Source: Elusimicrobiota bacterium
Lineage (GTDB): Bacteria > Elusimicrobiota > Elusimicrobia > UBA1565 > UBA9628
Reading direction: 5' to 3'
Length of the DNA: 64,000 nt
Assembly (NCBI GenBank): GCA_016234805.1
Contig: JACRNU010000055.1
Coordinates: forward strand, 14,039-78,038
Shown: in pieces, positions 1-64,000 of the stretch
Layout: each line of letters begins with the position of its first letter
Position numbering within the stretch: position 1 is the stretch's first letter
Notes under the pieces: generated by a model
What the model saw: the letters and a program-made list of their open reading frames with translations, nothing else
The model's database searches: none
What the model was told of the DNA's origin: nothing
Program-made: the position numbers and the translations under genes

Positions 1-996
1 CTGGAGAAAGGTTGCGCCGGAGCCGCCTCCGTCCCAGGGTTCGAGGCCTTCAAGAAGTCCCTGGAGAGCGCTTGCGTGTCCCGTCTGGCCGAAGCGGCCG
101 GAGCGGCCGAGGCCGACGTTCGCGGGCTGGCTGACGCTCTGGCCGGCGGCGGACCCATCGTATTCCTCTTCGGCGGGAACCTGGTCGGTCTTCCCCGCCC
201 TTTGCAGGGCGTGGCGCTCCTCTGGAACCTCGCGGTCCAGACCGGGGCGACGCTTTTGCCCCTCGCGGAGGAGAGCGACACGGCCGGCTCATGGCTGATC
301 CGGAGCAGGGCCAAGTCCCCGGCGCCGAGCCTGTCCGCCCTTTCCGAGTCCCTCGGGAAGGGAGACCTCAAGGCGCTCTACCTCGCCGGGCCCATGACGC
401 TGCCCGAGAAGCACGGCCTCGAGTTCCTCGTGGTGCAGGACAGCTTCCTGAACGCGGCCTGCGCCTGGGCGGACGCGGTCCTTCCGGCCGCGGCCTTCGC
501 CGAGGCCGAAGGCCACTTCGTCAACCTGGAAGGCTCGGTCCGTAAGTCCGAGAGGGCCGTGCCCCCGGCAGGAGAGTCCAAGCCGGACTGGTGGATCGCC
601 TCCGAACTCGCCAAGAGGATGGGCGCTCCGGGCTTCTCCTACGAGAACGCGGGCCAGATCAAGGCGCAGCTGGACAAGGAGGGCGTGCTGGCCCTGCCCG
701 CGCCCGGCGTTTCTGGCGCGGGCGTGCCGCCTCCGGTTGGAACGGGCAGCGGCCTGCCGGCCGAGGGCAAGAAGGCGTTCGTGCCCGCGTCTTTGCCCGC
801 GCCTTGCGTTTCTGGAGATTCTCCGGAGCATGCGGAGGCCCCTGTTTCCGGCGAGCAGGGCAGCGACCACTACCGGAGCCTGTCCCTCTGCCATGCGAGC
901 CCGGACCTGGCGCTCCTGCGCCGCAGCCGGCGGACCGGGGAGGCCCGGCCCGCCGCAAAGACCGCAGAGACCGTGACCGCGGGAGGCCGCCAATGA
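1..996 (+). CDS. Molybdopterin oxidoreductase family (FdhA/NuoG-like) subunit, 5'-truncated by window edge
   Basis: Frame open from base 1; motifs LEFLVVQDSF, ADAVLPAAAFAEAEGHFVNLEG, PPAGESKPDWWI; stop overlaps next ATG (ATGA). Confidence 0.8.
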   Translation: MEKGCAGAASVPGFEAFKKSLESACVSRLAEAAGAAEADVRGLADALAGGGPIVFLFGGNLVGLPRPLQGVALLWNLAVQTGATLLPLAEESDTAGSWLIRSRAKSPAPSLSALSESLGKGDLKALYLAGPMTLPEKHGLEFLVVQDSFLNAACAWADAVLPAAAFAEAEGHFVNLEGSVRKSERAVPPAGESKPDWWIASELAKRMGAPGFSYENAGQIKAQLDKEGVLALPAPGVSGAGVPPPVGTGSGLPAEGKKAFVPASLPAPCVSGDSPEHAEAPVSGEQGSDHYRSLSLCHASPDLALLRRSRRTGEARPAAKTAETVTAGGRQ

Positions 997-1895
997 ACAA
1001 GATCCTCAGACGCGAACGCCTGGTCCCGAACATCCACGTCCTGGAGGTCCACGCGCCCGAAGTCGCGGCCAAGTGCGTGCCCGGGCAGTTCGTCATGGTC
1101 ATGCCCGACGAGAAGGGCGAGCGCATCCCCCTGACCATCGGTGACTGGGACCGGGAGAAGGGCGCCGTGACGGTCGCGTTCATGGCCGTGGGGACCACGA
1201 CGCACAAGCTCGCCCTCATGTCCGCCGGAGACGAGCTGCCCGTCTTCGTGGGCCCGCTGGGCAAGCCCTCGGAGATCGGCAAGTTCGGCACCGTCCTCGT
1301 GGCCGGGGGGTGCTTCGGCATCGCGGCCATCCACCCCATCGCCCGCGCGCTGAAAGAGGCGGGCAACACGGTCGTGACCCTCATCGACGTCAAGGCGAAC
1401 TACCTCCTCTATTGGGAGGACAAGCTCCGCAAGGTCAGCGACTCCTTCTTCGTCTCGGCCCGGGACCACAAGTTCGGGACCACGCACTACGTCCAGGGCA
1501 AGATCAAGGAGCTTTTGGATGGAGGGCTGAAGGCGGACCGGGCCGTGGCCATCGGCTGCACCTATCTCATGTATTCGGCCTGCGAGGCGACCCGCGCCGC
1601 GGGCATCAAGACGACCGTGGCCCTCAACCCCATCATGGTCGACGGCACCGGCATGTGCGGCGCCTGCCGATGCGCGGTCGGGGGCAAGACCAAATTCGCC
1701 TGCGTGGACGGCCCGGACTTCGACGGTCATGCCGTGGATTGGACCGAGCTCTTCAGCCGCAGGAAGTCCTATCTCGACGACGAGATGAAATCCCTCTGCC
1801 ACTGGGAGCGCTCCCTGCTCGCGCCCGGCGTTTCTGGCGCGAGCGTGGCGCTTCCGCTTTCCACGGGAGGCGCCCAGCTGGCGCCGGGAGCGTGA
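993..1895 (+). CDS. nfnA: NfnA/SudB-type FAD/NAD-binding [2Fe-2S] subunit
   Basis: PGQFVMV..GERIPLTI, GPLGKPS, MVDGTGMCGACRC, FACVDGPDFDGH; ATG at 993 coupled to upstream stop. Confidence 0.9.
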   Translation: MNKILRRERLVPNIHVLEVHAPEVAAKCVPGQFVMVMPDEKGERIPLTIGDWDREKGAVTVAFMAVGTTTHKLALMSAGDELPVFVGPLGKPSEIGKFGTVLVAGGCFGIAAIHPIARALKEAGNTVVTLIDVKANYLLYWEDKLRKVSDSFFVSARDHKFGTTHYVQGKIKELLDGGLKADRAVAIGCTYLMYSACEATRAAGIKTTVALNPIMVDGTGMCGACRCAVGGKTKFACVDGPDFDGHAVDWTELFSRRKSYLDDEMKSLCHWERSLLAPGVSGASVALPLSTGGAQLAPGA

Positions 1896-1901
1896 GGCGC
1901 T

Positions 1902-3422
1902 ATGGCTGACGAAAAAAAAGAGCTTCCCCCTGACGACAAGGCAAGGCTGAAGGCCGAGTTCGACCTGGACTGGCGCAAGGACCTGCGCAAGTCCATGCCG
2001 GCCAAGGACCGCGTCAAGATCGAGCGCCAGAAGATGCCGGCCCGGCCCGCTTCGGTGCGCAACGCGGATTTCTTCGAGGTCAACTCGGGACTCTCCGCCG
2101 AGGCCGCGCTCCAGGAGGCCCGCCGCTGCCTCGACTGCCCCAACTCACCCTGCGTGCTCGGCTGTCCGGTGGCTATCGACATCCCCTCCTTCATCAAGCT
2201 CATCGAGAAGGGGGACTACGACGCCGCGGCCCGCAAGCTCAAGGAGACCAACAGCCTGCCCGCCATCTGCGGCCGGGTCTGCCCCCAGGAAAGCCAGTGC
2301 GAGGCCGTTTGCACCATGAAGAAAGCCTCGGGCGCGTCCGTGGCCATCGGCAACCTTGAGCGCTTCGCCGCGGACTACGAGCGCGAGAAGGGCAAGGTCC
2401 TCATCCCCAGGATCCCCCCCTCCACCGGCAAGAGGGTGGCCGTGTTCGGCGCGGGGCCCGCGGGCCTCACCGTGGCGGGCGACCTCGCCAAGGCCGGGCA
2501 CCAGGTCACGGTCTTCGAGGCCCTGCACACCGCCGGAGGCGTGCTCGTCTACGGCATCCCCGAGTTCCGCCTTCCGAAGAAGATCCTCGAGGCCGAGGTG
2601 GACTACCTCAGGAAGCTCGGCGTGGAGCTCAGGATGAACTATGTGGTGGGCCGTACCGCGACCCTGGAGGACCTCAAGGCCCAGGGCTTTTCGGCCTTCT
2701 TCATCGGCACCGGGGCCGGGCTGCCCAATTTCATGAAGATCCCGGGAGAGAACCTCGTGGGCGTTTATTCGGCCAACGAGTACCTCACCCGCGTCAACCT
2801 CATGAAGGCCTACGACTTCCCGAACTACGACACGCCCATGACCATCGGCAAGAAGGTGGCCGTGATCGGCGGCGGCAACGTGGCCATGGACTCGGTCCGC
2901 AACGCCAAGCGGCTCGGCGCGGATTGGGCCGCCATCATCTACCGCCGCTCCTCCGAGGAGATGCCGGCCCGCCTCGAGGAGATCCACCACGCCGAGGAGG
3001 AGGGCATCGAGTTCCACTACCTCCAGGCCCCGACCAAGTTCATCGGCGACGAGCACGGCCGCGTCAAGGCCATGGAGTGCCTCAAGATGGAGCTCGGCGA
3101 GCCCGACTCCTCCGGCCGTCGTCGGCCGGTGCCCATCAAGGGCTCGGAGTACGTCAAGGAGGTGGACCTCGTGGTCATGTCCATCGGCCAGAGCCCCAAC
3201 CCCTTGATCGGCCAGACCACGCCCGGGCTCAAGATGGGCAAGTGGGGCAACGTGGACGTGGATTGGAAGACCATGGCCACCAACATCCCGGGCGTGTGGG
3301 CCGGCGGGGACATCATCCGCGGCGGCGCCACCGTCATCCTCGCCATGGGCGACGCGCGCACCGCTGCCGCGGAGATGGACAAGTACCTCGCTAACCTGGG
3401 AAAGACGCCGCCTCAGGCCTGA
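1902..3422 (+). CDS. nfnB: NfnB/SudA (GltD-like) large subunit of NADH-dependent ferredoxin:NADP+ oxidoreductase
   Basis: EARRCLDC..PCVLGCPV, ICGRVCPQESQCE, GAGPAG, YGIPEFRLPK, GGGNVAMD, GGATVILAM; adjacent to nfnA. Confidence 0.9.
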   Translation: MADEKKELPPDDKARLKAEFDLDWRKDLRKSMPAKDRVKIERQKMPARPASVRNADFFEVNSGLSAEAALQEARRCLDCPNSPCVLGCPVAIDIPSFIKLIEKGDYDAAARKLKETNSLPAICGRVCPQESQCEAVCTMKKASGASVAIGNLERFAADYEREKGKVLIPRIPPSTGKRVAVFGAGPAGLTVAGDLAKAGHQVTVFEALHTAGGVLVYGIPEFRLPKKILEAEVDYLRKLGVELRMNYVVGRTATLEDLKAQGFSAFFIGTGAGLPNFMKIPGENLVGVYSANEYLTRVNLMKAYDFPNYDTPMTIGKKVAVIGGGNVAMDSVRNAKRLGADWAAIIYRRSSEEMPARLEEIHHAEEEGIEFHYLQAPTKFIGDEHGRVKAMECLKMELGEPDSSGRRRPVPIKGSEYVKEVDLVVMSIGQSPNPLIGQTTPGLKMGKWGNVDVDWKTMATNIPGVWAGGDIIRGGATVILAMGDARTAAAEMDKYLANLGKTPPQA

Positions 3423-3431
3423 CCGCGCCGG

Positions 3432-3896
3432 TCAGTTGTCCGGCCGCACGAACCGGTCGTACTCCCGCTCGAACCGTGCCCGGTGGTTGGCTTCCTCGCG
3501 GGCCAGGGACAGGAAGATGTCCTTGACCTCGGGCTCGGCCGCGGCGTCGGCCATGTCCATGTAGAGGTTGAACGCGGCCTTCTCCTTCTTCATGGCCAGG
3601 AGCAGGGCGTCCTGGAGGTCGAGGTCCCCCTCGGGCTCGGGCGGGGTGGCGTAGTCTTCGAGGTCGATGTCCCGGCTGATCTTGGCGCCGGACTTCAAGA
3701 GCTTCCTGCCGGACCGGATCTTCTCGAGCTTGAGCTTGTGGCGGCCTTCCTCGGCCGCGAGCGAGGAGAACATCTCCTTCAAGCCCGCCTGTCGCTGGCG
3801 GGAGGCCAGCAGGGTGTAGAAATCCACGGCCCTCTGTTCATTGTCGATGGCGAACTGCAGGACTTCCTCAACCTTCTCCCTCGTCGTGGTCGTCAT
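3432..3896 (-). CDS. Ferritin-like/rubrerythrin family protein
   Basis: AIDNEQRAVDFY, EEGRH, AMKKEKAAFNLY, EEANH diiron motifs; GGGGAGG RBS before ATG 3896. Confidence 0.85.
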   Translation of the reverse strand: MTTTTREKVEEVLQFAIDNEQRAVDFYTLLASRQRQAGLKEMFSSLAAEEGRHKLKLEKIRSGRKLLKSGAKISRDIDLEDYATPPEPEGDLDLQDALLLAMKKEKAAFNLYMDMADAAAEPEVKDIFLSLAREEANHRARFEREYDRFVRPDN

Positions 3897-4024
3897 GTCG
3901 GCCTCCCCAAAATGCACTCCCGGTCGGTGTATGATAGCATCTCGGTGATGGCCTGACCAAGTGCCACCTGGCTCCAGAGGCCCCCGCAGGAGCGCCGACT
4001 CCGACCATTTTGTATCATAACGCC

Positions 4025-5497
4025 ATGCGGCATGCCTCCCTTGCATTCCTGGCGTGGGCAGCCCCGGCTTTCGTCTGGGCCCAGGCTCCTGGGCGGTTCC
4101 CGGCCTGCGATCCCAAGGCCAAGACTCAGAAGATCGTGTTCGTCCATGTGTCGGATCTCCACGCCAACTTCAACCCCGGGCAGGACGGCGTCAGCCCCCT
4201 GGCGCGGCTGCGCGGCTACTTCGACCTGACGCTCTCTTCGGAGCCCTTCGCCATCTTCACCGACGGGGGAGACAGCCACGACAAGGGCTCGGTCGTAGAA
4301 CAGCTCTCCCGGGGCTGGGCGACCGACCGCATCGTCCGGTCCATGCGCTACGACGTGCGCACCATGGGCAACCACGATTTCGCCTGGGTTCCGGACGAGG
4401 CTTTCGCGATGTCCCGGGACACGGGGACCCTGGTGCTGGCGAGCAATCTGACCTACAAGGGCAAGGAACCCGGGCTCTGGGGCGCGTCGGATTACGGAGA
4501 ACTCCAGGTCGGGTGCGTGCGGGTCGGGTTTTTCGGCATGGTGGCCAGGTCCTGGACCCACCAGGATGAACCGTCCGAGGCTCCGTTCCACCCGGACCTC
4601 CTCTCCCGCCTCGAATACGTTGAACGCGCGCGGGAGCTCGTGTCCCGGCACCGCAAGGACGTCGGGCTCCTGGTGATGGTGAGCCATCTCGGCCTCGAAG
4701 CCGACGAGAAGATAGCCTCCCAGGTCCCGGGCATCGACCTCATCCTCGGGGCCCACACGCACGACATCCTATGGAAAGGCAGGCGCGTGGGAGACACGCT
4801 CCTGGTCCAGGCGGGCGAGGGGGCCAGGCTGGCCGCCCGGGTGGAGATCGCCTTCGACCTCGGGCTTTCCTCCGTGGCAGCATCCTCCTGCGCGCTGTTC
4901 CGCAACAGCCCCGGCAAGGCGCCCGCGGACAAGATCGTGCAGGCAGCGGTCGAAGCGGAACTCGCCCGGTACACACCGGACCTGAGCCGGGAGATCGCCT
5001 TCGTCAAAGAGAACAGGGATAAGAAACAGATCGCGGCTATCGCCGCGGCCGCGGCTCGCCAGGCCCTCGGCGTGGACGCGGCGCTCGTGGACGCCAAGAC
5101 CGCCTGGGCGGTCTGGACTCCGGGCGCAGTCGACCTCCAGGGCGTCTACTCTACTTTCAAGGTGGAGCGCCAGCCCCCGGGCACTCCCGGATTCTCGAGC
5201 TTCATGACCGCGGAAGTCAGCGGCCGGGACCTCATGCTCATCAGGGACAAGACAGACCAGGCGCGGTTCGTCTACTCGGGCCCCGGGGACCTCGTCCCCG
5301 GCCGGACCTACCGCCTCGCCCTGCAGAAGCGTCCTGCCCTGGCCCCGCAGCGGTGGCTTCCTCCGGGGGTCTCCCTCCGCCATCTTCGCCCCGCCGGAGA
5401 GGTCTGGGAAGCGCTCCACCGCTACGCCCGGGAACGGACGGCCGCCTGCCTCCACCTTGACACCGAAGACCGGCTGGGCCGCTGCGAAGCGAAGTAG
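4025..5497 (+). CDS. Secreted 5'-nucleotidase/UshA-like metallophosphoesterase
   Basis: Signal peptide; HVSDLH, DGGD, MGNHDF, SHLG, GAHTH motifs. Confidence 0.85.
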   Translation: MRHASLAFLAWAAPAFVWAQAPGRFPACDPKAKTQKIVFVHVSDLHANFNPGQDGVSPLARLRGYFDLTLSSEPFAIFTDGGDSHDKGSVVEQLSRGWATDRIVRSMRYDVRTMGNHDFAWVPDEAFAMSRDTGTLVLASNLTYKGKEPGLWGASDYGELQVGCVRVGFFGMVARSWTHQDEPSEAPFHPDLLSRLEYVERARELVSRHRKDVGLLVMVSHLGLEADEKIASQVPGIDLILGAHTHDILWKGRRVGDTLLVQAGEGARLAARVEIAFDLGLSSVAASSCALFRNSPGKAPADKIVQAAVEAELARYTPDLSREIAFVKENRDKKQIAAIAAAAARQALGVDAALVDAKTAWAVWTPGAVDLQGVYSTFKVERQPPGTPGFSSFMTAEVSGRDLMLIRDKTDQARFVYSGPGDLVPGRTYRLALQKRPALAPQRWLPPGVSLRHLRPAGEVWEALHRYARERTAACLHLDTEDRLGRCEAK

Positions 5498-5564
5498 GTG
5501 CCGGCATGTTAATTTGATATCATAACGCGCTTCCGCGCAAAGCGGGGCGATTGGGGGATTCCCG

Positions 5565-5957
5565 ATGGCTCGCATCCTGGTCGTGGACGACGAGAAGGAA
5601 GTCGTCTACATCATCAAGTTCGTCCTAGAGAAGGCCGGCCACACCGTTCTGACCGCCAACAACGGGGCCGAGGCCCTGGCCGTGCTCGGCGTGGAGCCGC
5701 CGGATCCCAACGCCCAGGTCCCGGACCTCGTGTTCCTCGACGTCATGATGCCCATCATGGACGGCCACACAGCGAGCGTGCGCATGCTGGCGGACAGCCG
5801 CACCGCCAAGCTTCCCATCATCATCGAGACCGCCTACGGCGACATGCTCCACCTCTTCGAAGGCGCGCCCAACATCGCGGGCTACCTCCAGAAGCCCTTC
5901 AACCCCAGGCAGATCAAAGAGCAGGTCGAAAAAGCCCTCTCCAAGCCCAAGGCCTAG
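5565..5957 (+). CDS. Single-domain response regulator (REC)
   Basis: ILVVDDE, LDVMMPIMDG, KPF. Confidence 0.9.
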   Translation: MARILVVDDEKEVVYIIKFVLEKAGHTVLTANNGAEALAVLGVEPPDPNAQVPDLVFLDVMMPIMDGHTASVRMLADSRTAKLPIIIETAYGDMLHLFEGAPNIAGYLQKPFNPRQIKEQVEKALSKPKA

Positions 5958-5969
5958 GACGCCCAGCTC

Positions 5970-7604
5970 ATGAGAAGGCTCCTGCTCGCCGCGGCCGCAG
6001 TCGTGTCTTGCGCCGCGGCCAGCCGCGCGGCAGTCATCACGGACAGCCAGCTCCCCGAGGACGCCGTTTCCGTCCAGGTCTCATCCTCGGCTCAGACATC
6101 CGCGGCTGGGACATCGGAGAAGCCCAAGACAAGCCTCTACTCCCTGGGCATGGAACAGCGCCGCAATGGCGACCTCCAGGCCGCCAGGAAGACCTTCGAG
6201 GCTATGCTGGCCGAGGATCCCGAGAGCGGCGGCGCCCTGGAAGGGCTGGGCCTCGTGACCCTGTCGCTCAAGGACTACGAGACCGCGCGGGAATGCTTCT
6301 CCAAATGGGCCAAGAAGAACCCGAAGAGCGCCTATGTGTGGTGGAACCTCAGCCGCGCGGACTCCGCGCTCGAGCGGGAGGACGACCTCGCGAACGACCT
6401 CAAGATGGCGGCCGAAGCGGATAAGCGCGACCTGCGCGTGTGGCGCAAGCTCGACGGGGTCATGGCCCGCAGGCCGTCGGTCCAGGCGGACGGCAAGATG
6501 TACAAGTCCATCGGCATCGAGTCGAACGATATCTCCAGTCCCCAGCGCATCGTGTACGCGGGCCGCTCGGGCTCGATCCGGGGCATCGCGGCCGTGCACC
6601 CCAAGGTGGACCTCCTCATGGGCTACACCCTGAGGGAGGACATCCAGAAGAACGACACCCGCGGGTTCACCTACTTCGACGTCCTCGAGCAGACCCCGTC
6701 CCTCGGCTTGCGGGTCAGGCCCATGAAGCGCCTGGACCTTGAGGCCGAGTACGGGCAGTCCTACTTCTCGGACGTGGAAAGCCTCGGCGTCGGCAGGCAG
6801 AACTTCGTGCGCGCCCGCGTCGCCGGGGAGTGGCGCCATCCCTGGGCCACCTTCAGGGCCAGGGGGACCCGGCTGCCCTACTACCTGCGCGGCGGCTTCG
6901 ACTCGACGTTCTTCAAGGTCCTGCGGGAACTCTCCGCCGGCGGCGAGATCGATAAGGACCTGCTCGGCGTCAACTGGCTCCTCAAGGGCGGGCACACCGG
7001 CTACTCGGACCGCACGAACCTGGTCACCTGGGGGCTCACCGGCATGAAGGAGTACGGCGACCACCTCCTGCGCGCCGGGTTCTCCAAGGGCTACGACGAA
7101 TACACCGGCGCCGGCGACCAGGGCCGCTCGCGCTTCGCGGGCTACGACGGCTGGAAGGTCTCCTACCGCTTTCTGCGCGAGGACTACTACCGGCTCGACC
7201 TGGGCTACGCCTACTACAACTACTACGACGCCAACAAGCTCAAGGACCTCTACGGAGGGGCCATCCTCTGGGTCCCGTTCGCCAGGTCCTTCTCGCTGGA
7301 GTACCGCGGCGAGGCCGCGGACTATCGCTCCCTCCAGTCGGGACGCCGCACCTCGGACTGGACCGAGCACTGGGCCGGCCCTCACTGGCGCAGGATGGTG
7401 GCGGACGGCTGGTGGGCGCACCTGGCCTGGGAACACGGCTGGCAGCGCGACTCCCGAGGGGGCTATGAAGGGGAGGCTTTCCTGGCCGAGACCGAGTGCT
7501 ACCGCACGGATCGCTTCTCCACGCAGGTCGGGGGCCGGGTGAGCCGCAACGCCATGCGTGACGAATCCTGGTCCCTAAAGCTCTCGGCCCGCTATTCTTT
7601 CTAA
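5970..7604 (+). CDS. TPR + probable outer-membrane beta-barrel protein (PgaA/YaiO-like EPS export)
   Basis: Signal peptide, N-terminal TPR helices, aromatic beta-strand C-terminal half ending LSARYSF (terminal Phe). Confidence 0.65.
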   Translation: MRRLLLAAAAVVSCAAASRAAVITDSQLPEDAVSVQVSSSAQTSAAGTSEKPKTSLYSLGMEQRRNGDLQAARKTFEAMLAEDPESGGALEGLGLVTLSLKDYETARECFSKWAKKNPKSAYVWWNLSRADSALEREDDLANDLKMAAEADKRDLRVWRKLDGVMARRPSVQADGKMYKSIGIESNDISSPQRIVYAGRSGSIRGIAAVHPKVDLLMGYTLREDIQKNDTRGFTYFDVLEQTPSLGLRVRPMKRLDLEAEYGQSYFSDVESLGVGRQNFVRARVAGEWRHPWATFRARGTRLPYYLRGGFDSTFFKVLRELSAGGEIDKDLLGVNWLLKGGHTGYSDRTNLVTWGLTGMKEYGDHLLRAGFSKGYDEYTGAGDQGRSRFAGYDGWKVSYRFLREDYYRLDLGYAYYNYYDANKLKDLYGGAILWVPFARSFSLEYRGEAADYRSLQSGRRTSDWTEHWAGPHWRRMVADGWWAHLAWEHGWQRDSRGGYEGEAFLAETECYRTDRFSTQVGGRVSRNAMRDESWSLKLSARYSF

Positions 7605-7605
7605 G

Positions 7606-8490
7606 ATGTTCCGCTTCGCCCCGCACCCCGGCCCCCGGGTCCGACTCGCCGCCCATCTGTCCGTCCTCGCGCTGGTATGGTGGACCGCTTCAGCCGCGAC
7701 GAGCCTCAGGCTCCCCCCCCTCGGGGCCGTTGAGGCGCGCTCCGTCGCGGACGCGTTCGAGGAGAACCGCCGCATCGGCGAGTTCCGCAAAGCCCTGGCT
7801 GGAGTGCGCAGGCTCCTGAAGTCCTACCCCGATCGGCCCGAGTACCTCCAGGCAGAGGCCGAACTGCTGACCCATCTCTCGGACCCGGCTGGCGCGGCCG
7901 CGTCTTGGGAGGCCTTCATGGCCGTGGCCCCCTTCCCCGCGGACGCCTGTCCCCATATAGGCAGCGCATACAGCGCGGCCAAGGCTCCTGAAAAATCCTT
8001 GGAGGCGCATCGACGCTGCTATGAATCCGATCCTTCCCAGGTGGACATGGCCATCTCGTACGCCAGAGCGCTCATGGACGCGAACAAGCTGTCCGAAGCG
8101 GAAAAGCTCTTCGAAGAAGCGATGGTGACCTGGCCCGACAACAAGGACCCCCGAATGGGCCTGCTCCAACTCCGATTCAAACAGGGCCGGACAGCTGAGG
8201 TAGAGGAGATCCTTGCCTTGATCCGCAAGTCCGGGGATCGGGATACCGATGCCTTATACATCGCGTATCGGCTGGCCAAGGACAGGGGGGATCGGGCGGC
8301 CGCGAAGGCGCACCTGCGCGAGGCCATCCAACTCTCCCCCTCCTACGAGGACCTCTACCGGAACCTGGCTGAGCTCCAGGAGGCGGACCGGGAGTGGCCC
8401 GCGGCATTGAAGACCTACAAGACCCTCTTGGAACTCGAGCCCGATAACGCCCGGGTCCGCAAGCGGATCCGCGAGCTGGAGGACCTGTGA
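7606..8490 (+). CDS. Tetratricopeptide repeat protein
   Basis: Repeated TPR-like helices (LELEPDNARV, AIQLSPSY); N-terminal hydrophobic segment. Confidence 0.8.
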   Translation: MFRFAPHPGPRVRLAAHLSVLALVWWTASAATSLRLPPLGAVEARSVADAFEENRRIGEFRKALAGVRRLLKSYPDRPEYLQAEAELLTHLSDPAGAAASWEAFMAVAPFPADACPHIGSAYSAAKAPEKSLEAHRRCYESDPSQVDMAISYARALMDANKLSEAEKLFEEAMVTWPDNKDPRMGLLQLRFKQGRTAEVEEILALIRKSGDRDTDALYIAYRLAKDRGDRAAAKAHLREAIQLSPSYEDLYRNLAELQEADREWPAALKTYKTLLELEPDNARVRKRIRELEDL

Positions 8491-11072
8491 GAGTCCTCCT
8501 CTCCCTGGGCAGGCCGGCGCTCCAGGCCGTCTGCTGCCTGGGCTCGGTCTACGCCCTGCTCTGCCACATCCCCTTCACCTGGACCAACTTCATCGCGGAC
8601 CGCAGGTACCCGGTGCTCGTCGAACGGTTCCTGGCCCTGCATCCCTGGCTCCTCCTGGGAACGGTCGTCCTCGCCTGGCTGGGGACCTGCCGCCAGCCCC
8701 CTCCGGCGAGCGGGGAACGGCCTGCGCCCCCTGCGGGGACTGCGGGTCCCTGCCCGCTGCCTGCGGGGACGGCGGCTCCTGGCCGCCAGGGCGGCAGGTC
8801 CTCGGAGGCGACGGCCAGCCCGGGGTTGCGGATATGGCTCGGCCTGCACCTGGCGGCCTGTCTTTGGCTGGCGTTCCAGCCCCTGCTCCCCGGCCTCGCC
8901 AACAATGGCTGGAGCCTGGCGTGGGCGCTCTTCCTGTGGGTCCCCAGCCTTTCCCTGGAGATGGTCGCCCTGATTCCGCCGAGGCCCGCGGACTGGGGCA
9001 CGGACCTCGTCGAGGAAGGCCAGCCTCTCATCCTTCCCCTGTTCGCCGCGGCCCTTTTCATCTTCATCACCTATTCCCTCACACACCTCATCGGCAGAGG
9101 TTCGGATGGGACCGCGGTGGAACTCCTCTGCGCTCTGGGCTGGGACCTGGCAGCTCACCTGCTCGCGGCCGCGGCCGTGGCCCTGCTCCTGGCCTGCGCT
9201 CTCGAAGCTGCCAGGATGACCCCCTGGCCGCGGCAGGCCGGCCTCATCATCACGCATTTCCTCCTTTGGGTGGCCGCGGCCTGCGCGTTGAAGTCCGTGG
9301 TGCTCTCCTCGATCTCTTTCAGCGGGCTCGTGGCATGGCTCTACAGCGCCTGCGCGGCCGCGTGCCCGACCCTGCTGTCGTTCAACGCCGCAGCGGCATG
9401 CGCTCCCGGACCGCGGCGGGTCTCGGCCTGGCTGGTCCCGATCGCTTTCGGGCTGGCCATCGCCCCTTACGCCGTCTACAGGCTCATCAAGACGGATTGG
9501 GCCTTCGTCTTGGCCACGGTCTCGACCATGGCTGTCTGGGGCGGCGTCCTGTGGCTCTCGTTCCGCGTCGCGGCCGGCTTGCGCGGAACCGCATTGGAGA
9601 GGCTTGAAGCGTCACGGCTGGCGGCATGGCTGCGCTATGATCGTTGGCGCGCCTGGAGGGCGCCTGCGGCGGGGCTCGCGTGCGTCAGCCTGGGCTTCGC
9701 CGGGAACGCCGCATTCGTCGGCATGGACCCTGTTTTTCGCCGGGCAGGACTTCACCCCCGCAGGACCCTCTTCCAGCTTGGGAGCGAGGAGCCCTCCTTC
9801 CGGGCCTTGCGGGGACTATTCACCATGCCCGGGTCCTCCTCGGAGGGATCCTTCTTCCAACTCCTGCAGAAGCATACCAACATCCCGCGCTCGACCCGCA
9901 TGATCCTTCCCGAGGTCGAGCTGTCCACGAGACCGGCTGTTTCGTCCGCGGACAAGCCGGACATCTTCTTCTTCGTCATCGACAGCCTGAGGCCCGACTA
10001 CCTTGGCGCGTACAACCCGGCCGCGCGCTTCACCCCCTCCTTCGACGCCTTTGCCAAGGAGAGCGTCGTGTTCAAGAGAGCCTTCTCCGCCTATGGAGGG
10101 ACAGGCCTTTCGGAGCCGTCCCTCTGGAGCGGCAGCATGCTCCCCCACATGCAGTACCCTTCGCCTTTCAGGCCGGTCAACAGCCTTGAGAAGCTCGTGC
10201 AGCGGCAGGGCTACCGATCCCACATCACCGTCGACCAGGTCCTCAAAGCCGTGCTCGAACCCGCCAAGGACACGGTACAGCTCGACGCGGGCGCCGTGGA
10301 AACCTACAAGTTTTGCGCCACGCTCGCCGAACTCGAGACCAAGCTCGCGGCCGCAGAGCGCGGCAGGCCGGTCTTCGTGTACACCCAGCCGCAGGACATC
10401 CACGTGTCGGTCATCGAGAAGGAGGGCCGGTCCAGCGTGTCCGGCGACTACCCGGGCTTCTTCTCAGCCTACGCCTCTCGAGTGGCGCGCATGGATGCGT
10501 GCTTCGGCCGGTTCGTCGACGGTCTCAAGAGGTCCGGCCGCTGGGAGAAGAGCATCGTGATCGTGACCGCTGACCACGGGGATTCGCTGGGCGAGGGCGA
10601 CCGCTGGGGCCATGCCTATACCATCTACCCCGAGGTCATCAGCGTGCCCATCATGATCCACCTGCCGCGGTCCCTGGCAGGGAAGTTCGCCTGGGACGCT
10701 GACGCCATGGCCCTGAACATGGACATCACGCCCTCCCTCTACGCCCTGCTGGGCCAGCCTCCGTCCCAGCCCGCGCCCTTCTTCGGAAGAAGCCTGTTCC
10801 GGGAGGCCTCCGCCGCTCCCCTGCCGCCCCGCAAGGAGCAGATGGTGGTGTCCAGCTACGGTCCGGTGTACGGCATCCTCAGGGATGACGGCCGCAGCCT
10901 CTACATCGCGGACAGCACCGCCTATCAGGAGTGCCTGTTCCTGCTGGGCCGGGGCATCGCCGGCGAATCCATGACCCTCGACGACAAAGCCGGCCGTGAG
11001 GGCCGCGCCTCCATCCGCCGCTGGATCGGGGACATGGAGCGGTTCTTCGATGCCGGCACCAGCACATGGTAA
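8487..11072 (+). CDS. Multi-pass membrane protein with C-terminal sulfatase/LtaS-like domain
   Basis: Many TM segments, then KPDIFFFVIDSLRPD, IVTADHGDSLGE, WGH. Confidence 0.8.
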   Translation: MRVLLSLGRPALQAVCCLGSVYALLCHIPFTWTNFIADRRYPVLVERFLALHPWLLLGTVVLAWLGTCRQPPPASGERPAPPAGTAGPCPLPAGTAAPGRQGGRSSEATASPGLRIWLGLHLAACLWLAFQPLLPGLANNGWSLAWALFLWVPSLSLEMVALIPPRPADWGTDLVEEGQPLILPLFAAALFIFITYSLTHLIGRGSDGTAVELLCALGWDLAAHLLAAAAVALLLACALEAARMTPWPRQAGLIITHFLLWVAAACALKSVVLSSISFSGLVAWLYSACAAACPTLLSFNAAAACAPGPRRVSAWLVPIAFGLAIAPYAVYRLIKTDWAFVLATVSTMAVWGGVLWLSFRVAAGLRGTALERLEASRLAAWLRYDRWRAWRAPAAGLACVSLGFAGNAAFVGMDPVFRRAGLHPRRTLFQLGSEEPSFRALRGLFTMPGSSSEGSFFQLLQKHTNIPRSTRMILPEVELSTRPAVSSADKPDIFFFVIDSLRPDYLGAYNPAARFTPSFDAFAKESVVFKRAFSAYGGTGLSEPSLWSGSMLPHMQYPSPFRPVNSLEKLVQRQGYRSHITVDQVLKAVLEPAKDTVQLDAGAVETYKFCATLAELETKLAAAERGRPVFVYTQPQDIHVSVIEKEGRSSVSGDYPGFFSAYASRVARMDACFGRFVDGLKRSGRWEKSIVIVTADHGDSLGEGDRWGHAYTIYPEVISVPIMIHLPRSLAGKFAWDADAMALNMDITPSLYALLGQPPSQPAPFFGRSLFREASAAPLPPRKEQMVVSSYGPVYGILRDDGRSLYIADSTAYQECLFLLGRGIAGESMTLDDKAGREGRASIRRWIGDMERFFDAGTSTW

Positions 11073-11095
11073 TCTTTCTTTGATAGAATATGCCG

Positions 11096-11464
11096 ATGAG
11101 TGAGCCGCAGAAGACGGTCTGCATCTTCGAGGACAATCCCGACATACAGATGCTCCTCAAGGTCTTCTTCAAGAAGCGCGGCCTCAACCCTGTCGTGACC
11201 GGGGACGGCACGGACGCGCTCGAGGTCGTGCGCAAGCACGCCCCCTGCGTCATCCTCATGGACATCATCATGCCGGGCAAGGACGGCATCGAGGCCTGCA
11301 AGGAGCTCCGCGACAACGGCCTGGCCACTCCGGTGGTCTTCCTCACCTCCAAGCCTTTCCCGGAGGACAAGGAACGCGCCCTCGCGGCCGGGGGCAACGC
11401 ATTCCTCCTCAAGCCCTTCAACCCCCGTGAACTGGAAGCCGCGCTCCAACCTTTTCTGGCATAG
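11096..11464 (+). CDS. Single-domain response regulator (REC)
   Basis: FEDN, MDIIMPGKDG, FLLKPF; ATG 11096 follows TGnTAGAAT by 6 nt. Confidence 0.9.
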   Translation: MSEPQKTVCIFEDNPDIQMLLKVFFKKRGLNPVVTGDGTDALEVVRKHAPCVILMDIIMPGKDGIEACKELRDNGLATPVVFLTSKPFPEDKERALAAGGNAFLLKPFNPRELEAALQPFLA

Positions 11465-12254
11465 GCTGGCCGCCCTCGGCTTCCTGCTCCTGATCTCCCT
11501 GCCGGCCTACGCCCAGTTCCCCCCTGAAGTGGACATCCATGGCTCGTCCATGCGCTCGAGCCTCATGTTCGTCATCTACCTGTGCTTCCTCCTGTTCTGG
11601 GGCGTGGTCCTCCTGGCCATCTACGTCTTCGCCCTCAAGACCTACTACCGGATGAGGCGGGCCTACCGCGAACAGCGCAAGAAGCACTTCCAGCAGGGCA
11701 TCGAGCTCGTGCTCATGGAGGAGCCCTTCGACGCCATCATGAAGGCCTTCGAGCCCCAGCGGCCCGGCGACCTGGACATCGTCCAGGAGGTCATCCTCGA
11801 CTCCATGCGCTTCATCACCGGCCCGCCCTTCGAGATCATGAAGAAGGTCTCCCATAGGCTCGGCATCATCGACCGCAACATCTCCTTCCTCGGCTCCTTC
11901 GACCGGCACAAGAGGGCCCATGCCGTGGAGACCCTCGGCGTCATGCAGGCCACCCAGGCCATCATCCCCCTGCTCGAGATGCTCTCGACGGAGACCAACG
12001 ACATCAAGCTGGTGGCCCTGAGGTCCCTGGCCATCATCAAGGACCCAAGGGCCCTCCCCTACTTCCACCACACGGCGAAGAACCTGCCCCCGCCGCTCCT
12101 GCCCCGGCTGGCCTCCATCATGCTCGAGTTCGGCCCGGCGGCCCACCCGCACCTGCACAAGCTCGTGACCGCGCACCGCTCCGTGTTCCCCCAGCTCATG
12201 CTCGAGGAGCTCCTGCGCGAGCTCGCCACCGACCTGAAGAGGCCCGACCTGTGA
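11427..12254 (+). CDS. Membrane-anchored HEAT-repeat protein
   Basis: TM helix then HEAT-like RAHAVETLGVM, KLVALRSLAII; directly upstream of the GT2. Confidence 0.75.
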   Translation: MNWKPRSNLFWHRLAALGFLLLISLPAYAQFPPEVDIHGSSMRSSLMFVIYLCFLLFWGVVLLAIYVFALKTYYRMRRAYREQRKKHFQQGIELVLMEEPFDAIMKAFEPQRPGDLDIVQEVILDSMRFITGPPFEIMKKVSHRLGIIDRNISFLGSFDRHKRAHAVETLGVMQATQAIIPLLEMLSTETNDIKLVALRSLAIIKDPRALPYFHHTAKNLPPPLLPRLASIMLEFGPAAHPHLHKLVTAHRSVFPQLMLEELLRELATDLKRPDL

Positions 12255-13687
12255 GCGTGGCCGAGTTCTACCACTGGGGCACCCGGGTCACGGAGGTCAT
12301 CCTCGTCTGGTATTTCTTCCTCCTCAACGCCATCTACCTGGGCCTGGCCTTCATCGCCTTCCGGGTCATCTCCAAGCACCTGCTGCGCAACGTCTACGGA
12401 GGCTTCGAGAACATCTCCAAGAGCCCGCTGACCCCGGCCATCACGGTGCTCGTCCCGGCCCACAACGAGGCCGTGGGCATCTGCACCACGGTCAACAACC
12501 TGCTCCACCTCGACTTCATGCGCTTCGAGGTCATCGTCATCAACGACGGGTCCACGGACGGCACCCTCGACGAGCTCAAGAAGGCCTTCCGCCTGACCCC
12601 GATCTCCATCCCGGGCCAGGGCGCGCTCAAGACCGAACAGGTCCGCACGGTCTACCACTCGGCCACGAACCACAACCTCGTGGTCGTCGACAAGAGGAAC
12701 GGGGGCAAGTCCGACGCCCTCAACGCGGGCTTGAACATCGCCCGCTACCCGTACTTCTGCACCATCGACGCGGACGCCATGCTCGAACCGGACGCCCTCC
12801 AGCGGGTCATCCGGCCCGTGGTCGAGTCCCCGGTGCGGGTCATCGCCGTGGGCGGCATCGTGCGCATCGCCAACGGCTGCAGGATCGAGAAGGGCCGCGT
12901 CACCGACGTGGACCTGCCCTGGGCGCCCCTGCCCATCTTCCAGGTCGTGGAGTACTTCCGGGCTTTCCTCTGCGGCAGGACCGGGCTCTCCAGCGCCAAC
13001 GCCCTCATGATCATCTCGGGCGCCTTCGGCCTCTTCGAGAGCTCCCTGGTCATGGAGATCGGCGGCTACAGGGTCGGGACCGTGGGCGAGGACATGGACC
13101 TCGTGACCCGGCTCCACGACCTCATGGTCAAGAAGGGCGAGAGGGACTACCGCATCGAGTTCGTGCCCGACCCCGTGTGCTGGACCGAGGCCCCGACGAC
13201 CATGAGGGTCCTGATGCGCCAGCGGAGGCGTTGGCAGAAGGGACTGCTCGAGGTGCTCGCGGACAACTCCCACATGTGCTTCAACCCGCGGTACGGCTGG
13301 CTCGGCATGTTCGGCTACCCCTTCCTCCTCGTCTTCGAGGGCTGGGGCATCCTCCTCGAGACCCTCGGGTATGCCGTGTTCCTCGCGGGCTGGTGGCTCG
13401 ACGCCATCCAATCGGACTTCATGTTCGCCTTCTTCATCTGCGCCATGCTCACCGGCACGCTGCTCTCCCTGACCGGGATCATGCTCGGCGAGATGACCCC
13501 GCGCGAATACCCCAAGTACGGCCAGTGGCTCCGGCTCATCGCCTACGCCGTGCTCGAGAACTTCGGCTACCGGCAGATGATCTCCTACCTCAGGCTGGCA
13601 GGCACCATGGACTTCCTCCTCGGCAGAGGGGAATGGGGCCGCATGGAACGCGAAGGATTGACCCGCAAGAAAGCCCATGCTGCGTAA
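12251..13687 (+). CDS. Processive GT2 glycosyltransferase (PgaC/IcaA-like)
   Basis: VPAHNE, NDGSTD, NGGKSDALN, DAD, GEDMD, QRRRW; flanking TM helices. Confidence 0.92.
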   Translation: MSVAEFYHWGTRVTEVILVWYFFLLNAIYLGLAFIAFRVISKHLLRNVYGGFENISKSPLTPAITVLVPAHNEAVGICTTVNNLLHLDFMRFEVIVINDGSTDGTLDELKKAFRLTPISIPGQGALKTEQVRTVYHSATNHNLVVVDKRNGGKSDALNAGLNIARYPYFCTIDADAMLEPDALQRVIRPVVESPVRVIAVGGIVRIANGCRIEKGRVTDVDLPWAPLPIFQVVEYFRAFLCGRTGLSSANALMIISGAFGLFESSLVMEIGGYRVGTVGEDMDLVTRLHDLMVKKGERDYRIEFVPDPVCWTEAPTTMRVLMRQRRRWQKGLLEVLADNSHMCFNPRYGWLGMFGYPFLLVFEGWGILLETLGYAVFLAGWWLDAIQSDFMFAFFICAMLTGTLLSLTGIMLGEMTPREYPKYGQWLRLIAYAVLENFGYRQMISYLRLAGTMDFLLGRGEWGRMEREGLTRKKAHAA

Positions 13688-15539
13688 GACCCTGTTCAGC
13701 GTCGTCTGCCTCATCCTCCTGGTCCTCGTGGTCTGGGTGGCAGGAGGCCTGCCCCGGTTCTCCAGGAACGCCGCGCCCGTGGTCCTCATCCCCCCGGGCA
13801 CGGACAACGGCCGCCTGTTCCAGGAGCATGCCCGCAGGGTCCCCGGGGGCGCGGCCATCCTGCTCCTGGGCCCGGGCCACCAGGCCCTGCCCGCCGCCCA
13901 GGCGTTGAGCATCGCCGGGATCCCCTTCTCCGTCACCCACGAACTGGAGGACGCCCTCGTCCACCGGCTGGTGTTCATCCCCACGGACGACCGCTCCCTT
14001 CGGCCCGGGCCCGTGGTCCTGGCAAGGCTCAAGGTCTTCGTGGAACAGGGAGGGACCCTCGTGCTCCAGACGCCGCCCGACCTCCTCGGGACCCTGACCG
14101 GCATCTACGCGGAGAACCCGCGCCGCACGAGGCACCGCCTGGGCTTCCGCAGCGCCGCGGACGAAGGGTTCAAGTATCTTGACGAGCCCGAGGAGTCCGA
14201 CATCCATCTCGCGTCCCGGAGGACGCCGGAAGGCCCCTGGACCCACGGCCTCATGGGGTCCTCGGGCGCGAGCCCCATCGCTTTCTTCTCCGACGAGAAC
14301 CAGGCCGCCATCCTCCGCAGGCGCCACGGCGCCGGAGCCGTCTATACCCTGGGCTTCGACCTGAAGGACCTGATGACCCGGCCCCGCAGCCGCAGGCACT
14401 TCGACGCCAACCGGTGCCTGACCGGAGAGTTCGAGCCTGCCGGGGACGTCATGCCCCTGGTGCTGCGGGCCTGGCACGAGAGCGGACCCAAGCCCTGGGT
14501 GCGGCTGCGCTCCCTGCCGGGGAGCCTCCGCGGCCTCATCGCGCTCACCCACAACATCGGCTGGGGCTCCGGATTGGACGCGGCCGTGGATTTCTCCAAG
14601 ACCGAGAAAGTCAAGGGCATCCAGGCGACCTACTTCGTGCAGACCAAGCTGGCCGAGGACTTCCTCAAGGGCCAGCTCTTCGACGCCGGCTTCACCAAGG
14701 TCCTCCAGGGGATCGTCGCGGACGGCCACGAATTGGCCAGCCACTCCGTGGCGCATGGAGCGGACCTCCACCTCAATGCCCTCGGCAAGCCGGACACCCC
14801 CGCGGAAGATTACAGCCCCAAGGTGGCGGAGAGCGGCCACACGCGCGGCGCGACCCTGCTCGGAGAGATGGGGGTCAGCCGGCGGCTCATCGAAGGCGCG
14901 ACCGGCGCGAAGGTCCTGGCCTTCCGCTCCGCGTTCCGCCGGGACCCCGATTTCCTCGACGAGGGGCTCAAGTCCACAGGCTACCAGTGGGACTCGAGCC
15001 TCACGGCCTGCAGGACCCTCACCCACTTCCCGTTCTTCCTGCCGCACCTGCGCTCCATGGACCTCGAGTCCGGCATCCTGGAACTCCCCATGTCCTGGGA
15101 CGACGAGAACAGGCCCGAGGGCGCGCTCGACTTCAGCAAGGTGCTGGCTCTCTTGAAGAAAGTCTCCGCCAACGAGTCCCCGTTCGTCTGGCTGGTGCAC
15201 CCGAGCCTGGCGCCGGCCAAGAAGATGGCGCTCGATAGGATCCTCAACAGCCTGCCTGACGGCATGGCTATCTGGCCCCTCGGAAGGACCGCGAGGTTCT
15301 GGGCAGCCCGGCACGGGACGCGGTTCTCCTACGCCTCTTCCGGCGGCCAGGAAGTGCGGTTGAATATCGAAGCCCCGGCCGGCCGCTACGACCTCTCCTT
15401 CGAGCTCTCCGGCCCGGCCTCCTCCTGCATGCTCGCCGCGGGCAGCAAAAGGACCGGGGTGGAGGTTTCCTGTTCCGGCAGGCTGGCGGTCCTCAAGGAG
15501 TCCGACGGGGCTCCCGTCGAACTCATCGTCCGCTTCTAG
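13677..15539 (+). CDS. Polysaccharide deacetylase-like (NodB/CE4) protein
   Basis: ATYFVQT, GHELASHSVAH, YQWDSS, ILELPMS, VWLVHP. Confidence 0.75.
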   Translation: MLRKTLFSVVCLILLVLVVWVAGGLPRFSRNAAPVVLIPPGTDNGRLFQEHARRVPGGAAILLLGPGHQALPAAQALSIAGIPFSVTHELEDALVHRLVFIPTDDRSLRPGPVVLARLKVFVEQGGTLVLQTPPDLLGTLTGIYAENPRRTRHRLGFRSAADEGFKYLDEPEESDIHLASRRTPEGPWTHGLMGSSGASPIAFFSDENQAAILRRRHGAGAVYTLGFDLKDLMTRPRSRRHFDANRCLTGEFEPAGDVMPLVLRAWHESGPKPWVRLRSLPGSLRGLIALTHNIGWGSGLDAAVDFSKTEKVKGIQATYFVQTKLAEDFLKGQLFDAGFTKVLQGIVADGHELASHSVAHGADLHLNALGKPDTPAEDYSPKVAESGHTRGATLLGEMGVSRRLIEGATGAKVLAFRSAFRRDPDFLDEGLKSTGYQWDSSLTACRTLTHFPFFLPHLRSMDLESGILELPMSWDDENRPEGALDFSKVLALLKKVSANESPFVWLVHPSLAPAKKMALDRILNSLPDGMAIWPLGRTARFWAARHGTRFSYASSGGQEVRLNIEAPAGRYDLSFELSGPASSCMLAAGSKRTGVEVSCSGRLAVLKESDGAPVELIVRF

Positions 15540-15547
15540 CCCAAAGA

Positions 15548-15599
15548 TGGTGTCAGACGTTAAGCCACAGAAACGTTTGAATCTTAACGTCTGACACCA
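15548..15599. repeat. REP-like hairpin between convergent genes (GGTGTCAGAC family)
   Basis: Perfect 17-bp inverted repeat TGGTGTCAGACGTTAAG / CTTAACGTCTGACACCA. Confidence 0.85.
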
Positions 15600-15601
15600 G
15601 T

Positions 15602-17503
15602 TTATTGTTCTTTTTTGGGGAGGAGTTCGAACAGGGCGATCTTGCCCATGCTGCCGTCCCATTCCCCAAGAAGACGGAAGCGATCAGGGAAGCTCTTGAT
15701 GAACCCGCGCTCGACGCTGTCGTAGCCCGGATACCACTTCGGCTCCCACAAGCCCAGGTACTTGACGCGCAGGCTCTCGAGGAGGTTGACCCACTCCTGG
15801 GGCAGTTCGCCGTAATAGCCTTCCGGAAGCAGGCCTGCTTGGTGGCCGATGACATGGACCTCGGCCCGGGGAGGAAGCCCTGCCCAGGGCAGCATGAGCT
15901 CGGAATAGTTGATGGCCACGACATCGCCCTTCTCGAGCCTGGCGTCGAGGTCCGCCCATGCCTCTCCCAGGGAGGTGAATCGCGCCTTGTAGAACTCAAC
16001 GGCGGATATCCCGCCTCGGGGCCGCAGCCAGGTCCAGGCGGACCGGTAGTCCTCTTCCTTCCCGAACCAGCCCACGCAGGCCACGCAGGCGTACACCACG
16101 GCCGCGGACCAGACCAGCCGGACAGCGGCGCCCAGCCGTCTTCGATTATGCCGCAGAGCGAACGCGGCTGAGACGATGAGCAGGCCGGGGAGGAACATGA
16201 TGTACCTCGGCTCGCGGGTGGGCTGGAACAGGAAGAAGGCCGCCAGGGTCATGGGAGCCAGCAGGACGAGCCATATCGCGGCACGGTTGCGCGACCTCCA
16301 GGCTGACCAGCCGGCCAGAGGCAGGACCGCCCATGCCGCGGCGAAGAGCGGGCCGAAGCCGTGCTCTGTCCCGTAGACCACGAGACCCTTGAAGGTCTCC
16401 CGGAACGGGTACCAGATCCAGTGGAGCGGCGCTGCCACGAACCACTTCTCCACTCCCACGAGAAGGTCCGACGGCGCCATGGGTCCATGGAAGACCGTCC
16501 AGCTCCCGACCCTGAAATCGAACGGGAACACCGGGTTGTCGTGGTCCCACCAGTTATGGAGGTAGCTCGAGCCTCCGAGCGCCAGGACGAGCAGGCACAG
16601 GGGAATGAAGGACAAGGCGGCCTTCCAGCGCGTGTCCGGCCTGGCCAGGAAAGTCCACAAGGGCAGGAGCGGGAGCGGCGCCTGGAGGTAGGCCGTGGAC
16701 TTGGAGCCCAGGGTCATGCCGAACCCCAGGGCGAAGGCAACGAGGTATTCGATCCTGCCTGTCCGGTCGAAGAGCACGGCAGCAGCGGCCGTCCCAAGAA
16801 AGCACGCGCCGTAGACCAGGTCCACATAGGGGATCCCGGCCTGGATGAGCGCCAAGGGCACGGCAAGCGAGCCGAGACCGCAAGGCACGGCCCACCGGCT
16901 GCCTGCGAGCCTGCGTCCCAGGACCGCCGCGCTCGCGGCCATGAGGGGCAGGACCAGGACCTGGCCCAGCTTGGAAGTCTCCAGGCGGCCGCCGTCCATG
17001 AGAGACAGCCACGCGGACAGGAGCTCGCCGTTGTGGGCGAGATAGCGGTGGAAGGTGGGCCAGCCCGCCAGAGAGAAGTCCCCCTGCCGGATCCAGCGGA
17101 AGACGATGGGCAGGTGGTAGGAGAGCCCGTCCCAGGAGTCCGGCGGCGTCTTCCAGGCAAGGTAAAGCCTGAAGTAGAGGGCGGCGGCAAGAGCGGCCGC
17201 AGCCGGCCAGAACACCGGAGGGAACACGGCGTTCCTCAATATCCGCCCCGTGGGCACGGGCTCTTCTTTCTGGAAGGAGAGGGCGACCAGCCCCTGAAGG
17301 AGCGCGAGCGCGAAAGTGAAGCCGCCCACAAAGCCTGGGGTGAGCTTCCCGATCGAACCAAAACCCAAAGTGACGAGAACACCCTCGGCGCAGGCCAATA
17401 CGCTCGCCAGGAACGCGGCTTCCAGGAACCTGCGCCTCAGATAGTTGGTCACGAGGATGTGGCAGGACACCAGCAGACACGCGAAGAGCGCCAGGCCCAT
17501 CAT
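15602..17503 (-). CDS. GT-C fold (ArnT/PMT-like) multi-pass membrane glycosyltransferase
   Basis: WDGLSYHLP, YVDL, LGSKST, NPVFPF, REPRY motifs; ATG 17503 overlaps stop of upstream small ORF. Confidence 0.65.
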   Translation of the reverse strand: MMGLALFACLLVSCHILVTNYLRRRFLEAAFLASVLACAEGVLVTLGFGSIGKLTPGFVGGFTFALALLQGLVALSFQKEEPVPTGRILRNAVFPPVFWPAAAALAAALYFRLYLAWKTPPDSWDGLSYHLPIVFRWIRQGDFSLAGWPTFHRYLAHNGELLSAWLSLMDGGRLETSKLGQVLVLPLMAASAAVLGRRLAGSRWAVPCGLGSLAVPLALIQAGIPYVDLVYGACFLGTAAAAVLFDRTGRIEYLVAFALGFGMTLGSKSTAYLQAPLPLLPLWTFLARPDTRWKAALSFIPLCLLVLALGGSSYLHNWWDHDNPVFPFDFRVGSWTVFHGPMAPSDLLVGVEKWFVAAPLHWIWYPFRETFKGLVVYGTEHGFGPLFAAAWAVLPLAGWSAWRSRNRAAIWLVLLAPMTLAAFFLFQPTREPRYIMFLPGLLIVSAAFALRHNRRRLGAAVRLVWSAAVVYACVACVGWFGKEEDYRSAWTWLRPRGGISAVEFYKARFTSLGEAWADLDARLEKGDVVAINYSELMLPWAGLPPRAEVHVIGHQAGLLPEGYYGELPQEWVNLLESLRVKYLGLWEPKWYPGYDSVERGFIKSFPDRFRLLGEWDGSMGKIALFELLPKKEQ

Positions 17504-17691
17504 CGGAAGAACTCCGCCACGCCCGTGAGCAGGGAGCGCTGGAGCCACGCATAGACCAGGAATCCCAGCAAAAAGAGGCCTGCCGCGGCCGCGGCAACAG
17601 CCTTGCGCTCGCCCCTGTTCCCATGCGCCCTAAATGGCTCTCCTTCGGGTGCCCTAAAGGGCTCTCCTTCGGGTGCCTTGCGGCCATCCAT
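17500..17691 (-). CDS. Small membrane protein with APEGEPFR tandem repeat
   Basis: TATACT-6nt-ATG; one TM helix; ATGA coupling to the GT-C gene. Confidence 0.5.
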   Translation of the reverse strand: MDGRKAPEGEPFRAPEGEPFRAHGNRGERKAVAAAAAGLFLLGFLVYAWLQRSLLTGVAEFFR

Positions 17692-17713
17692 GCCGATAGT
17701 ATACCGTTTCCCG

Positions 17714-19345
17714 ATGACGCGCTGCCCATCGCGAGTCCGGCTCCTGACAGCCGCGCTCCAAATCCTGGCCGGTCTCCTGGCCGGCCTCACGGCCGGGTGC
17801 GGACCATCCCCTGACGCGTCTTCCAAGGACCTGGTCCTGCCAGGACCCGGAGCCTCCTCTTACGGTGAAGGCGCCAGCCGGCCCTCCAGCCTGAGCCTCC
17901 TGGTGGAGAAGCGATTGGGAAGCACCCTGCAGAGGCCTCCAGCCCCTGATGCCTGCCTTGACCGGGCAGCGGAGGCCCTGGCAGCCAAGCTGGGCCCGTC
18001 CTGCGAATTGTGGCCGGTCTGGATGGAGGAGCACATCCTCCACCACGCCGGCTGTCCTGACCTTGGCATGGATTCCATCGCGGTCTGCTCCAACGGCCGC
18101 GACCCGGCCCGGTTCCTGGACCGCATCGCCCTGGAAGCCCCGCGCCAGAGGGCGGATCGCTTCGGCGCGGGCCGCGCCTCCAAGGGCCTTCTAAGCTCGG
18201 CATGGGTCTATGTCGCGGTGGAGCGCGGGCTCTTCCTCGACCCCGTGCCCCGGGGCGTGGCAGCGGACAGCCAGGTGCGCATCGGGTTTTCCCTCTCTCC
18301 CGGACTCGAAGCCCCGCGGGTCTATTCCATGGGACCCGGGGGAGGAGTCACCCTGGAATCCGTGCTTTTCGATTCCGCGCCAGGAAAGCACCTCTCCTAC
18401 ATCCAGGCGCGCGTCCCGGGACGCCACTGGGTCGAGGTCATGGCTTCAGGCGCGGGCGGGCCCAAGGTCGTGGCCCTGTTCCCGGTGGACGCGGGGGTTC
18501 CTGTCCCGCGCTCGTTCCAAGAGCCGGCCCGCGCGCCTATCAAAGCCGGGACCGCGGACGAGGCTGAAACCGCGCTCCTGGGCCTGCTCAACGAGGAACG
18601 GACATCGCGCGGCCTGGCTCCGGTCCAGCACGACCCTGAACTCGGGAAGGTGGCCCGGGCCTGGAGCGCGGAGATGCGGCGCCAGGGCCAGGTGGTCCAT
18701 GTCTCCCCGGACAGCCAGGGTCCGGGGGAGCGCGCGGCCGCGGCCGGGTACTCCAGCAAGGCCATCGGCGAGGTCCTTGCCTCAGGGAACTCGGTCCGGG
18801 AAGCGCACGAAGCCCTCATGGCCAGCCCAGCGCACCGGGCAGGCATGCTTGACCCAAGGTTCACGCACGCCGGCATCGGGGCCTCCCTGAAGACCAGCGG
18901 AGACGCGGGACCGGTTTTCTATGTGGCGGAAGAACTCTCCCTGCCCCCTCGCTCCCTGTCCGCGCCGGAGGCAGCCTCCTCCGTGCTCGAGAGAGCCATG
19001 GGCCACAGGCGGTCCTTCGGCCTGCCTGAAGCGGAGTCTCCGCCTGCCCTGGCGAGCGCCGGCCAGGGCCTTCTGGCTGCCTGGACCGGATCAGAGGCCC
19101 CGAGCTTTCTGGCGGAAAAGCTGGGCCCGAGCCTCGAAGCCGCCGGGTGGAAAGGGCCCTGCGACGCGAGCCTCCAGGTCGTGAGCGATCCAGACGATTT
19201 CATCCTGCCGGCCTCATTGAGCGCCCCCAGGCTCCGCGGCCTGGCAGTCGCGGGCCGCGAGATCCCCGTGGGACAGGAGCCGGAAGGCTCAGCCGGCACG
19301 GGCGGCAGGCCCGTCGTCCTGGTCCTGCTCGTCGCCCCAAAATAG
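17714..19345 (+). CDS. CAP (SCP) domain lipoprotein
   Basis: LTAGC lipobox; LLNEERTSRGLAP, HVSP, LMASPAHRAGMLDPRFTHAGIG; start approximate. Confidence 0.8.
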   Translation: MTRCPSRVRLLTAALQILAGLLAGLTAGCGPSPDASSKDLVLPGPGASSYGEGASRPSSLSLLVEKRLGSTLQRPPAPDACLDRAAEALAAKLGPSCELWPVWMEEHILHHAGCPDLGMDSIAVCSNGRDPARFLDRIALEAPRQRADRFGAGRASKGLLSSAWVYVAVERGLFLDPVPRGVAADSQVRIGFSLSPGLEAPRVYSMGPGGGVTLESVLFDSAPGKHLSYIQARVPGRHWVEVMASGAGGPKVVALFPVDAGVPVPRSFQEPARAPIKAGTADEAETALLGLLNEERTSRGLAPVQHDPELGKVARAWSAEMRRQGQVVHVSPDSQGPGERAAAAGYSSKAIGEVLASGNSVREAHEALMASPAHRAGMLDPRFTHAGIGASLKTSGDAGPVFYVAEELSLPPRSLSAPEAASSVLERAMGHRRSFGLPEAESPPALASAGQGLLAAWTGSEAPSFLAEKLGPSLEAAGWKGPCDASLQVVSDPDDFILPASLSAPRLRGLAVAGREIPVGQEPEGSAGTGGRPVVLVLLVAPK

Positions 19346-19373
19346 GGCGGCGTCTGGGTCGCCTGACGCGATC

Positions 19374-19757
19374 CTAGACCGCGGGGCCGATCAGGGAAGT
19401 CACCGCTGCGTCGAGCTTCCCGAACATCGAATCCATCTTGTGCAGGAGCACGACCTTGGGCCCCTTGGGGGCCATCTCGCGGGCCTTGTCCAAGGGCACT
19501 CCGGTCAGGAAGATGACGGGGATGTCCCGGGTCAGGGTCGAGGAGCGCAGGCGGACGAAAGCCTTGTCCCCGCCTGCAGCCGGCATCACGAGGTCCGAGA
19601 TGATGAGGTCGGGCTTGAGGTTGCCGGCCATGATGCCGAGCTGGAGCCCGTCGGGCGCGGGGTGCACCTCGTAGCCGAGCTTGCGGTAGTGCTCCACGAG
19701 GAGCCCGAGCACCTCGTGGTCGTCCTCCGCGATCAGGATGCTTTTGGACACCAGCAT
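19374..19757 (-). CDS. Single-domain response regulator (REC)
   Basis: ILIAEDD, PDLIISDLVMP, IPVIFLT. Confidence 0.85.
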   Translation of the reverse strand: MLVSKSILIAEDDHEVLGLLVEHYRKLGYEVHPAPDGLQLGIMAGNLKPDLIISDLVMPAAGGDKAFVRLRSSTLTRDIPVIFLTGVPLDKAREMAPKGPKVVLLHKMDSMFGKLDAAVTSLIGPAV

Positions 19758-19758
19758 C

Positions 19759-21717
19759 CTACACGGAATGCCGGTACTGCTCGAAGATCTTGGCGAGGAT
19801 GAGGAGCTCGGGATGGGCGTGCGCGAGCTTAGGCAGGACCACGCGCACGGTGTCGCGGTACTGGGAAAGCTTCTCGCGCATGGCCTTCAAGGACCTGGCC
19901 TCGGAGACCTGGAGCTTCTTGAAGTCGAACACGAGCTGGGTCCGGCGAAGGGCCATGGCCTCGCCCACCTGGGTCCAGAAGGCCTCGGCCTGGGTCCCAT
20001 GGAGGCGGCCTTCGAGCCTCAGCCACACCCTCTGGCGCGCGTGCTCGAACTCGACCTTGAGGTTGAACTCAGGGGTCGCGAACTTGCCGGGCAGGGCTTC
20101 CCAGACGTGGAGGTCCTTCCAGCCCCGCTCGGGCATGCGATAAGGAGTGCGCGTGAGCTTGGGGTGCTGGGAGATGTTGAGCTTCAGCGCGGCGCCGGTC
20201 CAGGCTGCCATGGCCACGGAAGCCGCGGCCGTGAGCTTCTCCGCGAGGGTCGGGCTGCCGAGCTCCTCGTAGGCCTGCTTCTCAAGGTCGGCGATCCAGG
20301 CTCTGACCCTGGGGTTGGGGCCGAAGATCCTGCCGGGCAGGAAGATGGGGTAGGACTTCCGGATGTCCTTGGCGAAGCGCGCCGCTTTGGCGCGCAGGAT
20401 GGGGATCGCGCTGTCGCGCATGGTCCGGTAGCCGGCCAGCCAGGTCTCCACCACGCGGTAGATGCTGGGCCCGAGCCTCTGGAAATCCTCGTCGAAGCAC
20501 CAGCGCTGGAGGGACTCGACCTCCTCGTAGCTCATGGTCGGGTGCTTGATCATGCACGTGAAGCCCGATGAGTTCCTGCAGTAGGAGGCGACGTCGTCCT
20601 TGTATTCGTCGCGGAAGCGTCCCTCGCCCATCACCCTGGCGTAGAGCGGCGTGCCCGGGGTGGGTCCGTAGATGAGGAACTGGGACAGGCTCGGCTTCAA
20701 CGCCATGAGCCCGTCGAACTCCTCCCGGATGATCTCCTTGTTCTGGTAGTCGAGGCCGAGGATCATGGACGCCAGGACCATGATGCCGTGCTCCCGCAGG
20801 TCCTTGAAGAGCTCCTCCGGAGGCCGGCCCTCCCTCTTGGCGTAGCCCGAGCGGGTACCCTCGTAGCCGATCCAGAGGCCGTCGATGCCCATCTCCGCGA
20901 GCTCGGTGGTCGTGTATTGGCTGAGCGCCTTGACGCTGCCGAACACGAAGAGGGAAATGGCCCTGCCGGAGCTGATGACGCAGTCGCGGAACTCCAGGGC
21001 CCGCGCCTTGTTGATGAGGAAGTCCTCGTCGAGGACGACGAAGGCCATGTCCGGGTCGTGGTCGAGGTAGCGCTCCATCACGGAGTAGACGTCCTTGCCC
21101 GTGGGCAGGAGCCTGATGTGCTGGCGCTTGAAGAAGTGGGAGGTGCAGCAGAAGTCGCACCCGTGCGGGCAGCCCAGGCCGCCGAAGATGAGCCCCGTAT
21201 GGGTCACGGGCACGGAGAAGATGCTCATCCTGCTCTCGACGAGCGGGTGCTTGAATCGGGAGACAGGAAGCTCGGGCTCGCACAGCAATCGGCGCATGAA
21301 GCCCACGCCCTCTTCCCGGCAGATGAAATCTGCGTGGGGCTTGAGGTCTTCGTCCGCCAGCACCGTTCCATAACCGCCGAGCACGATCTTGCTGGCAGGG
21401 GAGTGCTTGCGGACGAGGGCCACGACCTCCTTCATGCGATGGAAGGTGGCGAGAACGAACGCCACGCCCACGTAATCGTAGCCCTTCTTGAGCTCGCGGA
21501 TGAGCTCGGACTTGGAGGGATAGTGCAGGACCACGGCCGGGGTCTGGATGTTCTCCGCGATGTACTCGAGCCCGTACTGGAGGTGGTTGGCCCTGGGGCT
21601 GAACATGCCCTGGCTGCGGGTCACCTGGCCGTGCAGAAGCTCGTAGCCCACGCTGGCTCCGTCGCCGTACTTCTCGCCGATGGGCTTGCAGATGCTCGTC
21701 AACAACACTTTCTTCAC
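19759..21717 (-). CDS. B12-binding radical SAM protein with C-terminal STAS-like domain
   Basis: CPHGCDFC, LDEDF, WIGYEG, PTPGTPLY; C-terminal VWLRLEGRL..LVFDF; GGAGG RBS before GTG 21717. Confidence 0.8.
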   Translation of the reverse strand: MKKVLLTSICKPIGEKYGDGASVGYELLHGQVTRSQGMFSPRANHLQYGLEYIAENIQTPAVVLHYPSKSELIRELKKGYDYVGVAFVLATFHRMKEVVALVRKHSPASKIVLGGYGTVLADEDLKPHADFICREEGVGFMRRLLCEPELPVSRFKHPLVESRMSIFSVPVTHTGLIFGGLGCPHGCDFCCTSHFFKRQHIRLLPTGKDVYSVMERYLDHDPDMAFVVLDEDFLINKARALEFRDCVISSGRAISLFVFGSVKALSQYTTTELAEMGIDGLWIGYEGTRSGYAKREGRPPEELFKDLREHGIMVLASMILGLDYQNKEIIREEFDGLMALKPSLSQFLIYGPTPGTPLYARVMGEGRFRDEYKDDVASYCRNSSGFTCMIKHPTMSYEEVESLQRWCFDEDFQRLGPSIYRVVETWLAGYRTMRDSAIPILRAKAARFAKDIRKSYPIFLPGRIFGPNPRVRAWIADLEKQAYEELGSPTLAEKLTAAASVAMAAWTGAALKLNISQHPKLTRTPYRMPERGWKDLHVWEALPGKFATPEFNLKVEFEHARQRVWLRLEGRLHGTQAEAFWTQVGEAMALRRTQLVFDFKKLQVSEARSLKAMREKLSQYRDTVRVVLPKLAHAHPELLILAKIFEQYRHSV

Positions 21718-21835
21718 TGAATGGGATCCTCCAGACCGGTCTGCGTCATGCGGGACGAGATTCAGGGAATATAGCAATTATCCCTCACTGCCGCATGCGT
21801 CATGTTAATATCATAAGTGTCAGACACTTTAGACT

Positions 21836-21895
21836 TAAGAACTCTCCCCGGGGAGAGTTCTTACCCTTGACGCTTTCCTCACGATGGGGTATTCT
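21836..21895 (+). promoter_or_regulatory. 28-bp perfect palindrome abutting a sigma70 promoter
   Basis: TAAGAACTCTCCCC|GGGGAGAGTTCTTA (21836-21863), then TTGACG-17nt-TATTCT (21867-21895). Confidence 0.7.
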
Positions 21896-21906
21896 GGATA
21901 GGCGCC

Positions 21907-23265
21907 ATGAGCAACCGACTTCTCCTCCAGGCCTACGGCTGGGTCTTCCTCTCCGCTGGAGCGGTCTTCCTCTGCTTGAACGGACCTTTCACCGCAGCCT
22001 TCAATTCCCTGGCTGGACCGCTCCCTTGGGCCGCCCCCCTTCCCGATGCCGGGAGGTCGCTCTGGCTGGGGCTCACCGGCTCGATGATGGCGATGATCGC
22101 GTACCTCTCCTTCATCCTCTCGACCGACCCCTGGCAAGGCGCGGCATGGCGCGCGCTCCTGCTGTCCAAGGGAGTCTCATCCCTGCTGTTCCTCTGCTTC
22201 GGCCTCTCGGAACGCAATCTCCTTTTCGTCATCGCCGCCCTGGTGGACGGCGGCATCCTGCTCCACCTCGCATGGCTGAGCACGGCCTTCAGCGACCTCC
22301 CGGACCCCTGGAGTCCGAGGTCCGGCCTCATCCCGGACTGCGTCCACGAGGCATGGTTCCTCAAGGCCAACGACCCCGCTTCGAGGGACGCCTTCTGGCT
22401 GAGATACACTCTTGAGCGCTCCGGGAACGGGGTCGAGGGAAGACTCTGGTACGCCGTGTTCGACGCCAAGGAGCGCAAGGTCGCAAGCGGAACCTGGACC
22501 GAGCCTGAAGCAGGGGCCTGCCATGGCCTGGCCATGGGAGGCCAGGCCGTGTGGCGCGTGGGAGGCAGCATCCTCTCCACGGCTTCAGCCTCGGCCCGCG
22601 GTCCGAAGGCTGAGTGGCGGCTGTCCTGGGAGCCCTCTGATGTTCCCCCCTTTCCTTTCGTCCCGCCTTGGCTCTACCTTTGGGGATTGGCCGGGACCGT
22701 CTACACTTCGCCGATCCCCGCGGCGGTCTTCAACGGCGAGGTCAGCGTCCACGGCCGGACCTACCGCTTCTCCCAAGCGCTGGGAAGCATCGGACATCTA
22801 TGGGGGAGGCGCAAGGCCGAATCCTGGCGCTGGGCTCATGCCGTGTTCCTGGGCAAGAACGGCAAGGTCGGATCGGTCTTCGAGATACTCTCGGCCCGGG
22901 GCAGGCTCGGTCCCTTCGTCCTGCCGCCAGTGACTCGGGCGCATCTCTGGCGCGACGGACGCCACCATGCCAGCGCATGGCAGGGATGCCGCACCTGGGC
23001 CGCGGACAAGGGCTGGGGGTTCTTCGTCAACTTCGATGGGTTCAGCGGCCAGGGTGTCTGCGTCCCGGATGAGGGCCTGACCGCCGAGTTCGACTATCAC
23101 GATCCCGACGGCAGGACCCTCAGCTGCAGGAATTCCAAGGTCGGCTCCATGTGGGTCGACCTCTCCGGGACAGGGGACCGCGCAGCCGGGGCCTTCGAGA
23201 GCACGGGCTCCGTCTTAGAGACCAAGGACTCCGCGGCCGTGGAAACCGTCGAGCCCAAGACATGA
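21907..23265 (+). CDS. N-terminal 4-TM domain + tocopherol-cyclase/lipocalin-like domain protein
   Basis: HEAWFLK, FWLRYT, GHLWG...WRWAH, YHDPDG..C.NS. Confidence 0.6.
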   Translation: MSNRLLLQAYGWVFLSAGAVFLCLNGPFTAAFNSLAGPLPWAAPLPDAGRSLWLGLTGSMMAMIAYLSFILSTDPWQGAAWRALLLSKGVSSLLFLCFGLSERNLLFVIAALVDGGILLHLAWLSTAFSDLPDPWSPRSGLIPDCVHEAWFLKANDPASRDAFWLRYTLERSGNGVEGRLWYAVFDAKERKVASGTWTEPEAGACHGLAMGGQAVWRVGGSILSTASASARGPKAEWRLSWEPSDVPPFPFVPPWLYLWGLAGTVYTSPIPAAVFNGEVSVHGRTYRFSQALGSIGHLWGRRKAESWRWAHAVFLGKNGKVGSVFEILSARGRLGPFVLPPVTRAHLWRDGRHHASAWQGCRTWAADKGWGFFVNFDGFSGQGVCVPDEGLTAEFDYHDPDGRTLSCRNSKVGSMWVDLSGTGDRAAGAFESTGSVLETKDSAAVETVEPKT

Positions 23266-25157
23266 GCTTCGGCACGCGCCTCATCGCGGACTTCGCCCTG
23301 GACTGCGCCGCGGTCCGCGGTGACAAGACCGTCGAGGAGGGGGCGCTTCGAGAGACCATCGAGCGCCGCGCAATGCGCCTTCCCTTCTGGGCTTTCCTGC
23401 TCGCGGCCTCGGCCGCGTTCGCGCTCCAGTGGCTCATGCCCCTTATCCTTCTGGGCAAGCCGCGGAGGTTCCAGGGCCTGTCTCCTGAGGAAGCGGACCT
23501 CCTGCTCGAACGGCTCCAACTCGTCACCCTCATCCCAGTGCGCGGGCCCTTCCTGGCGCTCAAGTCCCTGGTCCTGCCCGTCCTTTACGGACTCAGCGCG
23601 AAACCGGCGACCACAGACCGGAGCCAAGCCGTTCCTGCCGACCTCAGCGACACGGGGGCCGCCAGCACCAGCGACACGGGCCCCGCTCCAGCCGCGCCCG
23701 CGGCGCGCCTGAGCAGCGGCGGCCGCTGGGATGTGGTCGTGGCAGGCAGCGGGGCTGGCGGCGCCGCGGTCGCCGCGCGCCTGGCCCAAGGAGGGGCCAA
23801 GGTCCTCCTGCTGGAAAAAGGAGGCTGGGCCTCCTCGCAACCGGACGCGTGTGAAGCAGTGTCACGCTACTATACGGGAGCGGGTTTCGTCGCGGCCCTC
23901 GGCAGGTGCATGATCCCGGTGCCGACCGGCACAGCCGTGGGAGGGACCACGGCCATCAACTCAGGCACCTGCATGCGCGCGCCCGGCGAAGCGCTCGAGC
24001 GCTGGGAGGAGATCGGCCGGGGCCGATTCACCAAAGCCGAGTTCGAGCGTCGGCTCGACGAGGCATGGCGCCTTCTCAAAGTGCGCGAGGCTCCGGCCCG
24101 CACCTTCGGCGGTTCATCTAGGCTCGTGCTTCAGGGGCTTTCGCGCCTCGGCGGACCAACAGCTGAGCCTGTGGACCGCTGCGAGGACGGGTGCGAAGGC
24201 TCCGGCCGCTGCTGCTTCGCATGCCCCACAAGCGCCAAGATCACCTCCTCAAAGGCCTTCCTCGAGCCGCTGCAGGGCGATCCGCGCCTGACCTTGTCGC
24301 CCCGGACCTACCTGACCGGGATCCGGCCTCCTGCCAAGGCAGGCGATAGCGTGCAGTTGACGGTCCGGCGCAAAGATTCAGGTCTGACCGAGGACCTCGA
24401 ATGCGGCCGCCTCGTGCTCGCGGCCGGAACCCTGGCCACCCCCTATTTCGTCCGCAGGTTCCGCCTTGGCTCCGCCTGGCGCCTGGCAGGAGACGGGCTC
24501 TCCCTGCACCCGGCTTCCAAGGTCTTCGGCCTCTTCCAGGAACCCGTGGACGGGTGGAAGGGAGTGCCGCAGGGCCTCGGCTTCGACGACCAGACGGACC
24601 CGGCCATACGCTACGAGGGCGTCTTCACCCCGCCGGAGATGGCGGCCGTCACCATGCCTCTCGAGGGCGGCCGCCTGCGCTGGTGGATGGACCGCTACCG
24701 CCATGTCGCGACCTTCGGGTTCATGATCCGCGATGCCGCGCGCGGCACGGTCCGCCACCCGTTCGGCCCGGGCCTGCCTGTCATCCGCTATGACCTGACT
24801 CCCAAAGACCTGTCCAGGATGACGGCGGCCATGCGGTTCGTGGCAAGGGTCTTCTTCGCCGCAGGGGCCAGCCGCGTGCTCATGCCGATCAATGCTCGCG
24901 GCAACGAGATCGGCAACCCCACCGAACTCGATGCCGAAGCCTTGAGGGCTCCTTGCCCCTCCCAGCTCTACAGCATGGCCTTCCACCCGCTGGGCACCTG
25001 CGCCATGGGCCGCGTGGTCGACGAAGACCTCAGGCTCACCCCAGGCATCTTCGTCTGCGACGGGTCCGTGGTGCCGGAGAGCCTGGGAGTCAATCCCCAG
25101 ATGACGATCTACGCCTTCGCGCTAAGATTGGCTGATCATCTGCTATGCGCGACCTGA
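23262..25157 (+). CDS. GMC family oxidoreductase with N-terminal extension
   Basis: VVVAGSGAGG, VGGTTAINSG, CEGSGRCCFACP, AFHPLGT, SLGVNPQMTI; ATGA coupling. Confidence 0.9.
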   Translation: MSFGTRLIADFALDCAAVRGDKTVEEGALRETIERRAMRLPFWAFLLAASAAFALQWLMPLILLGKPRRFQGLSPEEADLLLERLQLVTLIPVRGPFLALKSLVLPVLYGLSAKPATTDRSQAVPADLSDTGAASTSDTGPAPAAPAARLSSGGRWDVVVAGSGAGGAAVAARLAQGGAKVLLLEKGGWASSQPDACEAVSRYYTGAGFVAALGRCMIPVPTGTAVGGTTAINSGTCMRAPGEALERWEEIGRGRFTKAEFERRLDEAWRLLKVREAPARTFGGSSRLVLQGLSRLGGPTAEPVDRCEDGCEGSGRCCFACPTSAKITSSKAFLEPLQGDPRLTLSPRTYLTGIRPPAKAGDSVQLTVRRKDSGLTEDLECGRLVLAAGTLATPYFVRRFRLGSAWRLAGDGLSLHPASKVFGLFQEPVDGWKGVPQGLGFDDQTDPAIRYEGVFTPPEMAAVTMPLEGGRLRWWMDRYRHVATFGFMIRDAARGTVRHPFGPGLPVIRYDLTPKDLSRMTAAMRFVARVFFAAGASRVLMPINARGNEIGNPTELDAEALRAPCPSQLYSMAFHPLGTCAMGRVVDEDLRLTPGIFVCDGSVVPESLGVNPQMTIYAFALRLADHLLCAT

Positions 25158-26452
25158 TCGTCATCGGCGGGGGCATCACGGGCGCCGCGGCCTTCAGGGC
25201 CGCGGCCCGGGCCGGCCTCTCGGTGTTCCTGCTCGACCGCGGCCTGGCCGGAGGCGCGACCACGGCCGTGACCAGCGGCCTCTTCCACGGCGGCCTGCGC
25301 TATCTGGCGCACGACGTGGCCACCTCCTACTCCATGTGCCGTGAGATCTCAGCCCTGCTCGCGGACAAGCCGGACCTCCTGACCCGCCAGATGTTCCTGT
25401 GGCCGGTCTATCGCCACCACAAGCTCGGCTTCGGGCTGGTGGGGAGCATGATGGAATACTACGACCGCTTCGCGGGCCTGCGCTCGAGCCCGGGCCACTT
25501 CAGGCTCTCGGCTGGAGAGACCCTGGAGCGCGTCCCCGCCCTGGAGGGGGCAGGTCTGGAGGGCAGCTTCGCCTTCGATGAGTGGCGCGTGGACGTCCCT
25601 TGCCTGGTCCGAAGCCTCCTGGACGAAGGCAAGGCCGCGGGCGGGGAGGTCCTCGAGGGCAGGAGGGTCGTGGGGCTCGTGGTGAAATCCGGGCTCGTGA
25701 CCGCGGCGCGGATCGGGGTCCCGAGAGGAGGGTCCATCGAGTTCCACAGCCGGGTCTTCCTCAACGCCGGCGGCCCCTGGGCAGGGGAAGTGGCGGCCCT
25801 GGCAGGCTCGAAGGCCGTGAAGCTGAGCCTGCGTCGCGGAGCGCACCTGATCGTGCCGCATGAGCCCCCGGGGTGCGGCCTCATCTTCCCCGAGCCCTCG
25901 GGCCGGTACATCGGGCTCTATCCCAGGGACGGGGAGTTCTGGGTCGGGCCCACGGACGACCCTCACGAGGCTGGTCCGGACCAGGTGCTCTCCTCCCATG
26001 AGGAATCGGAGCGTCTGCGCCGAAGCCTGGCCACAGTGCTGCCCGGGTATCCGCGCGACTCGGGCAGGACCGTGGTGGGCCTGCGTCCCATCTTCAAGCA
26101 GTTCATGTCAGGAGGCATGCTCTCCAGGGACTACCGGATCATCGACCATGCCTCGGAAGGCATCGACAACCTGGTGACCGTGGTCGGAGGCAAGCTCACC
26201 TCGCACCGGCCCATGGCCGAGGACTCCCTGGCCGCGATCCTGCCCAAGCTCGATCGCATGCCGTCCTCCGGAAAGTCGCAGTCTCCGACATATGGACTCC
26301 CGGCCTCGCGGCTCCTTTCCACGCGCAGCAGGCTGGCCAGCCTGGCTCTTTCCGCGGGCCTGCTGGCCTACCACGGCCTGCGGCACGCTCTATCCAAGCC
26401 GGACCCGGACCGCGGCGGCGAAGGATTCCGCAAGGCCTTCCCTGAGAAATGA
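25145..26452 (+). CDS. FAD-dependent glycerol-3-phosphate dehydrogenase-like oxidoreductase
   Basis: IGGGITG, SGLFHGGLRYL, NAGGPW, GLRP, SRDY, GGKLTSHR. Confidence 0.85.
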   Translation: MRDLIVIGGGITGAAAFRAAARAGLSVFLLDRGLAGGATTAVTSGLFHGGLRYLAHDVATSYSMCREISALLADKPDLLTRQMFLWPVYRHHKLGFGLVGSMMEYYDRFAGLRSSPGHFRLSAGETLERVPALEGAGLEGSFAFDEWRVDVPCLVRSLLDEGKAAGGEVLEGRRVVGLVVKSGLVTAARIGVPRGGSIEFHSRVFLNAGGPWAGEVAALAGSKAVKLSLRRGAHLIVPHEPPGCGLIFPEPSGRYIGLYPRDGEFWVGPTDDPHEAGPDQVLSSHEESERLRRSLATVLPGYPRDSGRTVVGLRPIFKQFMSGGMLSRDYRIIDHASEGIDNLVTVVGGKLTSHRPMAEDSLAAILPKLDRMPSSGKSQSPTYGLPASRLLSTRSRLASLALSAGLLAYHGLRHALSKPDPDRGGEGFRKAFPEK

Positions 26453-26453
26453 C

Positions 26454-27170
26454 ATGGCTCGTGAAATACTCGTGGCCTCCGCTGACCCGCAGTTCCTCGA
26501 CAGCGTGCGGAGGCAGTTCGAGGAAGCTGGAGTCTCCCTGCGCCTGCTCGACCACCTGCCGGACCTTTCCGGGCTCATGGCAGCGGGCGCCATCCAGGCC
26601 GCGGTCCTGGACCTGGACCTCAGCCCCAAGCCTCCTTGGGAGATCCTCTCCCAGTCCAGGCTCCATCCTCAGACGGCCAAGATCCCCATCGTGGCAGTCA
26701 CGGGCCTCTACACCAACCCGCGCTTCGTGATCGAGGGCCTCAAGGCCGGGGCGGTCGAATACCTCCTCAAGCCCGTGGACCCCAGGGTCCTGGCAGCCAG
26801 GGTCGAAGCCCTGGCCTCTGCCATGGAACGGCGGCGCAAGGCAGGCGGAGCCTGGGTCCTGCGCACCCCGGATGACCGCATCCTCCTCGACCTCAGGGCG
26901 CACAAGTGCGTGGTCCGCGGTCCTGGAGGGAAGGAAGAAGAGGCCGGCCTCTCGCCCAAGGAGTTCTCGCTCCTGGCAGCCCTCCTGGGGAGATACGGGG
27001 AACTGGTCCGCAAGGAAGAGCTCATGCGCGTGCTCTGGCCCTCCGCGACCAAGACCACCAGGTCCAATGAGATCACCCTGGCTCAGTTCATCGCGCACCT
27101 GAGGCAAAAGGTCCCGGCATTGAGAGAAAGACTCAAGACCGTTTGGGGTTTGGGATTCAGGCTGGAATAA
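26454..27170 (+). CDS. OmpR-family response regulator (atypical acidic pocket)
   Basis: REC (VLDLDL, GAVEYLLKP) + winged helix (LSPKEFSLL, LKTVWGLGFRL). Confidence 0.85.
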   Translation: MAREILVASADPQFLDSVRRQFEEAGVSLRLLDHLPDLSGLMAAGAIQAAVLDLDLSPKPPWEILSQSRLHPQTAKIPIVAVTGLYTNPRFVIEGLKAGAVEYLLKPVDPRVLAARVEALASAMERRRKAGGAWVLRTPDDRILLDLRAHKCVVRGPGGKEEEAGLSPKEFSLLAALLGRYGELVRKEELMRVLWPSATKTTRSNEITLAQFIAHLRQKVPALRERLKTVWGLGFRLE

Positions 27171-27210
27171 AGGTGTCACCAGTATTCATCAATCATTCAT
27201 AATTACGATA

Positions 27211-27239
27211 TTGATTATTCCATCTTCCTCATATATGCT
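27211..27239 (+). promoter_or_regulatory. sigma70 promoter, probably leaderless
   Basis: TTGATT-17nt-TATGCT, then 6 nt to GTG 27246. Confidence 0.7.
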
Positions 27240-27245
27240 TATATC

Positions 27246-28619
27246 GTGCTCCGCAAGACCTGGCTCTGGGCCTTTCTGGCCTTCTCTCTCCTCCTGAAAC
27301 CCGGCCTCGGGTCCGCCTATGTCTCCAGCGGAGGGGACTGGGAGCTCATCAGGTCCGTGCACGGCGAGATCGGCGGAGACCTGACCGGCTCGGATTACAA
27401 GGTGACGCATTCCATGGGCGAGCCTTTCATCGCCCTTTCCGCCCTGACGGGCGGCGCGGCCGCCAGCTTCGCGGGCTATCTCTCCCAAGTCCCATCCTTC
27501 TCCAACGCCGGCACCTCGATCACGGTCGCCGGGGGTTCCTCCACCACGGTCACCTTGGACGGCATCGTCTACGGGATCAAACCCGGGGACTCCGTGGTCG
27601 TCAGCTTCAATAACGAGATGACCTCCACCACCCTGCCCGGAGCGGTCACGGTCACGGCCATCCTCGACAACCTGGGCAACGCCGTCTCAGCAGGCCAGGC
27701 CTACACCCTGACCTACTCGGCCACGGAGCAGGCTGCTTATGTCAGCCTCGGAGCCGGGTGGCCCAAAGGCACCCTCTTCCTGCTGACGATCTCCACGCAC
27801 GCCGAGGAGATCAACGGCTCGCGCCTGGTGAACTTCTCCACGGTCAATTTCGCGACCGCCCGGGACTTCGCGGCCGCCAACGTCGTCTTCGCCCTCGGGG
27901 ACCCGTCCACCAAGGTCGAGATCCCGGCCAGGGCCTTCCCCTCCGACTACAGCGTCGCGGTCAGCACCGGGGTCCGGAGCCAGACCATCACCACGGCCGA
28001 CGAGACCATGGCCGCGAACCTCGGCGCGGCCAGCAGGCCCTTCAAGAAGGTCCAGATCGACGCCTTCGGCCCGACCATGGAGCGGTGGTCCGCCAACCTC
28101 AACGCCCAGGCCTCCATCATCATCCCCTTCGACGACCTCAACAGCGACGGCAGGGTGGACGACACGAGCCCCGCCATCCGCAGCAAGACCGTGTGGATGT
28201 GGCGCCTCGACGAGGGCGCCAAGCTCTGGGTCCGCCAGCCGCGCTCGAGCCTCGATTTGGCCAACAAGCGCGTGGTCCTGCCCGCGGACCACTTCTCCAC
28301 CTACGCCCTGGCCGGTTCCGCGGACACGGATGTCTCCCTTTCCTACGCCTTCCCCGTGCCCTTCCGGCCCTCCGGCGGCAACCCAGCCCGCTACGGCACC
28401 TGGGCGGACGGCATCCGCTTCACGAACCTCCCCTCCACTGGCAGAATCAGGATCTTCACCATCTCGGGCGAGCTCGTCCGCGAGCTGGAAGTCGTGGACA
28501 ACCCCCAGAGGTGGGACGTCAAGAACCAGGTCAACGAGGTCGTGGCCAGCGGCGTCTACATCTGGGAGGTCACCTCGGGCCAGAACCGCAAATCCGGGAA
28601 GCTGATGGTCGTCAAATGA
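27246..28619 (+). CDS. Secreted Ig-like protein with FlgD-Ig/T9SS type A-like C-terminal domain
   Basis: Signal peptide; DHFSTYAL; FPVPFRP..IRIFTISGELVREL..WDVKN..VASGVYI..GKLMVVK. Confidence 0.8.
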   Translation: MLRKTWLWAFLAFSLLLKPGLGSAYVSSGGDWELIRSVHGEIGGDLTGSDYKVTHSMGEPFIALSALTGGAAASFAGYLSQVPSFSNAGTSITVAGGSSTTVTLDGIVYGIKPGDSVVVSFNNEMTSTTLPGAVTVTAILDNLGNAVSAGQAYTLTYSATEQAAYVSLGAGWPKGTLFLLTISTHAEEINGSRLVNFSTVNFATARDFAAANVVFALGDPSTKVEIPARAFPSDYSVAVSTGVRSQTITTADETMAANLGAASRPFKKVQIDAFGPTMERWSANLNAQASIIIPFDDLNSDGRVDDTSPAIRSKTVWMWRLDEGAKLWVRQPRSSLDLANKRVVLPADHFSTYALAGSADTDVSLSYAFPVPFRPSGGNPARYGTWADGIRFTNLPSTGRIRIFTISGELVRELEVVDNPQRWDVKNQVNEVVASGVYIWEVTSGQNRKSGKLMVVK

Positions 28620-29746
28620 TCCGCCTGCTCATGCTCCTCATGCTTTCCGCCGCCGTCCCGGCGGCGGTTCAGGCCGGCGCAGGCCGCACGAGCCTCGATT
28701 TCCTCAAGATCAACGCGAGCCCCAGGTCCCTGGCCATGGGCGAGACCGGCGCGGGCCTGGCCGACGACGCCATGTCCGCCATGTACCTCAACCCCGCGGG
28801 CATCGCGCGTCTGCGGCATCCCGAAGCCTCCTTCAGCTACAACCTCTGGTACGAAGGCATCTCGCTCCAGCACTTCTCCTATGCCCACCCCACCCGGACC
28901 ATGGGGTCCTTCGGTTTCTCAGGCACGGTGCTGCAGGTCAAGAAGTTCGACGGCTACGACAACTCGGGCGCTCGGGTGGGAGAGGTCGCCGCCACTGATT
29001 TCGTGGTCAAGCCCGTGTACGCACGCCGCCTCTTCGGCCCCTCGGAAGACCAGCGCCACGGCCTCTTCCTCGGAGCCGCGGCCAAGTTCGCCAGGGAGGA
29101 GCTCGACGAGTTCCGGGCCAACGCGGTCATGGCCGACGCCGGACTGCTCTACGTGCGCGGACTCGGCAGCGGGGTCCTCGGGTTCGGAGGCTCCGCCATG
29201 TCCGTGGGCCGGGGGCCTGCCTTCGGCGCGGAGCGCGACAAGCCCGCCACGACCTATCAGGCGGGCCTCAGCTACGGCCTCCATCTCTTCGGAGACCCCT
29301 TCGTGGTCGCCGCGGACGTCAAGATGCCGGTCTACGACGAGTTCAGCTACGCCGCGGGACTCGAGTACGGGGTCAAGCGCATCCTCTTCATCCGCGGCGG
29401 GTTCGTGTCCCACCAGTCCCTCGGCGACGGGTGGAGGGTCGGTCTCGGGATCAAGGCCAAGTTCCTCCAGCTCGACTACGCCGTTTCAGAGTACGGCAAG
29501 ATGGGCCTGGGCCACCTCATGGGTGTCTCTTTCCGATTCGGCGAGCCCATCGAAGTCACCCCCCACCGGACCCCGGCCCAGGACAAGGCCCTGCTGCTCA
29601 TCCGCCGCGCCAAACAGATGGCCAAGGAAACCCGTTTTTACGAAGCCGCCCTCAGCCTCAACGAAGCCCTCACCCTCGACCCGAACAACAAGGAGGCTTT
29701 GCAGCTGCTGCGCGAGACCCGCGATGCGCTCGAGAGGCAGCGATGA
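28616..29746 (+). CDS. PorV/PorQ-family outer-membrane beta-barrel with C-terminal TPR
   Basis: FLKINASPRSLAMG, AMYLNPAG, LDYA...G.MG..H..SF; TPR tail EALTLDPNNKEA. Confidence 0.8.
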   Translation: MIRLLMLLMLSAAVPAAVQAGAGRTSLDFLKINASPRSLAMGETGAGLADDAMSAMYLNPAGIARLRHPEASFSYNLWYEGISLQHFSYAHPTRTMGSFGFSGTVLQVKKFDGYDNSGARVGEVAATDFVVKPVYARRLFGPSEDQRHGLFLGAAAKFAREELDEFRANAVMADAGLLYVRGLGSGVLGFGGSAMSVGRGPAFGAERDKPATTYQAGLSYGLHLFGDPFVVAADVKMPVYDEFSYAAGLEYGVKRILFIRGGFVSHQSLGDGWRVGLGIKAKFLQLDYAVSEYGKMGLGHLMGVSFRFGEPIEVTPHRTPAQDKALLLIRRAKQMAKETRFYEAALSLNEALTLDPNNKEALQLLRETRDALERQR

Positions 29747-31008
29747 ACCGCGGGGGATCCCTGGCCATCCTGATGATTTCCGCCGTCGTGCCGACGGCGG
29801 GACACGCCTACACCTTCCGCGCTGAGAAGACCTACCACCGCAGCCTCGCCCTCCTCAAGGACGGCCAGTACGAGCGGGCCCTCGAGGGCTTCATGGACGT
29901 CCTGCTCGAAGACCCCGAGTTCCCTGGAGCCAAGGAGTCTCTGCGCAAGGCTGCCCGCGAGTCCGTCAAGCGCGAGCGGACCTCGATCATCGAGGAACGG
30001 GACTCCCTCATGGAAGAGATCCGCGGCCTGACCGGCCCGAAGGAGGGCGCGCCCAAGGACTCGGCCGTGGCCTCCTGGAAGGAGGCCGTGGACACTGCCA
30101 TCAGCCTGGTCTCGGAGCCGGCTGACCTCGAAAAAGCCTTCCGGGCCTACGCCAAGGCGATCGAGAGGACGCCGATCTCCTTCAGAGCCATGCAGTCCCT
30201 TGCCAGCGCCAGGACCGGCATCCAGAAGAAGGTCTTCGACCTCTACCCTGCCATGGCGGAAGAGCCGCAGTGGAAGGGCAAGTGGCCGGGGAGCATGAAG
30301 ACCGGCGCCCTGGTCGAGGCGGTGCTGATGGAACAAGCCAACACCATGGCATGGTCGGACGCGGAGAAGGACATGGTCCGCCAGCCGGCCAGGCCTGAGA
30401 CCTCCGCGAAGATCCGCAAGCTCGCCTCATCCATCGACGCGACGGAGAAGGCCAAATCCGAGCTCCTCTGGACCGCGACCCAGGCGTTCCACCACATGCG
30501 CAAGGAGCGGTTCCAGGAATCCTCCGGATTTTGGCGGAAGGTCCTCGAATCCGACCCTGGCAACGAGGAGGCGAAGCTCTATCTCTCCCGCGTGGAAAAG
30601 GCCGTGGCGCAAGCCTCGCCCAAGGCCGTGTCCGCGTACGCCCGGGCCAGGAAGGACGAGCCTATCGCGTGGCCCTCGGGATCCGAGGAAGCGGCAGAGG
30701 GAACTCCCGCGCCCGAGCCGGCCCGGTCCAAGTCTAACAGGCCAGCCAAGCCCAAGCCCGCTCCCGCTCCCCCGGCTGCAGCGCCGCAGCCCGAGCCCCC
30801 GGAGCGCGTCCCTCCCAAGGGGCCCGCGGCCGTGGACCCCGCGGTCATGCGCGAATGGGGCCAGGACCTCTACCGCAGGGGCTTGAAATCCTATTCCCTT
30901 GGCAAGCTCGACGAGGCCATCGAATACTGGAACAACTGCCTGGGAGTCGACCCGGACCATCCCAAGGCGAGGAAGGCTCTTGAAAGAGCCATGAGGGAGA
31001 AGAAGTGA
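29743..31008 (+). CDS. TPR protein with Pro-rich linker
   Basis: WRKVLESDPGNEEA, LYRRGLKSYSLGKLDEAIEYW. Confidence 0.8.
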   Translation: MNRGGSLAILMISAVVPTAGHAYTFRAEKTYHRSLALLKDGQYERALEGFMDVLLEDPEFPGAKESLRKAARESVKRERTSIIEERDSLMEEIRGLTGPKEGAPKDSAVASWKEAVDTAISLVSEPADLEKAFRAYAKAIERTPISFRAMQSLASARTGIQKKVFDLYPAMAEEPQWKGKWPGSMKTGALVEAVLMEQANTMAWSDAEKDMVRQPARPETSAKIRKLASSIDATEKAKSELLWTATQAFHHMRKERFQESSGFWRKVLESDPGNEEAKLYLSRVEKAVAQASPKAVSAYARARKDEPIAWPSGSEEAAEGTPAPEPARSKSNRPAKPKPAPAPPAAAPQPEPPERVPPKGPAAVDPAVMREWGQDLYRRGLKSYSLGKLDEAIEYWNNCLGVDPDHPKARKALERAMREKK

Positions 31009-32396
31009 GCCTGAAGACCCGGTTCGGCCTGGTCATCGGCGCCATGGTGCTCTTCGTGGTGGCTGCCACGACCGGCATCCTCTATTGGACCGAGAAGAGC
31101 TTCCTTGCCCGCGAAGCCATGGAGCGCCAGGAGACCGCCCTGGCCGCGCTCTCCCAGGTGGCCCGGGAGAGCCACCTCAGCCAGGACGACCTCATGCTCA
31201 TCAACTACGTGCTGAGCCTCCCGGCCAAGGACCCGGACATCCTCTTCGCCTATGTGGCGGCGCCTGACGCCAAAGGCGTGCCCCAGGTCCTGGCCCACAC
31301 CATCAAGGACCTCTCTGGAGTGCCCCTTTCGACCCTCCCCCCGTCCCCTCCTGGCAGCCGGGTCCTAAGAGAGACCGTGCCGCAGAGACCTGATGCCGCG
31401 GCCGAGGCTGTGTTGGCGGTGTCGCAGGAAAAGGTCGCGGCTTCGGTCGAGGCGAGCCTTTCGCGCACCCGCAAACGCATCGCCGGAGTCACCGGGGTCA
31501 TGGTCCTGCTCGGCTTGACCGCTTCCACGGCCCTCGCAATATCGCTCACCCGCCCCATCTCCAGGCTCGCGCAGGGAGCCGGGCTCCTCGGCCAGGGCAA
31601 GCTCGGCACCCGCATCCCGGCCGAAGGGTCGGACGAGATCGCCCAGCTCTCCCGGGAGTTCAACAACATGGCACACCGTCTCGAGAAGCTCGACGAGATG
31701 AAGAAGGACTTCGTGTCCTCGGTCACTCACGAGCTCAAGAGCCCCCTGGCCGCCATCGACTCCACCCTCGAGCTCATCCTCCACGAGAGCAAAAAGGAGC
31801 GCGACCCGTCCAAGTGGCTCGAGGACGTGGCCGCCATCCGCAACCACACCGGCCGGCTCTCCCGCTTCGTCACCGACCTCCTCGACCTTGCCAAGATCGA
31901 GAAGGGAGCCTTCTCCATCCAGAGGGCCGACCTCGACGTGGCCGAGACCGCGCGGGAAGTGACGGCCTTCCTCTCCCCGCTTGCGGACAAGAACGGGGTC
32001 TCCCTGCGCGGGCCCAAGGACGGCGCCGGCCTCCCGAGAGCCTTCGCGGACAGCGAGCGCGTGCGCCAGGTCTTCATCAATCTCGTGTCCAACGCCCTTA
32101 AGTTCACCCCGAAGGGCGGTACCGTCTCCGTCGAGATCGCGAAGTCTGACAACCGCCTGCTCTGCTCCGTATCCGACACCGGCATCGGCATCAAGCCCGA
32201 AGACCTGGGACGCATCTTCGACAAGTTCGAGCAGGTCCGGGAGGCTCGCAGCGCCGCCCAAGGGCCCAAGGGCACGGGCCTGGGCCTGTCCATCTGCAAG
32301 GCCATCGTGGAGGCCCACGACGGCAGGATCTGGGCCGAGAGCGAGCCGGGCAAGGGATCAAAATTCTGTTTCACCCTGCCCGGAGGCAAGGCATGA
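31005..32396 (+). CDS. HAMP-domain sensor histidine kinase
   Basis: Two TMs, HAMP, HELKSPL, NLVSNALKF, DTGIGI, GTGLGL. Confidence 0.95.
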   Translation: MSLKTRFGLVIGAMVLFVVAATTGILYWTEKSFLAREAMERQETALAALSQVARESHLSQDDLMLINYVLSLPAKDPDILFAYVAAPDAKGVPQVLAHTIKDLSGVPLSTLPPSPPGSRVLRETVPQRPDAAAEAVLAVSQEKVAASVEASLSRTRKRIAGVTGVMVLLGLTASTALAISLTRPISRLAQGAGLLGQGKLGTRIPAEGSDEIAQLSREFNNMAHRLEKLDEMKKDFVSSVTHELKSPLAAIDSTLELILHESKKERDPSKWLEDVAAIRNHTGRLSRFVTDLLDLAKIEKGAFSIQRADLDVAETAREVTAFLSPLADKNGVSLRGPKDGAGLPRAFADSERVRQVFINLVSNALKFTPKGGTVSVEIAKSDNRLLCSVSDTGIGIKPEDLGRIFDKFEQVREARSAAQGPKGTGLGLSICKAIVEAHDGRIWAESEPGKGSKFCFTLPGGKA

Positions 32397-32770
32397 AGAG
32401 AGCGCTCATCGTCGAAGACGAGCCCGATTTCGCCAGGATCGTCAAGCGCATCCTCGAACCCGAGGGTTTCACCGTGCACTGGTCCGAGTCGGCCGAAGAC
32501 GGCTGGCAGGTCCTGCAGTCGCAGGCGTGCGATCTCGCCATCCTCGACTGGAACCTGCCCGGCATGTCCGGCATCGACCTGTGCCGCCGCATCCGTTCGG
32601 ACACCCGCTTCCAGAGCCTGCCTGTGGCCCTCCTGACCGTCCGGAACCTGCCCGAACAACAGGTCCAGGGACTCAAGGAGTCCGGAGCGGATCTCTACCT
32701 GACCAAGCCCATCAAGCCCGGCGAATTCCTCGCGCGCATCCAGAGCCTGGTGGGGTTCCTGGAAAGATGA
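32393..32770 (+). CDS. Single-domain response regulator (REC)
   Basis: IVEDE, LDWNLPGMSG, YLTKP. Confidence 0.9.
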   Translation: MKRALIVEDEPDFARIVKRILEPEGFTVHWSESAEDGWQVLQSQACDLAILDWNLPGMSGIDLCRRIRSDTRFQSLPVALLTVRNLPEQQVQGLKESGADLYLTKPIKPGEFLARIQSLVGFLER

Positions 32771-32793
32771 CGATGCGAACAATAAGCCGCCAA

Positions 32794-32857
32794 CAAAACG
32801 AAAGGCCCCGGATGAACCGGGGCCCAGGGTCGTCTAACGGAATGCCAGCCGTCAACT
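32794..32857 (-). ncRNA. Candidate ~64-nt small RNA
   Basis: Minus-strand TTGAAA-17nt-TACACT promoter (32892-32864), 5' stem-loop, GGCCCCGG/CCGGGGCC hairpin + U-rich tail; no ORF. Confidence 0.55.
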
Positions 32858-32945
32858 ACTTTAAGTGTAGCATGGGTTCCCCGTCATTTCAAGATATACG
32901 ACTGAGCCTCGAAAAAGTTCCCTTCGTCGCCTGGAGAGGTGCATT

Positions 32946-35339
32946 ATGAAGACCCGAATCCTCGGCAAAATCTTCTCAGCCGCCATCGCCCTGAGCCTGG
33001 CGGCCCAGCCCGCCCTGGCAGCCGTGCCCCAGCGCATCCTCTACCAGGGCACCCTGCGCCAGACAGGGGGCCTCTACACCGGCAACGCCACCTTCCTCTT
33101 CCGCATCACCAACTCCTCGGGCGGCACCGAGTATTGGAACTCAGGCTCCACCGTGGTGGCCGTGACCTCCGGGCTATTCCGCTATCCGTTGGGCACCGAC
33201 AATCCCGGCACCGGGCCCGACGAATCCGCCTCCTTCCTCACCATCGACTGGTCCAACATCTCCCCCTACATCGAAGTCACCGTGAACGGCAACCTCCGCT
33301 CCCCGCGCGAGGAGATACAGTCGGTCCCCTACGCCATCTTCAACTCGGCCGCGACCGACTCGGTCAACCCCAGGGTCATGCGCTCCGGAGACACCATGAC
33401 CGGCCAGCTCACCCTCTACGGCTCCACCCTCACCGTGACCGGCAACGCCTTCTCGGTCGGCGTCTCGACCCTGGTGGTCAAGGACGGCAACGTCGGCATC
33501 GGAACGTCAAGTCCCTCCACCACGCTTCATGTCTCGGGCACCGCCCCCTCCATCCGTCTGGAGCACACAAGCGGCCCGGACATCACCATGCACACCAATG
33601 ACGGCAGCGGATTTGCCGGGATCAAGATCACCGAAGGGACGAACCTCCTGAGCATCCAGGATTCCGGCGACACGGTCCTGGGGCGCGCCAGCGGCAGCGT
33701 CGGCATCGGCATCTCGAACCCCTCCAGCAAGCTCCACGTCCTCAACGGGGACATCCGCATCTCGACGAACGACGCGGTCAGCCGAGGCATCATCTTCAAG
33801 GATGGGACGACCCAGACCACCGCGGCCATGGGCGGCAACCTCTGGGCGGACCGAGGATCCAACGATATTTCCAACACCAACACGGCCAAGGTGGGCATCG
33901 GCATCACGAACCCCTCCTTCACGCTCGATGTCAACGGCTCCGTCAACACGTCGGATGCGCGGGGTCTCTATCAGCTCGGCGCCAGGGTGTTCGCCTCGAG
34001 CAACACGAATGTCCTCGCCGGCGAAACCGCCGGCGCCGCATCCCAGGCGGACGCTTTCGACAACGTGTTCGTGGGCTCATCCGCCGGCGACGACAACACC
34101 AGCGGCGACGACAACGTCTTCATCGGCTACAGCGCGGGCGACGGCAATACCACCGGCATCCGGAACACCTTCATCGGCAGCAACGCGGGCGCCTCGAACA
34201 TCAGCGGCAGCAGGAACGTCTTCCTAGGCTATCAGGCGGGGTTCAGCGAGACGAACTCGGACAAGCTCTACATCGACAACTCCAACGCCGCCTCCCCCCT
34301 CATCTGGGGAGACTTCAACACGAACGTCGTGAACGTGACCGGCTCCCTGGGCATCGGATTGACGAACCCTTCAGGCTCTTTCGAGACATTCAACGACGTC
34401 AACGCCCCCTCGCTCATGAACATCAGCAATCCTAATGCGGGAACCGTGGCCTACTCGGAACTCAACCTCCGCAACGACTCCGGAGCCCAAAGCGGCTTGA
34501 GGATCACGGCGATGGGCACAGGGTTCACGACCGCGGAACCCTTCGTGCAGGACGCCGGAGCCGTGATCGCGGACCTGAACCTCTCGGGCGGCCTGTCCGT
34601 GGGGTCCCGGGCCGCCGCCCCGGTACGGTTCTACGCCAACGGAACCGAATACATGCGCCTTACCAGCGGCGGCCTCATCGGGATGGGCGCCCCGAGCCCG
34701 TCCGCAAGCTACCGATTGACCCTGCGGGGCGATGGCTCCGTGTCCCCGCTGGGCGGCCTCGCCATGTACGCGGGCGCCAACAGCGGGGCGTTCCTCGGCT
34801 ACCCCACCGCTGCGAACACCGTGGACTTCGAACTCTGGAACGCGAACAACGGCTACTTGAGGTTCGGCGCGAACAACGCCGAACAGATGCGCATCACGAA
34901 CGCGGGCATCGTGGATATGCCCAACCAGTCCGCGGCCCGCGCCTACCGGTCCGGGTCGGTCCAGTCGATCCCGGACGTCGGCTTCACCCAGGTCCAGCTC
35001 AACGGCGAGGACTTCGACCGCCAGAACGAGTTCGACACCGGGGCCTACACCTTCACGGCCACCCGCGCGGGGTACTACTCCGTCAGCGGCACGGTCACCT
35101 ATACGGGCCTGACGGACCAGATGTGGTTCTGCGCCCTGATCTATAAGAACGGGGGGATGGTCGCTAGGAACAACGTCGGCGCCAGCGGCGCGAACGACCA
35201 GAGCAGCACCGTCACCACCGTGGTCTATCTTGCGGTCGGGGACAACATCGCGCTCTACACCTATCAGAACAGCGGCGGTGCCAAGAACATCAATTTCGGC
35301 ACGGCAGAGACCTACCTGTCCGTCGTCAAACAGCTCTAG
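32946..35339 (+). CDS. Secreted tail-fibre-like adhesin with C1q-like C-terminal domain
   Basis: Signal peptide; VPQRILYQG; RSGDTMTG; repeated VGIG(T/I)xxP..LHV; NVFIGxxAG repeats; C-terminal FTATRAGYYSVSG. Confidence 0.75.
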   Translation: MKTRILGKIFSAAIALSLAAQPALAAVPQRILYQGTLRQTGGLYTGNATFLFRITNSSGGTEYWNSGSTVVAVTSGLFRYPLGTDNPGTGPDESASFLTIDWSNISPYIEVTVNGNLRSPREEIQSVPYAIFNSAATDSVNPRVMRSGDTMTGQLTLYGSTLTVTGNAFSVGVSTLVVKDGNVGIGTSSPSTTLHVSGTAPSIRLEHTSGPDITMHTNDGSGFAGIKITEGTNLLSIQDSGDTVLGRASGSVGIGISNPSSKLHVLNGDIRISTNDAVSRGIIFKDGTTQTTAAMGGNLWADRGSNDISNTNTAKVGIGITNPSFTLDVNGSVNTSDARGLYQLGARVFASSNTNVLAGETAGAASQADAFDNVFVGSSAGDDNTSGDDNVFIGYSAGDGNTTGIRNTFIGSNAGASNISGSRNVFLGYQAGFSETNSDKLYIDNSNAASPLIWGDFNTNVVNVTGSLGIGLTNPSGSFETFNDVNAPSLMNISNPNAGTVAYSELNLRNDSGAQSGLRITAMGTGFTTAEPFVQDAGAVIADLNLSGGLSVGSRAAAPVRFYANGTEYMRLTSGGLIGMGAPSPSASYRLTLRGDGSVSPLGGLAMYAGANSGAFLGYPTAANTVDFELWNANNGYLRFGANNAEQMRITNAGIVDMPNQSAARAYRSGSVQSIPDVGFTQVQLNGEDFDRQNEFDTGAYTFTATRAGYYSVSGTVTYTGLTDQMWFCALIYKNGGMVARNNVGASGANDQSSTVTTVVYLAVGDNIALYTYQNSGGAKNINFGTAETYLSVVKQL

Positions 35340-35384
35340 GAAGGCGGGAGCCTCGGACAGGTCGTAGGCGTATTCGACCGGCCC

Positions 35385-35738
35385 GGCGTCGGGACAGCGA
35401 TTCCGAGAGGCCCCCTGGACGTGCAGAGCGGCTCGGCCAAGCTGGTGGTCACGAACACCGCCTCCATCCCCGACACAGGGAGCCTCGCGCTGGAGACCCT
35501 GGTGACGGGCCAGCACGGGGTCCTCACCGTCGTCGAGGACACCGGCAACTGCGCCGGGCAGGTCTACATCAGGGGCGCGATCAACGCCTCCACGATCCTC
35601 TCGGACCCGCTCGCCTGCCTTGCCACGAGCGACACGCCAGGAAGGGTCTCCATCATCGCGGACGGAGACGGCACCTACACCTTGAAGAACAACCGGGGCG
35701 CTGCGAGGACATACTCCCTCCTCTATAACGGCTTCTAG
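35385..35738 (+). pseudogene. Orphan fibre C-terminal fragment (alternative tip)
   Basis: Begins GVGTAIPRGPLDV, matching the fibre repeat; no RBS or signal peptide; same frame as the upstream gene. Confidence 0.5.
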
Positions 35739-35766
35739 GCTCGGCCCTCCGCCTTGCGAATGGTGG

Positions 35767-36042
35767 TCATTGAGATTTCAAGAAGCGCCGGATATCGTCA
35801 TGGCTCCCATAAAGCAGGTATCTTATCGTGCCTTCGCGGCGCAGATACAGGACCCGGTCATGGATGTCCACGCGGAACTCGAAGAATTGGTCCCTGAGGT
35901 GCTTCATCCGGAGTCCCCTATGGAACCGGCCGGCCTCCCAGGCGGCCTCGAACTTGGCTACGGCGCCGTACAGACGCAGGGCTTGGCCGCGGGAAAGCGA
36001 ACCGATAGTCGCGTGGAACGACTTCGCGTAGTCGAATCGCAC
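35767..36042 (-). CDS. RelE/ParE-superfamily toxin
   Basis: 91 aa basic protein; GLRMKHLR..FFEFRVDIHDRV..GSHD; directly downstream of an antitoxin-like gene. Confidence 0.7.
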   Translation of the reverse strand: MRFDYAKSFHATIGSLSRGQALRLYGAVAKFEAAWEAGRFHRGLRMKHLRDQFFEFRVDIHDRVLYLRREGTIRYLLYGSHDDIRRFLKSQ

Positions 36043-36046
36043 TTGG

Positions 36047-36331
36047 TCAGCGCAGCTTCAGCCGCGACTTGAGGTGCCGCAGGGAAGCCTGGGAGTCGAG
36101 CCCTGCCGCGGCCGGAGGCTGGGCAGCCAGTATTCGGATCTTCGCCCATTCCTCTTCGGTGAAGGGATCGCTGGTGGGGACCGGCTCGATCCTGGTCAGG
36201 GCCACGCGGTTGCCTTCGACGATGAATCCTACCAAGTCGCGGGCCTCCTTGAAGCCGAGGGCCTTTCGGACGGCCTTGGGAAGCGTCACCTGCGCTTTAT
36301 TGCCTAGTTGGCTGAAATACATGTGCTCCAT
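36047..36331 (-). CDS. AbrB/MazE-family antitoxin
   Basis: KAQVTLPKAVRKALG..DLVGF; AGGAGG RBS. Confidence 0.8.
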   Translation of the reverse strand: MEHMYFSQLGNKAQVTLPKAVRKALGFKEARDLVGFIVEGNRVALTRIEPVPTSDPFTEEEWAKIRILAAQPPAAAGLDSQASLRHLKSRLKLR

Positions 36332-36454
36332 GTTCCTCCTCAATTGTCGGGAATCTGAGAATTCCTACTAATAGTCTACCGGCTGCCGTCCGGCCTGTCA
36401 AGGGGGCCCGACCTTCTCCCCCAGGCGAACCCATCGGGACGCCGCTCGCCTGGT

Positions 36455-37678
36455 TCAGGACAGCTTCGGGAAGGAGGACGCGATCCGGCGGGCGCAGGCC
36501 TTCGAGACGCCGGCCCGGGAGGCAACGACGGCCCAACGGCCGACGGAGGCTCGGACCTCTTCGATGATGGCGAGGGCCTGGGGCTTGGACACGCCGGCGG
36601 CCTCGGCCAGGCGGAGGAGGTGCGCCCTGTCGGGATTCTTTCCCTCTCCGGCGAGCGTCATCGAATGCTCGCCGCCGGGGCCGGAGGCGTAGGACAGGTC
36701 GTAGGCGGGAGAAAGCGTCCAGTCTCCGCTCGCGGAGTCCATGAGGAACGCGAAGTTCTTCACGTGGTCGTCCCGGTTATGGGCCGCAACATTGAACACC
36801 CCCCTTCGAAAGGCCCGAAGGACGGCCTGGTGATCGCGCGTCAACACCGAGGCCGCCTTGAAGAGGTCGGCGTAATCGGCCGACGGGACGCGAAAATCAG
36901 CCTGAATGAGATTGCCGAAGGTATGGACATGGATCCGCCGGCTGCGGTCGCGGTCGAACCGCTTGACCCCGAAGAAGAGCTCCCCGGCGGAAGTCTCGAA
37001 AAGACGCGTCGGAGGCATGTCGATGCCGGCCGCGAAGGCCATGAGGCCGTAGGCGTATTCGACCGGCCCGGCGTCGGGCATGTCTTTCTTGGCCGCGAAC
37101 TTGACGATCCAATGTTCGAATCCTTCCGGCAGGTCGTCCTCGCCGGAGAGGAGGCGGTCCCCATGCACGCCGACCAGCACCTTGGGCCGGGCGCCTCCCG
37201 GAGAGCCGCCCGCCCGCAGGAGCTGGGGCAGCACGTCTACGGCGGCGCCGGAGAGGATCTCTTGAGACCGGCGGGCGAGGTCGTGCAAATCGAAGGCTCC
37301 GGCGCCGGAGTCCCCCTGCTCGGTTGGAGGGTGGTAGGTCAGCGCGCCCATCGTCTTCGTGCCCAGCCATGAAAGACGGTCCAAGGGGCTGACAACGGCC
37401 GGGTCCATGCCCCTTGAACGGAGATGCCGGTCCATGAGCAGCAAGCCCCAGCCATCGGGCAAGGAGTCGTCGAAAAGCCCCGGCAGCGGCCCGAAGGCAT
37501 GGTCCGCATGCTCGAAGAGCCCCGCCTGGAAAGGCAGGCGGAAGGGCGAGAGATTCAACCCCGAGGCGAGGAACCCGGGCGCGTACTCGAAATAGACCCG
37601 TCTTCGCTCCTCGGCCAGGGCGCCGACGAAGAGCGGCTCGCCTGGGCCGGCCGCGAGTCGAACCTGGAGCTTCTTCAG
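36455..37678 (-). CDS. hipA: HipA-family kinase toxin (probable CTG start)
   Basis: DSLPDGWG, GGARPK, WIVKF, VKRFDR, HNRDDHVKNF, LSPAYD; N-terminal HipA-type sequence extends to CTG 37678. Confidence 0.92.
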   Translation of the reverse strand: MKKLQVRLAAGPGEPLFVGALAEERRRVYFEYAPGFLASGLNLSPFRLPFQAGLFEHADHAFGPLPGLFDDSLPDGWGLLLMDRHLRSRGMDPAVVSPLDRLSWLGTKTMGALTYHPPTEQGDSGAGAFDLHDLARRSQEILSGAAVDVLPQLLRAGGSPGGARPKVLVGVHGDRLLSGEDDLPEGFEHWIVKFAAKKDMPDAGPVEYAYGLMAFAAGIDMPPTRLFETSAGELFFGVKRFDRDRSRRIHVHTFGNLIQADFRVPSADYADLFKAASVLTRDHQAVLRAFRRGVFNVAAHNRDDHVKNFAFLMDSASGDWTLSPAYDLSYASGPGGEHSMTLAGEGKNPDRAHLLRLAEAAGVSKPQALAIIEEVRASVGRWAVVASRAGVSKACARRIASSFPKLS

Positions 37679-37986
37679 ACCCGGCCTCTCTTGCGGGTCG
37701 GCGCTGCGGCGCGCTCATCGAGTTCCGCGAGGCTCCGCGCCGCGGGCGGCTGGAACAGCCCGCCGAATTCCTCCAGGCGGGCCAAGGCGTGCGCGGCCTT
37801 GAGGACCAGCTCCAGTGAGGCCTTGCCCGCGTTCTCGAACCGCTTGAGGGACGCGGCCGAGATGCCGGAGCGTTTCGCCATGGTTTGCCGAGTCCAGCCT
37901 TTGAGCAGCCGAAGCGCGCGCATGCGCTCAGCCAGAGCCTTGCCCATCTCAGCGGGCGCCATCGGCAACAGGGTCATCGCGCTCAT
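37675..37986 (-). CDS. XRE-family HTH antitoxin (HipB-like)
   Basis: RALRLLKGWTRQTMAKRSGIS..LKRFE; overlaps hipA start; TTGACT-17nt-TACAAT promoter upstream. Confidence 0.85.
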   Translation of the reverse strand: MSAMTLLPMAPAEMGKALAERMRALRLLKGWTRQTMAKRSGISAASLKRFENAGKASLELVLKAAHALARLEEFGGLFQPPAARSLAELDERAAAPTRKRGRV

Positions 37987-38162
37987 CCTTTGAGTGTATT
38001 GTATATGATGAATCAATAAAAGTCAATATGTTGTCTGTTGATAGGATTATTTCCATATTACAGATAATCAATTGTCTACTATTATTTGACCAGCGTGCCT
38101 GATCGAACTCGGGCGCCTTCGGCTCGGCTCAGTCGGAGAGGACGGCGCTCCATCTCGGCGGT

Positions 38163-39287
38163 TCAGGGAGGAGGCAGCCTCAGCCAGAAGGTGCTGCCCT
38201 CGCCGGGCGTGCTCTCCACGCTCACGCTGCCGCCGTGGGCCTCCGCGATCCTCTTGACCAGGGCCAGGCCCAGGCCCAGGCCGCGGACCTTGCGGGTCAT
38301 GAAGTCCGCGATCTGGTAGAAGGCGTCGAAGATGGTGAGCCTCTGGTCCAAGGGCACGCCTTCGCCGGTGTCCTTGACCGCGAACTCGACCCCGGTCGGG
38401 GAGGACTGGACCACGATGTCCACGGAGCCGTTCTGCTTGTTGAACCGGATGGCGTTCAAGACCAGGTGGCGCAGGGCCTTGGCCAGGAGCTCCCGATCGG
38501 CCATGACGTGCGCGGGCTCGCCTGCCATGAAGGCCGTGACCTTGATGCCGCGGGCCTTCCACTCGGGCCCGGTCTCCTCCACCACCCGCTGGACCAGGGG
38601 AGCGACCTCCACATCGGTCTTCTCCACGTCGAGGCCGGGGTCCTGGATCTCGGCGAAGCTCACGATGTCTTCCACGACCTCGCGCAGGCGGCGTGCTCCG
38701 TCCATGGCGGTCTTGAGCTTCTCGGCCGAGCACTGGGGGTCGGCCTGGTTCTTGACCGCGGCTTCGATGCAGCCGAGGATCTGGGCCATGGGGGTGCGCA
38801 GTTCGTGGCTGACTCGGCAGATGAAGCCTTCCTTGAGCTGCTCCATCCTTTTGAGCTCCTGATAGGCGGCCTGCAGCTCCTCCCGGAGGTGGCGTTCCGT
38901 GGCGAGCTCTTCCTTGGTGGCGCGGGCCTCGACGCAGCGGCGCACCACGGTGCGCAGCTCATCCTTGGTCACGGGCTTGCGGATGTAGTCGTAAGCCCCC
39001 TCCTTGACCGCGGCGATGGCGGTGTCCAGGGAAGGCGCGCCTGTCATGAGGATGACGTCCGTGGAGGGCGAGCGGGTCTTGACCCCGCGGATGAGCTCGA
39101 TGCCGGACATGCCCGGCATCATGAGGTCGGTCAGGACGATGTCGTAGTGGGCGATGAGCTTATCGAGCGCCTGCGCGCCGGATGAGGCCTCCTCCACGGG
39201 ATAGCCCTCTCCCCGGAGGATCTTGGCGCACATGAAGAGGAGGTCCGCGTCGTCGTCGACCACCAGGATGGTCTGGTTGCGCGCCAT
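38163..39287 (-). CDS. Hybrid REC-histidine kinase
   Basis: VVDDD, TDLMMP, HELRTP, NAIRF, GLGLGL. Confidence 0.93.
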   Translation of the reverse strand: MARNQTILVVDDDADLLFMCAKILRGEGYPVEEASSGAQALDKLIAHYDIVLTDLMMPGMSGIELIRGVKTRSPSTDVILMTGAPSLDTAIAAVKEGAYDYIRKPVTKDELRTVVRRCVEARATKEELATERHLREELQAAYQELKRMEQLKEGFICRVSHELRTPMAQILGCIEAAVKNQADPQCSAEKLKTAMDGARRLREVVEDIVSFAEIQDPGLDVEKTDVEVAPLVQRVVEETGPEWKARGIKVTAFMAGEPAHVMADRELLAKALRHLVLNAIRFNKQNGSVDIVVQSSPTGVEFAVKDTGEGVPLDQRLTIFDAFYQIADFMTRKVRGLGLGLALVKRIAEAHGGSVSVESTPGEGSTFWLRLPPP

Positions 39288-39360
39288 GGGGCATATTTAA
39301 CGCCTCTTGAACGATGAATGCAAGCCACTTTGGTATAATCCCGCGCTTGGAAACCACACG

Positions 39361-40785
39361 ATGAGCTTGCCTTTTGCCGAGATCGGAAGGGTCCTTGGTC
39401 CCGCCCGGGTGCTCGAGGACGAGCCCACGAGGCTCGCCGCGAGCCGGGATTCCTGGCCCCAGGCCCTGGGCTGGGGCCCTGAGGAGCTTTCCCGCCGCAG
39501 GCCCGCTGCCGTGCTCAAGCCCCGCGACGAGAAGGGCGTGGCCGCGGTCCTGGCCTGGGCCTCGGCCGAGAAGCGCGGGATCATGCCCAGGGGCGCCGGC
39601 TCGGGCGTGCTGGGCGCGGCCGTGCCCCCGGGCCCTGAATCCGTGGTGCTCGACGCCTCCAGTCTCGACGAGAAATTCGAGCTCGACCTCAGGCCGGACC
39701 GGCCCTCGGTCGCGTGCGGGGCCGGGATGCTCGGCTCGAACCTCGAGTCCAGGCTCCAGGCCAAGGGCTGGTCGCTCATGCATTTTCCCCAGTCCATGGA
39801 GGACTCGACCGCCGGAGGCTGGATCGCGACCGACTCCTTCGGCCAGCTCTCCACGCGCTACGGAGGGATCGCGGACCAGGCCCTGTGGGTCAAGGCCGCG
39901 CTCCCGGACGGGAGCTTCCGCGCCGAGGAAGCCGCCCCCCACATCGGAGCCGAGGGGACCCTGGGCGTGCTCACCGAGGTCTGCCTAGCCATCCGGCCCG
40001 CTGCCCGGTCGCGGAGCTTCCATGCCTTCCGGTTCCGGAAACTCCGCGAAGCGCTTGATTTCTGCCGAACCAGCATGGACCAGCCGGTCCCTCCCTCGGT
40101 CCTGCGGCTCTATTGCCCGGTGGACTCGTTCTTCAACGGCCTGCGCCGCGGCCGAGGCACGGGGGGGTCATCCTCCCTTCTCGAGACAGCGCAAAGCGCG
40201 GCCCTCAGGCGCCTGGGCCTGCTGTACGCCCTCTCCCCCCTCATCGGCAGGCATTGGATCTGCGTGGCCATCTACGAGGATGAGCCCGGGTTCGCGGGCG
40301 GCGCCCCGGCTCCAGCCCCCCGCGGCTCCGGACTCGGGGACGGCCCGGCCATGAGGTGGTGGGAGAAGCGCTATCACCTGGACCGCGAGAAGCTCGAGCG
40401 CGCGTTCCTCCGAGGGTGCTTCGCGGACACGGTGGATTTTTGGGCCCCGTGGGAGGGCCTCGCGGGCCTGCATGCCGGGGTCCTCGCGGCTCTCAGGCCC
40501 CATGCCTTCGCGTTCGCGCACCTCTCCCACTTCGACCGCAGCGGCGCCTGCCTCTATGTCACGCTCGCCGGCACAGGGGCGGACAGCCACCTTCGCGCCT
40601 GGCAGGCGGCCATGGACGCGTGCGTCCGGGCCGGGGGCCGGGTCAATCACCACCACGGCGTGGGCTTGGCCAAGCTGCCCTGGCTCAAATGGGCCAAGAC
40701 CGAGGAATGGCTCTCACGCTGGCAGGCGGAGAAGAAAAGGCGGGACCCTGGGAACATGTTCAACGCGGGCAAGCTATGCCGATAG
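39361..40785 (+). CDS. VAO/PCMH FAD oxidoreductase, alkyl-DHAP synthase-like
   Basis: RGAGSGVLG, HFPQSMEDSTAGGWIAT..GQLSTRYG, GAEGTLGV, HLSH, HHHGVG. Confidence 0.85.
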   Translation: MSLPFAEIGRVLGPARVLEDEPTRLAASRDSWPQALGWGPEELSRRRPAAVLKPRDEKGVAAVLAWASAEKRGIMPRGAGSGVLGAAVPPGPESVVLDASSLDEKFELDLRPDRPSVACGAGMLGSNLESRLQAKGWSLMHFPQSMEDSTAGGWIATDSFGQLSTRYGGIADQALWVKAALPDGSFRAEEAAPHIGAEGTLGVLTEVCLAIRPAARSRSFHAFRFRKLREALDFCRTSMDQPVPPSVLRLYCPVDSFFNGLRRGRGTGGSSSLLETAQSAALRRLGLLYALSPLIGRHWICVAIYEDEPGFAGGAPAPAPRGSGLGDGPAMRWWEKRYHLDREKLERAFLRGCFADTVDFWAPWEGLAGLHAGVLAALRPHAFAFAHLSHFDRSGACLYVTLAGTGADSHLRAWQAAMDACVRAGGRVNHHHGVGLAKLPWLKWAKTEEWLSRWQAEKKRRDPGNMFNAGKLCR

Positions 40786-41564
40786 GAAGGTTCCTGTTGT
40801 TCGCGCACCGGGGCGCCAAGATCACGGCCCCGGAGAACACCCTCGAAGCCATCGAGTCCGCGAAAGCCGAGGGCGCGGACGGCATCGAGCTCGACGTCCA
40901 ACTGAGCGCCGACGGCCAGCCCTTCCTCTTCCATGACCGGACCGGAGAGCGGGTGGCCGGGACCAAGGCTGCCATGAGCAGTTTGACCTGGAAGGAGATC
41001 CGGGGCCTGCGGGCCTTTGGCAAGCATCCCATCCCTCACCTGGACGAGGCCCTCAGCGCCATGGAAGCATGGAAAGGCAGCCAACTCTTCCTCGATCTTC
41101 ACCAGCGCTCCGAAGAGCTGGCCGTGGCCGTGGCCGGCTCGGTCTCGGTCTCAACTCTAAAGGAAAGGACCTGCATCCTCGACTTCTACTCCAACCGCCG
41201 CTTCCTGCTCCTCGCTGCCCGGGCCGCGCCGGGCATCCAGATCGCTGTCATGCCTGGCTCGCCCTGGAACACGGATGCCTCCACTGCTCTAGGGGCCTCG
41301 GCCCTCTGCCTGGGCTGGGACCGTCCCTCGACCAAGGTGCTCTACCAGGCCGCCTGTTGGGCCTACGAAATCAAGCCTGCCCTGACCCGCGCCAGGCAGA
41401 TGGGGCTTTCGCTGAGCGCCGGCGTGGCCAACACCCCGGAGGAAGTCCGCTATTTCATCGGCCAAGGCTTCGAAGCCTTCTGGACCGATGACCTCCGCAT
41501 GGCCCGCTCCACCCTCGAAGCCGTCCCTCCCGGCACCGGAAGGAGCGCCGGCGGACGATCATAG
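40776..41564 (+). CDS. Glycerophosphodiester phosphodiesterase (GDPD)
   Basis: AHRGA..APENTL, IELDV, HD, WTDD. Confidence 0.9.
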   Translation: MPIGRFLLFAHRGAKITAPENTLEAIESAKAEGADGIELDVQLSADGQPFLFHDRTGERVAGTKAAMSSLTWKEIRGLRAFGKHPIPHLDEALSAMEAWKGSQLFLDLHQRSEELAVAVAGSVSVSTLKERTCILDFYSNRRFLLLAARAAPGIQIAVMPGSPWNTDASTALGASALCLGWDRPSTKVLYQAACWAYEIKPALTRARQMGLSLSAGVANTPEEVRYFIGQGFEAFWTDDLRMARSTLEAVPPGTGRSAGGRS

Positions 41565-42254
41565 GCTGTCGGACTTTTCCAGCTCAGAGTAGCGGCCCGG
41601 ATACCGGGCCTTGAACCGGTTCAGCAGGGACTGCCGAAGGGCCTTCCAATCGGATGCTTTCTTCCCGAGTTTCCTGCGCGTGGAGTCCCAGGAGAGGAAG
41701 GCTCGGATGGCGCGCTGGTCGCCCTCTCCGATGGCGCTCAAGGGCTTGGCCGCCATCCGGCTGACGCAGAGCTTCCAGACATCCGCCTCCACTTGCCATA
41801 TCAACGGTTCCTTAAAAAACTCGGGGTGGTCCTGATTGAGGGACGCGATCGCGGCTTCCTTGTCAGGAACATCCCTGCCCTCAGGCTCGGCGTAACGATG
41901 GTTCAGGGCCCGGGCCGGAGTGTGGCAGCGGCCGCAGCGGCTGAGCACGAGGCTGTAGCCCCCGCGCTCGGCGTCTGGGAGCTGGCCTGGAGCCAAGCCG
42001 ATGTTCCGGGGGCCGAGGTCCGCCGGGTAGGCCGGCGACGGTCGGGAGAACCGGCCTAGCGCCGCCTCCGAAGCCTTGGATGCGGCCGGACGCTCGGGCC
42101 CGTCCGCAGGTGCGGGCGAGGACGTTCTCCGATCGCCCTGTGCCGGCGGACGCTCGGGCCCGTCCGCAGGTGCGGGCGAGCATCCGACGCCCAGTACTGA
42201 CAGGTACATCCAGGCCGCGAGCGCGGCCCTGGGCTTGGCAGCATTCCCCTTCAT
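41559..42254 (-). CDS. Mono-heme c-type cytochrome lipoprotein
   Basis: GVGC lipobox; CGRCH heme motif; RMAAKP as candidate distal Met. Confidence 0.7.
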   Translation of the reverse strand: MKGNAAKPRAALAAWMYLSVLGVGCSPAPADGPERPPAQGDRRTSSPAPADGPERPAASKASEAALGRFSRPSPAYPADLGPRNIGLAPGQLPDAERGGYSLVLSRCGRCHTPARALNHRYAEPEGRDVPDKEAAIASLNQDHPEFFKEPLIWQVEADVWKLCVSRMAAKPLSAIGEGDQRAIRAFLSWDSTRRKLGKKASDWKALRQSLLNRFKARYPGRYSELEKSDSL

Positions 42255-43306
42255 GGCTTCAGGCCGCAGGCCTCTTCAGACTTGCCTGCTGTCGGGGTCC
42301 CGGAGCAGGCTCCGGGATCCTGGCCCCCTGACGAACTCTTGCGCAGGAGCGCCTTCAACGCGTCCACGCGCTTGGGATCGGTCCCTGGGAAGCGCCGCAT
42401 GTCCGAGAGCCTGGCTCCCATGGAAGCGGCTTCCTTGACCCAGGCCGCGATGAGAGGGTGCGGCATGATGGTCTTGGGCTCCATGGTGTATGCCAGGCCT
42501 TTGAGGTCGCGGTCTATCGCTTTCAATCCATCCCAGGCCAGGGCGAAGGGAACGACGAGGACCTTGCCCTCCGAGCCCGCGCGGCCCACCAGGCTGCGCA
42601 AGGATGAGACCGCCCTGGCCCGTTCCATGGCCGTGCCGTCCTCCCGAACCACAGCGTACCGCACCGCTCTATAGCCAACCCCGCGGCGCAGGGTCCCAGC
42701 CGCGGACTTGAGGGCCCGGTCCAGGCTCTTGCGGGCGCGGACGTTCTCCGATCGCCCTGTGCCGGCGGACGCTTGGGCCCGTCCGCCGGTGCGGCCGCGG
42801 CCGTCTCCGGGATCAGGGGCCACGAGGATCACCGTTTCTCGGCGGGGTTCCTTGCTCAAGCCCCGGAGCCGTTCCGTGAGGATCGCCGCGAGGTAAGCAT
42901 GGTCCTCCATGGGAGGAACAGCGGTCACGGGCACCGCGACCTTCAGGGGAGGAGGGCACGCGCCCGAAGCATCGCAGGGCGGTTTCTCAGCCCCGCGGAA
43001 TCCCAGGAACGCCTTGACCGCATCCGCCTCCCTGGTGTCGGACGACAGCGAGAGGGGCACGACCACGATCTTGGCCGGCCTCCGGGCTTGGAGCCGTTCC
43101 ACGGCGAAGCGAACTTCCGCCGCGTCGGACGCGGAGTGAACCGCTTCCAAGGGGAAGTCTCTGCCCACGGCCTCCTTGAGCGCCGAGGTCTCGCGGCTCA
43201 TGGCTTTTCCGCCAGGCGCAACGAGGAGAACCCCATAAGCCGGAGCAGGGTCCAGGGCCCAACAGGAGGACGCGAGCAGCGCCAGCAAGGATGCGGCAAT
43301 CATCAT
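42251..43306 (-). CDS. Secreted CbiX/SirB-like chelatase-fold protein
   Basis: GVLLVAPGG, KIVVVPL, DHAYLAAIL, VLVVPF, PHPLIAAWV; N-terminal signal peptide. Confidence 0.6.
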   Translation of the reverse strand: MMIAASLLALLASSCWALDPAPAYGVLLVAPGGKAMSRETSALKEAVGRDFPLEAVHSASDAAEVRFAVERLQARRPAKIVVVPLSLSSDTREADAVKAFLGFRGAEKPPCDASGACPPPLKVAVPVTAVPPMEDHAYLAAILTERLRGLSKEPRRETVILVAPDPGDGRGRTGGRAQASAGTGRSENVRARKSLDRALKSAAGTLRRGVGYRAVRYAVVREDGTAMERARAVSSLRSLVGRAGSEGKVLVVPFALAWDGLKAIDRDLKGLAYTMEPKTIMPHPLIAAWVKEAASMGARLSDMRRFPGTDPKRVDALKALLRKSSSGGQDPGACSGTPTAGKSEEACGLKP

Positions 43307-43308
43307 GG

Positions 43309-43986
43309 CTAGCCGACGAGTTCGTACCCGTCCGCCGCGGTCTGGATGCGTTTGCCCTCAGCCTCCCCAAGGTCCTCGCGCAGGCGCTGCATGGTCTTCT
43401 CGAGCGCGCTGACCCCGCCGGTGGGACCCCACACCGCCAGGAGTATCTTGGCTTTGGGCACAGGCCCGGCTGATTCGATGAGCAGCCGGAGCACCGCGGC
43501 CTTCTGCGGGGAGAGGGTGGCGAGGAGCTTGTCCGCGACCCAAACGGTCCGGTAGCGCACATCCAGGCGCACGCTCCCTTTCTGCACGCTCTCCGCGGAC
43601 GAGGACACGGACGGCACCTTGGCCAGGGTCCGGGCCGCGAGCCTGATGAGTTCTCTGAGTTCGAAAGGCTTGCGCAGGTATTCGACCGCGCCGTGGGCTT
43701 TGATGGTCTCCTCGAGCATGCCGGGCTTGTCCCCGTGTCCTGTGACCACGATGACCGGGATGCGGCGGGCCACAGGGTGAGCCGTCATCTTCTTGAGCAC
43801 ATCCGCGCCATTGAGGACCGGGAGCATGAGGTCCAGGACCACGAGATCCGGGTGAAGGGAGAGGATCTTCTCGTAGCCTTCCTGGCCGTTGAAGGCGTAG
43901 TGCGCTTCATAGCCTTCCTTGAAGAAGGCCAGGCTCATGAGTTCCATGAGCGCGCCATCGTCTTCAACGATGAGGATGCGTGCCAT
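43309..43986 (-). CDS. OmpR-family response regulator
   Basis: LIVEDD, LDLMLP, YLRKPF, C-terminal wHTH. Confidence 0.9.
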   Translation of the reverse strand: MARILIVEDDGALMELMSLAFFKEGYEAHYAFNGQEGYEKILSLHPDLVVLDLMLPVLNGADVLKKMTAHPVARRIPVIVVTGHGDKPGMLEETIKAHGAVEYLRKPFELRELIRLAARTLAKVPSVSSSAESVQKGSVRLDVRYRTVWVADKLLATLSPQKAAVLRLLIESAGPVPKAKILLAVWGPTGGVSALEKTMQRLREDLGEAEGKRIQTAADGYELVG

Positions 43987-44222
43987 GGCTATACAATAGA
44001 AAATATGACCGACCCTACGCGAGGAAATGCCGCCTCCATAAGCCGTCGGAAAGCGGCCGTCCATCGCTGTGGGAGGCGACCATGGGGCGTTTACTCAAAT
44101 TTTACTGAAGGCCCTTTGGCCTGACAATTCCTGACATCCAAAACCTTGATTAACCGGGCCAAAGGGTTATGATTGTAGTAACACCCCGTGGAATGGAGGC
44201 TTGTCCATAGGGGGAGGGATTT

Positions 44223-45497
44223 ATGAAAACCATTGGAACGGTTTGCCTGACAATCCTCGGCGCCATGACCCAGGCAGCCTGGGCGGCCGAAACCGTCAAC
44301 TGGCAGGTCACGGTGAGCGCCATGGAAGAGATCTCCACCCAGGCGTGGCAGGAGTACCCTGTGACCGTGGGCCTCAACAGTTCCGGCGGGGTCAAGAACT
44401 ACGCCCCCCCCCAAGGCACCACGCGCATCGACATCACCGTGGCCTTCCCCATCACCGCGTCCTGCACGAACTGCGGGGAGAGCTTCAGCGGTATCCCGCA
44501 CACCTACCCTTATTACGCCGTGTGGTACACCTACCTCGGCGGTGACATGCATAGGGTTCAGGTCTTCGGCGGGAACGTGGGTGGGGCGCTCTTGCGGGAG
44601 TCCGTCTTCTCACGGTACTGCCCCAACGGCTACCGCCAGATGTCCGTGATGTTCGACGCCCTGGTGACCTCCAAGGTCCAAGAACCCAGGGCCGCGAATG
44701 CGGTCGGGACTCTCGTGGGCGGCCAGGGCGAGGTCCTTTCCGCTCCCTGGCAGGCCGCCCCGCAGGCCATCAACGGAGGCACGCTCACCGGATACACCGC
44801 TTCCGTGGCGGGCGACAATCCCAAGGTCGAGATGAGCCTGACGGTCAGCGACAACATCTCCGGGACCGTGACCGCCAAGTTCCCGGCCTGCATCCCCGCT
44901 CCCGAGCTCTGCGACGGGGTGGATAATGACTGCGACGGCGACATCGACGAGGACCAGGGCGTGGCCCAGTGCGGAGCCGGCGCGTGCGCCAACTCGGTGC
45001 CGGCCTGCGTGGACGGCAAGCTCAATGCCTGCGCGCCCCTGCCGGCCTCGTCCGAAGTCTGCGACGGCGTGGACAACAACTGCGACGGCGCGGTGGACGA
45101 GGGGCTCGGGTCCGTATCCTGCGGCTCGGGCTTGTGCGCCAACACGGTGTCCGCCTGCGTCGGCGGATCCTCGCAGTCCTGCTCGCCGCTCCCGGGCTCG
45201 GCCGAAGCCTGCGACGGCATCGACAATGATTGCGACGGAGTGGTGGACAATGGATGTCCGAGAGGCATCCTCAACATCCTTGAACACTTCACCAACAAGG
45301 CGCTGCCGCCCGGCATCCAGAGGCTCATCGACAAGGTGAACTCCCGCGCCAACGCGGGGATCGCGCCCACGAGCGCGCTGGAGAACCGGGTCGACAAGGT
45401 CAACGACCGCCTCGACCAGCAGGCGGAGAAGAAGGCAGAGCAGGAGGCCAAGCAGGCTGCGCAGCAGGCCAAGCAGAACCAGAAGAAGAGCAAGTAG
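44223..45497 (+). CDS. Secreted protein with MopE-like (ExCDGxDNxCDG) metal-binding repeats
   Basis: Three Cys-rich repeats ELCDGVDNDCDG/EVCDGVDNNCDG/EACDGIDNDCDG; GGAGG RBS. Confidence 0.8.
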   Translation: MKTIGTVCLTILGAMTQAAWAAETVNWQVTVSAMEEISTQAWQEYPVTVGLNSSGGVKNYAPPQGTTRIDITVAFPITASCTNCGESFSGIPHTYPYYAVWYTYLGGDMHRVQVFGGNVGGALLRESVFSRYCPNGYRQMSVMFDALVTSKVQEPRAANAVGTLVGGQGEVLSAPWQAAPQAINGGTLTGYTASVAGDNPKVEMSLTVSDNISGTVTAKFPACIPAPELCDGVDNDCDGDIDEDQGVAQCGAGACANSVPACVDGKLNACAPLPASSEVCDGVDNNCDGAVDEGLGSVSCGSGLCANTVSACVGGSSQSCSPLPGSAEACDGIDNDCDGVVDNGCPRGILNILEHFTNKALPPGIQRLIDKVNSRANAGIAPTSALENRVDKVNDRLDQQAEKKAEQEAKQAAQQAKQNQKKSK

Positions 45498-45520
45498 CCG
45501 TGTGACAGGCACCATAGGCA

Positions 45521-45552
45521 CGCGCCGCTCCGAGGGAGCGGCGCGGCGATTT
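45521..45552 (+). terminator. Probable intrinsic terminator
   Basis: CGCGCCGCTCC-GAG-GGAGCGGCGCG hairpin after stop; weak U tract. Confidence 0.55.
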
Positions 45553-45665
45553 CCCGGCCAAGTGGGCCTTTAGACCCATCCAAGTCTGGGCCTTCCGGCC
45601 CTTTTCCGGGCCATAAGTCCTAGTACAATAGTCGCGTGGATCAATCCCGCCGAGGAGGCACCCCG

Positions 45666-46877
45666 ATGTTTCTTGGCCGCTTGCTGCTGCTCGTCGCTGT
45701 CCAGACGCTCTTCGTCGCGCAGGCCCGCGCGGTCTGCCCTTACGGCCCCACGGTGCGCAAGATCGTCTCCTGCAAGGCCTCCGTGTCCACCGCGGACTGC
45801 CGCAAGGTCGCGGAGAAGACGGGCTGCGAGGTCATCCGGGAGCTCGAGCTCATCAATGCCATCGTCATAGACGTGAGCGCCACCCAGGAGAAGTCCGCGG
45901 ACCTCGAACTGGCCGCGGCAGAGGAAGTCAAGATCGTGGAAGCGGACCGCAGGGTCAACTGGCTCAAGGGCCTCGGCGAATTCAAGCTTCCTGATATCAA
46001 GGATATCGTAACGCCCTTCCGGGCCGCGGTCGGGGCCGGGCCCGCGCCCAAGGCCGGGGAGGACCCGGAGCAGCCCTGGGGCATCCAGAGGGTCAACGCC
46101 GCCGGAGCCTGGGCCAAGACCCAGGGGGCGGGGGTGCGGGTCGCGGTCATCGACACCGGCATCGACTACAACCACCCGGACCTCAAGGGCAACGTCTACG
46201 GCGGGGCGAACGTGGTCAATGAAGCCAAGCCCAAGGACTACATGGACGACCAGGGGCACGGCACCCACGTTTCAGGCACCATCGCGGCCCTCAAGGACGG
46301 CAAGGGCGTGGTGGGAGTCGCGCCCAAGGCCAAGCTCTTCGGGGTCAAGGTCCTCGACGCGGAGGGCTCTGGCGACTACTCCACCATCATCGCCGGCATC
46401 CAGTGGGCGGTGAAGAACAAGATGCAGGTCGCGAACATGAGCCTCGGCGCTGAAGAGGGCATGGACGCCTTGCACGAGGCTATCAAGGCAGCGACCTCAG
46501 CCGGGCTGCTCATCGTGGCGGCCGCGGGCAACAACGGAGGAAAGGTCGGCTATCCAGCGGCTTACCCGGAGGTCGTGGCGGTCTCCGCCTCGAATTCGGC
46601 TGACAAGATCACCTCCTTCTCCAGCCGGGGGCCCGAGATCGCCTTCATCGCTCCTGGAGCTAACATCAAATCATCCTTCATGGGAGGAGGCTACGAGAAC
46701 CTGGACGGAACCTCCATGGCCTGCCCCCACGTGGTGGGCTTGGCTGCCCTGGCAGCAGGCCTGGGCCATAAGGGAGAGGCCATCCGTGGGGCCCTGGAGC
46801 GGGCAGCAACCCCGCTTCCTGGCCTGACCGCTACCCAACAGGGCAAGGGCTTCATCAACGCGGCGAAAATAAAATAG
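45666..46877 (+). CDS. Subtilisin (S8) serine peptidase with propeptide
   Basis: VIDTGID, HGTHVSG, AAAGN, GTSMACPH; GAGGAGG RBS. Confidence 0.95.
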   Translation: MFLGRLLLLVAVQTLFVAQARAVCPYGPTVRKIVSCKASVSTADCRKVAEKTGCEVIRELELINAIVIDVSATQEKSADLELAAAEEVKIVEADRRVNWLKGLGEFKLPDIKDIVTPFRAAVGAGPAPKAGEDPEQPWGIQRVNAAGAWAKTQGAGVRVAVIDTGIDYNHPDLKGNVYGGANVVNEAKPKDYMDDQGHGTHVSGTIAALKDGKGVVGVAPKAKLFGVKVLDAEGSGDYSTIIAGIQWAVKNKMQVANMSLGAEEGMDALHEAIKAATSAGLLIVAAAGNNGGKVGYPAAYPEVVAVSASNSADKITSFSSRGPEIAFIAPGANIKSSFMGGGYENLDGTSMACPHVVGLAALAAGLGHKGEAIRGALERAATPLPGLTATQQGKGFINAAKIK

Positions 46878-46957
46878 GTGCCTGGCTTGACCCGGGCGCA
46901 GCCCGGAGGTGCCAGGCTTGCACTGCGGCCTCATGCCTGCGGTCAAGCCTGGCACCT
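46876..46957. repeat. REP-like hairpin cluster (GGTGCCAGGC family)
   Basis: AGGTGCCAGGCTTG (46907-46920) / CAAGCCTGGCACCT (46944-46957), plus a third arm at 46876. Confidence 0.75.
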
Positions 46958-47203
46958 GGACCCAGACCGACACAAGACCAAGTTGTCCACAGACTATCCC
47001 CGTCCATTTCCCGTGGCCTTCCAAATTTCTACACTAATTGGTGCCAGACCTGCCGACCTGGCGTAAACAGGCCATATTAATATTGCTTGGCTTAACCTCG
47101 CCAGATATCATGTTTGTTAACTATTGGTGCCAGACATTGCTAATTGATTTCAATCAATGCACAACTTTCCCCAGGATATGCTATAATCTCATCCACAGAC
47201 CAG

Positions 47204-48190
47204 ATGACTGACACCACCAGCACCTCAAAGCCGTTCGAGAACACGGGTTACTGGGCCGTCATCCTTGGGGGTTCTTCGGGCTTTGGCCTGGCAACAGCCA
47301 AGCGCTTGTCTAGAGCCGGGATGAACATCCTCATCGGCCACAAGGACACGGAAGGCACGGTCGAGACCGTGCTCAAGCCTCACTTTGACGAGATCCGGGC
47401 CCAAGGGGTCAAGCTCGTCACCCACAACACCAACCTTTTCGATGAGGACGGACGGGGTGAGGTGTTCGAAAGCATCGCCCGGAACGCCGGCCCAGGAAAG
47501 GTCCACCTCTTCATGCACTCCATCGCCGCAGGGGCCTGCAAGCTCCTGATCGAGGACAAGGGGCCGGATTTCAAAGGCAAGGCCATGGCCGGGCTTGCGG
47601 ATGCCCTCAAGAAGGAAGGGGTGGCGGTCACCCCTGAAGTCCTCCGGAAGGCCGTGAACGAGGCCTTTCATGGCGGAGGGGCTGATGCCCTGCACACCCT
47701 GGCGGACAGCAGGATCCCCTACCGGGACACATTATTGGAAGAACCCGATCTTCAGCGCACCATCGGGATGATGGGCTACGACTACCTGCTTTGGGGCCGG
47801 GAACTGGCCAAGGAAGGCCTGCTCTCCAGATCCGCCAGGCTCGTGGGCCTCACCTCGGAAGGCAACACCGTGTCGTGGAAAGGCTACGCTGCCGTGTCCG
47901 CTGCCAAGTGCGGGCTCGAAGCCTGCGCCAAGGCCATGGCGGTCGAGCTCGGCCCCCTAGGGGTCCGGTGCTTCATCCTTCAACCCGGCATCACGGACAC
48001 CCCGGCCGGCAATGCCATACCGAATTTCGACTTGATGAAGGCTGAGGCGCGCATCCGCAACCCTTCGCGCCGCCTCACCACCCCGGAGGACGTGGCCGAG
48101 GTCGTGTGCGCCATGTGCCTGCCGGGGTTCGACTGGGTCAACGGCGCCGTCATCCGCGTGGACGGCGGCGAAGCAGTGTCAGGAGGCTGA
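47204..48190 (+). CDS. Enoyl-ACP reductase (FabI/FabL-type SDR) with internal insertion
   Basis: LGGSSGFG, HSIA, YAAVSAAK, RLTTPEDVA, VDGG; TGnTATAAT upstream. Confidence 0.85.
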   Translation: MTDTTSTSKPFENTGYWAVILGGSSGFGLATAKRLSRAGMNILIGHKDTEGTVETVLKPHFDEIRAQGVKLVTHNTNLFDEDGRGEVFESIARNAGPGKVHLFMHSIAAGACKLLIEDKGPDFKGKAMAGLADALKKEGVAVTPEVLRKAVNEAFHGGGADALHTLADSRIPYRDTLLEEPDLQRTIGMMGYDYLLWGRELAKEGLLSRSARLVGLTSEGNTVSWKGYAAVSAAKCGLEACAKAMAVELGPLGVRCFILQPGITDTPAGNAIPNFDLMKAEARIRNPSRRLTTPEDVAEVVCAMCLPGFDWVNGAVIRVDGGEAVSGG

Positions 48191-48196
48191 ACAAGG

Positions 48197-49107
48197 ATGA
48201 AGCTGAACATTCTCGGGATGGGCTGGTATCTGCCGAAGAACGAGATCACCAATGATTTCCTTCATAAGGAAGTCGGCCTCGAAAAGGGGCCGGACTGGGT
48301 GGACTCGCGCCTCGGCATCTACCGCAGGTTCTCCGTCCTGACCAAGGACTACATCCTCAAGACCAAGAACCAGAACCCCGCCCAAGCCATGGCCCACGCC
48401 CGCGCGCACGGGGAGACCCCGGTGACCATGGGCATCAAGGCGGCCAAGGACGCCCTCAAGATGGCCGGCGTCAGCCCGGACAAGGTCGGCATGGTCATGG
48501 CCAACAGCGACACCCCCTTCGACATGGTGCCGGCCACGGCCAACCTCATCGCCAAGGGCCTCGGCGTGCGCAACGGCGCGAACTGCGACGTCAACTGCGC
48601 CTGCTCGAGCTTTGCCAAGCACATGCAGATCCTCTCCGACACCCGCCCCGAACGGGTGCCCGAGTTCGTGCTCTGCGTCCAGACCGCGGCCTACACCGCG
48701 CGCATCGAGTATTCCCCCAACTCCATCGACCCCTACATCTTCGGCGACGGTGCCTGCGCCCAGGTCCTTTCCACCAAGCACCAGGGCAGGCTCACCGTGG
48801 AGCCCATGATTTTCGAGACCAACCCGGACGCGGCGGAGACCATCCTCCTCGATGCCGCCGGCCATGTGAGGCCTTCACCGTGGCCCACCAGGCCAACTAC
48901 GTGATGCAGAACTCCGTGCTCCACCACCTGAACCTGCCCGAGAAAAAGCATCTCCGGAACGTCCATGAGCAGGGCAACATCGCGGCAGCCGGGGCGCCTT
49001 CGGCCATCGCCCAGAACCTCCACCGGTTCAACAAGGGCGACAAGCTCGTTTACGCGGTCCTCGGCGCGGGCCTGGCCTGGGGCGGCGGGTACATGGAGGC
49101 CAACTAG
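48197..49107 (+). pseudogene. fabH: 3-oxoacyl-ACP synthase III split by deletion/frameshift
   Basis: NCACSSF and FGDG in the 48197 frame; HQAN, GN and GAGLAWG in a different frame from ~48871. Confidence 0.8.
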
Positions 49108-49110
49108 GGC

Positions 49111-49833
49111 ATGGACGAGATCGCGGTCGTCACCGGAGCGGGCGGAGGCATCGGCAGCGCGGTCGCGCTCATGATCCACGATAAATCCGAGGGCGCGCTC
49201 AAGCTCGCCCTGTGCGACATCAATAAGAACGCGCTCGCCGAACTCGCGGGCCGCATCCCAGGGTCCTTCCCCGTGGTTTCGGACATCACGACCGAGGCGG
49301 GACGCAAGGCCCTCGTGGACGCGGTCCTGGCCAAGGGCACGCCCTCGGTCCTGGTCAACAACGCGGGCATCGACCGGCCCCACGAGCCCTGCCTCGCCAT
49401 CCTGGAGTCGTCCTACGACACGCTCCTCAACCTCAACCTCAAGGCCCCGGCCTTCCTCATGAGGGCCTTCTGCAAGGAGATGATGGCCGCGGGCGGGGGA
49501 GCCGTGGTCAACATCAGCTCGGTCCTGGCCAAGCACGCCCTGACCGGCTCCGCCCTCTACCGGGTGAGCAAGGCGGGCCTCGAGGCCCTGACGAAGCAGT
49601 TCGCGGCCGAGTTCGGACCCCGGGGCGTGCGGGTCAACGCCGTTGCGCCCGGCTTCATCATGACTCCCATGACCGCCAACATCCCGGATGAGACCAAGGA
49701 GAAGATCCGCTCCATGATCGCGCTCGGCGAGTTCGGCACGCCCGAGGCCGTGGCCGAGGCGGTATGGCACCTGGTCGAGAACCAGTACATCAACGGCGTG
49801 GTATTGCCGGTGGATGGAGGAATGGTCCTGTGA
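49111..49833 (+). CDS. fabG: 3-oxoacyl-ACP reductase
   Basis: TGAGGGIG, NNAGI, YRVSK, VAPGFI. Confidence 0.85.
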   Translation: MDEIAVVTGAGGGIGSAVALMIHDKSEGALKLALCDINKNALAELAGRIPGSFPVVSDITTEAGRKALVDAVLAKGTPSVLVNNAGIDRPHEPCLAILESSYDTLLNLNLKAPAFLMRAFCKEMMAAGGGAVVNISSVLAKHALTGSALYRVSKAGLEALTKQFAAEFGPRGVRVNAVAPGFIMTPMTANIPDETKEKIRSMIALGEFGTPEAVAEAVWHLVENQYINGVVLPVDGGMVL

Positions 49834-50315
49834 GCCTCTCCAATGACGAGATCCTGGCCCTGGTCCCCCAGCAGCGGCCCATGCGGTTCATCGACGACAT
49901 CCTCGAGCTCGACGGGGACCACATCGTGGGCTCCTACACCTGGAAGGAGGAGGACTGCGCCGGCCACTTCCCGGGCAACCCCGTGGTCCCGGGAGTCAAG
50001 CTCATCGAGATGGCGGCCCAGGTGGGCAACGTGGCCTGGGGCATCTACCTCATGTCCCTGGAATCCTCGCCCGAGCAGGTCCGCGACATGGTGGGCTTCT
50101 TCACCCGGATCGAGCAGGGGACCTTCAAGCGGGTGGTCCGGCCAGGGGACAAGGTCCGCGCCGAGGCCCAGTTCGGAGACGAGGGCTACTTCCGGTCCAA
50201 CAAGGTGGCCTCCTGCGTGGAGATCCGCTTCGAAGGCGGGCCCAAGGACGGTGAGCTCGCCTTCGAGGGCTTCACCTGCGGGATGTGGGTCCCGCGCGCG
50301 GAGGTCCGTGATTAG
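49830..50315 (+). CDS. fabZ: 3-hydroxyacyl-ACP dehydratase
   Basis: PQQRPMRFID, GHFPGNPVVPGVKLIEMAAQ. Confidence 0.85.
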   Translation: MSLSNDEILALVPQQRPMRFIDDILELDGDHIVGSYTWKEEDCAGHFPGNPVVPGVKLIEMAAQVGNVAWGIYLMSLESSPEQVRDMVGFFTRIEQGTFKRVVRPGDKVRAEAQFGDEGYFRSNKVASCVEIRFEGGPKDGELAFEGFTCGMWVPRAEVRD

Positions 50316-50332
50316 GCCTGGAGCGCGCGCGG

Positions 50333-50383
50333 AGGTGCCAGGTTCGGGCATCAACATGATGCCCCAGTTCGAACTTGGCACCT
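50333..50383. repeat. REP-like hairpin (GGTGCCAG family)
   Basis: AGGTGCCAGGTTCG / CGAACTTGGCACCT arms with an inner GGGCATC/GATGCCC stem. Confidence 0.7.
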
Positions 50384-50396
50384 GGGCACAGCTATC

Positions 50397-51710
50397 ATGA
50401 TGATGAAACGCGTCGTCGTCACCGGCATGGGCGTCGTGGCCGCCAACGGCGTGGGCCTAGCCGCGTTCCGTTCGGCGCTCAAAGCGGGCCGCAGCGGCAT
50501 CAAGCGGCACGAGCACCTCCAGAAGCTCAATTTCTCCTGCCAGATCGGCGGCATCCCGGACCTCACCGAGGAGGACATCCTCAAGGTCCTGCCCGAGCCC
50601 GAGTCGCGCAAGCTCGGCGAGGCCCAGGTCTACACTGCCCTGGCCGCGGTCGAGTGCGCCCGGAGCGCCGGCATCCACGCCGACCTCTACAACGGGTTCA
50701 AGGATTCGGCCGTGGACTGGAACACCGGCGTGATCATGGGCTGCGGCATCGGCGGCATGGACACCATCTTCGAGGAGATGGGCCCGGCCATGGCTTCGGC
50801 CGAGGAAGCCGAGCCCGGCCGGGGACCTGCTGCCATGGGCACGGATGTCGTGCCCAAGATCATGGGGAGCTCGACGAGCGTCGTGATCGGCCGGTTCCTG
50901 GGCCTGGGCAACCTCACGAGCAGCAACAGCTCGGCCTGCAACACCGGCACCGAAGCCGTCTTCGCCGGCTGGAACCATCTTCAGATGGGCTATGCGGACG
51001 CCATGTACGTGGGCGGGGCCGAGGGCTCCCACTACGGCATCTGGGCAGGGTTCGACGCCATGCGCGACGTGCTCTGCTCCAAGTTCAACGAGACCCCGGA
51101 GCGCGGCTCCCAGCCCATGGGAGCGCTCGCCTGCGGGTTCGTGCCAGGCTCGGGCGCCGCGGTCCTGAGGATCGAGACCCTCGAGGCCGCGCAGAAGCGC
51201 GGGGCCCCCATCCTGGCCGAGCTCCTTGCCGCCTACTGCAACTCAGGCGGCCAGCGCGACGGCGGGTCCATGACCTTCCCCAACCCCGAGGGTGTGACCC
51301 GGTGCATCCGCCGGGTCCTCAAGGACGCCGCAGTCGAGCCCTCGGCCATCAGCCTCATCAACGGACACCTGACCTCCACGGGCGCCGACCCTCAGGAGGT
51401 CTCGAGCTGGATGAGCGCGCTCGAACTTGCGCCGGAGAAGTTCCCCCTCATCCAGTCCACGAAGTCCATGATCGGCCACGGCCTGGGCGCGGCCGGGGCC
51501 CTGGAGTCCGTGGCCGTGGTGGACCAGCTCGGCCAGGGCTACGTCCACCCCTCCATCAACTGCGAGGAGACCCACCCGCGCATCAAGGCAATCGAGCGGA
51601 GCATCCCGCGCTCTTGCATGCAGAAGCGCCTCGACCTGGCCATCAAGGCGTCCTTCGGATTTGGAGACGTGAATGGCTGTCTGCTGTACAAACGCTGGGA
51701 CGGGAGGTAA
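50397..51710 (+). CDS. fabF: Beta-ketoacyl-ACP synthase II-like
   Basis: RVVVTGMG, SSACNTG, INGHLTST, IGHGLGAAG, SFGFG. Confidence 0.88.
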   Translation: MMMKRVVVTGMGVVAANGVGLAAFRSALKAGRSGIKRHEHLQKLNFSCQIGGIPDLTEEDILKVLPEPESRKLGEAQVYTALAAVECARSAGIHADLYNGFKDSAVDWNTGVIMGCGIGGMDTIFEEMGPAMASAEEAEPGRGPAAMGTDVVPKIMGSSTSVVIGRFLGLGNLTSSNSSACNTGTEAVFAGWNHLQMGYADAMYVGGAEGSHYGIWAGFDAMRDVLCSKFNETPERGSQPMGALACGFVPGSGAAVLRIETLEAAQKRGAPILAELLAAYCNSGGQRDGGSMTFPNPEGVTRCIRRVLKDAAVEPSAISLINGHLTSTGADPQEVSSWMSALELAPEKFPLIQSTKSMIGHGLGAAGALESVAVVDQLGQGYVHPSINCEETHPRIKAIERSIPRSCMQKRLDLAIKASFGFGDVNGCLLYKRWDGR

Positions 51711-51719
51711 TTGTAAACA

Positions 51720-52667
51720 ATGGCATTCAAGCGCAAGGAAACGACGGTCGAAGCCGTGGACCTCAGCACGATCACGCCCGAGGACGCGCAGACGCGGATC
51801 ATCGCCGGGGTCAAGAAGTACGCCACCAATGAGGCCAACTGGTCCAAGGCCGACCGCAACACGCCCTACCTGGGCCACATCACCGGGATGGGCATCGAGT
51901 CCGCGAACCTGGCCGACATCACCATGTCCATCGAGCGCCAGTTCCTGACCAAGAAGACCAAGAAGGTCCCGGTCGCCCTAAAGGGCTCTCCTTCGGGTGG
52001 GGGCTCCGAGACCGAGTTCACGCTGGAAGACGGCGACCTCGGCAAGCTCCGCATCCTCGAGGGCCAGGACTCCGTCATGGCCACCCCGGGCCTGACCATC
52101 CAGAAGCTCATGGAGCTCGGCCACCTGCCGACGAACGCCTCCTACCTCGACGGCACGGCTTCCTTCGCCACGATCGTCTCCGTGGGAGCGGGCCACCGCC
52201 TCACGGACGCCCTGCGCAAGACGGCCCTCCGCATGGAGAAGTCCCAGCCCGCGGAGAAGACCGAGGCGCGCGCGAACCTCGAGTCCCTCATCAAGCAGGC
52301 GCGGGACTTCGAGACCCTGCTCGGCGACCCGGCGGCCCTGGCCGCGTCCAAGCAAGGTGACTTCCAGACGGACAAGAACTCGCTGGAAGCCCTGACCCAC
52401 GAGCTCTCCATCGTCAACGAGAAGCTCAAGGGCGTCACCTCGAGCGACGACCCCTCCCGCTCGACGAGCCTGCGCGCGGAAGAGTCGCAGATCCGCACCC
52501 GGATCAGGATGATGCGCCAGAAACTGACGGTCTCGGAAGAGACCGCCCGCGGCGCCGGGGTCCGAAAGTCCGTGGACACGGCGAAGTTCCAGGAGGTCCG
52601 AGCTCTGCTCGCGGAGACCATCAAGCTCGCCGTAGAGGCGCTGGCCCAGGTCCCTGCCGGCTGCTGA
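51720..52667 (+). CDS. Divergent acyl carrier protein-like domain fused to a coiled-coil tail
   Basis: GMGIESANLADITMSIERQF resembles ACP helix II (Ppant Ser); located between fabF and the PPTase; heptad-rich C-terminal half. Confidence 0.55.
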   Translation: MAFKRKETTVEAVDLSTITPEDAQTRIIAGVKKYATNEANWSKADRNTPYLGHITGMGIESANLADITMSIERQFLTKKTKKVPVALKGSPSGGGSETEFTLEDGDLGKLRILEGQDSVMATPGLTIQKLMELGHLPTNASYLDGTASFATIVSVGAGHRLTDALRKTALRMEKSQPAEKTEARANLESLIKQARDFETLLGDPAALAASKQGDFQTDKNSLEALTHELSIVNEKLKGVTSSDDPSRSTSLRAEESQIRTRIRMMRQKLTVSEETARGAGVRKSVDTAKFQEVRALLAETIKLAVEALAQVPAGC

Positions 52668-52690
52668 ACGGACGCTGACCAGGTCCGGTC

Positions 52691-52723
52691 CCCGTGGGGG
52701 AGGGCATCCCCCTCCCCCACGGG
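52691..52723. repeat. Perfect 14-bp-stem intergenic hairpin
   Basis: CCCGTGGGGGAGGG-CATCC-CCCTCCCCCACGGG. Confidence 0.75.
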
Positions 52724-52748
52724 CCGGTTCCCTGCGGCAGCGTCGCCC

Positions 52749-54149
52749 ATGACGCTCACCTCTGCGGACATCCGCAACCTCAGGCTCCAGAGGCTCCTGG
52801 GGGACATCGCCGTCCCCTTCACCCACGTGTTCCTCTCCCTGGCCTCGCGCTATTTCGGGTACCGATTTCGGGACCTCGAAGCCTTCCGCCGCAAGGTCTG
52901 GAAGGCCCTCGACGGGCACGACGGCCCGGTCATATGGGCCGCCAACCACCTGACCCTCTGGGACTCCTTCGTCATCTTCTGGGCGGTCTTCCCCCTCCTC
53001 AGGACCCTGGAGGGCCGGCGCCTTCCCTGGAACACCCCTGAGCACACCAACTACTACAGGAACGGCGGGTGGTTCAAGTGCCGCGTCATCCGGGTCTTCA
53101 TGTACCTCTGCCGCTGCATCCCCTTCCTGCGCGGGGGCGAGGACGAGTTCTCGGTCCAGTGGCGGCAGATCGCCTTTGAGAAGTGCGTCTGGGTCCTCTC
53201 CGAGGGAGGCACTGTCTTCGTCTTCCCAGAAGCCACCCGCGCCCGCAACGGCTGGTTCGAGGCTGACAAGCCCAAGGACTTTCTCGGCAGCCTGTGTGTT
53301 CGCGTTCCGCGTGCCAAGGTCCTTTGCCTCTACCTGAGAGGCGAGGGCCAGGCAGGCACCACCTCCTACCCGGCTTGGGGCGAGACCTTCCGCATGGACG
53401 CCGAGCTCTGGGACCCTGCCACGGGCCCGGCCAGCACGGCCCGGTCCATCGCGGCCGGCCTCTTCACCCGCGTCGGAGCCCTGCAGGAAGCCTGGTTCAG
53501 CGCAAGCACCCTGCTCAAGAACTGCTCCGGCAACGACATCGTGGACCTCAAGGGTCACCTGCTCCGCGAGCACTTCAGCGACGACCTTCTGGACATCGAC
53601 CCGGAGTGGGCAGGCCGCCTGCTCACCTCGAAAGAGCTCGAGTACCTCGGAGCCCGACCCGCGGCCGAGCTCTTTTCGACCTTCTGGCGCTTCCACGCTG
53701 CCAAGGAAGCGGCCTCCAAAGCCCTGGCCCAGGCCGGGGTCAAGGTCCTGCCCGGAGGGTTCTCCACTATCGAGGTGGACCTCTTCCAGAACCGGGCCCG
53801 GCACCTGCCCACCCTGCTGGAGTGCCGCCTGCGCTTCACCGACGACGACGCGGACAAGATCCACTGCGTCGCGGTCCTCCGCGGGGGCCGCATCGGAGAC
53901 GACTCCGAGCCGGGCGACGTGCTCTGGAAGGTCGCCGAGGTCCCGCCGGGCGAGTCCGGCTCAGGGTTCTGCCGCGACCTAGCCCTGGACCTCATCGCCG
54001 AGTCCTCCGACGACATCTCCCCGGCCTCCCTCTCCTTCACCGAGATCGACGACATCCCGCGCGTGATGCGCGCAGGCAAGCCCCAGGACTGGGGCGTGTC
54101 CATCTCGCACGCGGGAAGGTATGTTGCGTGCAGCTTCATGGTGTCATGA
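52749..54149 (+). CDS. PlsC-like acyltransferase fused to 4'-phosphopantetheinyl transferase
   Basis: ANHLTLWDS and FPEATR (LPLAT); GNDIVD, FWRFHAAKEAASKA, SISHAG (PPTase). Confidence 0.85.
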   Translation: MTLTSADIRNLRLQRLLGDIAVPFTHVFLSLASRYFGYRFRDLEAFRRKVWKALDGHDGPVIWAANHLTLWDSFVIFWAVFPLLRTLEGRRLPWNTPEHTNYYRNGGWFKCRVIRVFMYLCRCIPFLRGGEDEFSVQWRQIAFEKCVWVLSEGGTVFVFPEATRARNGWFEADKPKDFLGSLCVRVPRAKVLCLYLRGEGQAGTTSYPAWGETFRMDAELWDPATGPASTARSIAAGLFTRVGALQEAWFSASTLLKNCSGNDIVDLKGHLLREHFSDDLLDIDPEWAGRLLTSKELEYLGARPAAELFSTFWRFHAAKEAASKALAQAGVKVLPGGFSTIEVDLFQNRARHLPTLLECRLRFTDDDADKIHCVAVLRGGRIGDDSEPGDVLWKVAEVPPGESGSGFCRDLALDLIAESSDDISPASLSFTEIDDIPRVMRAGKPQDWGVSISHAGRYVACSFMVS

Positions 54150-55582
54150 CCTGCGTGAGAGGGGAAAAAGGCATCCACAGGATTCCCCTCGCCTTGCCTC
54201 GGTCTTTGGAACCCCGAAGGGAGGACCTGGAGGAAGCCTTGCTGTCCGCCCAGCGCCGACTGAAGGACTTCGCCGACCGGAACGGCTGGGCCGATCTCGT
54301 CAAGGATAGATTCGCCGACCAAGCCGAGATTTTCAATGACAAAGCCGAGTTCGATGCGGCGCTGATCCGGCTGACGGGCGCCGACCCTTCGACCAAGCTG
54401 CCCAAGACCTATTCCGCCGCTCTGGAGAAAGGCGTCTTCTTGTCCGTCTCGCCCAGGCTGTACCAAGAGAACTACCCGCAAGGCTCCGAGGACGGCGCCT
54501 TCGAGAAACTGGTCGCCCATGAGATGGCTCACCGACTGCACATCCGTATTCTGAAAGGAGATGAGGATGCCATGGGGCCGATCTGGTTCTACGAGGGATT
54601 CGCCATCCATGCCGCAGGGCAGTTCGAAACGCTTCCGATCCGGTTGAGCCCCGAGGAGATCCAGGAAGTGGTCGACAGCGCGACAAGAGGCAGCTACGCG
54701 AAATACGGCGCCGCGTTCCGGCATTTCCTGGAGAAAGCTCCCATCCAGGAGCTGGTGAAAAGGGCCGGAGGCAAGGACTTCCCGGACTACCTGAGACGGA
54801 TTGACAGGCCTTTTCTTCTGACCCAGGCCACGAAAGGCGACTGCAAGGGAACCATCCTGCTGGTCCAAGGCAGCGCGCCCTTCAATATCGACGGCCGCAT
54901 CCCGGTCAAGGGCCGCTCCGCGTATCACAACATCGAGTTTTACAGGGATATGGCCGACGCCCTCAACTCCTACGGCTGGGATGTCGTCCGGTATGCCAAG
55001 CCCGGCGTCTACAAGGATCGGATCGATCTTAATGAATACGACAAAACCGACCTTGCGACCATCATGCGCCAGTTGAACGCCATCTGGAACGAGATGCCGT
55101 CCCGGAAGCCCCGCATCATCTTCGCTTGGAGCGAAGGGACTCTGCACGCTTCGCGATTGCCGCTTTCTGAAGCCAGCGCGGTCATTCTCCTGGGAGCGAT
55201 ATCAACGAACATCAGGGATGTGATTCTCGCGCAAGGGGGATCGCCAAAAGAAATAAAGGCCATCAGGAAAATGGGCCGCGAAGAGATGTTGGGGATAGAT
55301 CGCCCTGCCGGAAGGCTTCTCGATGAGCTCGCCATGGCGGACAACTGGCGGTTCTTCGAGAAGCACCCAGATCTTCCCATGCTGATCCTGCATGGGGAAG
55401 AAGACACGGAGGTTCCGGCCTCCCATGCGAAGACATGGAAAACCATGCTGCCCAGGCACCGCATCGACCTTGTCTTGAAGCCGTCCGGCAATCACATGTT
55501 CGGAGTCGCGCAATCGCCGGATATCGCTGCCCTGGCAGGGACAATCCAAGGATGGCTGGCGGAGACCCTTCAGACCAAATGA
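54146..55582 (+). CDS. HExxH gluzincin-like domain + alpha/beta hydrolase fusion
   Basis: AHEMAH..PIWFYEG; FAWSEG, LHGEEDTEV, GNHMF; overlaps both neighbours (ATGA). Confidence 0.65.
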   Translation: MTCVRGEKGIHRIPLALPRSLEPRREDLEEALLSAQRRLKDFADRNGWADLVKDRFADQAEIFNDKAEFDAALIRLTGADPSTKLPKTYSAALEKGVFLSVSPRLYQENYPQGSEDGAFEKLVAHEMAHRLHIRILKGDEDAMGPIWFYEGFAIHAAGQFETLPIRLSPEEIQEVVDSATRGSYAKYGAAFRHFLEKAPIQELVKRAGGKDFPDYLRRIDRPFLLTQATKGDCKGTILLVQGSAPFNIDGRIPVKGRSAYHNIEFYRDMADALNSYGWDVVRYAKPGVYKDRIDLNEYDKTDLATIMRQLNAIWNEMPSRKPRIIFAWSEGTLHASRLPLSEASAVILLGAISTNIRDVILAQGGSPKEIKAIRKMGREEMLGIDRPAGRLLDELAMADNWRFFEKHPDLPMLILHGEEDTEVPASHAKTWKTMLPRHRIDLVLKPSGNHMFGVAQSPDIAALAGTIQGWLAETLQTK

Positions 55583-56517
55583 GATACTGCATCCTCTTCG
55601 CCGGCCAATCCGTGCAGGAGTCCGGCATGTGCCGGGAGCTCTGGAAGCTCCCCGCGGCCAGGGAGATCCTCGACCGCTTGAAGCCCTCCCTCGGCTCCGA
55701 CCTCGAATACGTCACGACCGAGATGCCCGAACCCGAACTGGCCAGGACCTTCAACGCCCAGCGGGCCATCCACGCCCACCACCTGGGCCACTGGTTCGCC
55801 TACAAAGCCGCGCATCCGGGCCTGGTCCTCGACGGGAGCGTGGGCCACTCCATGGGCATCGCGGCCGCGCTCGTGGCTGCCGGGGCCATGAGCGTGGAGG
55901 ACTCAGGCGCCTTCATCCGCGCCCGGGCCCAGGCCTTCTCAGAAGTGTGCGCGGCCTTCAAGGAGCCCATGGGCCTGGCAGCGGTCATGACGGACTTCCT
56001 GGGCGACTACATGGAGAAGATCGAATCCTTCCCTGGCGTGAGCCTGGCCCTGCACAACACCATCGGCCGCGGCACAGCCGGAGGCACCTTGGCCAGCCTC
56101 GAGGCTTTCGCACGGCACAGCCAAGCCGAAGGGTGGCCCATGAAGATCAAGGTGCTCAAGGTCGAGGGCCCCTATCACACCGCGGCTTTCATGGCTGCCG
56201 AGCCGGCCCTGCTCCAGGCCCTGGCCGGCATCAGGCTCGACTCTCCCAAGGTCCCGGTCTTCATGGGGACTTCGGGCAAGTCTGAGACCGACCCGTCGGA
56301 GATCAGCCGTCTGCTCGCTGCCCAGCCCCACACGCGGGAGAAGCACTTCGACGCGGTCTGGGCCGCCTGCGACTCGGGGTGCAGGAACTTCCTCGAGATC
56401 GCGCACAAGCCCCAGCCCGTGACCTGGATCAGCGACCAGCTTCAGGACGAGGAAGGCGGGCTCATGGCAGGCGTGACCACGCTCGCGGTCAAGACCGCGG
56501 ACCTCGCCGCCCACTGA
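55579..56517 (+). CDS. fabD: Malonyl-CoA:ACP transacylase
   Basis: LFAGQSVQ, AQRAI, GHSMG, LKVEGPYHT. Confidence 0.88.
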   Translation: MRYCILFAGQSVQESGMCRELWKLPAAREILDRLKPSLGSDLEYVTTEMPEPELARTFNAQRAIHAHHLGHWFAYKAAHPGLVLDGSVGHSMGIAAALVAAGAMSVEDSGAFIRARAQAFSEVCAAFKEPMGLAAVMTDFLGDYMEKIESFPGVSLALHNTIGRGTAGGTLASLEAFARHSQAEGWPMKIKVLKVEGPYHTAAFMAAEPALLQALAGIRLDSPKVPVFMGTSGKSETDPSEISRLLAAQPHTREKHFDAVWAACDSGCRNFLEIAHKPQPVTWISDQLQDEEGGLMAGVTTLAVKTADLAAH

Positions 56518-56657
56518 GCACGGCCCCGGGCCGCAGTCGGCCTCAGGGAAAAGTGGGTGAGGTCGAGCGGGGAATGGTTGCTTTTCGACGGGAAATCGTG
56601 TTCAATAAGGTTACCGTCGGGCACGCTGAGGCCCGGCGCATAGGAGAACCGACCAAC

Positions 56658-56915
56658 ATGGCGAAGAAGGCGAACACGGCGTTTATGAAGCCCCTCACCC
56701 CCAGCGAGAAGCTCGCGCAGGTCGTCGGCTGCAAGCCCCTGCCGCGCACCGAAGTCGTCAAGAAGCTCTGGGCCTATATCAAGAAGAACGGCCTGCAGGA
56801 CAAGAAGAACAGGCGGAACATCAACGCGGACGCGGCGCTGAAGACGGTCTTCGGCGGAAAGTCCGTGGTCAACATGTTCGAGATGACCAAGCTGGTCAGC
56901 AAGCACCTCAGCTGA
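56658..56915 (+). CDS. SWIB/MDM2 domain protein
   Basis: AFMKPLTPS..LPRTEVVKKLWAYIKKNGLQD..MFEMTKLVSKHL; AGGAG RBS. Confidence 0.92.
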   Translation: MAKKANTAFMKPLTPSEKLAQVVGCKPLPRTEVVKKLWAYIKKNGLQDKKNRRNINADAALKTVFGGKSVVNMFEMTKLVSKHLS

Positions 56916-56980
56916 CCGCTCTCCCCGGGGGGTCCGCGGCGCCCGCCGCGGGCTCCCAGGGTCCTTACCCGGCCGGAGGA

Positions 56981-57358
56981 TCAGGCTCCCAGAAGGGAGC
57001 GGATCTTGCCGCGCAGGTCTTCGGGCTGGAAAGGCTTGACGATGTAGTCGTTCGCCCCGATCTCCTTGGCGGTCTTGATGTCGGTGGCGTACGACTTGCC
57101 GGACACGAAGAGGATCTTCGTGGCCTTGATGGCCTCTTCCGCCCGGATGCGCTGGCAGAGCTCGAACCCGTGCATCTTCGGCATGCTGACGTCGACGATG
57201 GCCAGGTCCGGCAGGGTCTTGCGGATGGCGTCGAGGCCCGAGTCTCCGTCAAAGGTCTGGGTCAGGTCGTACTGCTTGGCCAGAAGGGCGTCATAGAGGC
57301 TGCGGATGAGCGGGTCATCCTCGACCACCACGATCCGCTTCCTCGCCTCAGGCCCCAT
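56981..57358 (-). CDS. Single-domain response regulator (REC)
   Basis: VVEDD, VDVSMPKMHG, YIVKPF. Confidence 0.9.
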   Translation of the reverse strand: MGPEARKRIVVVEDDPLIRSLYDALLAKQYDLTQTFDGDSGLDAIRKTLPDLAIVDVSMPKMHGFELCQRIRAEEAIKATKILFVSGKSYATDIKTAKEIGANDYIVKPFQPEDLRGKIRSLLGA

Positions 57359-57475
57359 GCGAGTAGGATACCTGATACCGTCGTGGCCGTCAAGGACGGA
57401 AGTCATTTTCCGGATACCTCCAAGTCTGGTACAATGCTCCTCCAGGGCAAGAACGCGGATCACCAGGAGAGACCG

Positions 57476-57976
57476 ATGCCAGACACGATGGAGAACCTCA
57501 AGAACGCCTTCGCGGGAGAGAGCCAGGCCAACAGGAAATACCTCGCCTTCGCCAAGAAAGCCGAGGGAGACGGATTCCCCAAGGTCGCGCGCCTCTTCCG
57601 CGCCGCTGCCGAAGCCGAGACCATCCACGCCCTCGCCCACCTGCAGGCCATGGGCGGGGTCGGGTGCACGGCGGACAACCTTAAGACAGCGGTCAGCGGC
57701 GAGACCTACGAGTTCAAGGAGATGTACCCCCCCATGCTCGCCCAGGCAGAGAAGGACGGGCACAAGGCCAAGGTCATGTTCGACTTCGCGCTCAAGGCCG
57801 AGGAGGTCCACGCCGGCCTCTATGGAAAGGCCCTCGAATCCGTGCTCGCGGGCCGCGACCTCGAGTCCGCGGAGGTCTACCTCTGCCCATTCTGCGGGCA
57901 CATCGATCTCCGCAAGCCCTCGGCCGCCTGTCCCATCTGCGGGGCCAAGCCCGAGAAGTACGTGAAGGTCGACTGA
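57476..57976 (+). CDS. rbr: Rubrerythrin
   Basis: AFAGESQANRKY, ETIHA, EEVH, CPFCG..CPICG. Confidence 0.93.
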   Translation: MPDTMENLKNAFAGESQANRKYLAFAKKAEGDGFPKVARLFRAAAEAETIHALAHLQAMGGVGCTADNLKTAVSGETYEFKEMYPPMLAQAEKDGHKAKVMFDFALKAEEVHAGLYGKALESVLAGRDLESAEVYLCPFCGHIDLRKPSAACPICGAKPEKYVKVD

Positions 57977-57981
57977 GCGGC

Positions 57982-59133
57982 ATGCCCGCGCAGCGCCCGG
58001 ACCGCCCCCTGGTCGCGGTGGGCTTGAGCGGCGGCGTGGATTCAGCCGTCGCGGCCCTCGTGCTCAAGAAGACCGGCCACGAGGTCGTGGGCCTGACCAT
58101 GAAGACCTGGGACGGCGGCGTGGCCATCCCGGACGAGGGGCGGTCCGGGTGCTACGGCCCGGGGGAGGCCAGGGACGTCGAGTCCGCCGCGGCCGTGGCG
58201 CGGAAGCTGGGCATCCCGCATCACACCGTGGAGGTGGCGCGTGAGTACCGGGGAGCGGTCCTCGACTACTTCCGGTCCGAATACCTGGCCGGACGCACGC
58301 CCAACCCCTGCGTGAGGTGCAACCAGAGGATCAAGTTCGGGGCCCTCATCCGCCAGGCCCGGATCGACGGCATCCGCTTCGACCTCTTCGCTACCGGACA
58401 CTACGCCCGCCTCACCCGGGGCGAGGGATGCTCTCCTCTCGTCGGAGGGGGGCGGGTGGTTCTGCGCCGCGCCATGGACCGTCGCAAGGACCAGTCCTAC
58501 TTCCTTTCCGGGCTTTCCCAGGCCCAACTCAGCCGCATGCTCCTGCCCCTCGGCGAGCTCTCCAAGAACCAGGTCCGGTCCCTGGCGCGCGAGGCCGGAT
58601 GGGATGACCTGGCCTCCAGGCCCGAGAGCCAGAACTTCATCGAGAGCAAGAGCTACGAGGCCCTTTTCCGGCCAGGAGACAACCGCCCAGGCCCCATCCA
58701 CGACCTGGCAGGCAAGGTCGTGGGCGAGCACAAGGGCATCACGCGCTACACGGTCGGCCAGCGCAGGCGCGTGGGACTCGGAGGCCGCTCCGGCCCGCTC
58801 TACATCGTGGGGGTGGATGCCGCGGCCAATGCCGTGACCGTGGGCCCGAAGGAAGCCCTGCTCGCGGAGTCCTTCACGGCCCGCGAGGTCCGCTGGGCTG
58901 CCGCGTCTCCCCCGGAAGGTTCCCCTCGCCTGCTCGTGCAGGTCCGCAGCGGGCACCCCGGAGCCGAAGGGGTCGTGACCCCGGTCCGAGGGGGCCGGGA
59001 GGCCGCGGTGGCCTTCGACGAGCCCCAGCCTGCCTTGACCCCGGGCCAGACCGCCGTCTTCTACGAGGGCGACGCGGTCTTCGGAAGCGGCGTCATCGGA
59101 AGCGGTGTCGCTCGAAGTGGTGTCAGACGATAA
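57982..59133 (+). CDS. mnmA: tRNA 2-thiouridine(34) synthase
   Basis: SGGVDS, TPNPCVRCN, ATGHYA, KDQSYFL, YTVGQR, TPGQ. Confidence 0.93.
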   Translation: MPAQRPDRPLVAVGLSGGVDSAVAALVLKKTGHEVVGLTMKTWDGGVAIPDEGRSGCYGPGEARDVESAAAVARKLGIPHHTVEVAREYRGAVLDYFRSEYLAGRTPNPCVRCNQRIKFGALIRQARIDGIRFDLFATGHYARLTRGEGCSPLVGGGRVVLRRAMDRRKDQSYFLSGLSQAQLSRMLLPLGELSKNQVRSLAREAGWDDLASRPESQNFIESKSYEALFRPGDNRPGPIHDLAGKVVGEHKGITRYTVGQRRRVGLGGRSGPLYIVGVDAAANAVTVGPKEALLAESFTAREVRWAAASPPEGSPRLLVQVRSGHPGAEGVVTPVRGGREAAVAFDEPQPALTPGQTAVFYEGDAVFGSGVIGSGVARSGVRR

Positions 59134-59168
59134 GAAACGAAGACTTCACACCTTATCGTCTGACACCA
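59118..59168. repeat. REP-like hairpin overlapping mnmA stop
   Basis: Perfect 17-bp inverted repeat TGGTGTCAGACGATAAG / CTTATCGTCTGACACCA. Confidence 0.85.
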
Positions 59169-59188
59169 GTGTATGGTAGAATGCAGAC

Positions 59189-60550
59189 GTGACCAGCGCG
59201 CCTGAATATCGCTATCCTCAGAGCCCGGTCTTCTACCGCAACCTGACCAAGAGGTTCCCCAAGATCGTGTGCGGGGAGGGCTGCTGGCTCTTCGACGACC
59301 GGGGCAAGCGCTACCTCGACGCCTCCGGCGGCGCGTTCACGGTCAACATCGGCCACGGCGTGCGCGAGGTCGCGGAGGCCATCGGGGTCCAGGCCGGCCG
59401 GGTGGCCTACATCAACGGCACCGCCTTCACGAGCGACGCGGCCGAGGACCTCGCGGGAGAGCTCGTGAAGCTCAACCCCGAGGGCTTGCGCTACTCCTAC
59501 TTCCTGGGCTCCGGCTCGGAAGCCGTGGAGGCGGCGCTCAAGCTCGCCCGCCAGTACTGCGTGGAGACGGGCAAGCCCGGCAAGCACAAGATCATCGCCC
59601 AGAGCCCAGGCTATCACGGGAACACCCTGCTGGCCCTCTCGACCTCGGCGCGCGGCCACTACAAGAAGCTCTTCGAGGCTTGGCTCGTGAAGGTGCCGAT
59701 GATCCCGGCGCCCTACGCCTACCGCTGCCCCTGCGAAGGCAAAGCCTCCTGCCCGGCGTGCTCCGGCTCCATCCTTGAGAAGGTCATCCTCGAAGAAGGC
59801 GCGGACACCGTGGCGGCCTTCATCGCGGAGCCGGTCGGAGGCTCTTCCACCGGCGCCTCGGTGCCCAGGCCGGACTACTACCGCAGGGTGAGGGAGATCT
59901 GCGACAAGCACGACGTGGTCTTCATCGCGGACGAGGTCCTCACGGGCGCGGGCCGCACCGGCGAGTGGTCCGCCATGAAGCACTACGGCGTCTCGCCCGA
60001 CATCCTCGTGCTCGGCAAGGGCTTGAGCGGCGGCTACGTCCCCCTCTCCTGCGTTTCGACCTCGGAGAAGTTCATCGAGCCCCTGGCCAAGGGCTCGGGC
60101 TCCCTCAAGCATGCCCAGACCTTCTCCCACGCGCCCACGGCCTGCGCCGCGGGCCTGGCCGCGGTCCGCTACATCAAGAAGAACAACCTCATCGCCCGGG
60201 CCGCCAAGATGGGCAAGGTCCTGGCCCGGCACCTGGAGGTCCTCAAATCCCTGCACACCGTGGGCGACGTGCGGGGCATCGGGATGCTCCACGGCATCGA
60301 GTTCGTGGCTGACAAGAAGAAGAAGACCCCCCATCCCCGCTCGCTCAAATTCGCCGAGACCTTCGTGGATTTCGCGCAGGACAACGGCCTCATCCTCTGG
60401 CCCAACACGGGCCAGGCGGACGGGGTCAACGGCGACCTCGTCATGGTCGCCCCGCCGTTCACCATCACCGAGGAGGAGATCCGCCAGCTGGTCTCTCTCT
60501 TCGAGAACGCGCTGGAAAAGACGCTCGACCACCTCGGCGAGAAAGCATGA
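59189..60550 (+). CDS. Class III PLP aminotransferase (BioA/omega-amino acid type)
   Basis: SGSEAVE, YHGNT, FIADEVLTGAGRTG, LGKGLSGG. Confidence 0.9.
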   Translation: MTSAPEYRYPQSPVFYRNLTKRFPKIVCGEGCWLFDDRGKRYLDASGGAFTVNIGHGVREVAEAIGVQAGRVAYINGTAFTSDAAEDLAGELVKLNPEGLRYSYFLGSGSEAVEAALKLARQYCVETGKPGKHKIIAQSPGYHGNTLLALSTSARGHYKKLFEAWLVKVPMIPAPYAYRCPCEGKASCPACSGSILEKVILEEGADTVAAFIAEPVGGSSTGASVPRPDYYRRVREICDKHDVVFIADEVLTGAGRTGEWSAMKHYGVSPDILVLGKGLSGGYVPLSCVSTSEKFIEPLAKGSGSLKHAQTFSHAPTACAAGLAAVRYIKKNNLIARAAKMGKVLARHLEVLKSLHTVGDVRGIGMLHGIEFVADKKKKTPHPRSLKFAETFVDFAQDNGLILWPNTGQADGVNGDLVMVAPPFTITEEEIRQLVSLFENALEKTLDHLGEKA

Positions 60551-61848
60551 CCAAACCAGACTACCCCCGCATCCTCGTCACCCCGCCGGGCCCCAAGGCC
60601 GAGAAGATCATCGCCTTAGACCGCGCCTGGAGCTCCCCGTCCTACATCAAGGCCTACCCGCTCGCCATGGCAGGCGGGAAAGGGGCCATGGTCGAGGACG
60701 TGGACGGCAACCGCTACATCGACTTCATGGCAGGCATCGCGGTCTCCTCCACCGGCTACAACCACCCCAAGGTGGTCGCGGCCGTCCAAGAAGCGGCGGG
60801 CCGGTTCCTGCACATCTGCGGCACGGACTTCTACTACGAGACCATGTCGCGTCTCTGCGAGCGGCTCGGCAAGCTCGCGCCGGGCAAGGGCAAGAGCCGG
60901 GTCTTCCTCACCAACTCCGGGGCCGAGGCAGTCGAGGGCGCGGTCAAGCTCGCGCGCCACCACACCAAGAAGGCGCACCTCATCTCCTTCCAGGGCGCCT
61001 TCCACGGACGGACCTACGCGGCCATCTCGCTCACCGCGAGCAAGGTCAAGTACCGGGCCGGGTTCGGGCCGCTGCTGCCCGAGGTCACCCACATGCCCTA
61101 TTCCAACCCCTATCGCGGAGGCGACCCCATCGCAGCCGCCAAGGAAGTCTTCGAGCGGACCCTCTCCCCCAAGGACGTGGCCGCGGTGTTCATGGAGCCG
61201 GTGCTCGGGGAAGGCGGCTACGTCGTCCCGGACCCGGAGTTCGTCCGGTACTGGAGGAGCTTCTGCGACGAGCACGGAGCGCTCCTGGTCTTCGACGAGA
61301 TCCAGTCCGGCGCGGGCCGCACCGGCAAGTGGTGGGCGTGCGAGCACCACGGCGTCGAGCCCGACATCCTGCTCACGGCCAAGGGCCTGGGGTCAGGCAT
61401 GCCCATCGGCGCCATCGTGGCCAAGGAGAGCGTCATGACCTGGGGCCGCGGCACCCATGGCTCGACCTTCGGCGGCAATCCCGTGGCCTGCGCCGCGGCC
61501 TTGGCCACTCTCGACGTGATCGAAGCGGAGGGGCTCGCCAATGCCAGGAAGATGGGCGACCGGCTCATGAAGGGCCTTCTCAAACTCCAGGCCAAGCACC
61601 CCTGCATCGGCGACATCCGCGGCCTGGGCCTCATGGTCGGAGTGGAGTTCGTCAAGGACCGCGGGACCAAGGAGCCGGACTCGAAGCTCGTGGAGGAGCT
61701 CGAGCAGCGCGCCTTCCGCAAGGGGCTCCTCCTGCTCTCCTGCGGCAAATCCGTGATCAGGATCGCGCCGCCGCTCGTGCTCACGGAGTACGACGTGGAC
61801 GCGGGCCTCGGCATCCTCGACGAGTGCCTGGCCGAGCTCAAGCACTGA
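60547..61848 (+). CDS. Class III PLP aminotransferase (GabT/ArgD type)
   Basis: NSGAEAVE, FHGRT, DEIQSGAGRTG, AKGLGSG, STFGGNP. Confidence 0.92.
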   Translation: MTKPDYPRILVTPPGPKAEKIIALDRAWSSPSYIKAYPLAMAGGKGAMVEDVDGNRYIDFMAGIAVSSTGYNHPKVVAAVQEAAGRFLHICGTDFYYETMSRLCERLGKLAPGKGKSRVFLTNSGAEAVEGAVKLARHHTKKAHLISFQGAFHGRTYAAISLTASKVKYRAGFGPLLPEVTHMPYSNPYRGGDPIAAAKEVFERTLSPKDVAAVFMEPVLGEGGYVVPDPEFVRYWRSFCDEHGALLVFDEIQSGAGRTGKWWACEHHGVEPDILLTAKGLGSGMPIGAIVAKESVMTWGRGTHGSTFGGNPVACAAALATLDVIEAEGLANARKMGDRLMKGLLKLQAKHPCIGDIRGLGLMVGVEFVKDRGTKEPDSKLVEELEQRAFRKGLLLLSCGKSVIRIAPPLVLTEYDVDAGLGILDECLAELKH

Positions 61849-61864
61849 CGACCCCGAGGCTCCC

Positions 61865-62770
61865 ATGAAAGACAAGCTGCTCAGCATGAAGGAGGCCGTC
61901 GCGGGGTTCGTGCGCGACGGAGACACCGTGGTCATCGAGGGCTTCACGCACCTCATCTGCTTCGCAGCTGGCCACGAGATCATCCGGCAGGGCCGCAAGG
62001 ACCTCACCCTGGCCCGCCTGACCCCGGACCTCATCTACGACCAGATGATCGCGGCCGGTTGCGCCAGGAAGCTGGTCTTCTCCTGGGCGGGCAACCCCGG
62101 CATCGGCTCCCTGCACGCCTTCCGCCGCGCGGTCGAGTCCCAGCCGCCGACCCTGGCCATCGAGGAATACTCTCACTTCGGCATGGTGGGCAGGATGTGC
62201 GCCGGAGCCGCGAACCTTCCTTTCTGGCCCATGCGCAACTACACCGGGGCCGACATCCCGGGCTCCAACCCTCTCATCAAGACCGTGACCTGCCCCTACA
62301 CGGGCGAGAAGCTCGCGGCCGTGCCGGCCCTGCGGCCCGACGTCACCATCGTCCATGCCCAGCGCGCGGACAAGACGGGCAACGCCCAGATATGGGGGCT
62401 CATGGGCGTGCAGAAGGAGGCGGCCTTCGCCTCAAAGCGCGTCATCGTGGTGGTCGAGGAGCTCGTGGACGAAGCCGTCATCCGCTCAGACCCCAACCGC
62501 ACCTTGATCCCGGCCTTCCAGGTCGACGCCGTGGTTCACGAGCCCTGGGGAGCGCACCCTTCCTACTCCCAGGGCTACTACGACAGGGACAATGATTTCT
62601 ACGTCAAGTGGGACAAGATCGCCAGGGAAGATGCCTCCCTCAAGCAGTACCTGGATGAATTCGTCCGGGGCGTGAAAGACCGGAGCGAGTACATGAAGAA
62701 GCACCCTGGCCTGGCCGAGCGCCTCAAAGCCAAGCCCTCCGTGTGCGCGGGGGTCGACTATGGCTACTGA
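61865..62770 (+). CDS. Family I CoA-transferase subunit A (glutaconate/3-oxoadipate type)
   Basis: VRDGDTV, HEIIRQG, VHAQRAD..GN, GAHPS. Confidence 0.88.
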   Translation: MKDKLLSMKEAVAGFVRDGDTVVIEGFTHLICFAAGHEIIRQGRKDLTLARLTPDLIYDQMIAAGCARKLVFSWAGNPGIGSLHAFRRAVESQPPTLAIEEYSHFGMVGRMCAGAANLPFWPMRNYTGADIPGSNPLIKTVTCPYTGEKLAAVPALRPDVTIVHAQRADKTGNAQIWGLMGVQKEAAFASKRVIVVVEELVDEAVIRSDPNRTLIPAFQVDAVVHEPWGAHPSYSQGYYDRDNDFYVKWDKIAREDASLKQYLDEFVRGVKDRSEYMKKHPGLAERLKAKPSVCAGVDYGY

Positions 62771-63551
62771 GAGCGTGCCGAAGACCGCGACCGACCACAC
62801 CCTCTCCGAGCTCATGACCGTGCAGGCCGCCAGGGAGCTCAAGGACGGGGACGTGGTCTTCGTGGGCATCGGCCTGCCCAACCTGGCCTGCAACCTGGCC
62901 CGGGCCACGCACGCGCCCAATCTCGTGCTCATCTACGAATCAGGCGCCGTGGGCGCGGTCCCGGACCGGGTCCCCCCCTCCATCGGCGACCCGGCCCTGG
63001 TCACGGGCTCGCTCATGGTCTGCGGCATGTCCGATGTCTTCCAGCTCGTGCTCCAGAACGGCAAGATCCAGGTCGGGTTCCTCGGCGGAGCCCAGCTCGA
63101 CCGGTGGGGCAACATCAATACGACCGTTGTCGGGCCCTACAGCCAGCCCAAGGTGCGCCTGCCCGGTTCCGGCGGAGCCTGCGAGATCGCGATCCACGCC
63201 CAGAGGGTCCTCATCGTCATGAAGGCCTCCAAGCGAACTTTCATGGAAAAGGTGGACTACATCACCAGCCCCGGCACCCGGCCCGGCGGCCAGCCGCGCG
63301 GAGGCGTGTCCCTGCCGGGCCGCGGCCCGGTCAAGGTCATCACGGACCTGGGCATCCTCGAGCCCGATCCCCAGACCGGGGAGTTCATCCTCACCTCCAT
63401 CTACCCCGGCGTGACCATCGAGAAGGTCAAGGAGAACATCGGCTGGCCGCTCAAGGTCCGCGAGCCCCTGGGCACGGTGGCCGTTCCCTCGGCCGCGGAG
63501 ATCACGCTCCTGCGCGAGAAGCTCGACCCGCAGAGGCTCCACATCAAGTAA
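62760..63551 (+). CDS. Family I CoA-transferase subunit B
   Basis: FVGIGLP, IYESG, GGAQLDRWGNINTT, LPGSGG. Confidence 0.88.
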   Translation: MATESVPKTATDHTLSELMTVQAARELKDGDVVFVGIGLPNLACNLARATHAPNLVLIYESGAVGAVPDRVPPSIGDPALVTGSLMVCGMSDVFQLVLQNGKIQVGFLGGAQLDRWGNINTTVVGPYSQPKVRLPGSGGACEIAIHAQRVLIVMKASKRTFMEKVDYITSPGTRPGGQPRGGVSLPGRGPVKVITDLGILEPDPQTGEFILTSIYPGVTIEKVKENIGWPLKVREPLGTVAVPSAAEITLLREKLDPQRLHIK

Positions 63552-63584
63552 GCCGCCCGGCTAGGCCCTGAACGGAGGCGTCCA

Positions 63585-64000
63585 GTGTCCCTTGTCATCG
63601 CGTTCGCGTCGCTGGCCGGCTCGATCGTCTTCTTCGTCATCGCATGGGGGGCGCGGGTCGTGGATCCCGCGGACCCGATCCTCAAACAGCCCTGGCAGTC
63701 CTTCACAGGCCGCTACAAGCTCATCGCTTATTCCCCGAAGGGAGCCGCATATTCGATCTCCTGTCTGCTGCTGGCGCTCTCTTTCTGGACCGCCTTCTTC
63801 CGGACCCAGCACAAGCAGGCCGCGGACTCTCTCGCATCGCGTGTGTCTCTGTTTCCCGGAGCCACGTTCGAATCAGGGGCGAGTCTTCCTCCTAGATTCG
63901 AACGCATGTGGATATTCCAGACCTCGGGAACCGCCCGGGAGGTCGTCTCCTTCTATTCCAGGAACGCGTCGAAGACCGGTTGGACGGTCGAATCGGGGGG
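63585..64000 (+). CDS. Hypothetical membrane protein, 3'-truncated by window edge
   Basis: GGAGG RBS, GTG start, two hydrophobic segments, frame open to the end. Confidence 0.5.
   Translation, partial: MSLVIAFASLAGSIVFFVIAWGARVVDPADPILKQPWQSFTGRYKLIAYSPKGAAYSISCLLLALSFWTAFFRTQHKQAADSLASRVSLFPGATFESGASLPPRFERMWIFQTSGTAREVVSFYSRNASKTGWTVESG

Follow-up and report, generated by a model that had tools for sequence, protein, structure and literature searches.

We lean towards reading the operon at 47204-56517 of the window (the whole 64,000-nt stretch of DNA analysed here) as the main type II fatty acid synthase (FAS II) of one groundwater Elusimicrobiota family, equipped with an ACPcc-PPTase pair, and as the sole FAS in many relatives; it does not appear to be a secondary-metabolite cluster. 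This is the most likely reading because the operon holds the only KS and FabD of their type in the genome, because it and canonical FabF exclude each other, and because its KS is the sole one in near-complete relatives. If it is correct, an uncultured family makes its fatty acids with a divergent enzyme set and an undescribed probable carrier of ~300 residues, and a single fusion enzyme would both activate ACPcc and hand chains to membrane lipids. The features are as follows.

47204-56517, plus strand: whole operon, nine genes, from an Elusimicrobiota MAG
47158..47187, plus strand: promoter-like site upstream of the ER gene; 10/12 consensus matches, TG before the -10 hexamer
47204..48190, plus strand: enoyl-ACP reductase (ER), SDR of FabL/FabI type; adh_short_C2 E 4.9e-31, PF12241 E 2.3e-7
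48197..49107, plus strand: FabH-type KS III, interrupted; N part 48197-48870, C part 48868-49107 in a different frame
49111..49833, plus strand: FabG-type 3-oxoacyl reductase; adh_short_C2 E 2.7e-50
49830..50315, plus strand: FabZ-type hotdog dehydratase; FabZ NF000582 E 6e-19
50397..51710, plus strand: elongating KS of the FabF/FabB superfamily; PF00109 and PF02801, Cys-His-His triad
51720..52667, plus strand: ACPcc, orphan 315-aa protein; no Pfam or NCBIfam match, invariant Ser61
52691..52723, plus strand: 14-bp G+C-rich hairpin directly 3' of the ACPcc stop, without a T-run
52749..54149, plus strand: PlsC-PPTase fusion; PF01553 33.3 bits (cut-off 23), PF01648 27.3 bits (cut-off 25)
54146..55582, plus strand: accessory two-domain hydrolase; sub-threshold alpha/beta-hydrolase and HExxH matches only
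55579..56517, plus strand: FabD-type malonyl-CoA:ACP transacylase; PF00698 E 1.9e-24, GHSxG motif

The original prediction of nine co-directional genes, several of them overlapping, is confirmed at these coordinates. The genes are tightly packed in the order FabL-like ER, FabH, FabG, FabZ, KS, ACPcc, PlsC-PPTase, hydrolase and FabD. At the FabG/FabZ, fusion/hydrolase and hydrolase/FabD junctions the stop and the next start overlap within GTGA or ATGA, and the remaining gaps are 3-9 nt, except for 81 nt between FabZ and KS and 81 nt between ACPcc and the fusion. This gene order is found again in 14 genome loci and 46 metagenome loci, so the arrangement is not due to chance.

Canonical bacterial type II FAS is encoded as plsX-fabH-fabD-fabG-acpP-fabF plus fabZ, fabI/L, acpS and plsC. 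Judged from its sequence, the operon would cover the same roles with discrete proteins: FabH for initiation, FabD for malonyl loading, and KS, FabG, FabZ and the FabL-like ER for a complete elongation cycle, with a gene in the carrier position beside the KS. The expected motifs are present, namely Cys-His-His in the KS, GHSxG in FabD, Ser-Tyr-Lys in FabG, the FabZ His and, read directly from the translation, Y-x6-K in the ER. Unlike the canonical enzymes, all of these proteins score far under the NCBIfam equivalog cut-offs and are highly divergent. The best NCBIfam match of the ER is FabL, with 92.6 bits (cut-off 328), and in the PDB it is closest to FabL 3oic, the alignment falling into two stretches on either side of an insertion of ~65 aa. 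FabG reaches 179 bits against TIGR01830 (cut-off 297.75), FabZ 68.4 bits against NF000582 (cut-off 113) and FabD 87.5 bits against TIGR00128 (cut-off 260.9). The KS is not scored as a housekeeping FabF (254.6 bits against TIGR03150, cut-off 493.75), and it matches FabB and FabF structures about equally, with ~180 bits to both. FabZ has a GTG start overlapping the FabG stop, and the gene is conserved in relatives. An ORF at 49843-50400 that overlaps FabZ is in the wrong frame and has no family match.

Two oddities belong to the source assembly alone. The first is the frameshift in FabH, where alignment with the three closest relatives (L007, L009 and L010) shows 94 nt missing at 48868; the intact copy of L007 matches FabH models with E 3.3e-47. 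The second is the hydrolase, inserted into the operon in the source genome only, with a homologue in 0/60 related loci. It has weak matches to an N-terminal HExxH region and a C-terminal alpha/beta hydrolase, its start is uncertain (447 aa in the source annotation), and most of its 31 homologues cover the C-terminal half only. Its region has a lower G+C, locally 0.614. The frameshift and a foreign insertion could together mean that the operon is decaying and non-functional in this genome, which we consider very improbable. No contig in 4 runs spans the deletion junction as assembled, and two contigs from related strains have ~93 additional letters precisely at 48868, which makes an assembly artefact possible. 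None of the other operon genes is disrupted and their catalytic motifs are retained, a second FabH lies on contig C64, and translational coupling links the hydrolase to the genes on both sides.

The source genome is a MAG, 92% complete, and all compared genomes are MAGs as well. Outside the operon it keeps canonical AcpP, AcpS and PlsX and a second FabG, FabZ and FabH. A profile search of its contigs reveals no further free-standing KS of FabF/FabB type and no further FabD: PF00109 matches the operon KS, three domains in one PfaC-like megasynthase ORF on contig C60 and a 31-bit match on C54, and PF00698 matches only the operon FabD and the C60 AT domain. For the original prediction, which asked for a separate housekeeping set, the outcome is mixed: fabG, fabZ, a second fabH, acpP and acpS do occur elsewhere, a second fabF and a second fabD do not, and no characterised BGC is matched. 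The plsX-fabG-acpP-rnc locus holds no fabH, fabD or fabF, and the fabG-acpP-rnc order is likewise seen in G005, G012 and G013. Acyl-AcpP must be produced, since LpxA uses acyl-ACP and the genome encodes the lipid A genes lpxC-fabZ-lpxA-lpxI-lpxB. With no second KS or FabD in the genome, the operon KS, FabD and FabH would therefore have to serve AcpP too.

The relatives agree with a role as the main FAS. The family cross-table comprises 78 genomes, 69 outside genus g5 and 9 within it. ACPcc occurs in 66/69 and 0/9 of these, respectively, and FabF over the curated cut-off in 0/69 and 8/9; the ACPcc operon and canonical FabF are mutually exclusive across all 78. An operon-type KS, by our own classification, is present in 64/69 genomes outside g5, and in 52 of those 64 it is the single match at E<=1e-60. 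In genus g5, operon-type FabH and FabD adjoin each other (60-65% identity) beside canonical FabF, suggesting that these two enzymes work with ordinary AcpP.

The original prediction had proposed a dedicated side pathway beside a housekeeping FAS, with its own carrier, PPTase and acyltransferase. In this alternative the operon would make a specialised lipid on ACPcc only, and bulk fatty acids would come from a Pfa-type megasynthase, from uptake or from genes missing from the MAG. The operon does have its own carrier-like protein, PPTase and PlsC-type acyltransferase, which co-occur almost invariably. Duplicates of fabG, fabZ and fabH lie elsewhere, the operon enzymes fall far below housekeeping scores, and the PfaC-like megasynthase, cut by the contig end in the source genome and found also in some relatives, gives the source genome a Pfa-type fatty-acid route. 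However, the source genome has no second FabF-type KS or FabD; in the near-complete G005, G009 and G212 (94-99% complete), all without megasynthases, PF00109 finds the operon KS and 20-23-bit fragments only; and the exclusion with FabF is perfect family-wide. The genes flanking the operon are housekeeping genes unrelated to it, and none of them has a tailoring, export or regulatory role. We therefore regard a side pathway as unlikely.

The carrier-position protein, ACPcc, was described originally as an ACP-like fusion. The 315-aa protein and its invariant Ser61 are real, but PF00550 and other PP-binding domains give no significant similarity in Pfam or NCBIfam; the "ACP-like" label rests on a motif and not on a detectable domain. 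A profile search of the PDB returned no ACP, and hhalign with AcpP from the same genomes aligns the two in register with a probability of 0.9%, which is not significant. Fold searches return generic helical bundles only, a description that fits the C-terminal half. ACPcc is rare, with only 29 representatives among 1.84 billion, and no description of the system was found in the literature searched. Ser61 is invariant in 33/33 and 10/10 sequences, and both it and the surrounding motif are kept down to 23% identity. The AF2 model has a pLDDT of 84, with residues 54-60, just before Ser61, under 50; the N-lobe modelled alone (pLDDT 40) is unusable. In the full model the N-lobe runs helix, long loop, Ser, helix with Ser61 at its start, and short helices, while a basic helical bundle spans residues 149-309. 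This predicted order corresponds to that of an ACP once a variable hairpin, missing in P0124, P0128, P0130 and P0140, is removed.

The partner is the predicted acyltransferase-PPTase fusion, and both of its domains are borne out by matches over their cut-offs. Residues ~1-245 form the PlsC-family acyltransferase and residues ~255-466 an acidic AcpS-type PPTase, which matches AcpS 3qmn with E 7e-4. HX4D, PEAxR, D263, K319, E320, K324 and SxSH are invariant in 11/11 sequences, and every source name given among the 158 homologues is Elusimicrobia. Where at least 400 nt are available downstream of ACPcc, a PPTase homologue lies directly 3' of it in 44/45 loci. In four divergent loci (L062, L063, L064 and L067) it is stand-alone, ~190 aa, without PlsC. 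ACPcc and a dedicated AcpS-type PPTase form a lineage-specific pair between KS and FabD, with the PPTase fused to PlsC in the main clade.

The two proteins also fit each other in a modelled complex. The PPTase domain has a pI of 4.9 and a net charge of -11.7, and the ACPcc bundle a pI of 9.1. The complex scores an ipSAE of 0.74 (0.70-0.80 across runs), against 0.00 for the best of 3 controls; the mark is reached by 58/80 solved complexes and 2/110 mismatched pairs, counts that apply only approximately here, since the alignments were our own. Runs share at least 67% of contacts, partner pLDDT is at least 80, and the interface comprises 135-155 contacts. ACPcc residues 57-69, including Ser61, contact PPTase residues 316-324 at the K-E-A motif, and PPTase residues 424-444 contact ACPcc helices 157-193. 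Structures of AcpS-ACP complexes have been solved, and the score may reflect likeness to them rather than binding. As in those complexes, the modelled partner offers a Ser-capped helix to the K-E-A motif. The domain matches PF01648, and Asp, Lys-Glu and Lys are conserved at the spacing expected from AcpS (PDB 3qmn, 1f80 and 1f7l). AcpS is basic. The operon PPTase, in contrast, is strongly acidic, ~90 aa longer and fused to an acyltransferase, and in the model it also contacts, through another large interface, a helical bundle absent from ordinary ACPs.

From Ser61 invariance, the adjoining PPTase, the modelled complex and the complementary charge, ACPcc is probably a new kind of carrier, a second acyl carrier beside AcpP. 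We infer that the PPTase domain would attach phosphopantetheine to Ser61, that ACPcc would remain docked on the acidic domain via its basic bundle while the operon enzymes elongate the chain on the tethered carrier, and that the PlsC domain would transfer the completed chain to an acceptor of lysophospholipid type. It is also possible, if rather doubtful, that the main FAS runs on canonical AcpP only and that ACPcc is a structural or regulatory partner of PlsC-PPTase, such as a scaffold or a tether to the membrane; the PPTase domain would then serve for docking or as an alternative synthase for AcpP. Every genome checked retains AcpP and AcpS (a separate canonical AcpS scores 66-72 bits in each of five relatives), the PP-binding similarity of ACPcc is insignificant and half of it is a generic bundle, and a large interface lying mostly outside the Ser61 helix fits a stable partner. 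Against such a role, the Ser61 motif persists at 23% identity, the PPTase catalytic residues are invariant despite the separate AcpS, the PPTase stays beside ACPcc even without PlsC, and the model places Ser61 at the K-E-A motif. Retention of canonical acpP and acpS leaves these genomes with two carrier/PPTase pairs, although strictly they could do without a second carrier.

Other systems share parts of this arrangement. Canonical FAS II differs in that its carrier gene is not a 315-aa orphan outside PF00550, its PPTase is not an operon-borne, PlsC-fused, acidic domain of ~210 aa, and its fabF and fabD are not missing from a genome that keeps acpP and acpS elsewhere. The rhizobial AcpXL cluster makes the very-long-chain fatty acid of lipid A, and AcpXL is an ordinary small ACP. 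Like the operon, it groups a dedicated carrier with its own FabZ, FabF-type enzymes and a product-taking acyltransferase, but it coexists with a full housekeeping FAS, whereas the operon has an orphan-fold carrier and no second FabF or FabD beside it. Fungal type I FAS has an integrated PPTase and myxobacterial PUFA synthases an AGPAT domain, both being megasynthases with PF00550 carriers. These likewise join carrier activation or lysophospholipid transfer physically to the synthase; in the operon the join is a two-domain protein beside dissociated enzymes. Pfa-type "secondary lipid" synthases (Shulse and Allen 2011, PMC3098273) likewise occur in Elusimicrobia, but they are multidomain KS-CLF-AT-DH proteins and a different system. 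One of them lies elsewhere in the source genome, on C60, and the operon has no KS-CLF-AT-DH domain fusion.

Two non-coding features accompany the genes. A search upstream of the ER gene gave 2 promoter sites versus 1.0 +/- 1.0 in shuffles; the site at 47158..47187, not significant alone, hints at a promoter immediately 5' of the first gene. The hairpin after ACPcc has a folding energy of -59.2 kcal/mol (z -5.2), with 0/200 shuffles equally good. L007, L010 and L020 have hairpins in the corresponding position, each with another sequence (z -3.6, -2.1 and -3.4), and the hairpin after ACPcc may be an RNA element within the operon.

The operon lies on contig C110 of its own genome, a 3.42-Mb MAG of 128 contigs and 92% completeness, and the window is part of that contig. 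Nine + strand genes run nearly end to end, and GTGA or ATGA overlaps occur at three gene junctions, in agreement with the co-directional, overlapping arrangement that the original prediction described. The features referred to below are the following.

47204–56517, + strand: operon of nine genes, in the order enoyl reductase (ER), FabH, FabG, FabZ, ketosynthase (KS), ACPcc, PlsC-PPTase fusion, two-domain hydrolase and FabD
49830–50315, + strand: FabZ
51720–52667, + strand: ACPcc, an orphan protein of 315 aa without Pfam or NCBIfam match, proposed as acyl carrier
52691–52723: 14-bp G+C-rich hairpin 3' of the ACPcc stop (z −5.2)
52749–54149, + strand: fusion of 466 aa, PlsC-family acyltransferase plus AcpS-type PPTase, both Pfam domains above cut-off

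An ORF overlapping FabZ, 49843–50400, is spurious. A promoter-like site 17 nt upstream of the first ATG is a hint only, in a region that has two such sites where 1.0 is expected. Hairpins of differing sequence occupy the spot behind ACPcc in all three tested relatives having the spacer; as a guess, the hairpin would fit expression of ACPcc above that of the downstream enzyme. The neighbours of the operon are unrelated to it, with a MopE-like protein and a subtilase upstream and rubrerythrin, MnmA and an aminotransferase downstream. The upstream pair (window 44223–46877, directly before the operon) comprises a protein with three MopE-type metal-binding motifs and a subtilase S8, and is conserved beside the operon in the closest relatives only (L007–L010).

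The operon is a complete, conserved and catalytically plausible FAS II gene set. Discrete KS, MAT, KR, DH and ER genes are present with their catalytic residues, as judged from Pfam, NCBIfam and motifs in the translations. The ER is an SDR that comes closest, among named proteins, to FabL (NCBIfam 92.6 bits, PDB entry 3oic), and its translation holds the Y-x6-K motif of enoyl reductases and an insertion of ~65 residues. It does not satisfy the FabL equivalog NF005975, with 92.6 bits over two stretches flanking the insertion against a cut-off of 328. The KS has the Cys-His-His triad and matches FabB and FabF structures alike at ~180 bits. On the FabF equivalog TIGR03150 it scores 254.6 bits against a curated cut-off of 493.75, so by score it does not group as a housekeeping FabF, as had been anticipated; unlike it, the canonical FabF of g5, one genus of the same family, scores 638–651 bits. 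None of KS, ER, FabG, FabZ and FabD reaches its curated NCBIfam equivalog cut-off. Compared with a canonical type II FAS, the enzymes are all there, but the equivalog scores fall short and PF00550 is not matched: no small acidic PF00550 carrier is found within the operon, and a canonical acpP occurs only elsewhere, on contig C121.

ACPcc had been described as ACP-like. A conserved serine at the start of a helix is in line with this; similarity to PF00550 is not seen, as neither Pfam nor NCBIfam gives a match and the six-frame PF00550 search of the own genome does not report the protein. Matches to ACPcc number 251 proteins at E ≤ 1e-3, all of ~300 aa and without a precomputed Pfam domain. Nearly all are labelled Elusimicrobia and one Cyanobacteria; the source-named ones are 'hypothetical' save two JGI entries called muconolactone delta-isomerase. 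Only 29 representatives are present among 1.84 billion. Ser61 sits in the motif G-M-G-I-E-S and is invariant in 33/33 and 10/10 sequences, down to 23% identity. The full-length AF2 model (pLDDT 84, pTM 0.81) has a helix at 20–31 and then a long loop, with residues 54–60 below pLDDT 50. Ser61 caps helix 62–74, which is followed by a β-hairpin (75–109, absent in four divergent members), short helices at 116–119, 123–132 and 140–144, and a long helical bundle at 149–309. In our reading of the model, the order of elements without the hairpin would be that of ACP, whose topology we assume here. Unlike AcpP, ACPcc is not an acidic protein, with pI 5.7 for the N-lobe and 9.1 for the bundle.

Comparisons with known proteins add little to this. 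The ACPcc family profile finds no ACP among PDB sequences and gives weak coiled-coil matches only (best E 0.047). In hhalign of the N-lobe with the genomes' own AcpP, Ser61 falls opposite the AcpP serine, in register, at a probability of 0.9%, which is not significant. Foldseek and VIA-align with the full model return generic coiled-coil or helical-bundle rows over residues 148–315 and are uninformative on the N-lobe. Modelled alone, the N-lobe has a pLDDT of 40 and was excluded from fold searches, and the ESM Atlas gives no usable match to residues 1–149.

Both halves of the fusion retain their motifs. The PlsC domain scores 33.3 bits on PF01553 (cut-off 23), and H67-x4-D72 and P160-E161-A162-x-R164 are invariant in 11 aligned fusions. 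The PPTase domain scores 27.3 bits on PF01648 (cut-off 25) and matches the AcpS of PDB entry 3qmn with E 7e-4. D263, K319, E320 and K324 of this domain and the C-terminal S-x-S-H are invariant in 11/11. The roles of the PlsC and PPTase residues are assigned from the literature, those of the PPTase Asp, Glu and Lys (Mg and CoA binding) from that on AcpS. The domain, ~210 aa, is strongly acidic (pI 4.9, net charge −11.7). Fusion homologues number 158, and all the source names supplied read Elusimicrobia.

A complex of the PPTase domain (245–466) with full-length ACPcc was modelled in three runs with three controls. It scores 0.74 (runs 0.70–0.80) vs 0.00 for the best control; the score mark is reached by 58/80 solved complexes and 2/110 mismatched pairs, counts that are rough because own alignments were used. 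At least 67% of contacts are common to the runs, with a partner pLDDT of 80 or more. In the model, ACPcc residues 57–69, Ser61 among them, contact PPTase 316–324 with its K-E-A motif, and the acidic PPTase segment 424–444 lies on the basic ACPcc helices 157–193. Since AcpS–ACP complexes have been solved, the model may owe part of the score to likeness with them. The model supports ACPcc–PPTase binding and does not show it. One rival reading makes ACPcc a non-carrier partner and lets the FAS work on AcpP alone. The missing PF00550 similarity and the presence of a canonical acpP would suit it, and the invariant Ser61 and its modelled contact with the PPTase motif argue the other way; we regard it as unlikely.

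The pairing of ACPcc with a PPTase is obligatory. With ACPcc as query, 14 loci were found in MAGs labelled Elusimicrobia or Elusimicrobiota together with 46 metagenome loci, and the order ER-FabH-FabG-FabZ-KS-ACPcc-PPTase(-FabD) is repeated throughout. By script, 45 of the 52 loci with at least 400 nt before ACPcc have the KS end no more than 200 nt upstream of it; the exceptions are L014, L031, L033, L043, L051, L068 and L073. On the downstream side, again by script, 43/45 loci with at least 400 nt of sequence have the start of a PPTase homologue no more than 400 nt from ACPcc. L072 is a split match in which the fusion does follow ACPcc, which makes 44/45 and leaves L068 as the one exception. 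In the most divergent loci (L062, L063, L064 and L067, ACPcc 42–47% identical) ACPcc is followed by a stand-alone PPTase of ~190 aa without the PlsC half, and then directly by FabD. The conserved core is therefore ACPcc plus PPTase, and the PlsC half is an addition of the main clade.

Some loci depart from the common arrangement. FabH is duplicated in tandem within the operon in L013 (2121–4128), L016 (4694–6687) and L046 (247–2237). In the metagenome loci L043 and L051, a ~1.5-kb insertion between 6462 and 8001 parts the KS from ACPcc. For the ACPcc homologue of L068 (427–1296, 42% identical), the 426 nt before the gene give no KS match and the 2 kb after it no PPTase homologue. A second divergent member, P0128 (43% identical), is from a MAG that carries the label Planctomycetota. 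Given L068 and P0128, the family may not be confined to Elusimicrobiota or to this operon.

We turn to the other fatty-acid genes of the own genome, in which the operon carries the only free-standing KS and FabD found. PF00109 (KS) detects the window KS, three domains in one megasynthase on contig C60 and one 31-bit match on C54; PF00698 (AT) detects the window FabD and the AT domain on C60. PF00550 finds one canonical acpP on C121 (58.3 bits) and one domain in a 612-aa ORF on C9. The acpP locus, L001 (G000:C121:24000-38000, 4608–8678), reads plsX-fabG-acpP-rnc-acyl-CoA dehydrogenase. FabH, fabD and fabF are all absent from this housekeeping locus, a canonical fab operon stripped of these three. 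Three stand-alone AcpS-type genes and three further PlsC-family genes are present, and contig C74 has the lipid A cluster lpxC-fabZ-lpxA-lpxI-x-lpxB; AcpP, AcpS and the lipid A genes are thus kept. Altogether there are two each of FabG, FabZ, FabH and carriers or carrier-like proteins, two PPTase kinds, one free-standing KS, one FabD and one recognizable enoyl reductase, for which the FabI and FabK searches are weak tests. The FabI model NF005717 has its best match, 87.8 bits, to a FabG-like gene and is a poor test because its cut-off is passed in 0/14 control genomes. PF03060 (FabK/PfaD type) gives weak matches only (best 40.3 bits).

Two further units of the own genome are related by content. 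L002 (G000:C64:40000-55000, minus strand 6320–10331) has a TetR regulator, a FabG-type SDR, a canonical FabH and an acetyl-CoA hydrolase/transferase in a row, and is a second small fab-like unit. L003 (G000:C60:20000-33820, minus strand 6694–13764) is a separate 'secondary lipid' system. Its PfaC-like megasynthase (2,356 aa, KS-CLF-AT-DH, cut by the contig end), with KS-CLF-AT and three FabA-like DH stretches, is followed by an α/β hydrolase, an AMP-binding enzyme and a 3-β-HSD-type reductase. No PfaA-type partner with tandem ACPs was found; it may be missing from the assembly.

The phyletic pattern extends the result from one genome to the family. All genomes compared are MAGs, 62–100% complete, and absence of a gene here means 'not found'. 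ACPcc occurs in 22/301 sampled genomes of the phylum, and all 22 belong to f1, the family of the source organism. Within f1 it is found in 66/69 genomes outside g5 and in 0/9 genomes of g5; the three exceptions outside g5 are G338, G350 and G352 (completeness 100, 62 and 71%). FabF above the curated cut-off shows the reverse distribution, 0/69 outside g5 and 8/9 in g5 (638–651 bits; G216 without it). ACPcc and canonical FabF thus exclude each other across the family, occurring together in 0/78 genomes. Operon-type KS was classed by us from a score of 218–290 bits and a span of ~1,284–1,293 nt or a contig-cut part; by this classing it is present in 64/69 non-g5 genomes and is the single match at E ≤ 1e-60 in 52 of those 64. 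Among the 52 is G325, a one-contig genome of 3.8 Mb in which the KS adjoins ACPcc. In G005, G009 and G212 (94–99% complete), PF00109 gives the operon KS plus fragments of 20–23 bits, ~40 residues long in ORFs of 386–478 aa, which we take as putatively thiolase-like.

Canonical carrier genes persist alongside the operon. One canonical acpP is found in each of G005, G009, G012, G013 and G014, and fabG-acpP-rnc without fabF in G005, G012 and G013. A canonical stand-alone AcpS (66–72 bits) is kept in G005, G009, G012, G013 and G212, and the fused PPTase (23–33 bits) is also detected in all of these but G012. Of the operon, g5 keeps only FabH and FabD, adjacent and 60–65% identical to those of the window. 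Since g5 keeps them, these two evidently work with ordinary AcpP and canonical FabF. In the g5 locus L026 (G007:C12, 14448–16404), FabH-FabD is followed by the same aminotransferase as is found downstream of the window operon. No acpP lies within ~9 kb of the canonical FabF loci of g5 (L021, L025).

At order level, canonical FabF is found in only 2/31 genomes. In the sister families f2 and f3, most genomes lack both canonical FabF and operon-type KS, and KS domains occur only inside ORFs of 1,500–2,970 aa; judged from these, f2 and f3 may depend on megasynthases for fatty acids. About a dozen f1 members have a third KS type beside the operon-type KS, with 307–411 bits on the FabF model and mostly open frames of 420–770 aa (e.g. 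G001:C46:76368-77525 and G317:C51:32221-33414).

The original prediction proposed a dedicated pathway for a specialised acyl lipid, beside which a complete housekeeping FAS II would be expected in the same genome. Of a separate fab/acpP set, acpP, fabG, fabZ and fabH are indeed found elsewhere in the genome, which would favour it; fabF and fabD are not. With no second FabF-type KS or FabD and with FabF exclusion over 78 genomes, the proposal is not supported in this respect, and a true side pathway now seems quite improbable. At about even confidence, we prefer to read the operon as the main FAS of the family, also serving AcpP, with a PPTase-modified, docked ACPcc and hand-over through PlsC. 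KS, FabD and FabH would serve canonical AcpP, because LpxA and PlsX need acyl-ACP, there is no other KS, and FabH and FabD of g5 go with FabF. The PPTase domain would modify Ser61 of ACPcc, since a separate AcpS would not recognize so divergent a substrate. ACPcc would stay docked on the fusion, and the PlsC domain would pass ACPcc-built chains to a lysophospholipid-type acceptor. The co-inherited module ER-FabG-FabZ-KS-ACPcc-PPTase, missing as a block in g5, would in that case supply a complete elongation cycle and a carrier of its own. As the AcpP/AcpS pair is retained, ACPcc would supplement the canonical carrier and not replace it. More tentatively, ACPcc may represent a structurally new class of acyl carrier and the first in primary FAS outside PF00550. 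It would be bundle-docked on its own PPTase-acyltransferase, and this module, with its own KS, FabG, FabZ and ER, would have displaced FabF-based elongation in the whole family.

Few parts of bacterial metabolism are as conserved as the acyl carrier protein and the FabF/FabD core, which are also targets of antibiotics. If a lineage has exchanged canonical FabF/FabD for divergent enzymes, the range of known FAS designs would become wider, especially where a carrier-like protein of unrecognized fold is added whose own PPTase is joined to a membrane acyltransferase. Such a lineage would offer a case in which channelling of substrate from synthesis directly into phospholipid can be tested, and would explain 'no FAS II' reports by standard annotation in these genomes. 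If true, the docked ACPcc system would be a form found in nature that stands midway from dissociated type II to integrated type I synthases. The nearest analogies would be the rhizobial AcpXL cluster (dedicated carrier with acyltransferase), fungal type I FAS (integrated PPTase) and myxobacterial PUFA synthases (fused AGPAT domain). In titles and abstract openings of the literature, nothing was found on the operon, on ACPcc or on the PlsC-PPTase fusion; Shulse and Allen (2011; PMC3098273) concerns Pfa-type clusters, which are separate from the operon.

Two features are peculiar to this assembly. FabH of the window is split over two frames, and 94 nt of the three closest relatives are absent at 48868; the gene is intact in relatives and interrupted in the window. 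This could mean that the operon is decaying in this genome. Contigs of four public runs were aligned on the region; the parts of 48300–49400 that they leave uncovered speak neither for nor against the lesion. Two contigs (X2 record 11 and X3 record 16), from strains 95–99% identical, have ~93 extra letters exactly at 48868, and in none of the four runs does a contig span the window's junction there. In two same-study runs the contigs halt at 48864 and continue with unlike sequence. Because of the extra letters and the unbridged junction the lesion lacks support; either an artefact of assembly or a deletion specific to the strain may explain it, and decay of the operon is very improbable. A second, canonical FabH is present on contig C64. 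The hydrolase is the other peculiarity, as its homologue is absent from all 60 related loci and its local G+C is lower (0.614). The full two-domain form is rare: among the 30 other homologues listed, one covers 86% and the rest about half or less. Other relatives have different insertions at the same place between fusion and FabD, and in several of them the insertions at this junction reach 2–6 kb.

Follow-up and report, generated by a model that had tools for sequence, protein, structure and literature searches.

A type II fatty-acid synthesis cassette with a carrier-like protein and an acyltransferase-phosphopantetheinyl transferase fusion in a groundwater Elusimicrobiota genome

Organization of the locus

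The window analysed here, that is, the whole stretch of 64,000 nucleotides, belongs to a groundwater Elusimicrobiota genome (a MAG, 92% complete). At positions 47204-56517 of the plus strand it carries a set of fatty-acid-making genes arranged as a tight operon (Table 1). All the named genes are co-directional, and the overlapping stops and starts described in the initial annotation are real: the FabG-like and FabZ-like genes share the letters GTGA at 49830-49833 and, from the coordinates, the hydrolase gene overlaps the PlsC-PPTase gene upstream and the FabD-like gene downstream by 4 nt each. The promoter-like site in front of the first gene is a consensus match only, two such sites being found against 1.0 expected from shuffles. 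Public genomes, mainly of Elusimicrobiota, contain 70 loci with the same gene order, and chance can hardly account for such an arrangement. The ketosynthase (KS) gene lies directly 5' of the gene for the carrier-like protein (ACPL) in 61 of these 70 loci, and a PPTase-bearing gene follows ACPL in 67; within the family the order is the same in all ten loci.

Table 1. Coordinates of the features at the locus
Feature	Positions	Strand	Size	Remarks
Promoter-like site	47158..47187	+		TGCACA-18-TATAAT, upstream TG; just 5' of the ER start codon
Enoyl-reductase-like SDR (ER; FabL/FabI-like)	47204..48190	+	328 aa	PF13561 4.9e-31, C-terminal half only
FabH-like KS III, broken	48197..49107	+		Frames 48197-48904 and 48880-49107
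FabG-like ketoacyl reductase	49111..49833	+	240 aa	PF13561 2.7e-50; YxxxK motif
FabZ-like hotdog dehydratase	49830..50315	+	~161 aa	PF07977 38.3 bits (cut-off 23); GTG start
Elongating KS, FabB/F type	50397..51710	+	437 aa	PF00109 + PF02801
ACPL, carrier-like protein	51720..52667	+	315 aa	Predicted ACP fold; no Pfam/NCBIfam family
PlsC/LPLAT acyltransferase-PPTase fusion	52749..54149	+		PF01553 33.3 bits (cut-off 23); PF01648 27.3 bits (cut-off 25)
HExxH domain + alpha/beta-hydrolase fusion	54146..55582	+	478 aa	Weak Hydrolase_4 and Peptidase_S9 matches
FabD-like malonyl transferase	55579..56517	+	312 aa	PF00698 1.9e-24; GHSMG, conserved His and Gln

Enzymes of the cassette

Profile matches and motif reading indicate that the enzyme families are all present and that their catalytic motifs are intact. 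Every enzyme of the cassette scores far under the curated family cut-offs of NCBIfam-type models, and identities to the E. coli proteins are only 25-33%. For instance, the best NCBIfam model for the ER-like SDR is FabL (92 bits, cut-off 328), and its best solved relative is Bacillus subtilis FabL (3oic, 60.7 bits). This protein contains the Y-x6-K motif, read as YAAVSAAK from the translation, and an insertion separates its Rossmann half from its catalytic half. It is also the best tblastn match of the genome to E. coli FabI (31% over 125 aa); the FabI model itself is weak, since none of 14 control genomes is over its cut-off.

The FabG-like reductase reaches 179 bits with TIGR01830 (cut-off 297.75) and shares 31% identity with E. 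coli FabG, against 47.5% for the canonical FabG encoded on contig C121 of the same genome. The FabZ-like gene uses the frame of the ORF 49764-50315; it scores 68.4 with the FabZ model NF000582 (cut-off 113), and the motifs HFPGNPVVPGV and LIEMAAQ can be read in it. The ORF 49843-50400 was also considered as FabZ and rejected, being in the wrong frame and matching no family. The FabD-like protein (TIGR00128, 86.9 bits, cut-off 260.9) is the sole stand-alone FabD-like gene product found in the genome.

The FabH reported in the initial annotation is present, although in this assembly it is split in two frames and is about 35 codons shorter than its orthologues, which are single ORFs of about 330 aa. 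Approximately 91 nt are missing near 48865-48880. None of the read-derived contigs of four runs spans 48865-48917, but in X3 and X4 contigs of strains 95-99% similar have some 93 additional letters at 48868, and in X1 a contig continues into sequence coding for the missing segment. The break is a gap in this assembly.

The elongating KS obtains 254.6 bits with TIGR03150 (cut-off 493.75) and shares 33% identity with E. coli FabF and likewise with the canonical FabF from G007, a genome of the genus g5 of this family. Cys181, His324, His361 and Lys356 are invariant in the underlying alignment. Among solved structures FabB and FabF are about equally close, near 180 bits. When the KS was checked against housekeeping FabF in a tree, it did not group with it: the cassette sequences make up a single clade (SH-aLRT 100), whose long stem (1.19) lies outside the canonical FabF group, and the copies from genomes other than Elusimicrobiota are nested within this clade.

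The carrier-like protein and the PlsC-PPTase fusion

The initial annotation described ACPL as a fusion of an ACP-like domain with a coiled coil. The first half of this description is in agreement with the AF2 model (pLDDT 84.7), in which residues ~15-140 adopt an ACP fold into which a beta-hairpin is inserted at 75-109; the second is not, because the supposed coiled coil (residues 149-309) is modelled as five long helices in a bundle. The ACPL model was compared (VIA) with 6zk9_j, a probable ACP judging by the accompanying fold matches, giving Z 9.5, rmsd 2.1 and 82 of 82 residues aligned. Nearly all the top 50 structure matches of the N-domain model are carrier proteins. Modelled alone, the N-domain is poor (pLDDT 47.8). 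Ser61 begins the helix 61-74, which aligns with ACP helix II, and is invariant in 12 of 12 alignment rows with identities down to 21%; ACPL is a putative substrate of phosphopantetheinylation.

Pfam and NCBIfam searches gave no sequence-family support for the ACP-like label, which comes from the predicted fold and the gene context. ACPL does not match the PP-binding model even at E <= 10, its profile-profile alignment (hhalign) with AcpP is in register and not significant (P 0.08 and 0.2), and an exhaustive HMMER search linked no canonical ACP to the ACPL family.

The proposed fusion of a PlsC-type acyltransferase with a PPTase was borne out, both domains being above their Pfam cut-offs. The acyltransferase part (residues ~1-250) carries HX4D at H67-D72 and FPEAxR at 157-164, and the PPTase part (~258-466) carries GNDxVDL, KEAxxKA and SxSH; these motifs are invariant across 30 homologues. 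The profile of the fusion family also matches the AcpS structure 3qmn_A (E 0.0013). In four divergent loci (L084, L140, L142 and L143) ACPL is directly followed by a free-standing PPTase gene, whose product matches residues 261-466 of the fusion, so that ACPL adjoins the PPTase in fused and in free form. These results support the view that the cluster is self-contained, supplying its own carrier-like protein and PPTase together with an additional acyltransferase of the PlsC type. The genome encodes three other PF01553 proteins, two of which lie in reading frames 942 and 1129 aa long.

The HExxH-hydrolase gene, which had been counted as a member of the cluster, does not belong to it: it has no match in the 70 related loci or in the five genomes searched, three of the same genus. 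It is a species-specific insertion outside the conserved cassette. Most of its 31 homologues cover about half of the query or less and have lengths typical of a stand-alone hydrolase; Pfam hydrolase families are on record for ten of them. The GC content is 0.614 at 54001-56000 and 0.65-0.68 on both sides.

Distribution and other fatty-acid genes

Housekeeping fab operons use a stand-alone ACP of about 80 aa and a separate AcpS, and the initial annotation set the cluster against this pattern in inferring a dedicated pathway for a specialised acyl lipid. A search for such a separate set gave a mixed result. Elsewhere in the genome there are a separate acpP/fabG, fabZ, two AcpS genes and one longer Sfp-like PPTase, as well as lpxC-fabZ-lpxA-lpxI, LpxB/D, PlsX and PlsY. 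The canonical AcpP is 72% identical to that of E. coli, and 30 of the 31 genomes in the order retain acpP. However, no FabB/F-type KS or FabD besides those of the cassette was found in this genome or in the closed relative G320, so that a complete housekeeping FAS beside the cassette is not supported in this organism. Across the 31 genomes of the order, FabD is over its cut-off in none and FabF in two.

Of 26 family genomes, the same 21 encode both ACPL and the PlsC-PPTase fusion. Neither occurs in the five g5 genomes, four of which have a canonical FabF and no cassette core; no family genome combines the cassette with a canonical FabF. One g5 genome (G007) retains FabH and FabD of the cassette type, adjacent to the same aminotransferase and without ACPL, which indicates that this FabD must work with AcpP.

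The cassette was found in none of the 274 further genomes in the phylum sample. In four other genomes (G321-G324) it stands alongside canonical fabD and fabF, in G322 on one contig; in the phylum of the latter, it was found in two of 201 genomes. We propose that the cassette acts as an orthogonal unit, capable of horizontal transfer, that coexists with canonical FAS II in some other lineages.

Proposed function and alternative explanations

The most likely reading, which we hold with moderate confidence, is that of a complete, operon-like type II FAS cassette with its own carrier that is also the main fatty-acid synthase of the lineage. The PPTase half of the fusion would attach phosphopantetheine to Ser61 of ACPL, the FabD-like enzyme would load malonyl groups, and condensation would fall to the FabH-like protein and the FabB/F-type KS. 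The FabG-like, FabZ-like and FabL/I-like enzymes would provide a full reduction cycle yielding saturated acyl chains, and the PlsC-type half may transfer them from the carrier to a lyso-lipid acceptor in the membrane; the carrier used by each enzyme, this acceptor and the product are all putative. Since no canonical FabF or FabD was found in the genome and family, the cassette would also have to supply bulk fatty-acid synthesis and, AcpP being kept, its FabD and KS would also have to serve AcpP. The canonical AcpP, FabG, FabZ, PlsX/PlsY and lipid A genes remain.

An unlikely alternative, albeit the best of those considered, is that the cassette is a dedicated pathway for a special lipid working on ACPL only, bulk fatty acids coming from a Pfa-like megasynthase or from uptake plus Aas-type acyl-ACP synthetases. 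The extra specialised pathway of the initial annotation fits the lineages in which cassette and canonical fabD-fabF coexist, but not this genome, its family or G320, where no such pair was found. Possession of a carrier, a PPTase and an acyltransferase additional to the other PF01553 proteins is consistent with such a pathway, as is a PfaC-like ORF on contig C60. In addition, the sister families f2 and f3 have neither FabF nor cassette and only Pfa-like synthases, suggesting that a FabF-type KS may be dispensable in this order. However, two family genomes (G012 and G013, 98% and 97% complete) contain one PP-binding match each, and thus no Pfa-type multi-ACP protein, and their only KS is that of the cassette. 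The presence of lipid A genes requiring 3-hydroxyacyl-ACP, the exclusivity of cassette and canonical FabF within the family, as redundancy predicts, and the retention of cassette-type FabD and FabH without ACPL in g5 also argue for the cassette as main synthase.

Somewhat less probable still is that ACPL is a scaffold, membrane tether or regulator with an ACP-like fold, the enzymes using AcpP and the fused PPTase serving AcpP or some other protein. Given the canonical AcpP, FabG and FabZ, the two AcpS and the Sfp-like PPTase, the cassette enzymes could work on AcpP alone; the conservation of AcpP, the isolation of the ACPL family in the PP-binding, hhalign and HMMER searches, and its long helical C-terminal half, which has no counterpart in known ACPs, point in the same direction. 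Against this, the invariant Ser61 is the very first residue of the helix aligned with ACP helix II, the PPTase adjoins ACPL whether fused or free although the genome already has three other PPTase genes, and ACPL and the fusion occur together in 21 of 21 genomes.

Finally, it is improbable that the cassette is no more than the Elusimicrobiota housekeeping fab operon, inherited vertically, diverged fast and not a system in its own right. Although it holds the only FabD and FabB/F-type KS of this genome and its closed relative and is conserved through most of the family, it shares a contig with a canonical fabD-fabF pair in G322, duplicates FabG and FabZ present in canonical form in the genome, has a KS on a long stem outside the FabF group, and was not found in the 274 further genomes in the phylum sample.

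Comparison with known systems

The cassette shares with canonical FAS II (E. coli fabH-fabD-fabG-acpP-fabF, fabZ and fabI) the same seven activities as separate proteins and the motifs KS Cys-His-His, FabD GHSxG, KR YxxxK, ER Y-x6-K and FabZ His/Glu. It differs in the 315-aa carrier undetected by PP-binding models, in the PPTase and PlsC-type acyltransferase built into the operon, in its separate KS clade, and in the low identities and scores given above.

The rhizobial AcpXL cluster, which supplies lipid A with its very-long-chain acyl group, also combines a dedicated carrier with its own KS, dehydratase and off-loading acyltransferase, and stands beside a housekeeping FAS. AcpXL is an ordinary small ACP, and to our knowledge its cluster lacks FabD, FabH, ER and PPTase. 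The acyltransferase is of the LpxL type there and of the PlsC type in the cassette, which has no complete housekeeping FAS beside it in this genome.

Aryl polyene (APE) clusters likewise bring together FAS-like type II enzymes, dedicated ACPs and LPLAT-family acyltransferases, and the ApeE ACP structure is match 50 for the ACPL N-domain model. They contain ammonia lyase, methyltransferase and export genes, and we know of no enoyl reductase in them, whereas the cassette encodes all steps of the reducing cycle and lacks those other genes. No radical-SAM genes, which typify ladderane clusters, were seen at the cassette. The anammox ladderane-cluster ACP 7auf, which matches the fold of the ACPL N-domain with Z 5.6 and 22% identity, is likewise a divergent stand-alone carrier from a specialised cluster resembling FAS, but it has 89 aa, without hairpin insertion or helical domain.

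Mycobacterial FAS-II, a second FAS II that extends FAS-I products, resembles the cassette in having its own FabD, FabH, KS and a carrier with a C-terminal extension, AcpM; we know of no fused PPTase or acyltransferase in it. AcpM chains appear among the fold matches of the ACPL N-domain model. The tail of AcpM is short and disordered, and PP-binding models recognise this protein, whereas the extension of ACPL is predicted to be a folded helical bundle of 160 residues.

Gene content and organization of the cassette

The source metagenome-assembled genome (MAG) G000 has 3.42 Mb in 128 contigs and a completeness of 92%, and the window lies on its contig C110. The GC content of the window is about 66%, and the homologues of its proteins carry the labels Elusimicrobia or Elusimicrobiota. 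The initial annotation described a cluster of co-directional fab-type genes at 47204-56517; this cluster is real and comprises ten tightly packed genes, all on the + strand. They code for an enoyl reductase (ER)-like protein, FabH, FabG, FabZ, a ketosynthase (KS), a carrier-like protein (ACPL), a PlsC-PPTase fusion, a hydrolase and FabD. The HFPGNPVVPGV motif of FabZ is intact in the translation.

Upstream of the cassette is a gene pair that recurs in this position at several related loci; one gene codes for a MopE-type metal-binding-repeat protein, the other for an S8 subtilase. On the other side, the SWIB/MDM2 ORF probably starts later than listed, because its listed start falls inside the end of FabD. 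It is followed by genes for rubrerythrin, MnmA and a class-III aminotransferase. The linkage of the latter to FabD is kept in many relatives and also in g5, a genus of the same family without the cassette core.

Features of the cassette and related loci (positions are those of the window unless a contig is named)
Feature	Position	Strand	Length	Remarks
MopE-type metal-binding-repeat protein and S8 subtilase	44223-46877			Upstream of the cassette
Promoter-like site	47158-47187			Basis: consensus match alone
Cassette	47204-56517	+		
FabG-like ketoreductase				YxxxK motif
FabZ-like dehydratase	start 49830			GTG start, overlapping the FabG stop as GTGA
ACPL	51720-52667	+	315 aa	Without Pfam or NCBIfam family
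PlsC-type acyltransferase and PPTase fusion	52749-54149	+	466 aa	Both domains above Pfam cut-offs
HExxH domain and alpha/beta-hydrolase	54146-55582		478 aa	Between the PlsC-PPTase gene and FabD
SWIB/MDM2 ORF	56379-56915			Domain at residues 104-177
PfaC-like ORF (L080)	G000:C60:26694-33820		at least 2356 aa	Runs past the contig end
TetR-SDR-FabH-like operon	G000:C64:47919-50331 (L081 3919-6331)			Adjoins an acetyl-CoA hydrolase/transferase
PfaA-like ORF (L079)	G020:C12:24000-36000		2883 aa	KS-AT-ACPx3-KR-DH by Pfam

The cassette as the probable main fatty-acid synthase

In HMM searches, G000 has no FabB/F-type KS and no stand-alone FabD-like gene apart from those of the cassette. When the E. 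coli proteins were used in tblastn, the matches to FabF (32%), FabB (30%) and FabD (25%) were all located on C110. The remaining KS and AT matches of this genome are on contig C60, inside the PfaC-like ORF at its end. Separate fab and acpP genes, which the initial annotation had proposed to look for, do exist: acpP, fabG and fabZ are found elsewhere in the genome. For instance, contig C121 carries a canonical plsX-fabG-acpP-rnc cluster, whose AcpP is 72% identical to that of E. coli, and contig C74 carries lpxC-fabZ-lpxA-lpxI. LpxB, LpxD and PlsY are also present.

The absence of canonical FabF and FabD might be attributed to gaps in a MAG. However, the closed genome G320 (CP096137.1) does not differ in this respect, since its best match to the FabF model is the cassette KS (268.7 bits) and no FabD was found above the cut-off; MAG incompleteness is therefore not the explanation. 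Among 31 genomes of the order, FabF scores above the cut-off in two and FabD in none, while acpP is present in 30. Within the family, the five g5 genomes lack both ACPL and the fusion, and four of them possess a canonical FabF (642-651 bits). No FabF above the cut-off appeared in the other family genomes searched with this model. The cassette and canonical FabF show a reciprocal pattern within the family. One g5 genome, G007, keeps a cassette-type FabH-FabD pair (60-65% identity) beside the same aminotransferase; as there is no ACPL in this genome, that FabD must serve AcpP. Two small and nearly complete genomes, G012 and G013, contain one PP-binding match each and no other KS.

The cassette had been regarded as an additional, dedicated pathway. 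It does possess its own carrier-like protein and PPTase, but no other FabB/F-type KS or FabD was found in G000. In this family malonyl transfer and chain elongation appear to depend on the cassette alone, which is therefore most likely the main fatty-acid synthase. We infer that it constitutes an orthogonal type II fatty-acid synthase (FAS II) with a carrier, an activating enzyme and an off-loading acyltransferase of its own. Ser61 of ACPL would be pantetheinylated by the PPTase of the fusion, and the PlsC domain would off-load the acyl chain from the carrier. The carrier used by each enzyme, the acceptor of the PlsC domain and the product are likewise deduced.

Ketosynthase, FabD and enoyl reductase

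The Cys-His-His triad and the catalytic Lys of the cassette KS (Cys181, His324, His361 and Lys356) are invariant in an alignment with the FabF proteins of E. coli and G007. The KS falls below the cut-offs of both TIGR03150 (254.6 vs 493.75) and the FabB model NF005935 (231.6 vs 630). A quick maximum-likelihood tree was built from 45 rows. Twenty of them are cassette KS, one being that of the window and 19 being drawn from the 64 at the related loci; the others are 8 canonical FabF, the FabB of E. coli, 14 other KS and, as outgroup, 2 Pfa KS. In this comparison with housekeeping FabF, which had been suggested as a check, the cassette KS form one separate clade (SH-aLRT 100, stem 1.19). Their joining with E. 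coli FabB is weak (support 85) and carries a warning that long branches meet there.

The FabD-like protein exceeds the cut-off of PF00698 (87.2 vs 32.7 bits), and GHSMG, GQS.Q and PYHT can be read in its translation. It scores below the cut-off of TIGR00128 (86.9 vs 260.9 bits) and is 25% identical to E. coli FabD. The ER-like protein is an SDR that matches PF13561 and contains YAAVSAAK, that is, Y-x6-K instead of YxxxK. Its best solved relative is FabL (3oic) and it reaches 92.3 bits with the FabL model, whose cut-off is 328; judging from sequence, this is a likeness to FabL and not equivalog membership. With respect to other enoyl reductases, a search of five genomes yielded no FabK, and the FabI equivalog model is weak, none of 14 control genomes being above its cut-off.

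ACPL as a putative carrier protein

Sequence comparisons do not identify ACPL as an acyl carrier. PP-binding (PF00550) matched neither the full-length protein nor, even at E ≤ 10, any of 12 ACPL N-domains. In hhalign, the N-domains aligned in register with 28 canonical AcpPs and with a widened set that also took in a non-ACP segment of PfaA (P 0.08 and 0.2), and Ser61 was placed opposite the DSL serine of AcpP in an alignment that is not significant. When 1.84 billion representatives were searched exhaustively with HMMER, only 22 clusters were retrieved, all belonging to ACPL's own family. The ACPL profile gave nothing relevant among PDB sequences, only weak matches of the helical region (best E 0.042). 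Foldseek found no PDB match to the full model at E ≤ 0.001, helical-bundle matches being dominant, and the ESM Atlas provided no usable match for residues 1-148 of the window protein or for the protein P0010.

The AF2 model of full-length ACPL (pLDDT 84.7) contains helices at residues 20-34, 38-41, 52-55 and 61-74; these are followed by a hairpin (75-109), by more short helices that extend to residue 144, and by a C-terminal part made of five long helices (149-309). The four-helix carrier fold is present in this model, with the beta-hairpin, whose length varies among members, as an extra element. In VIA-align, residues 15-138 superimpose on 6zk9_j (Z 9.5, rmsd 2.1, 82/82 residues), an 82-residue chain that we take to be a mitochondrial ACP. 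The model of the N-domain alone is poor (pLDDT 47.8) and was used for the pattern of its matches: the top 50 are nearly all ACP/PCP chains (best Z 6.1), among them the named ACPs 6lvt, 4ihf_G, 4dxe_H, 6sga_Fc and 7a23_k.

All 32 sequences of one alignment, and all 12 of another that reaches down to 21% identity, have Ser61, which lies in the motif GMGIES. According to DSSP, a helix begins at this residue, as the counterpart of ACP helix II. The preceding residue is Glu (Pro in the protein P0258), whereas Asp is usual before the attachment serine of canonical ACPs. The strongest context evidence for ACPL as a carrier comes from four divergent loci (L084, L140, L142 and L143), in which ACPL is followed by the gene of a separate PPTase (about 200 aa), corresponding to residues 261-466 of the fusion. 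A complex prediction for the PPTase domain and the ACPL N-domain scored 0.25, the mark being 0.32. Structure and context suggest that ACPL is a carrier, but sequence does not, and the adjoining PPTase would fit its pantetheinylation. The earlier proposal of an ACP-like fusion stands with respect to the modelled fold and the invariant serine, and lacks the PP-binding sequence match.

The PlsC-PPTase fusion

The acyltransferase-PPTase fusion reported in the initial annotation was confirmed. The PlsC half scores 33.3 bits with PF01553 (cut-off 23) and the PPTase half 27.3 bits with PF01648 (cut-off 25). In 30 sequences, the PlsC residues N66-H67...D72 (HX4D) and F157, P160, E161, A162 and R164 (FPEAxR, similar to FPEGTR) are invariant, as are the PPTase motifs GNDxVDL (G261, D263, D266), KEAxxKA (K319, E320, K324, A325) and SxSH (S453, H454). 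The profile of the family matches AcpS 3qmn_A (E 0.0013). About 130 residues separate KEA from SxSH, a spacing presumably longer than in AcpS.

G000 contains three other PPTases and three other LPLATs, and the latter rule out the PlsC domain as the sole LPLAT of this genome. G013 (2.0 Mb, 97% complete) has no PF01553 match other than the fusion, whose PlsC domain may there also act as the housekeeping PlsC.

Conservation and spread of the cassette

The order ER-FabH (one or two copies)-FabG-FabZ-KS-ACPL-PlsC/PPT-FabD was found across 10 loci of eight family genomes. In G012 and G013 the cassette is in two pieces, ER to KS and ACPL-PlsC/PPT-FabD. ACPL and the PlsC-PPTase fusion occur in an identical set of 21 of the 26 family genomes. 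A scan of species-representative genomes yielded 70 related loci. The KS gene lies immediately 5' of ACPL in 61 of them, eight begin with ACPL, and L084 is rearranged. A PPTase-bearing gene is directly 3' of ACPL in 67 (including L142, 56.6 bits), and the other three gene strings stop at ACPL.

Four genomes (G321, G322, G323 and G324) carry the cassette together with a canonical fabD-fabF pair above cut-offs, and in G322 both are on the same contig, C4. G324 (locus L110, labelled Acidobacteriota) was rejected as independent evidence of coexistence: its KS, on a 580-kb contig, is 71% identical to that of the window, and the genome may be a mixed bin. In the 45-row tree, KS copies that are unnamed or labelled Planctomycetota or Acidobacteriota are nested inside those of Elusimicrobiota, and in the phylum of G322 only 2 of 201 genomes contain the cassette. 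Such distribution and nesting would fit horizontal spread of the whole cassette.

It is conceivable, although we lean slightly against the full statement, that ACPL represents a new ACP class, in which a helical bundle of 160 residues, serving to tether or organise the synthase, is joined to a hairpin-inserted core, and that together with the PPTase it defines an orthogonal, horizontally mobile FAS II that displaced canonical FabF and FabD family-wide and makes essential fatty acids. Type II FAS is well known; the carrier architecture and the fusion are new. The literature searched contains no description of the cassette, of an ACP with a helical-bundle extension or of a PlsC-PPTase fusion. 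In the main text of a preprint on groundwater Elusimicrobia (10.1101/765248), the sole lipid-related match is beta-oxidation.

If the reading of the cassette as a main FAS II with its own carrier is right, the membranes of a whole bacterial family would be built by a FAS whose carrier escapes all standard ACP models and whose KS and FabD fall below curated annotation cut-offs, and automated metabolic reconstructions would call these organisms unable to make fatty acids. It would also be a natural case of one FAS II replacing another, evidenced by reciprocal loss in one family. The known carrier-protein architectures would gain a new one, together with a compact protein in which an activating and an off-loading enzyme are fused. 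As a portable and self-sufficient unit, the cassette could then also serve for the expression of an orthogonal lipid pathway.

Other ketosynthase systems in the order

Most genomes of the sister families f2 and f3 (G019-G030) are devoid of a stand-alone FabF-type KS and of a stand-alone FabD above cut-off, and ACPL was found in none of five sampled. Their best KS and AT matches are in ORFs of about 1500-2970 aa; the PfaA-like L079 is the single such ORF scanned. In the PfaC-like ORF of G000, KS-KS/CLF-AT is accompanied by several dehydratase domains of the FabA type. The same MAG yielded no multi-ACP gene of the PfaA type.

The interrupted FabH gene

The FabH gene of the initial annotation is present, but in this assembly it is split over two frames. 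Where an orthologue has about 35 codons between '...AGH' and 'VAHQAN...', this gene has 14 nt instead; the orthologues in relatives are intact. None of the Logan contigs from four sequencing runs bridges 48865-48917. Contigs from runs X3 and X4 (strains 95-99% similar) have about 93 extra letters at 48868, and an X1 contig continues past 48864 with sequence coding for the missing segment. Since no contig bridges the break and close strains hold the missing letters, it belongs to this assembly or population, and it could be either a mis-join or a real deletion.

The FabH model has its best match in the genome (193 bits) in a second FabH-like gene, which is located in a TetR-SDR-FabH operon on contig C64 and could take over from the broken cassette FabH. 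Tandem duplicates of the cassette FabH occur at L066, L067 and L073.

Insertions between the fusion gene and FabD

The hydrolase, which had been counted as a member of the cluster, is an insertion outside the conserved system. No counterpart of this HExxH-hydrolase was found in the 70 related loci or in five searched genomes, three of them from the same genus. Its gene lies in a GC dip (0.614) and shows stop/start codon overlaps at both ends. Most homologues span about half of the query or less and have lengths typical of stand-alone hydrolases; only P0262 and P0266 seem to resemble the query beyond its hydrolase half. The fusion of a metallopeptidase-like HExxH domain with an alpha/beta-hydrolase is a rare combination. 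Several relatives (L066, L074 and L125) carry unrelated inserts of about 1.3-4.8 kb at the junction of the PlsC-PPTase gene with FabD, which has the appearance of a site of repeated insertion.
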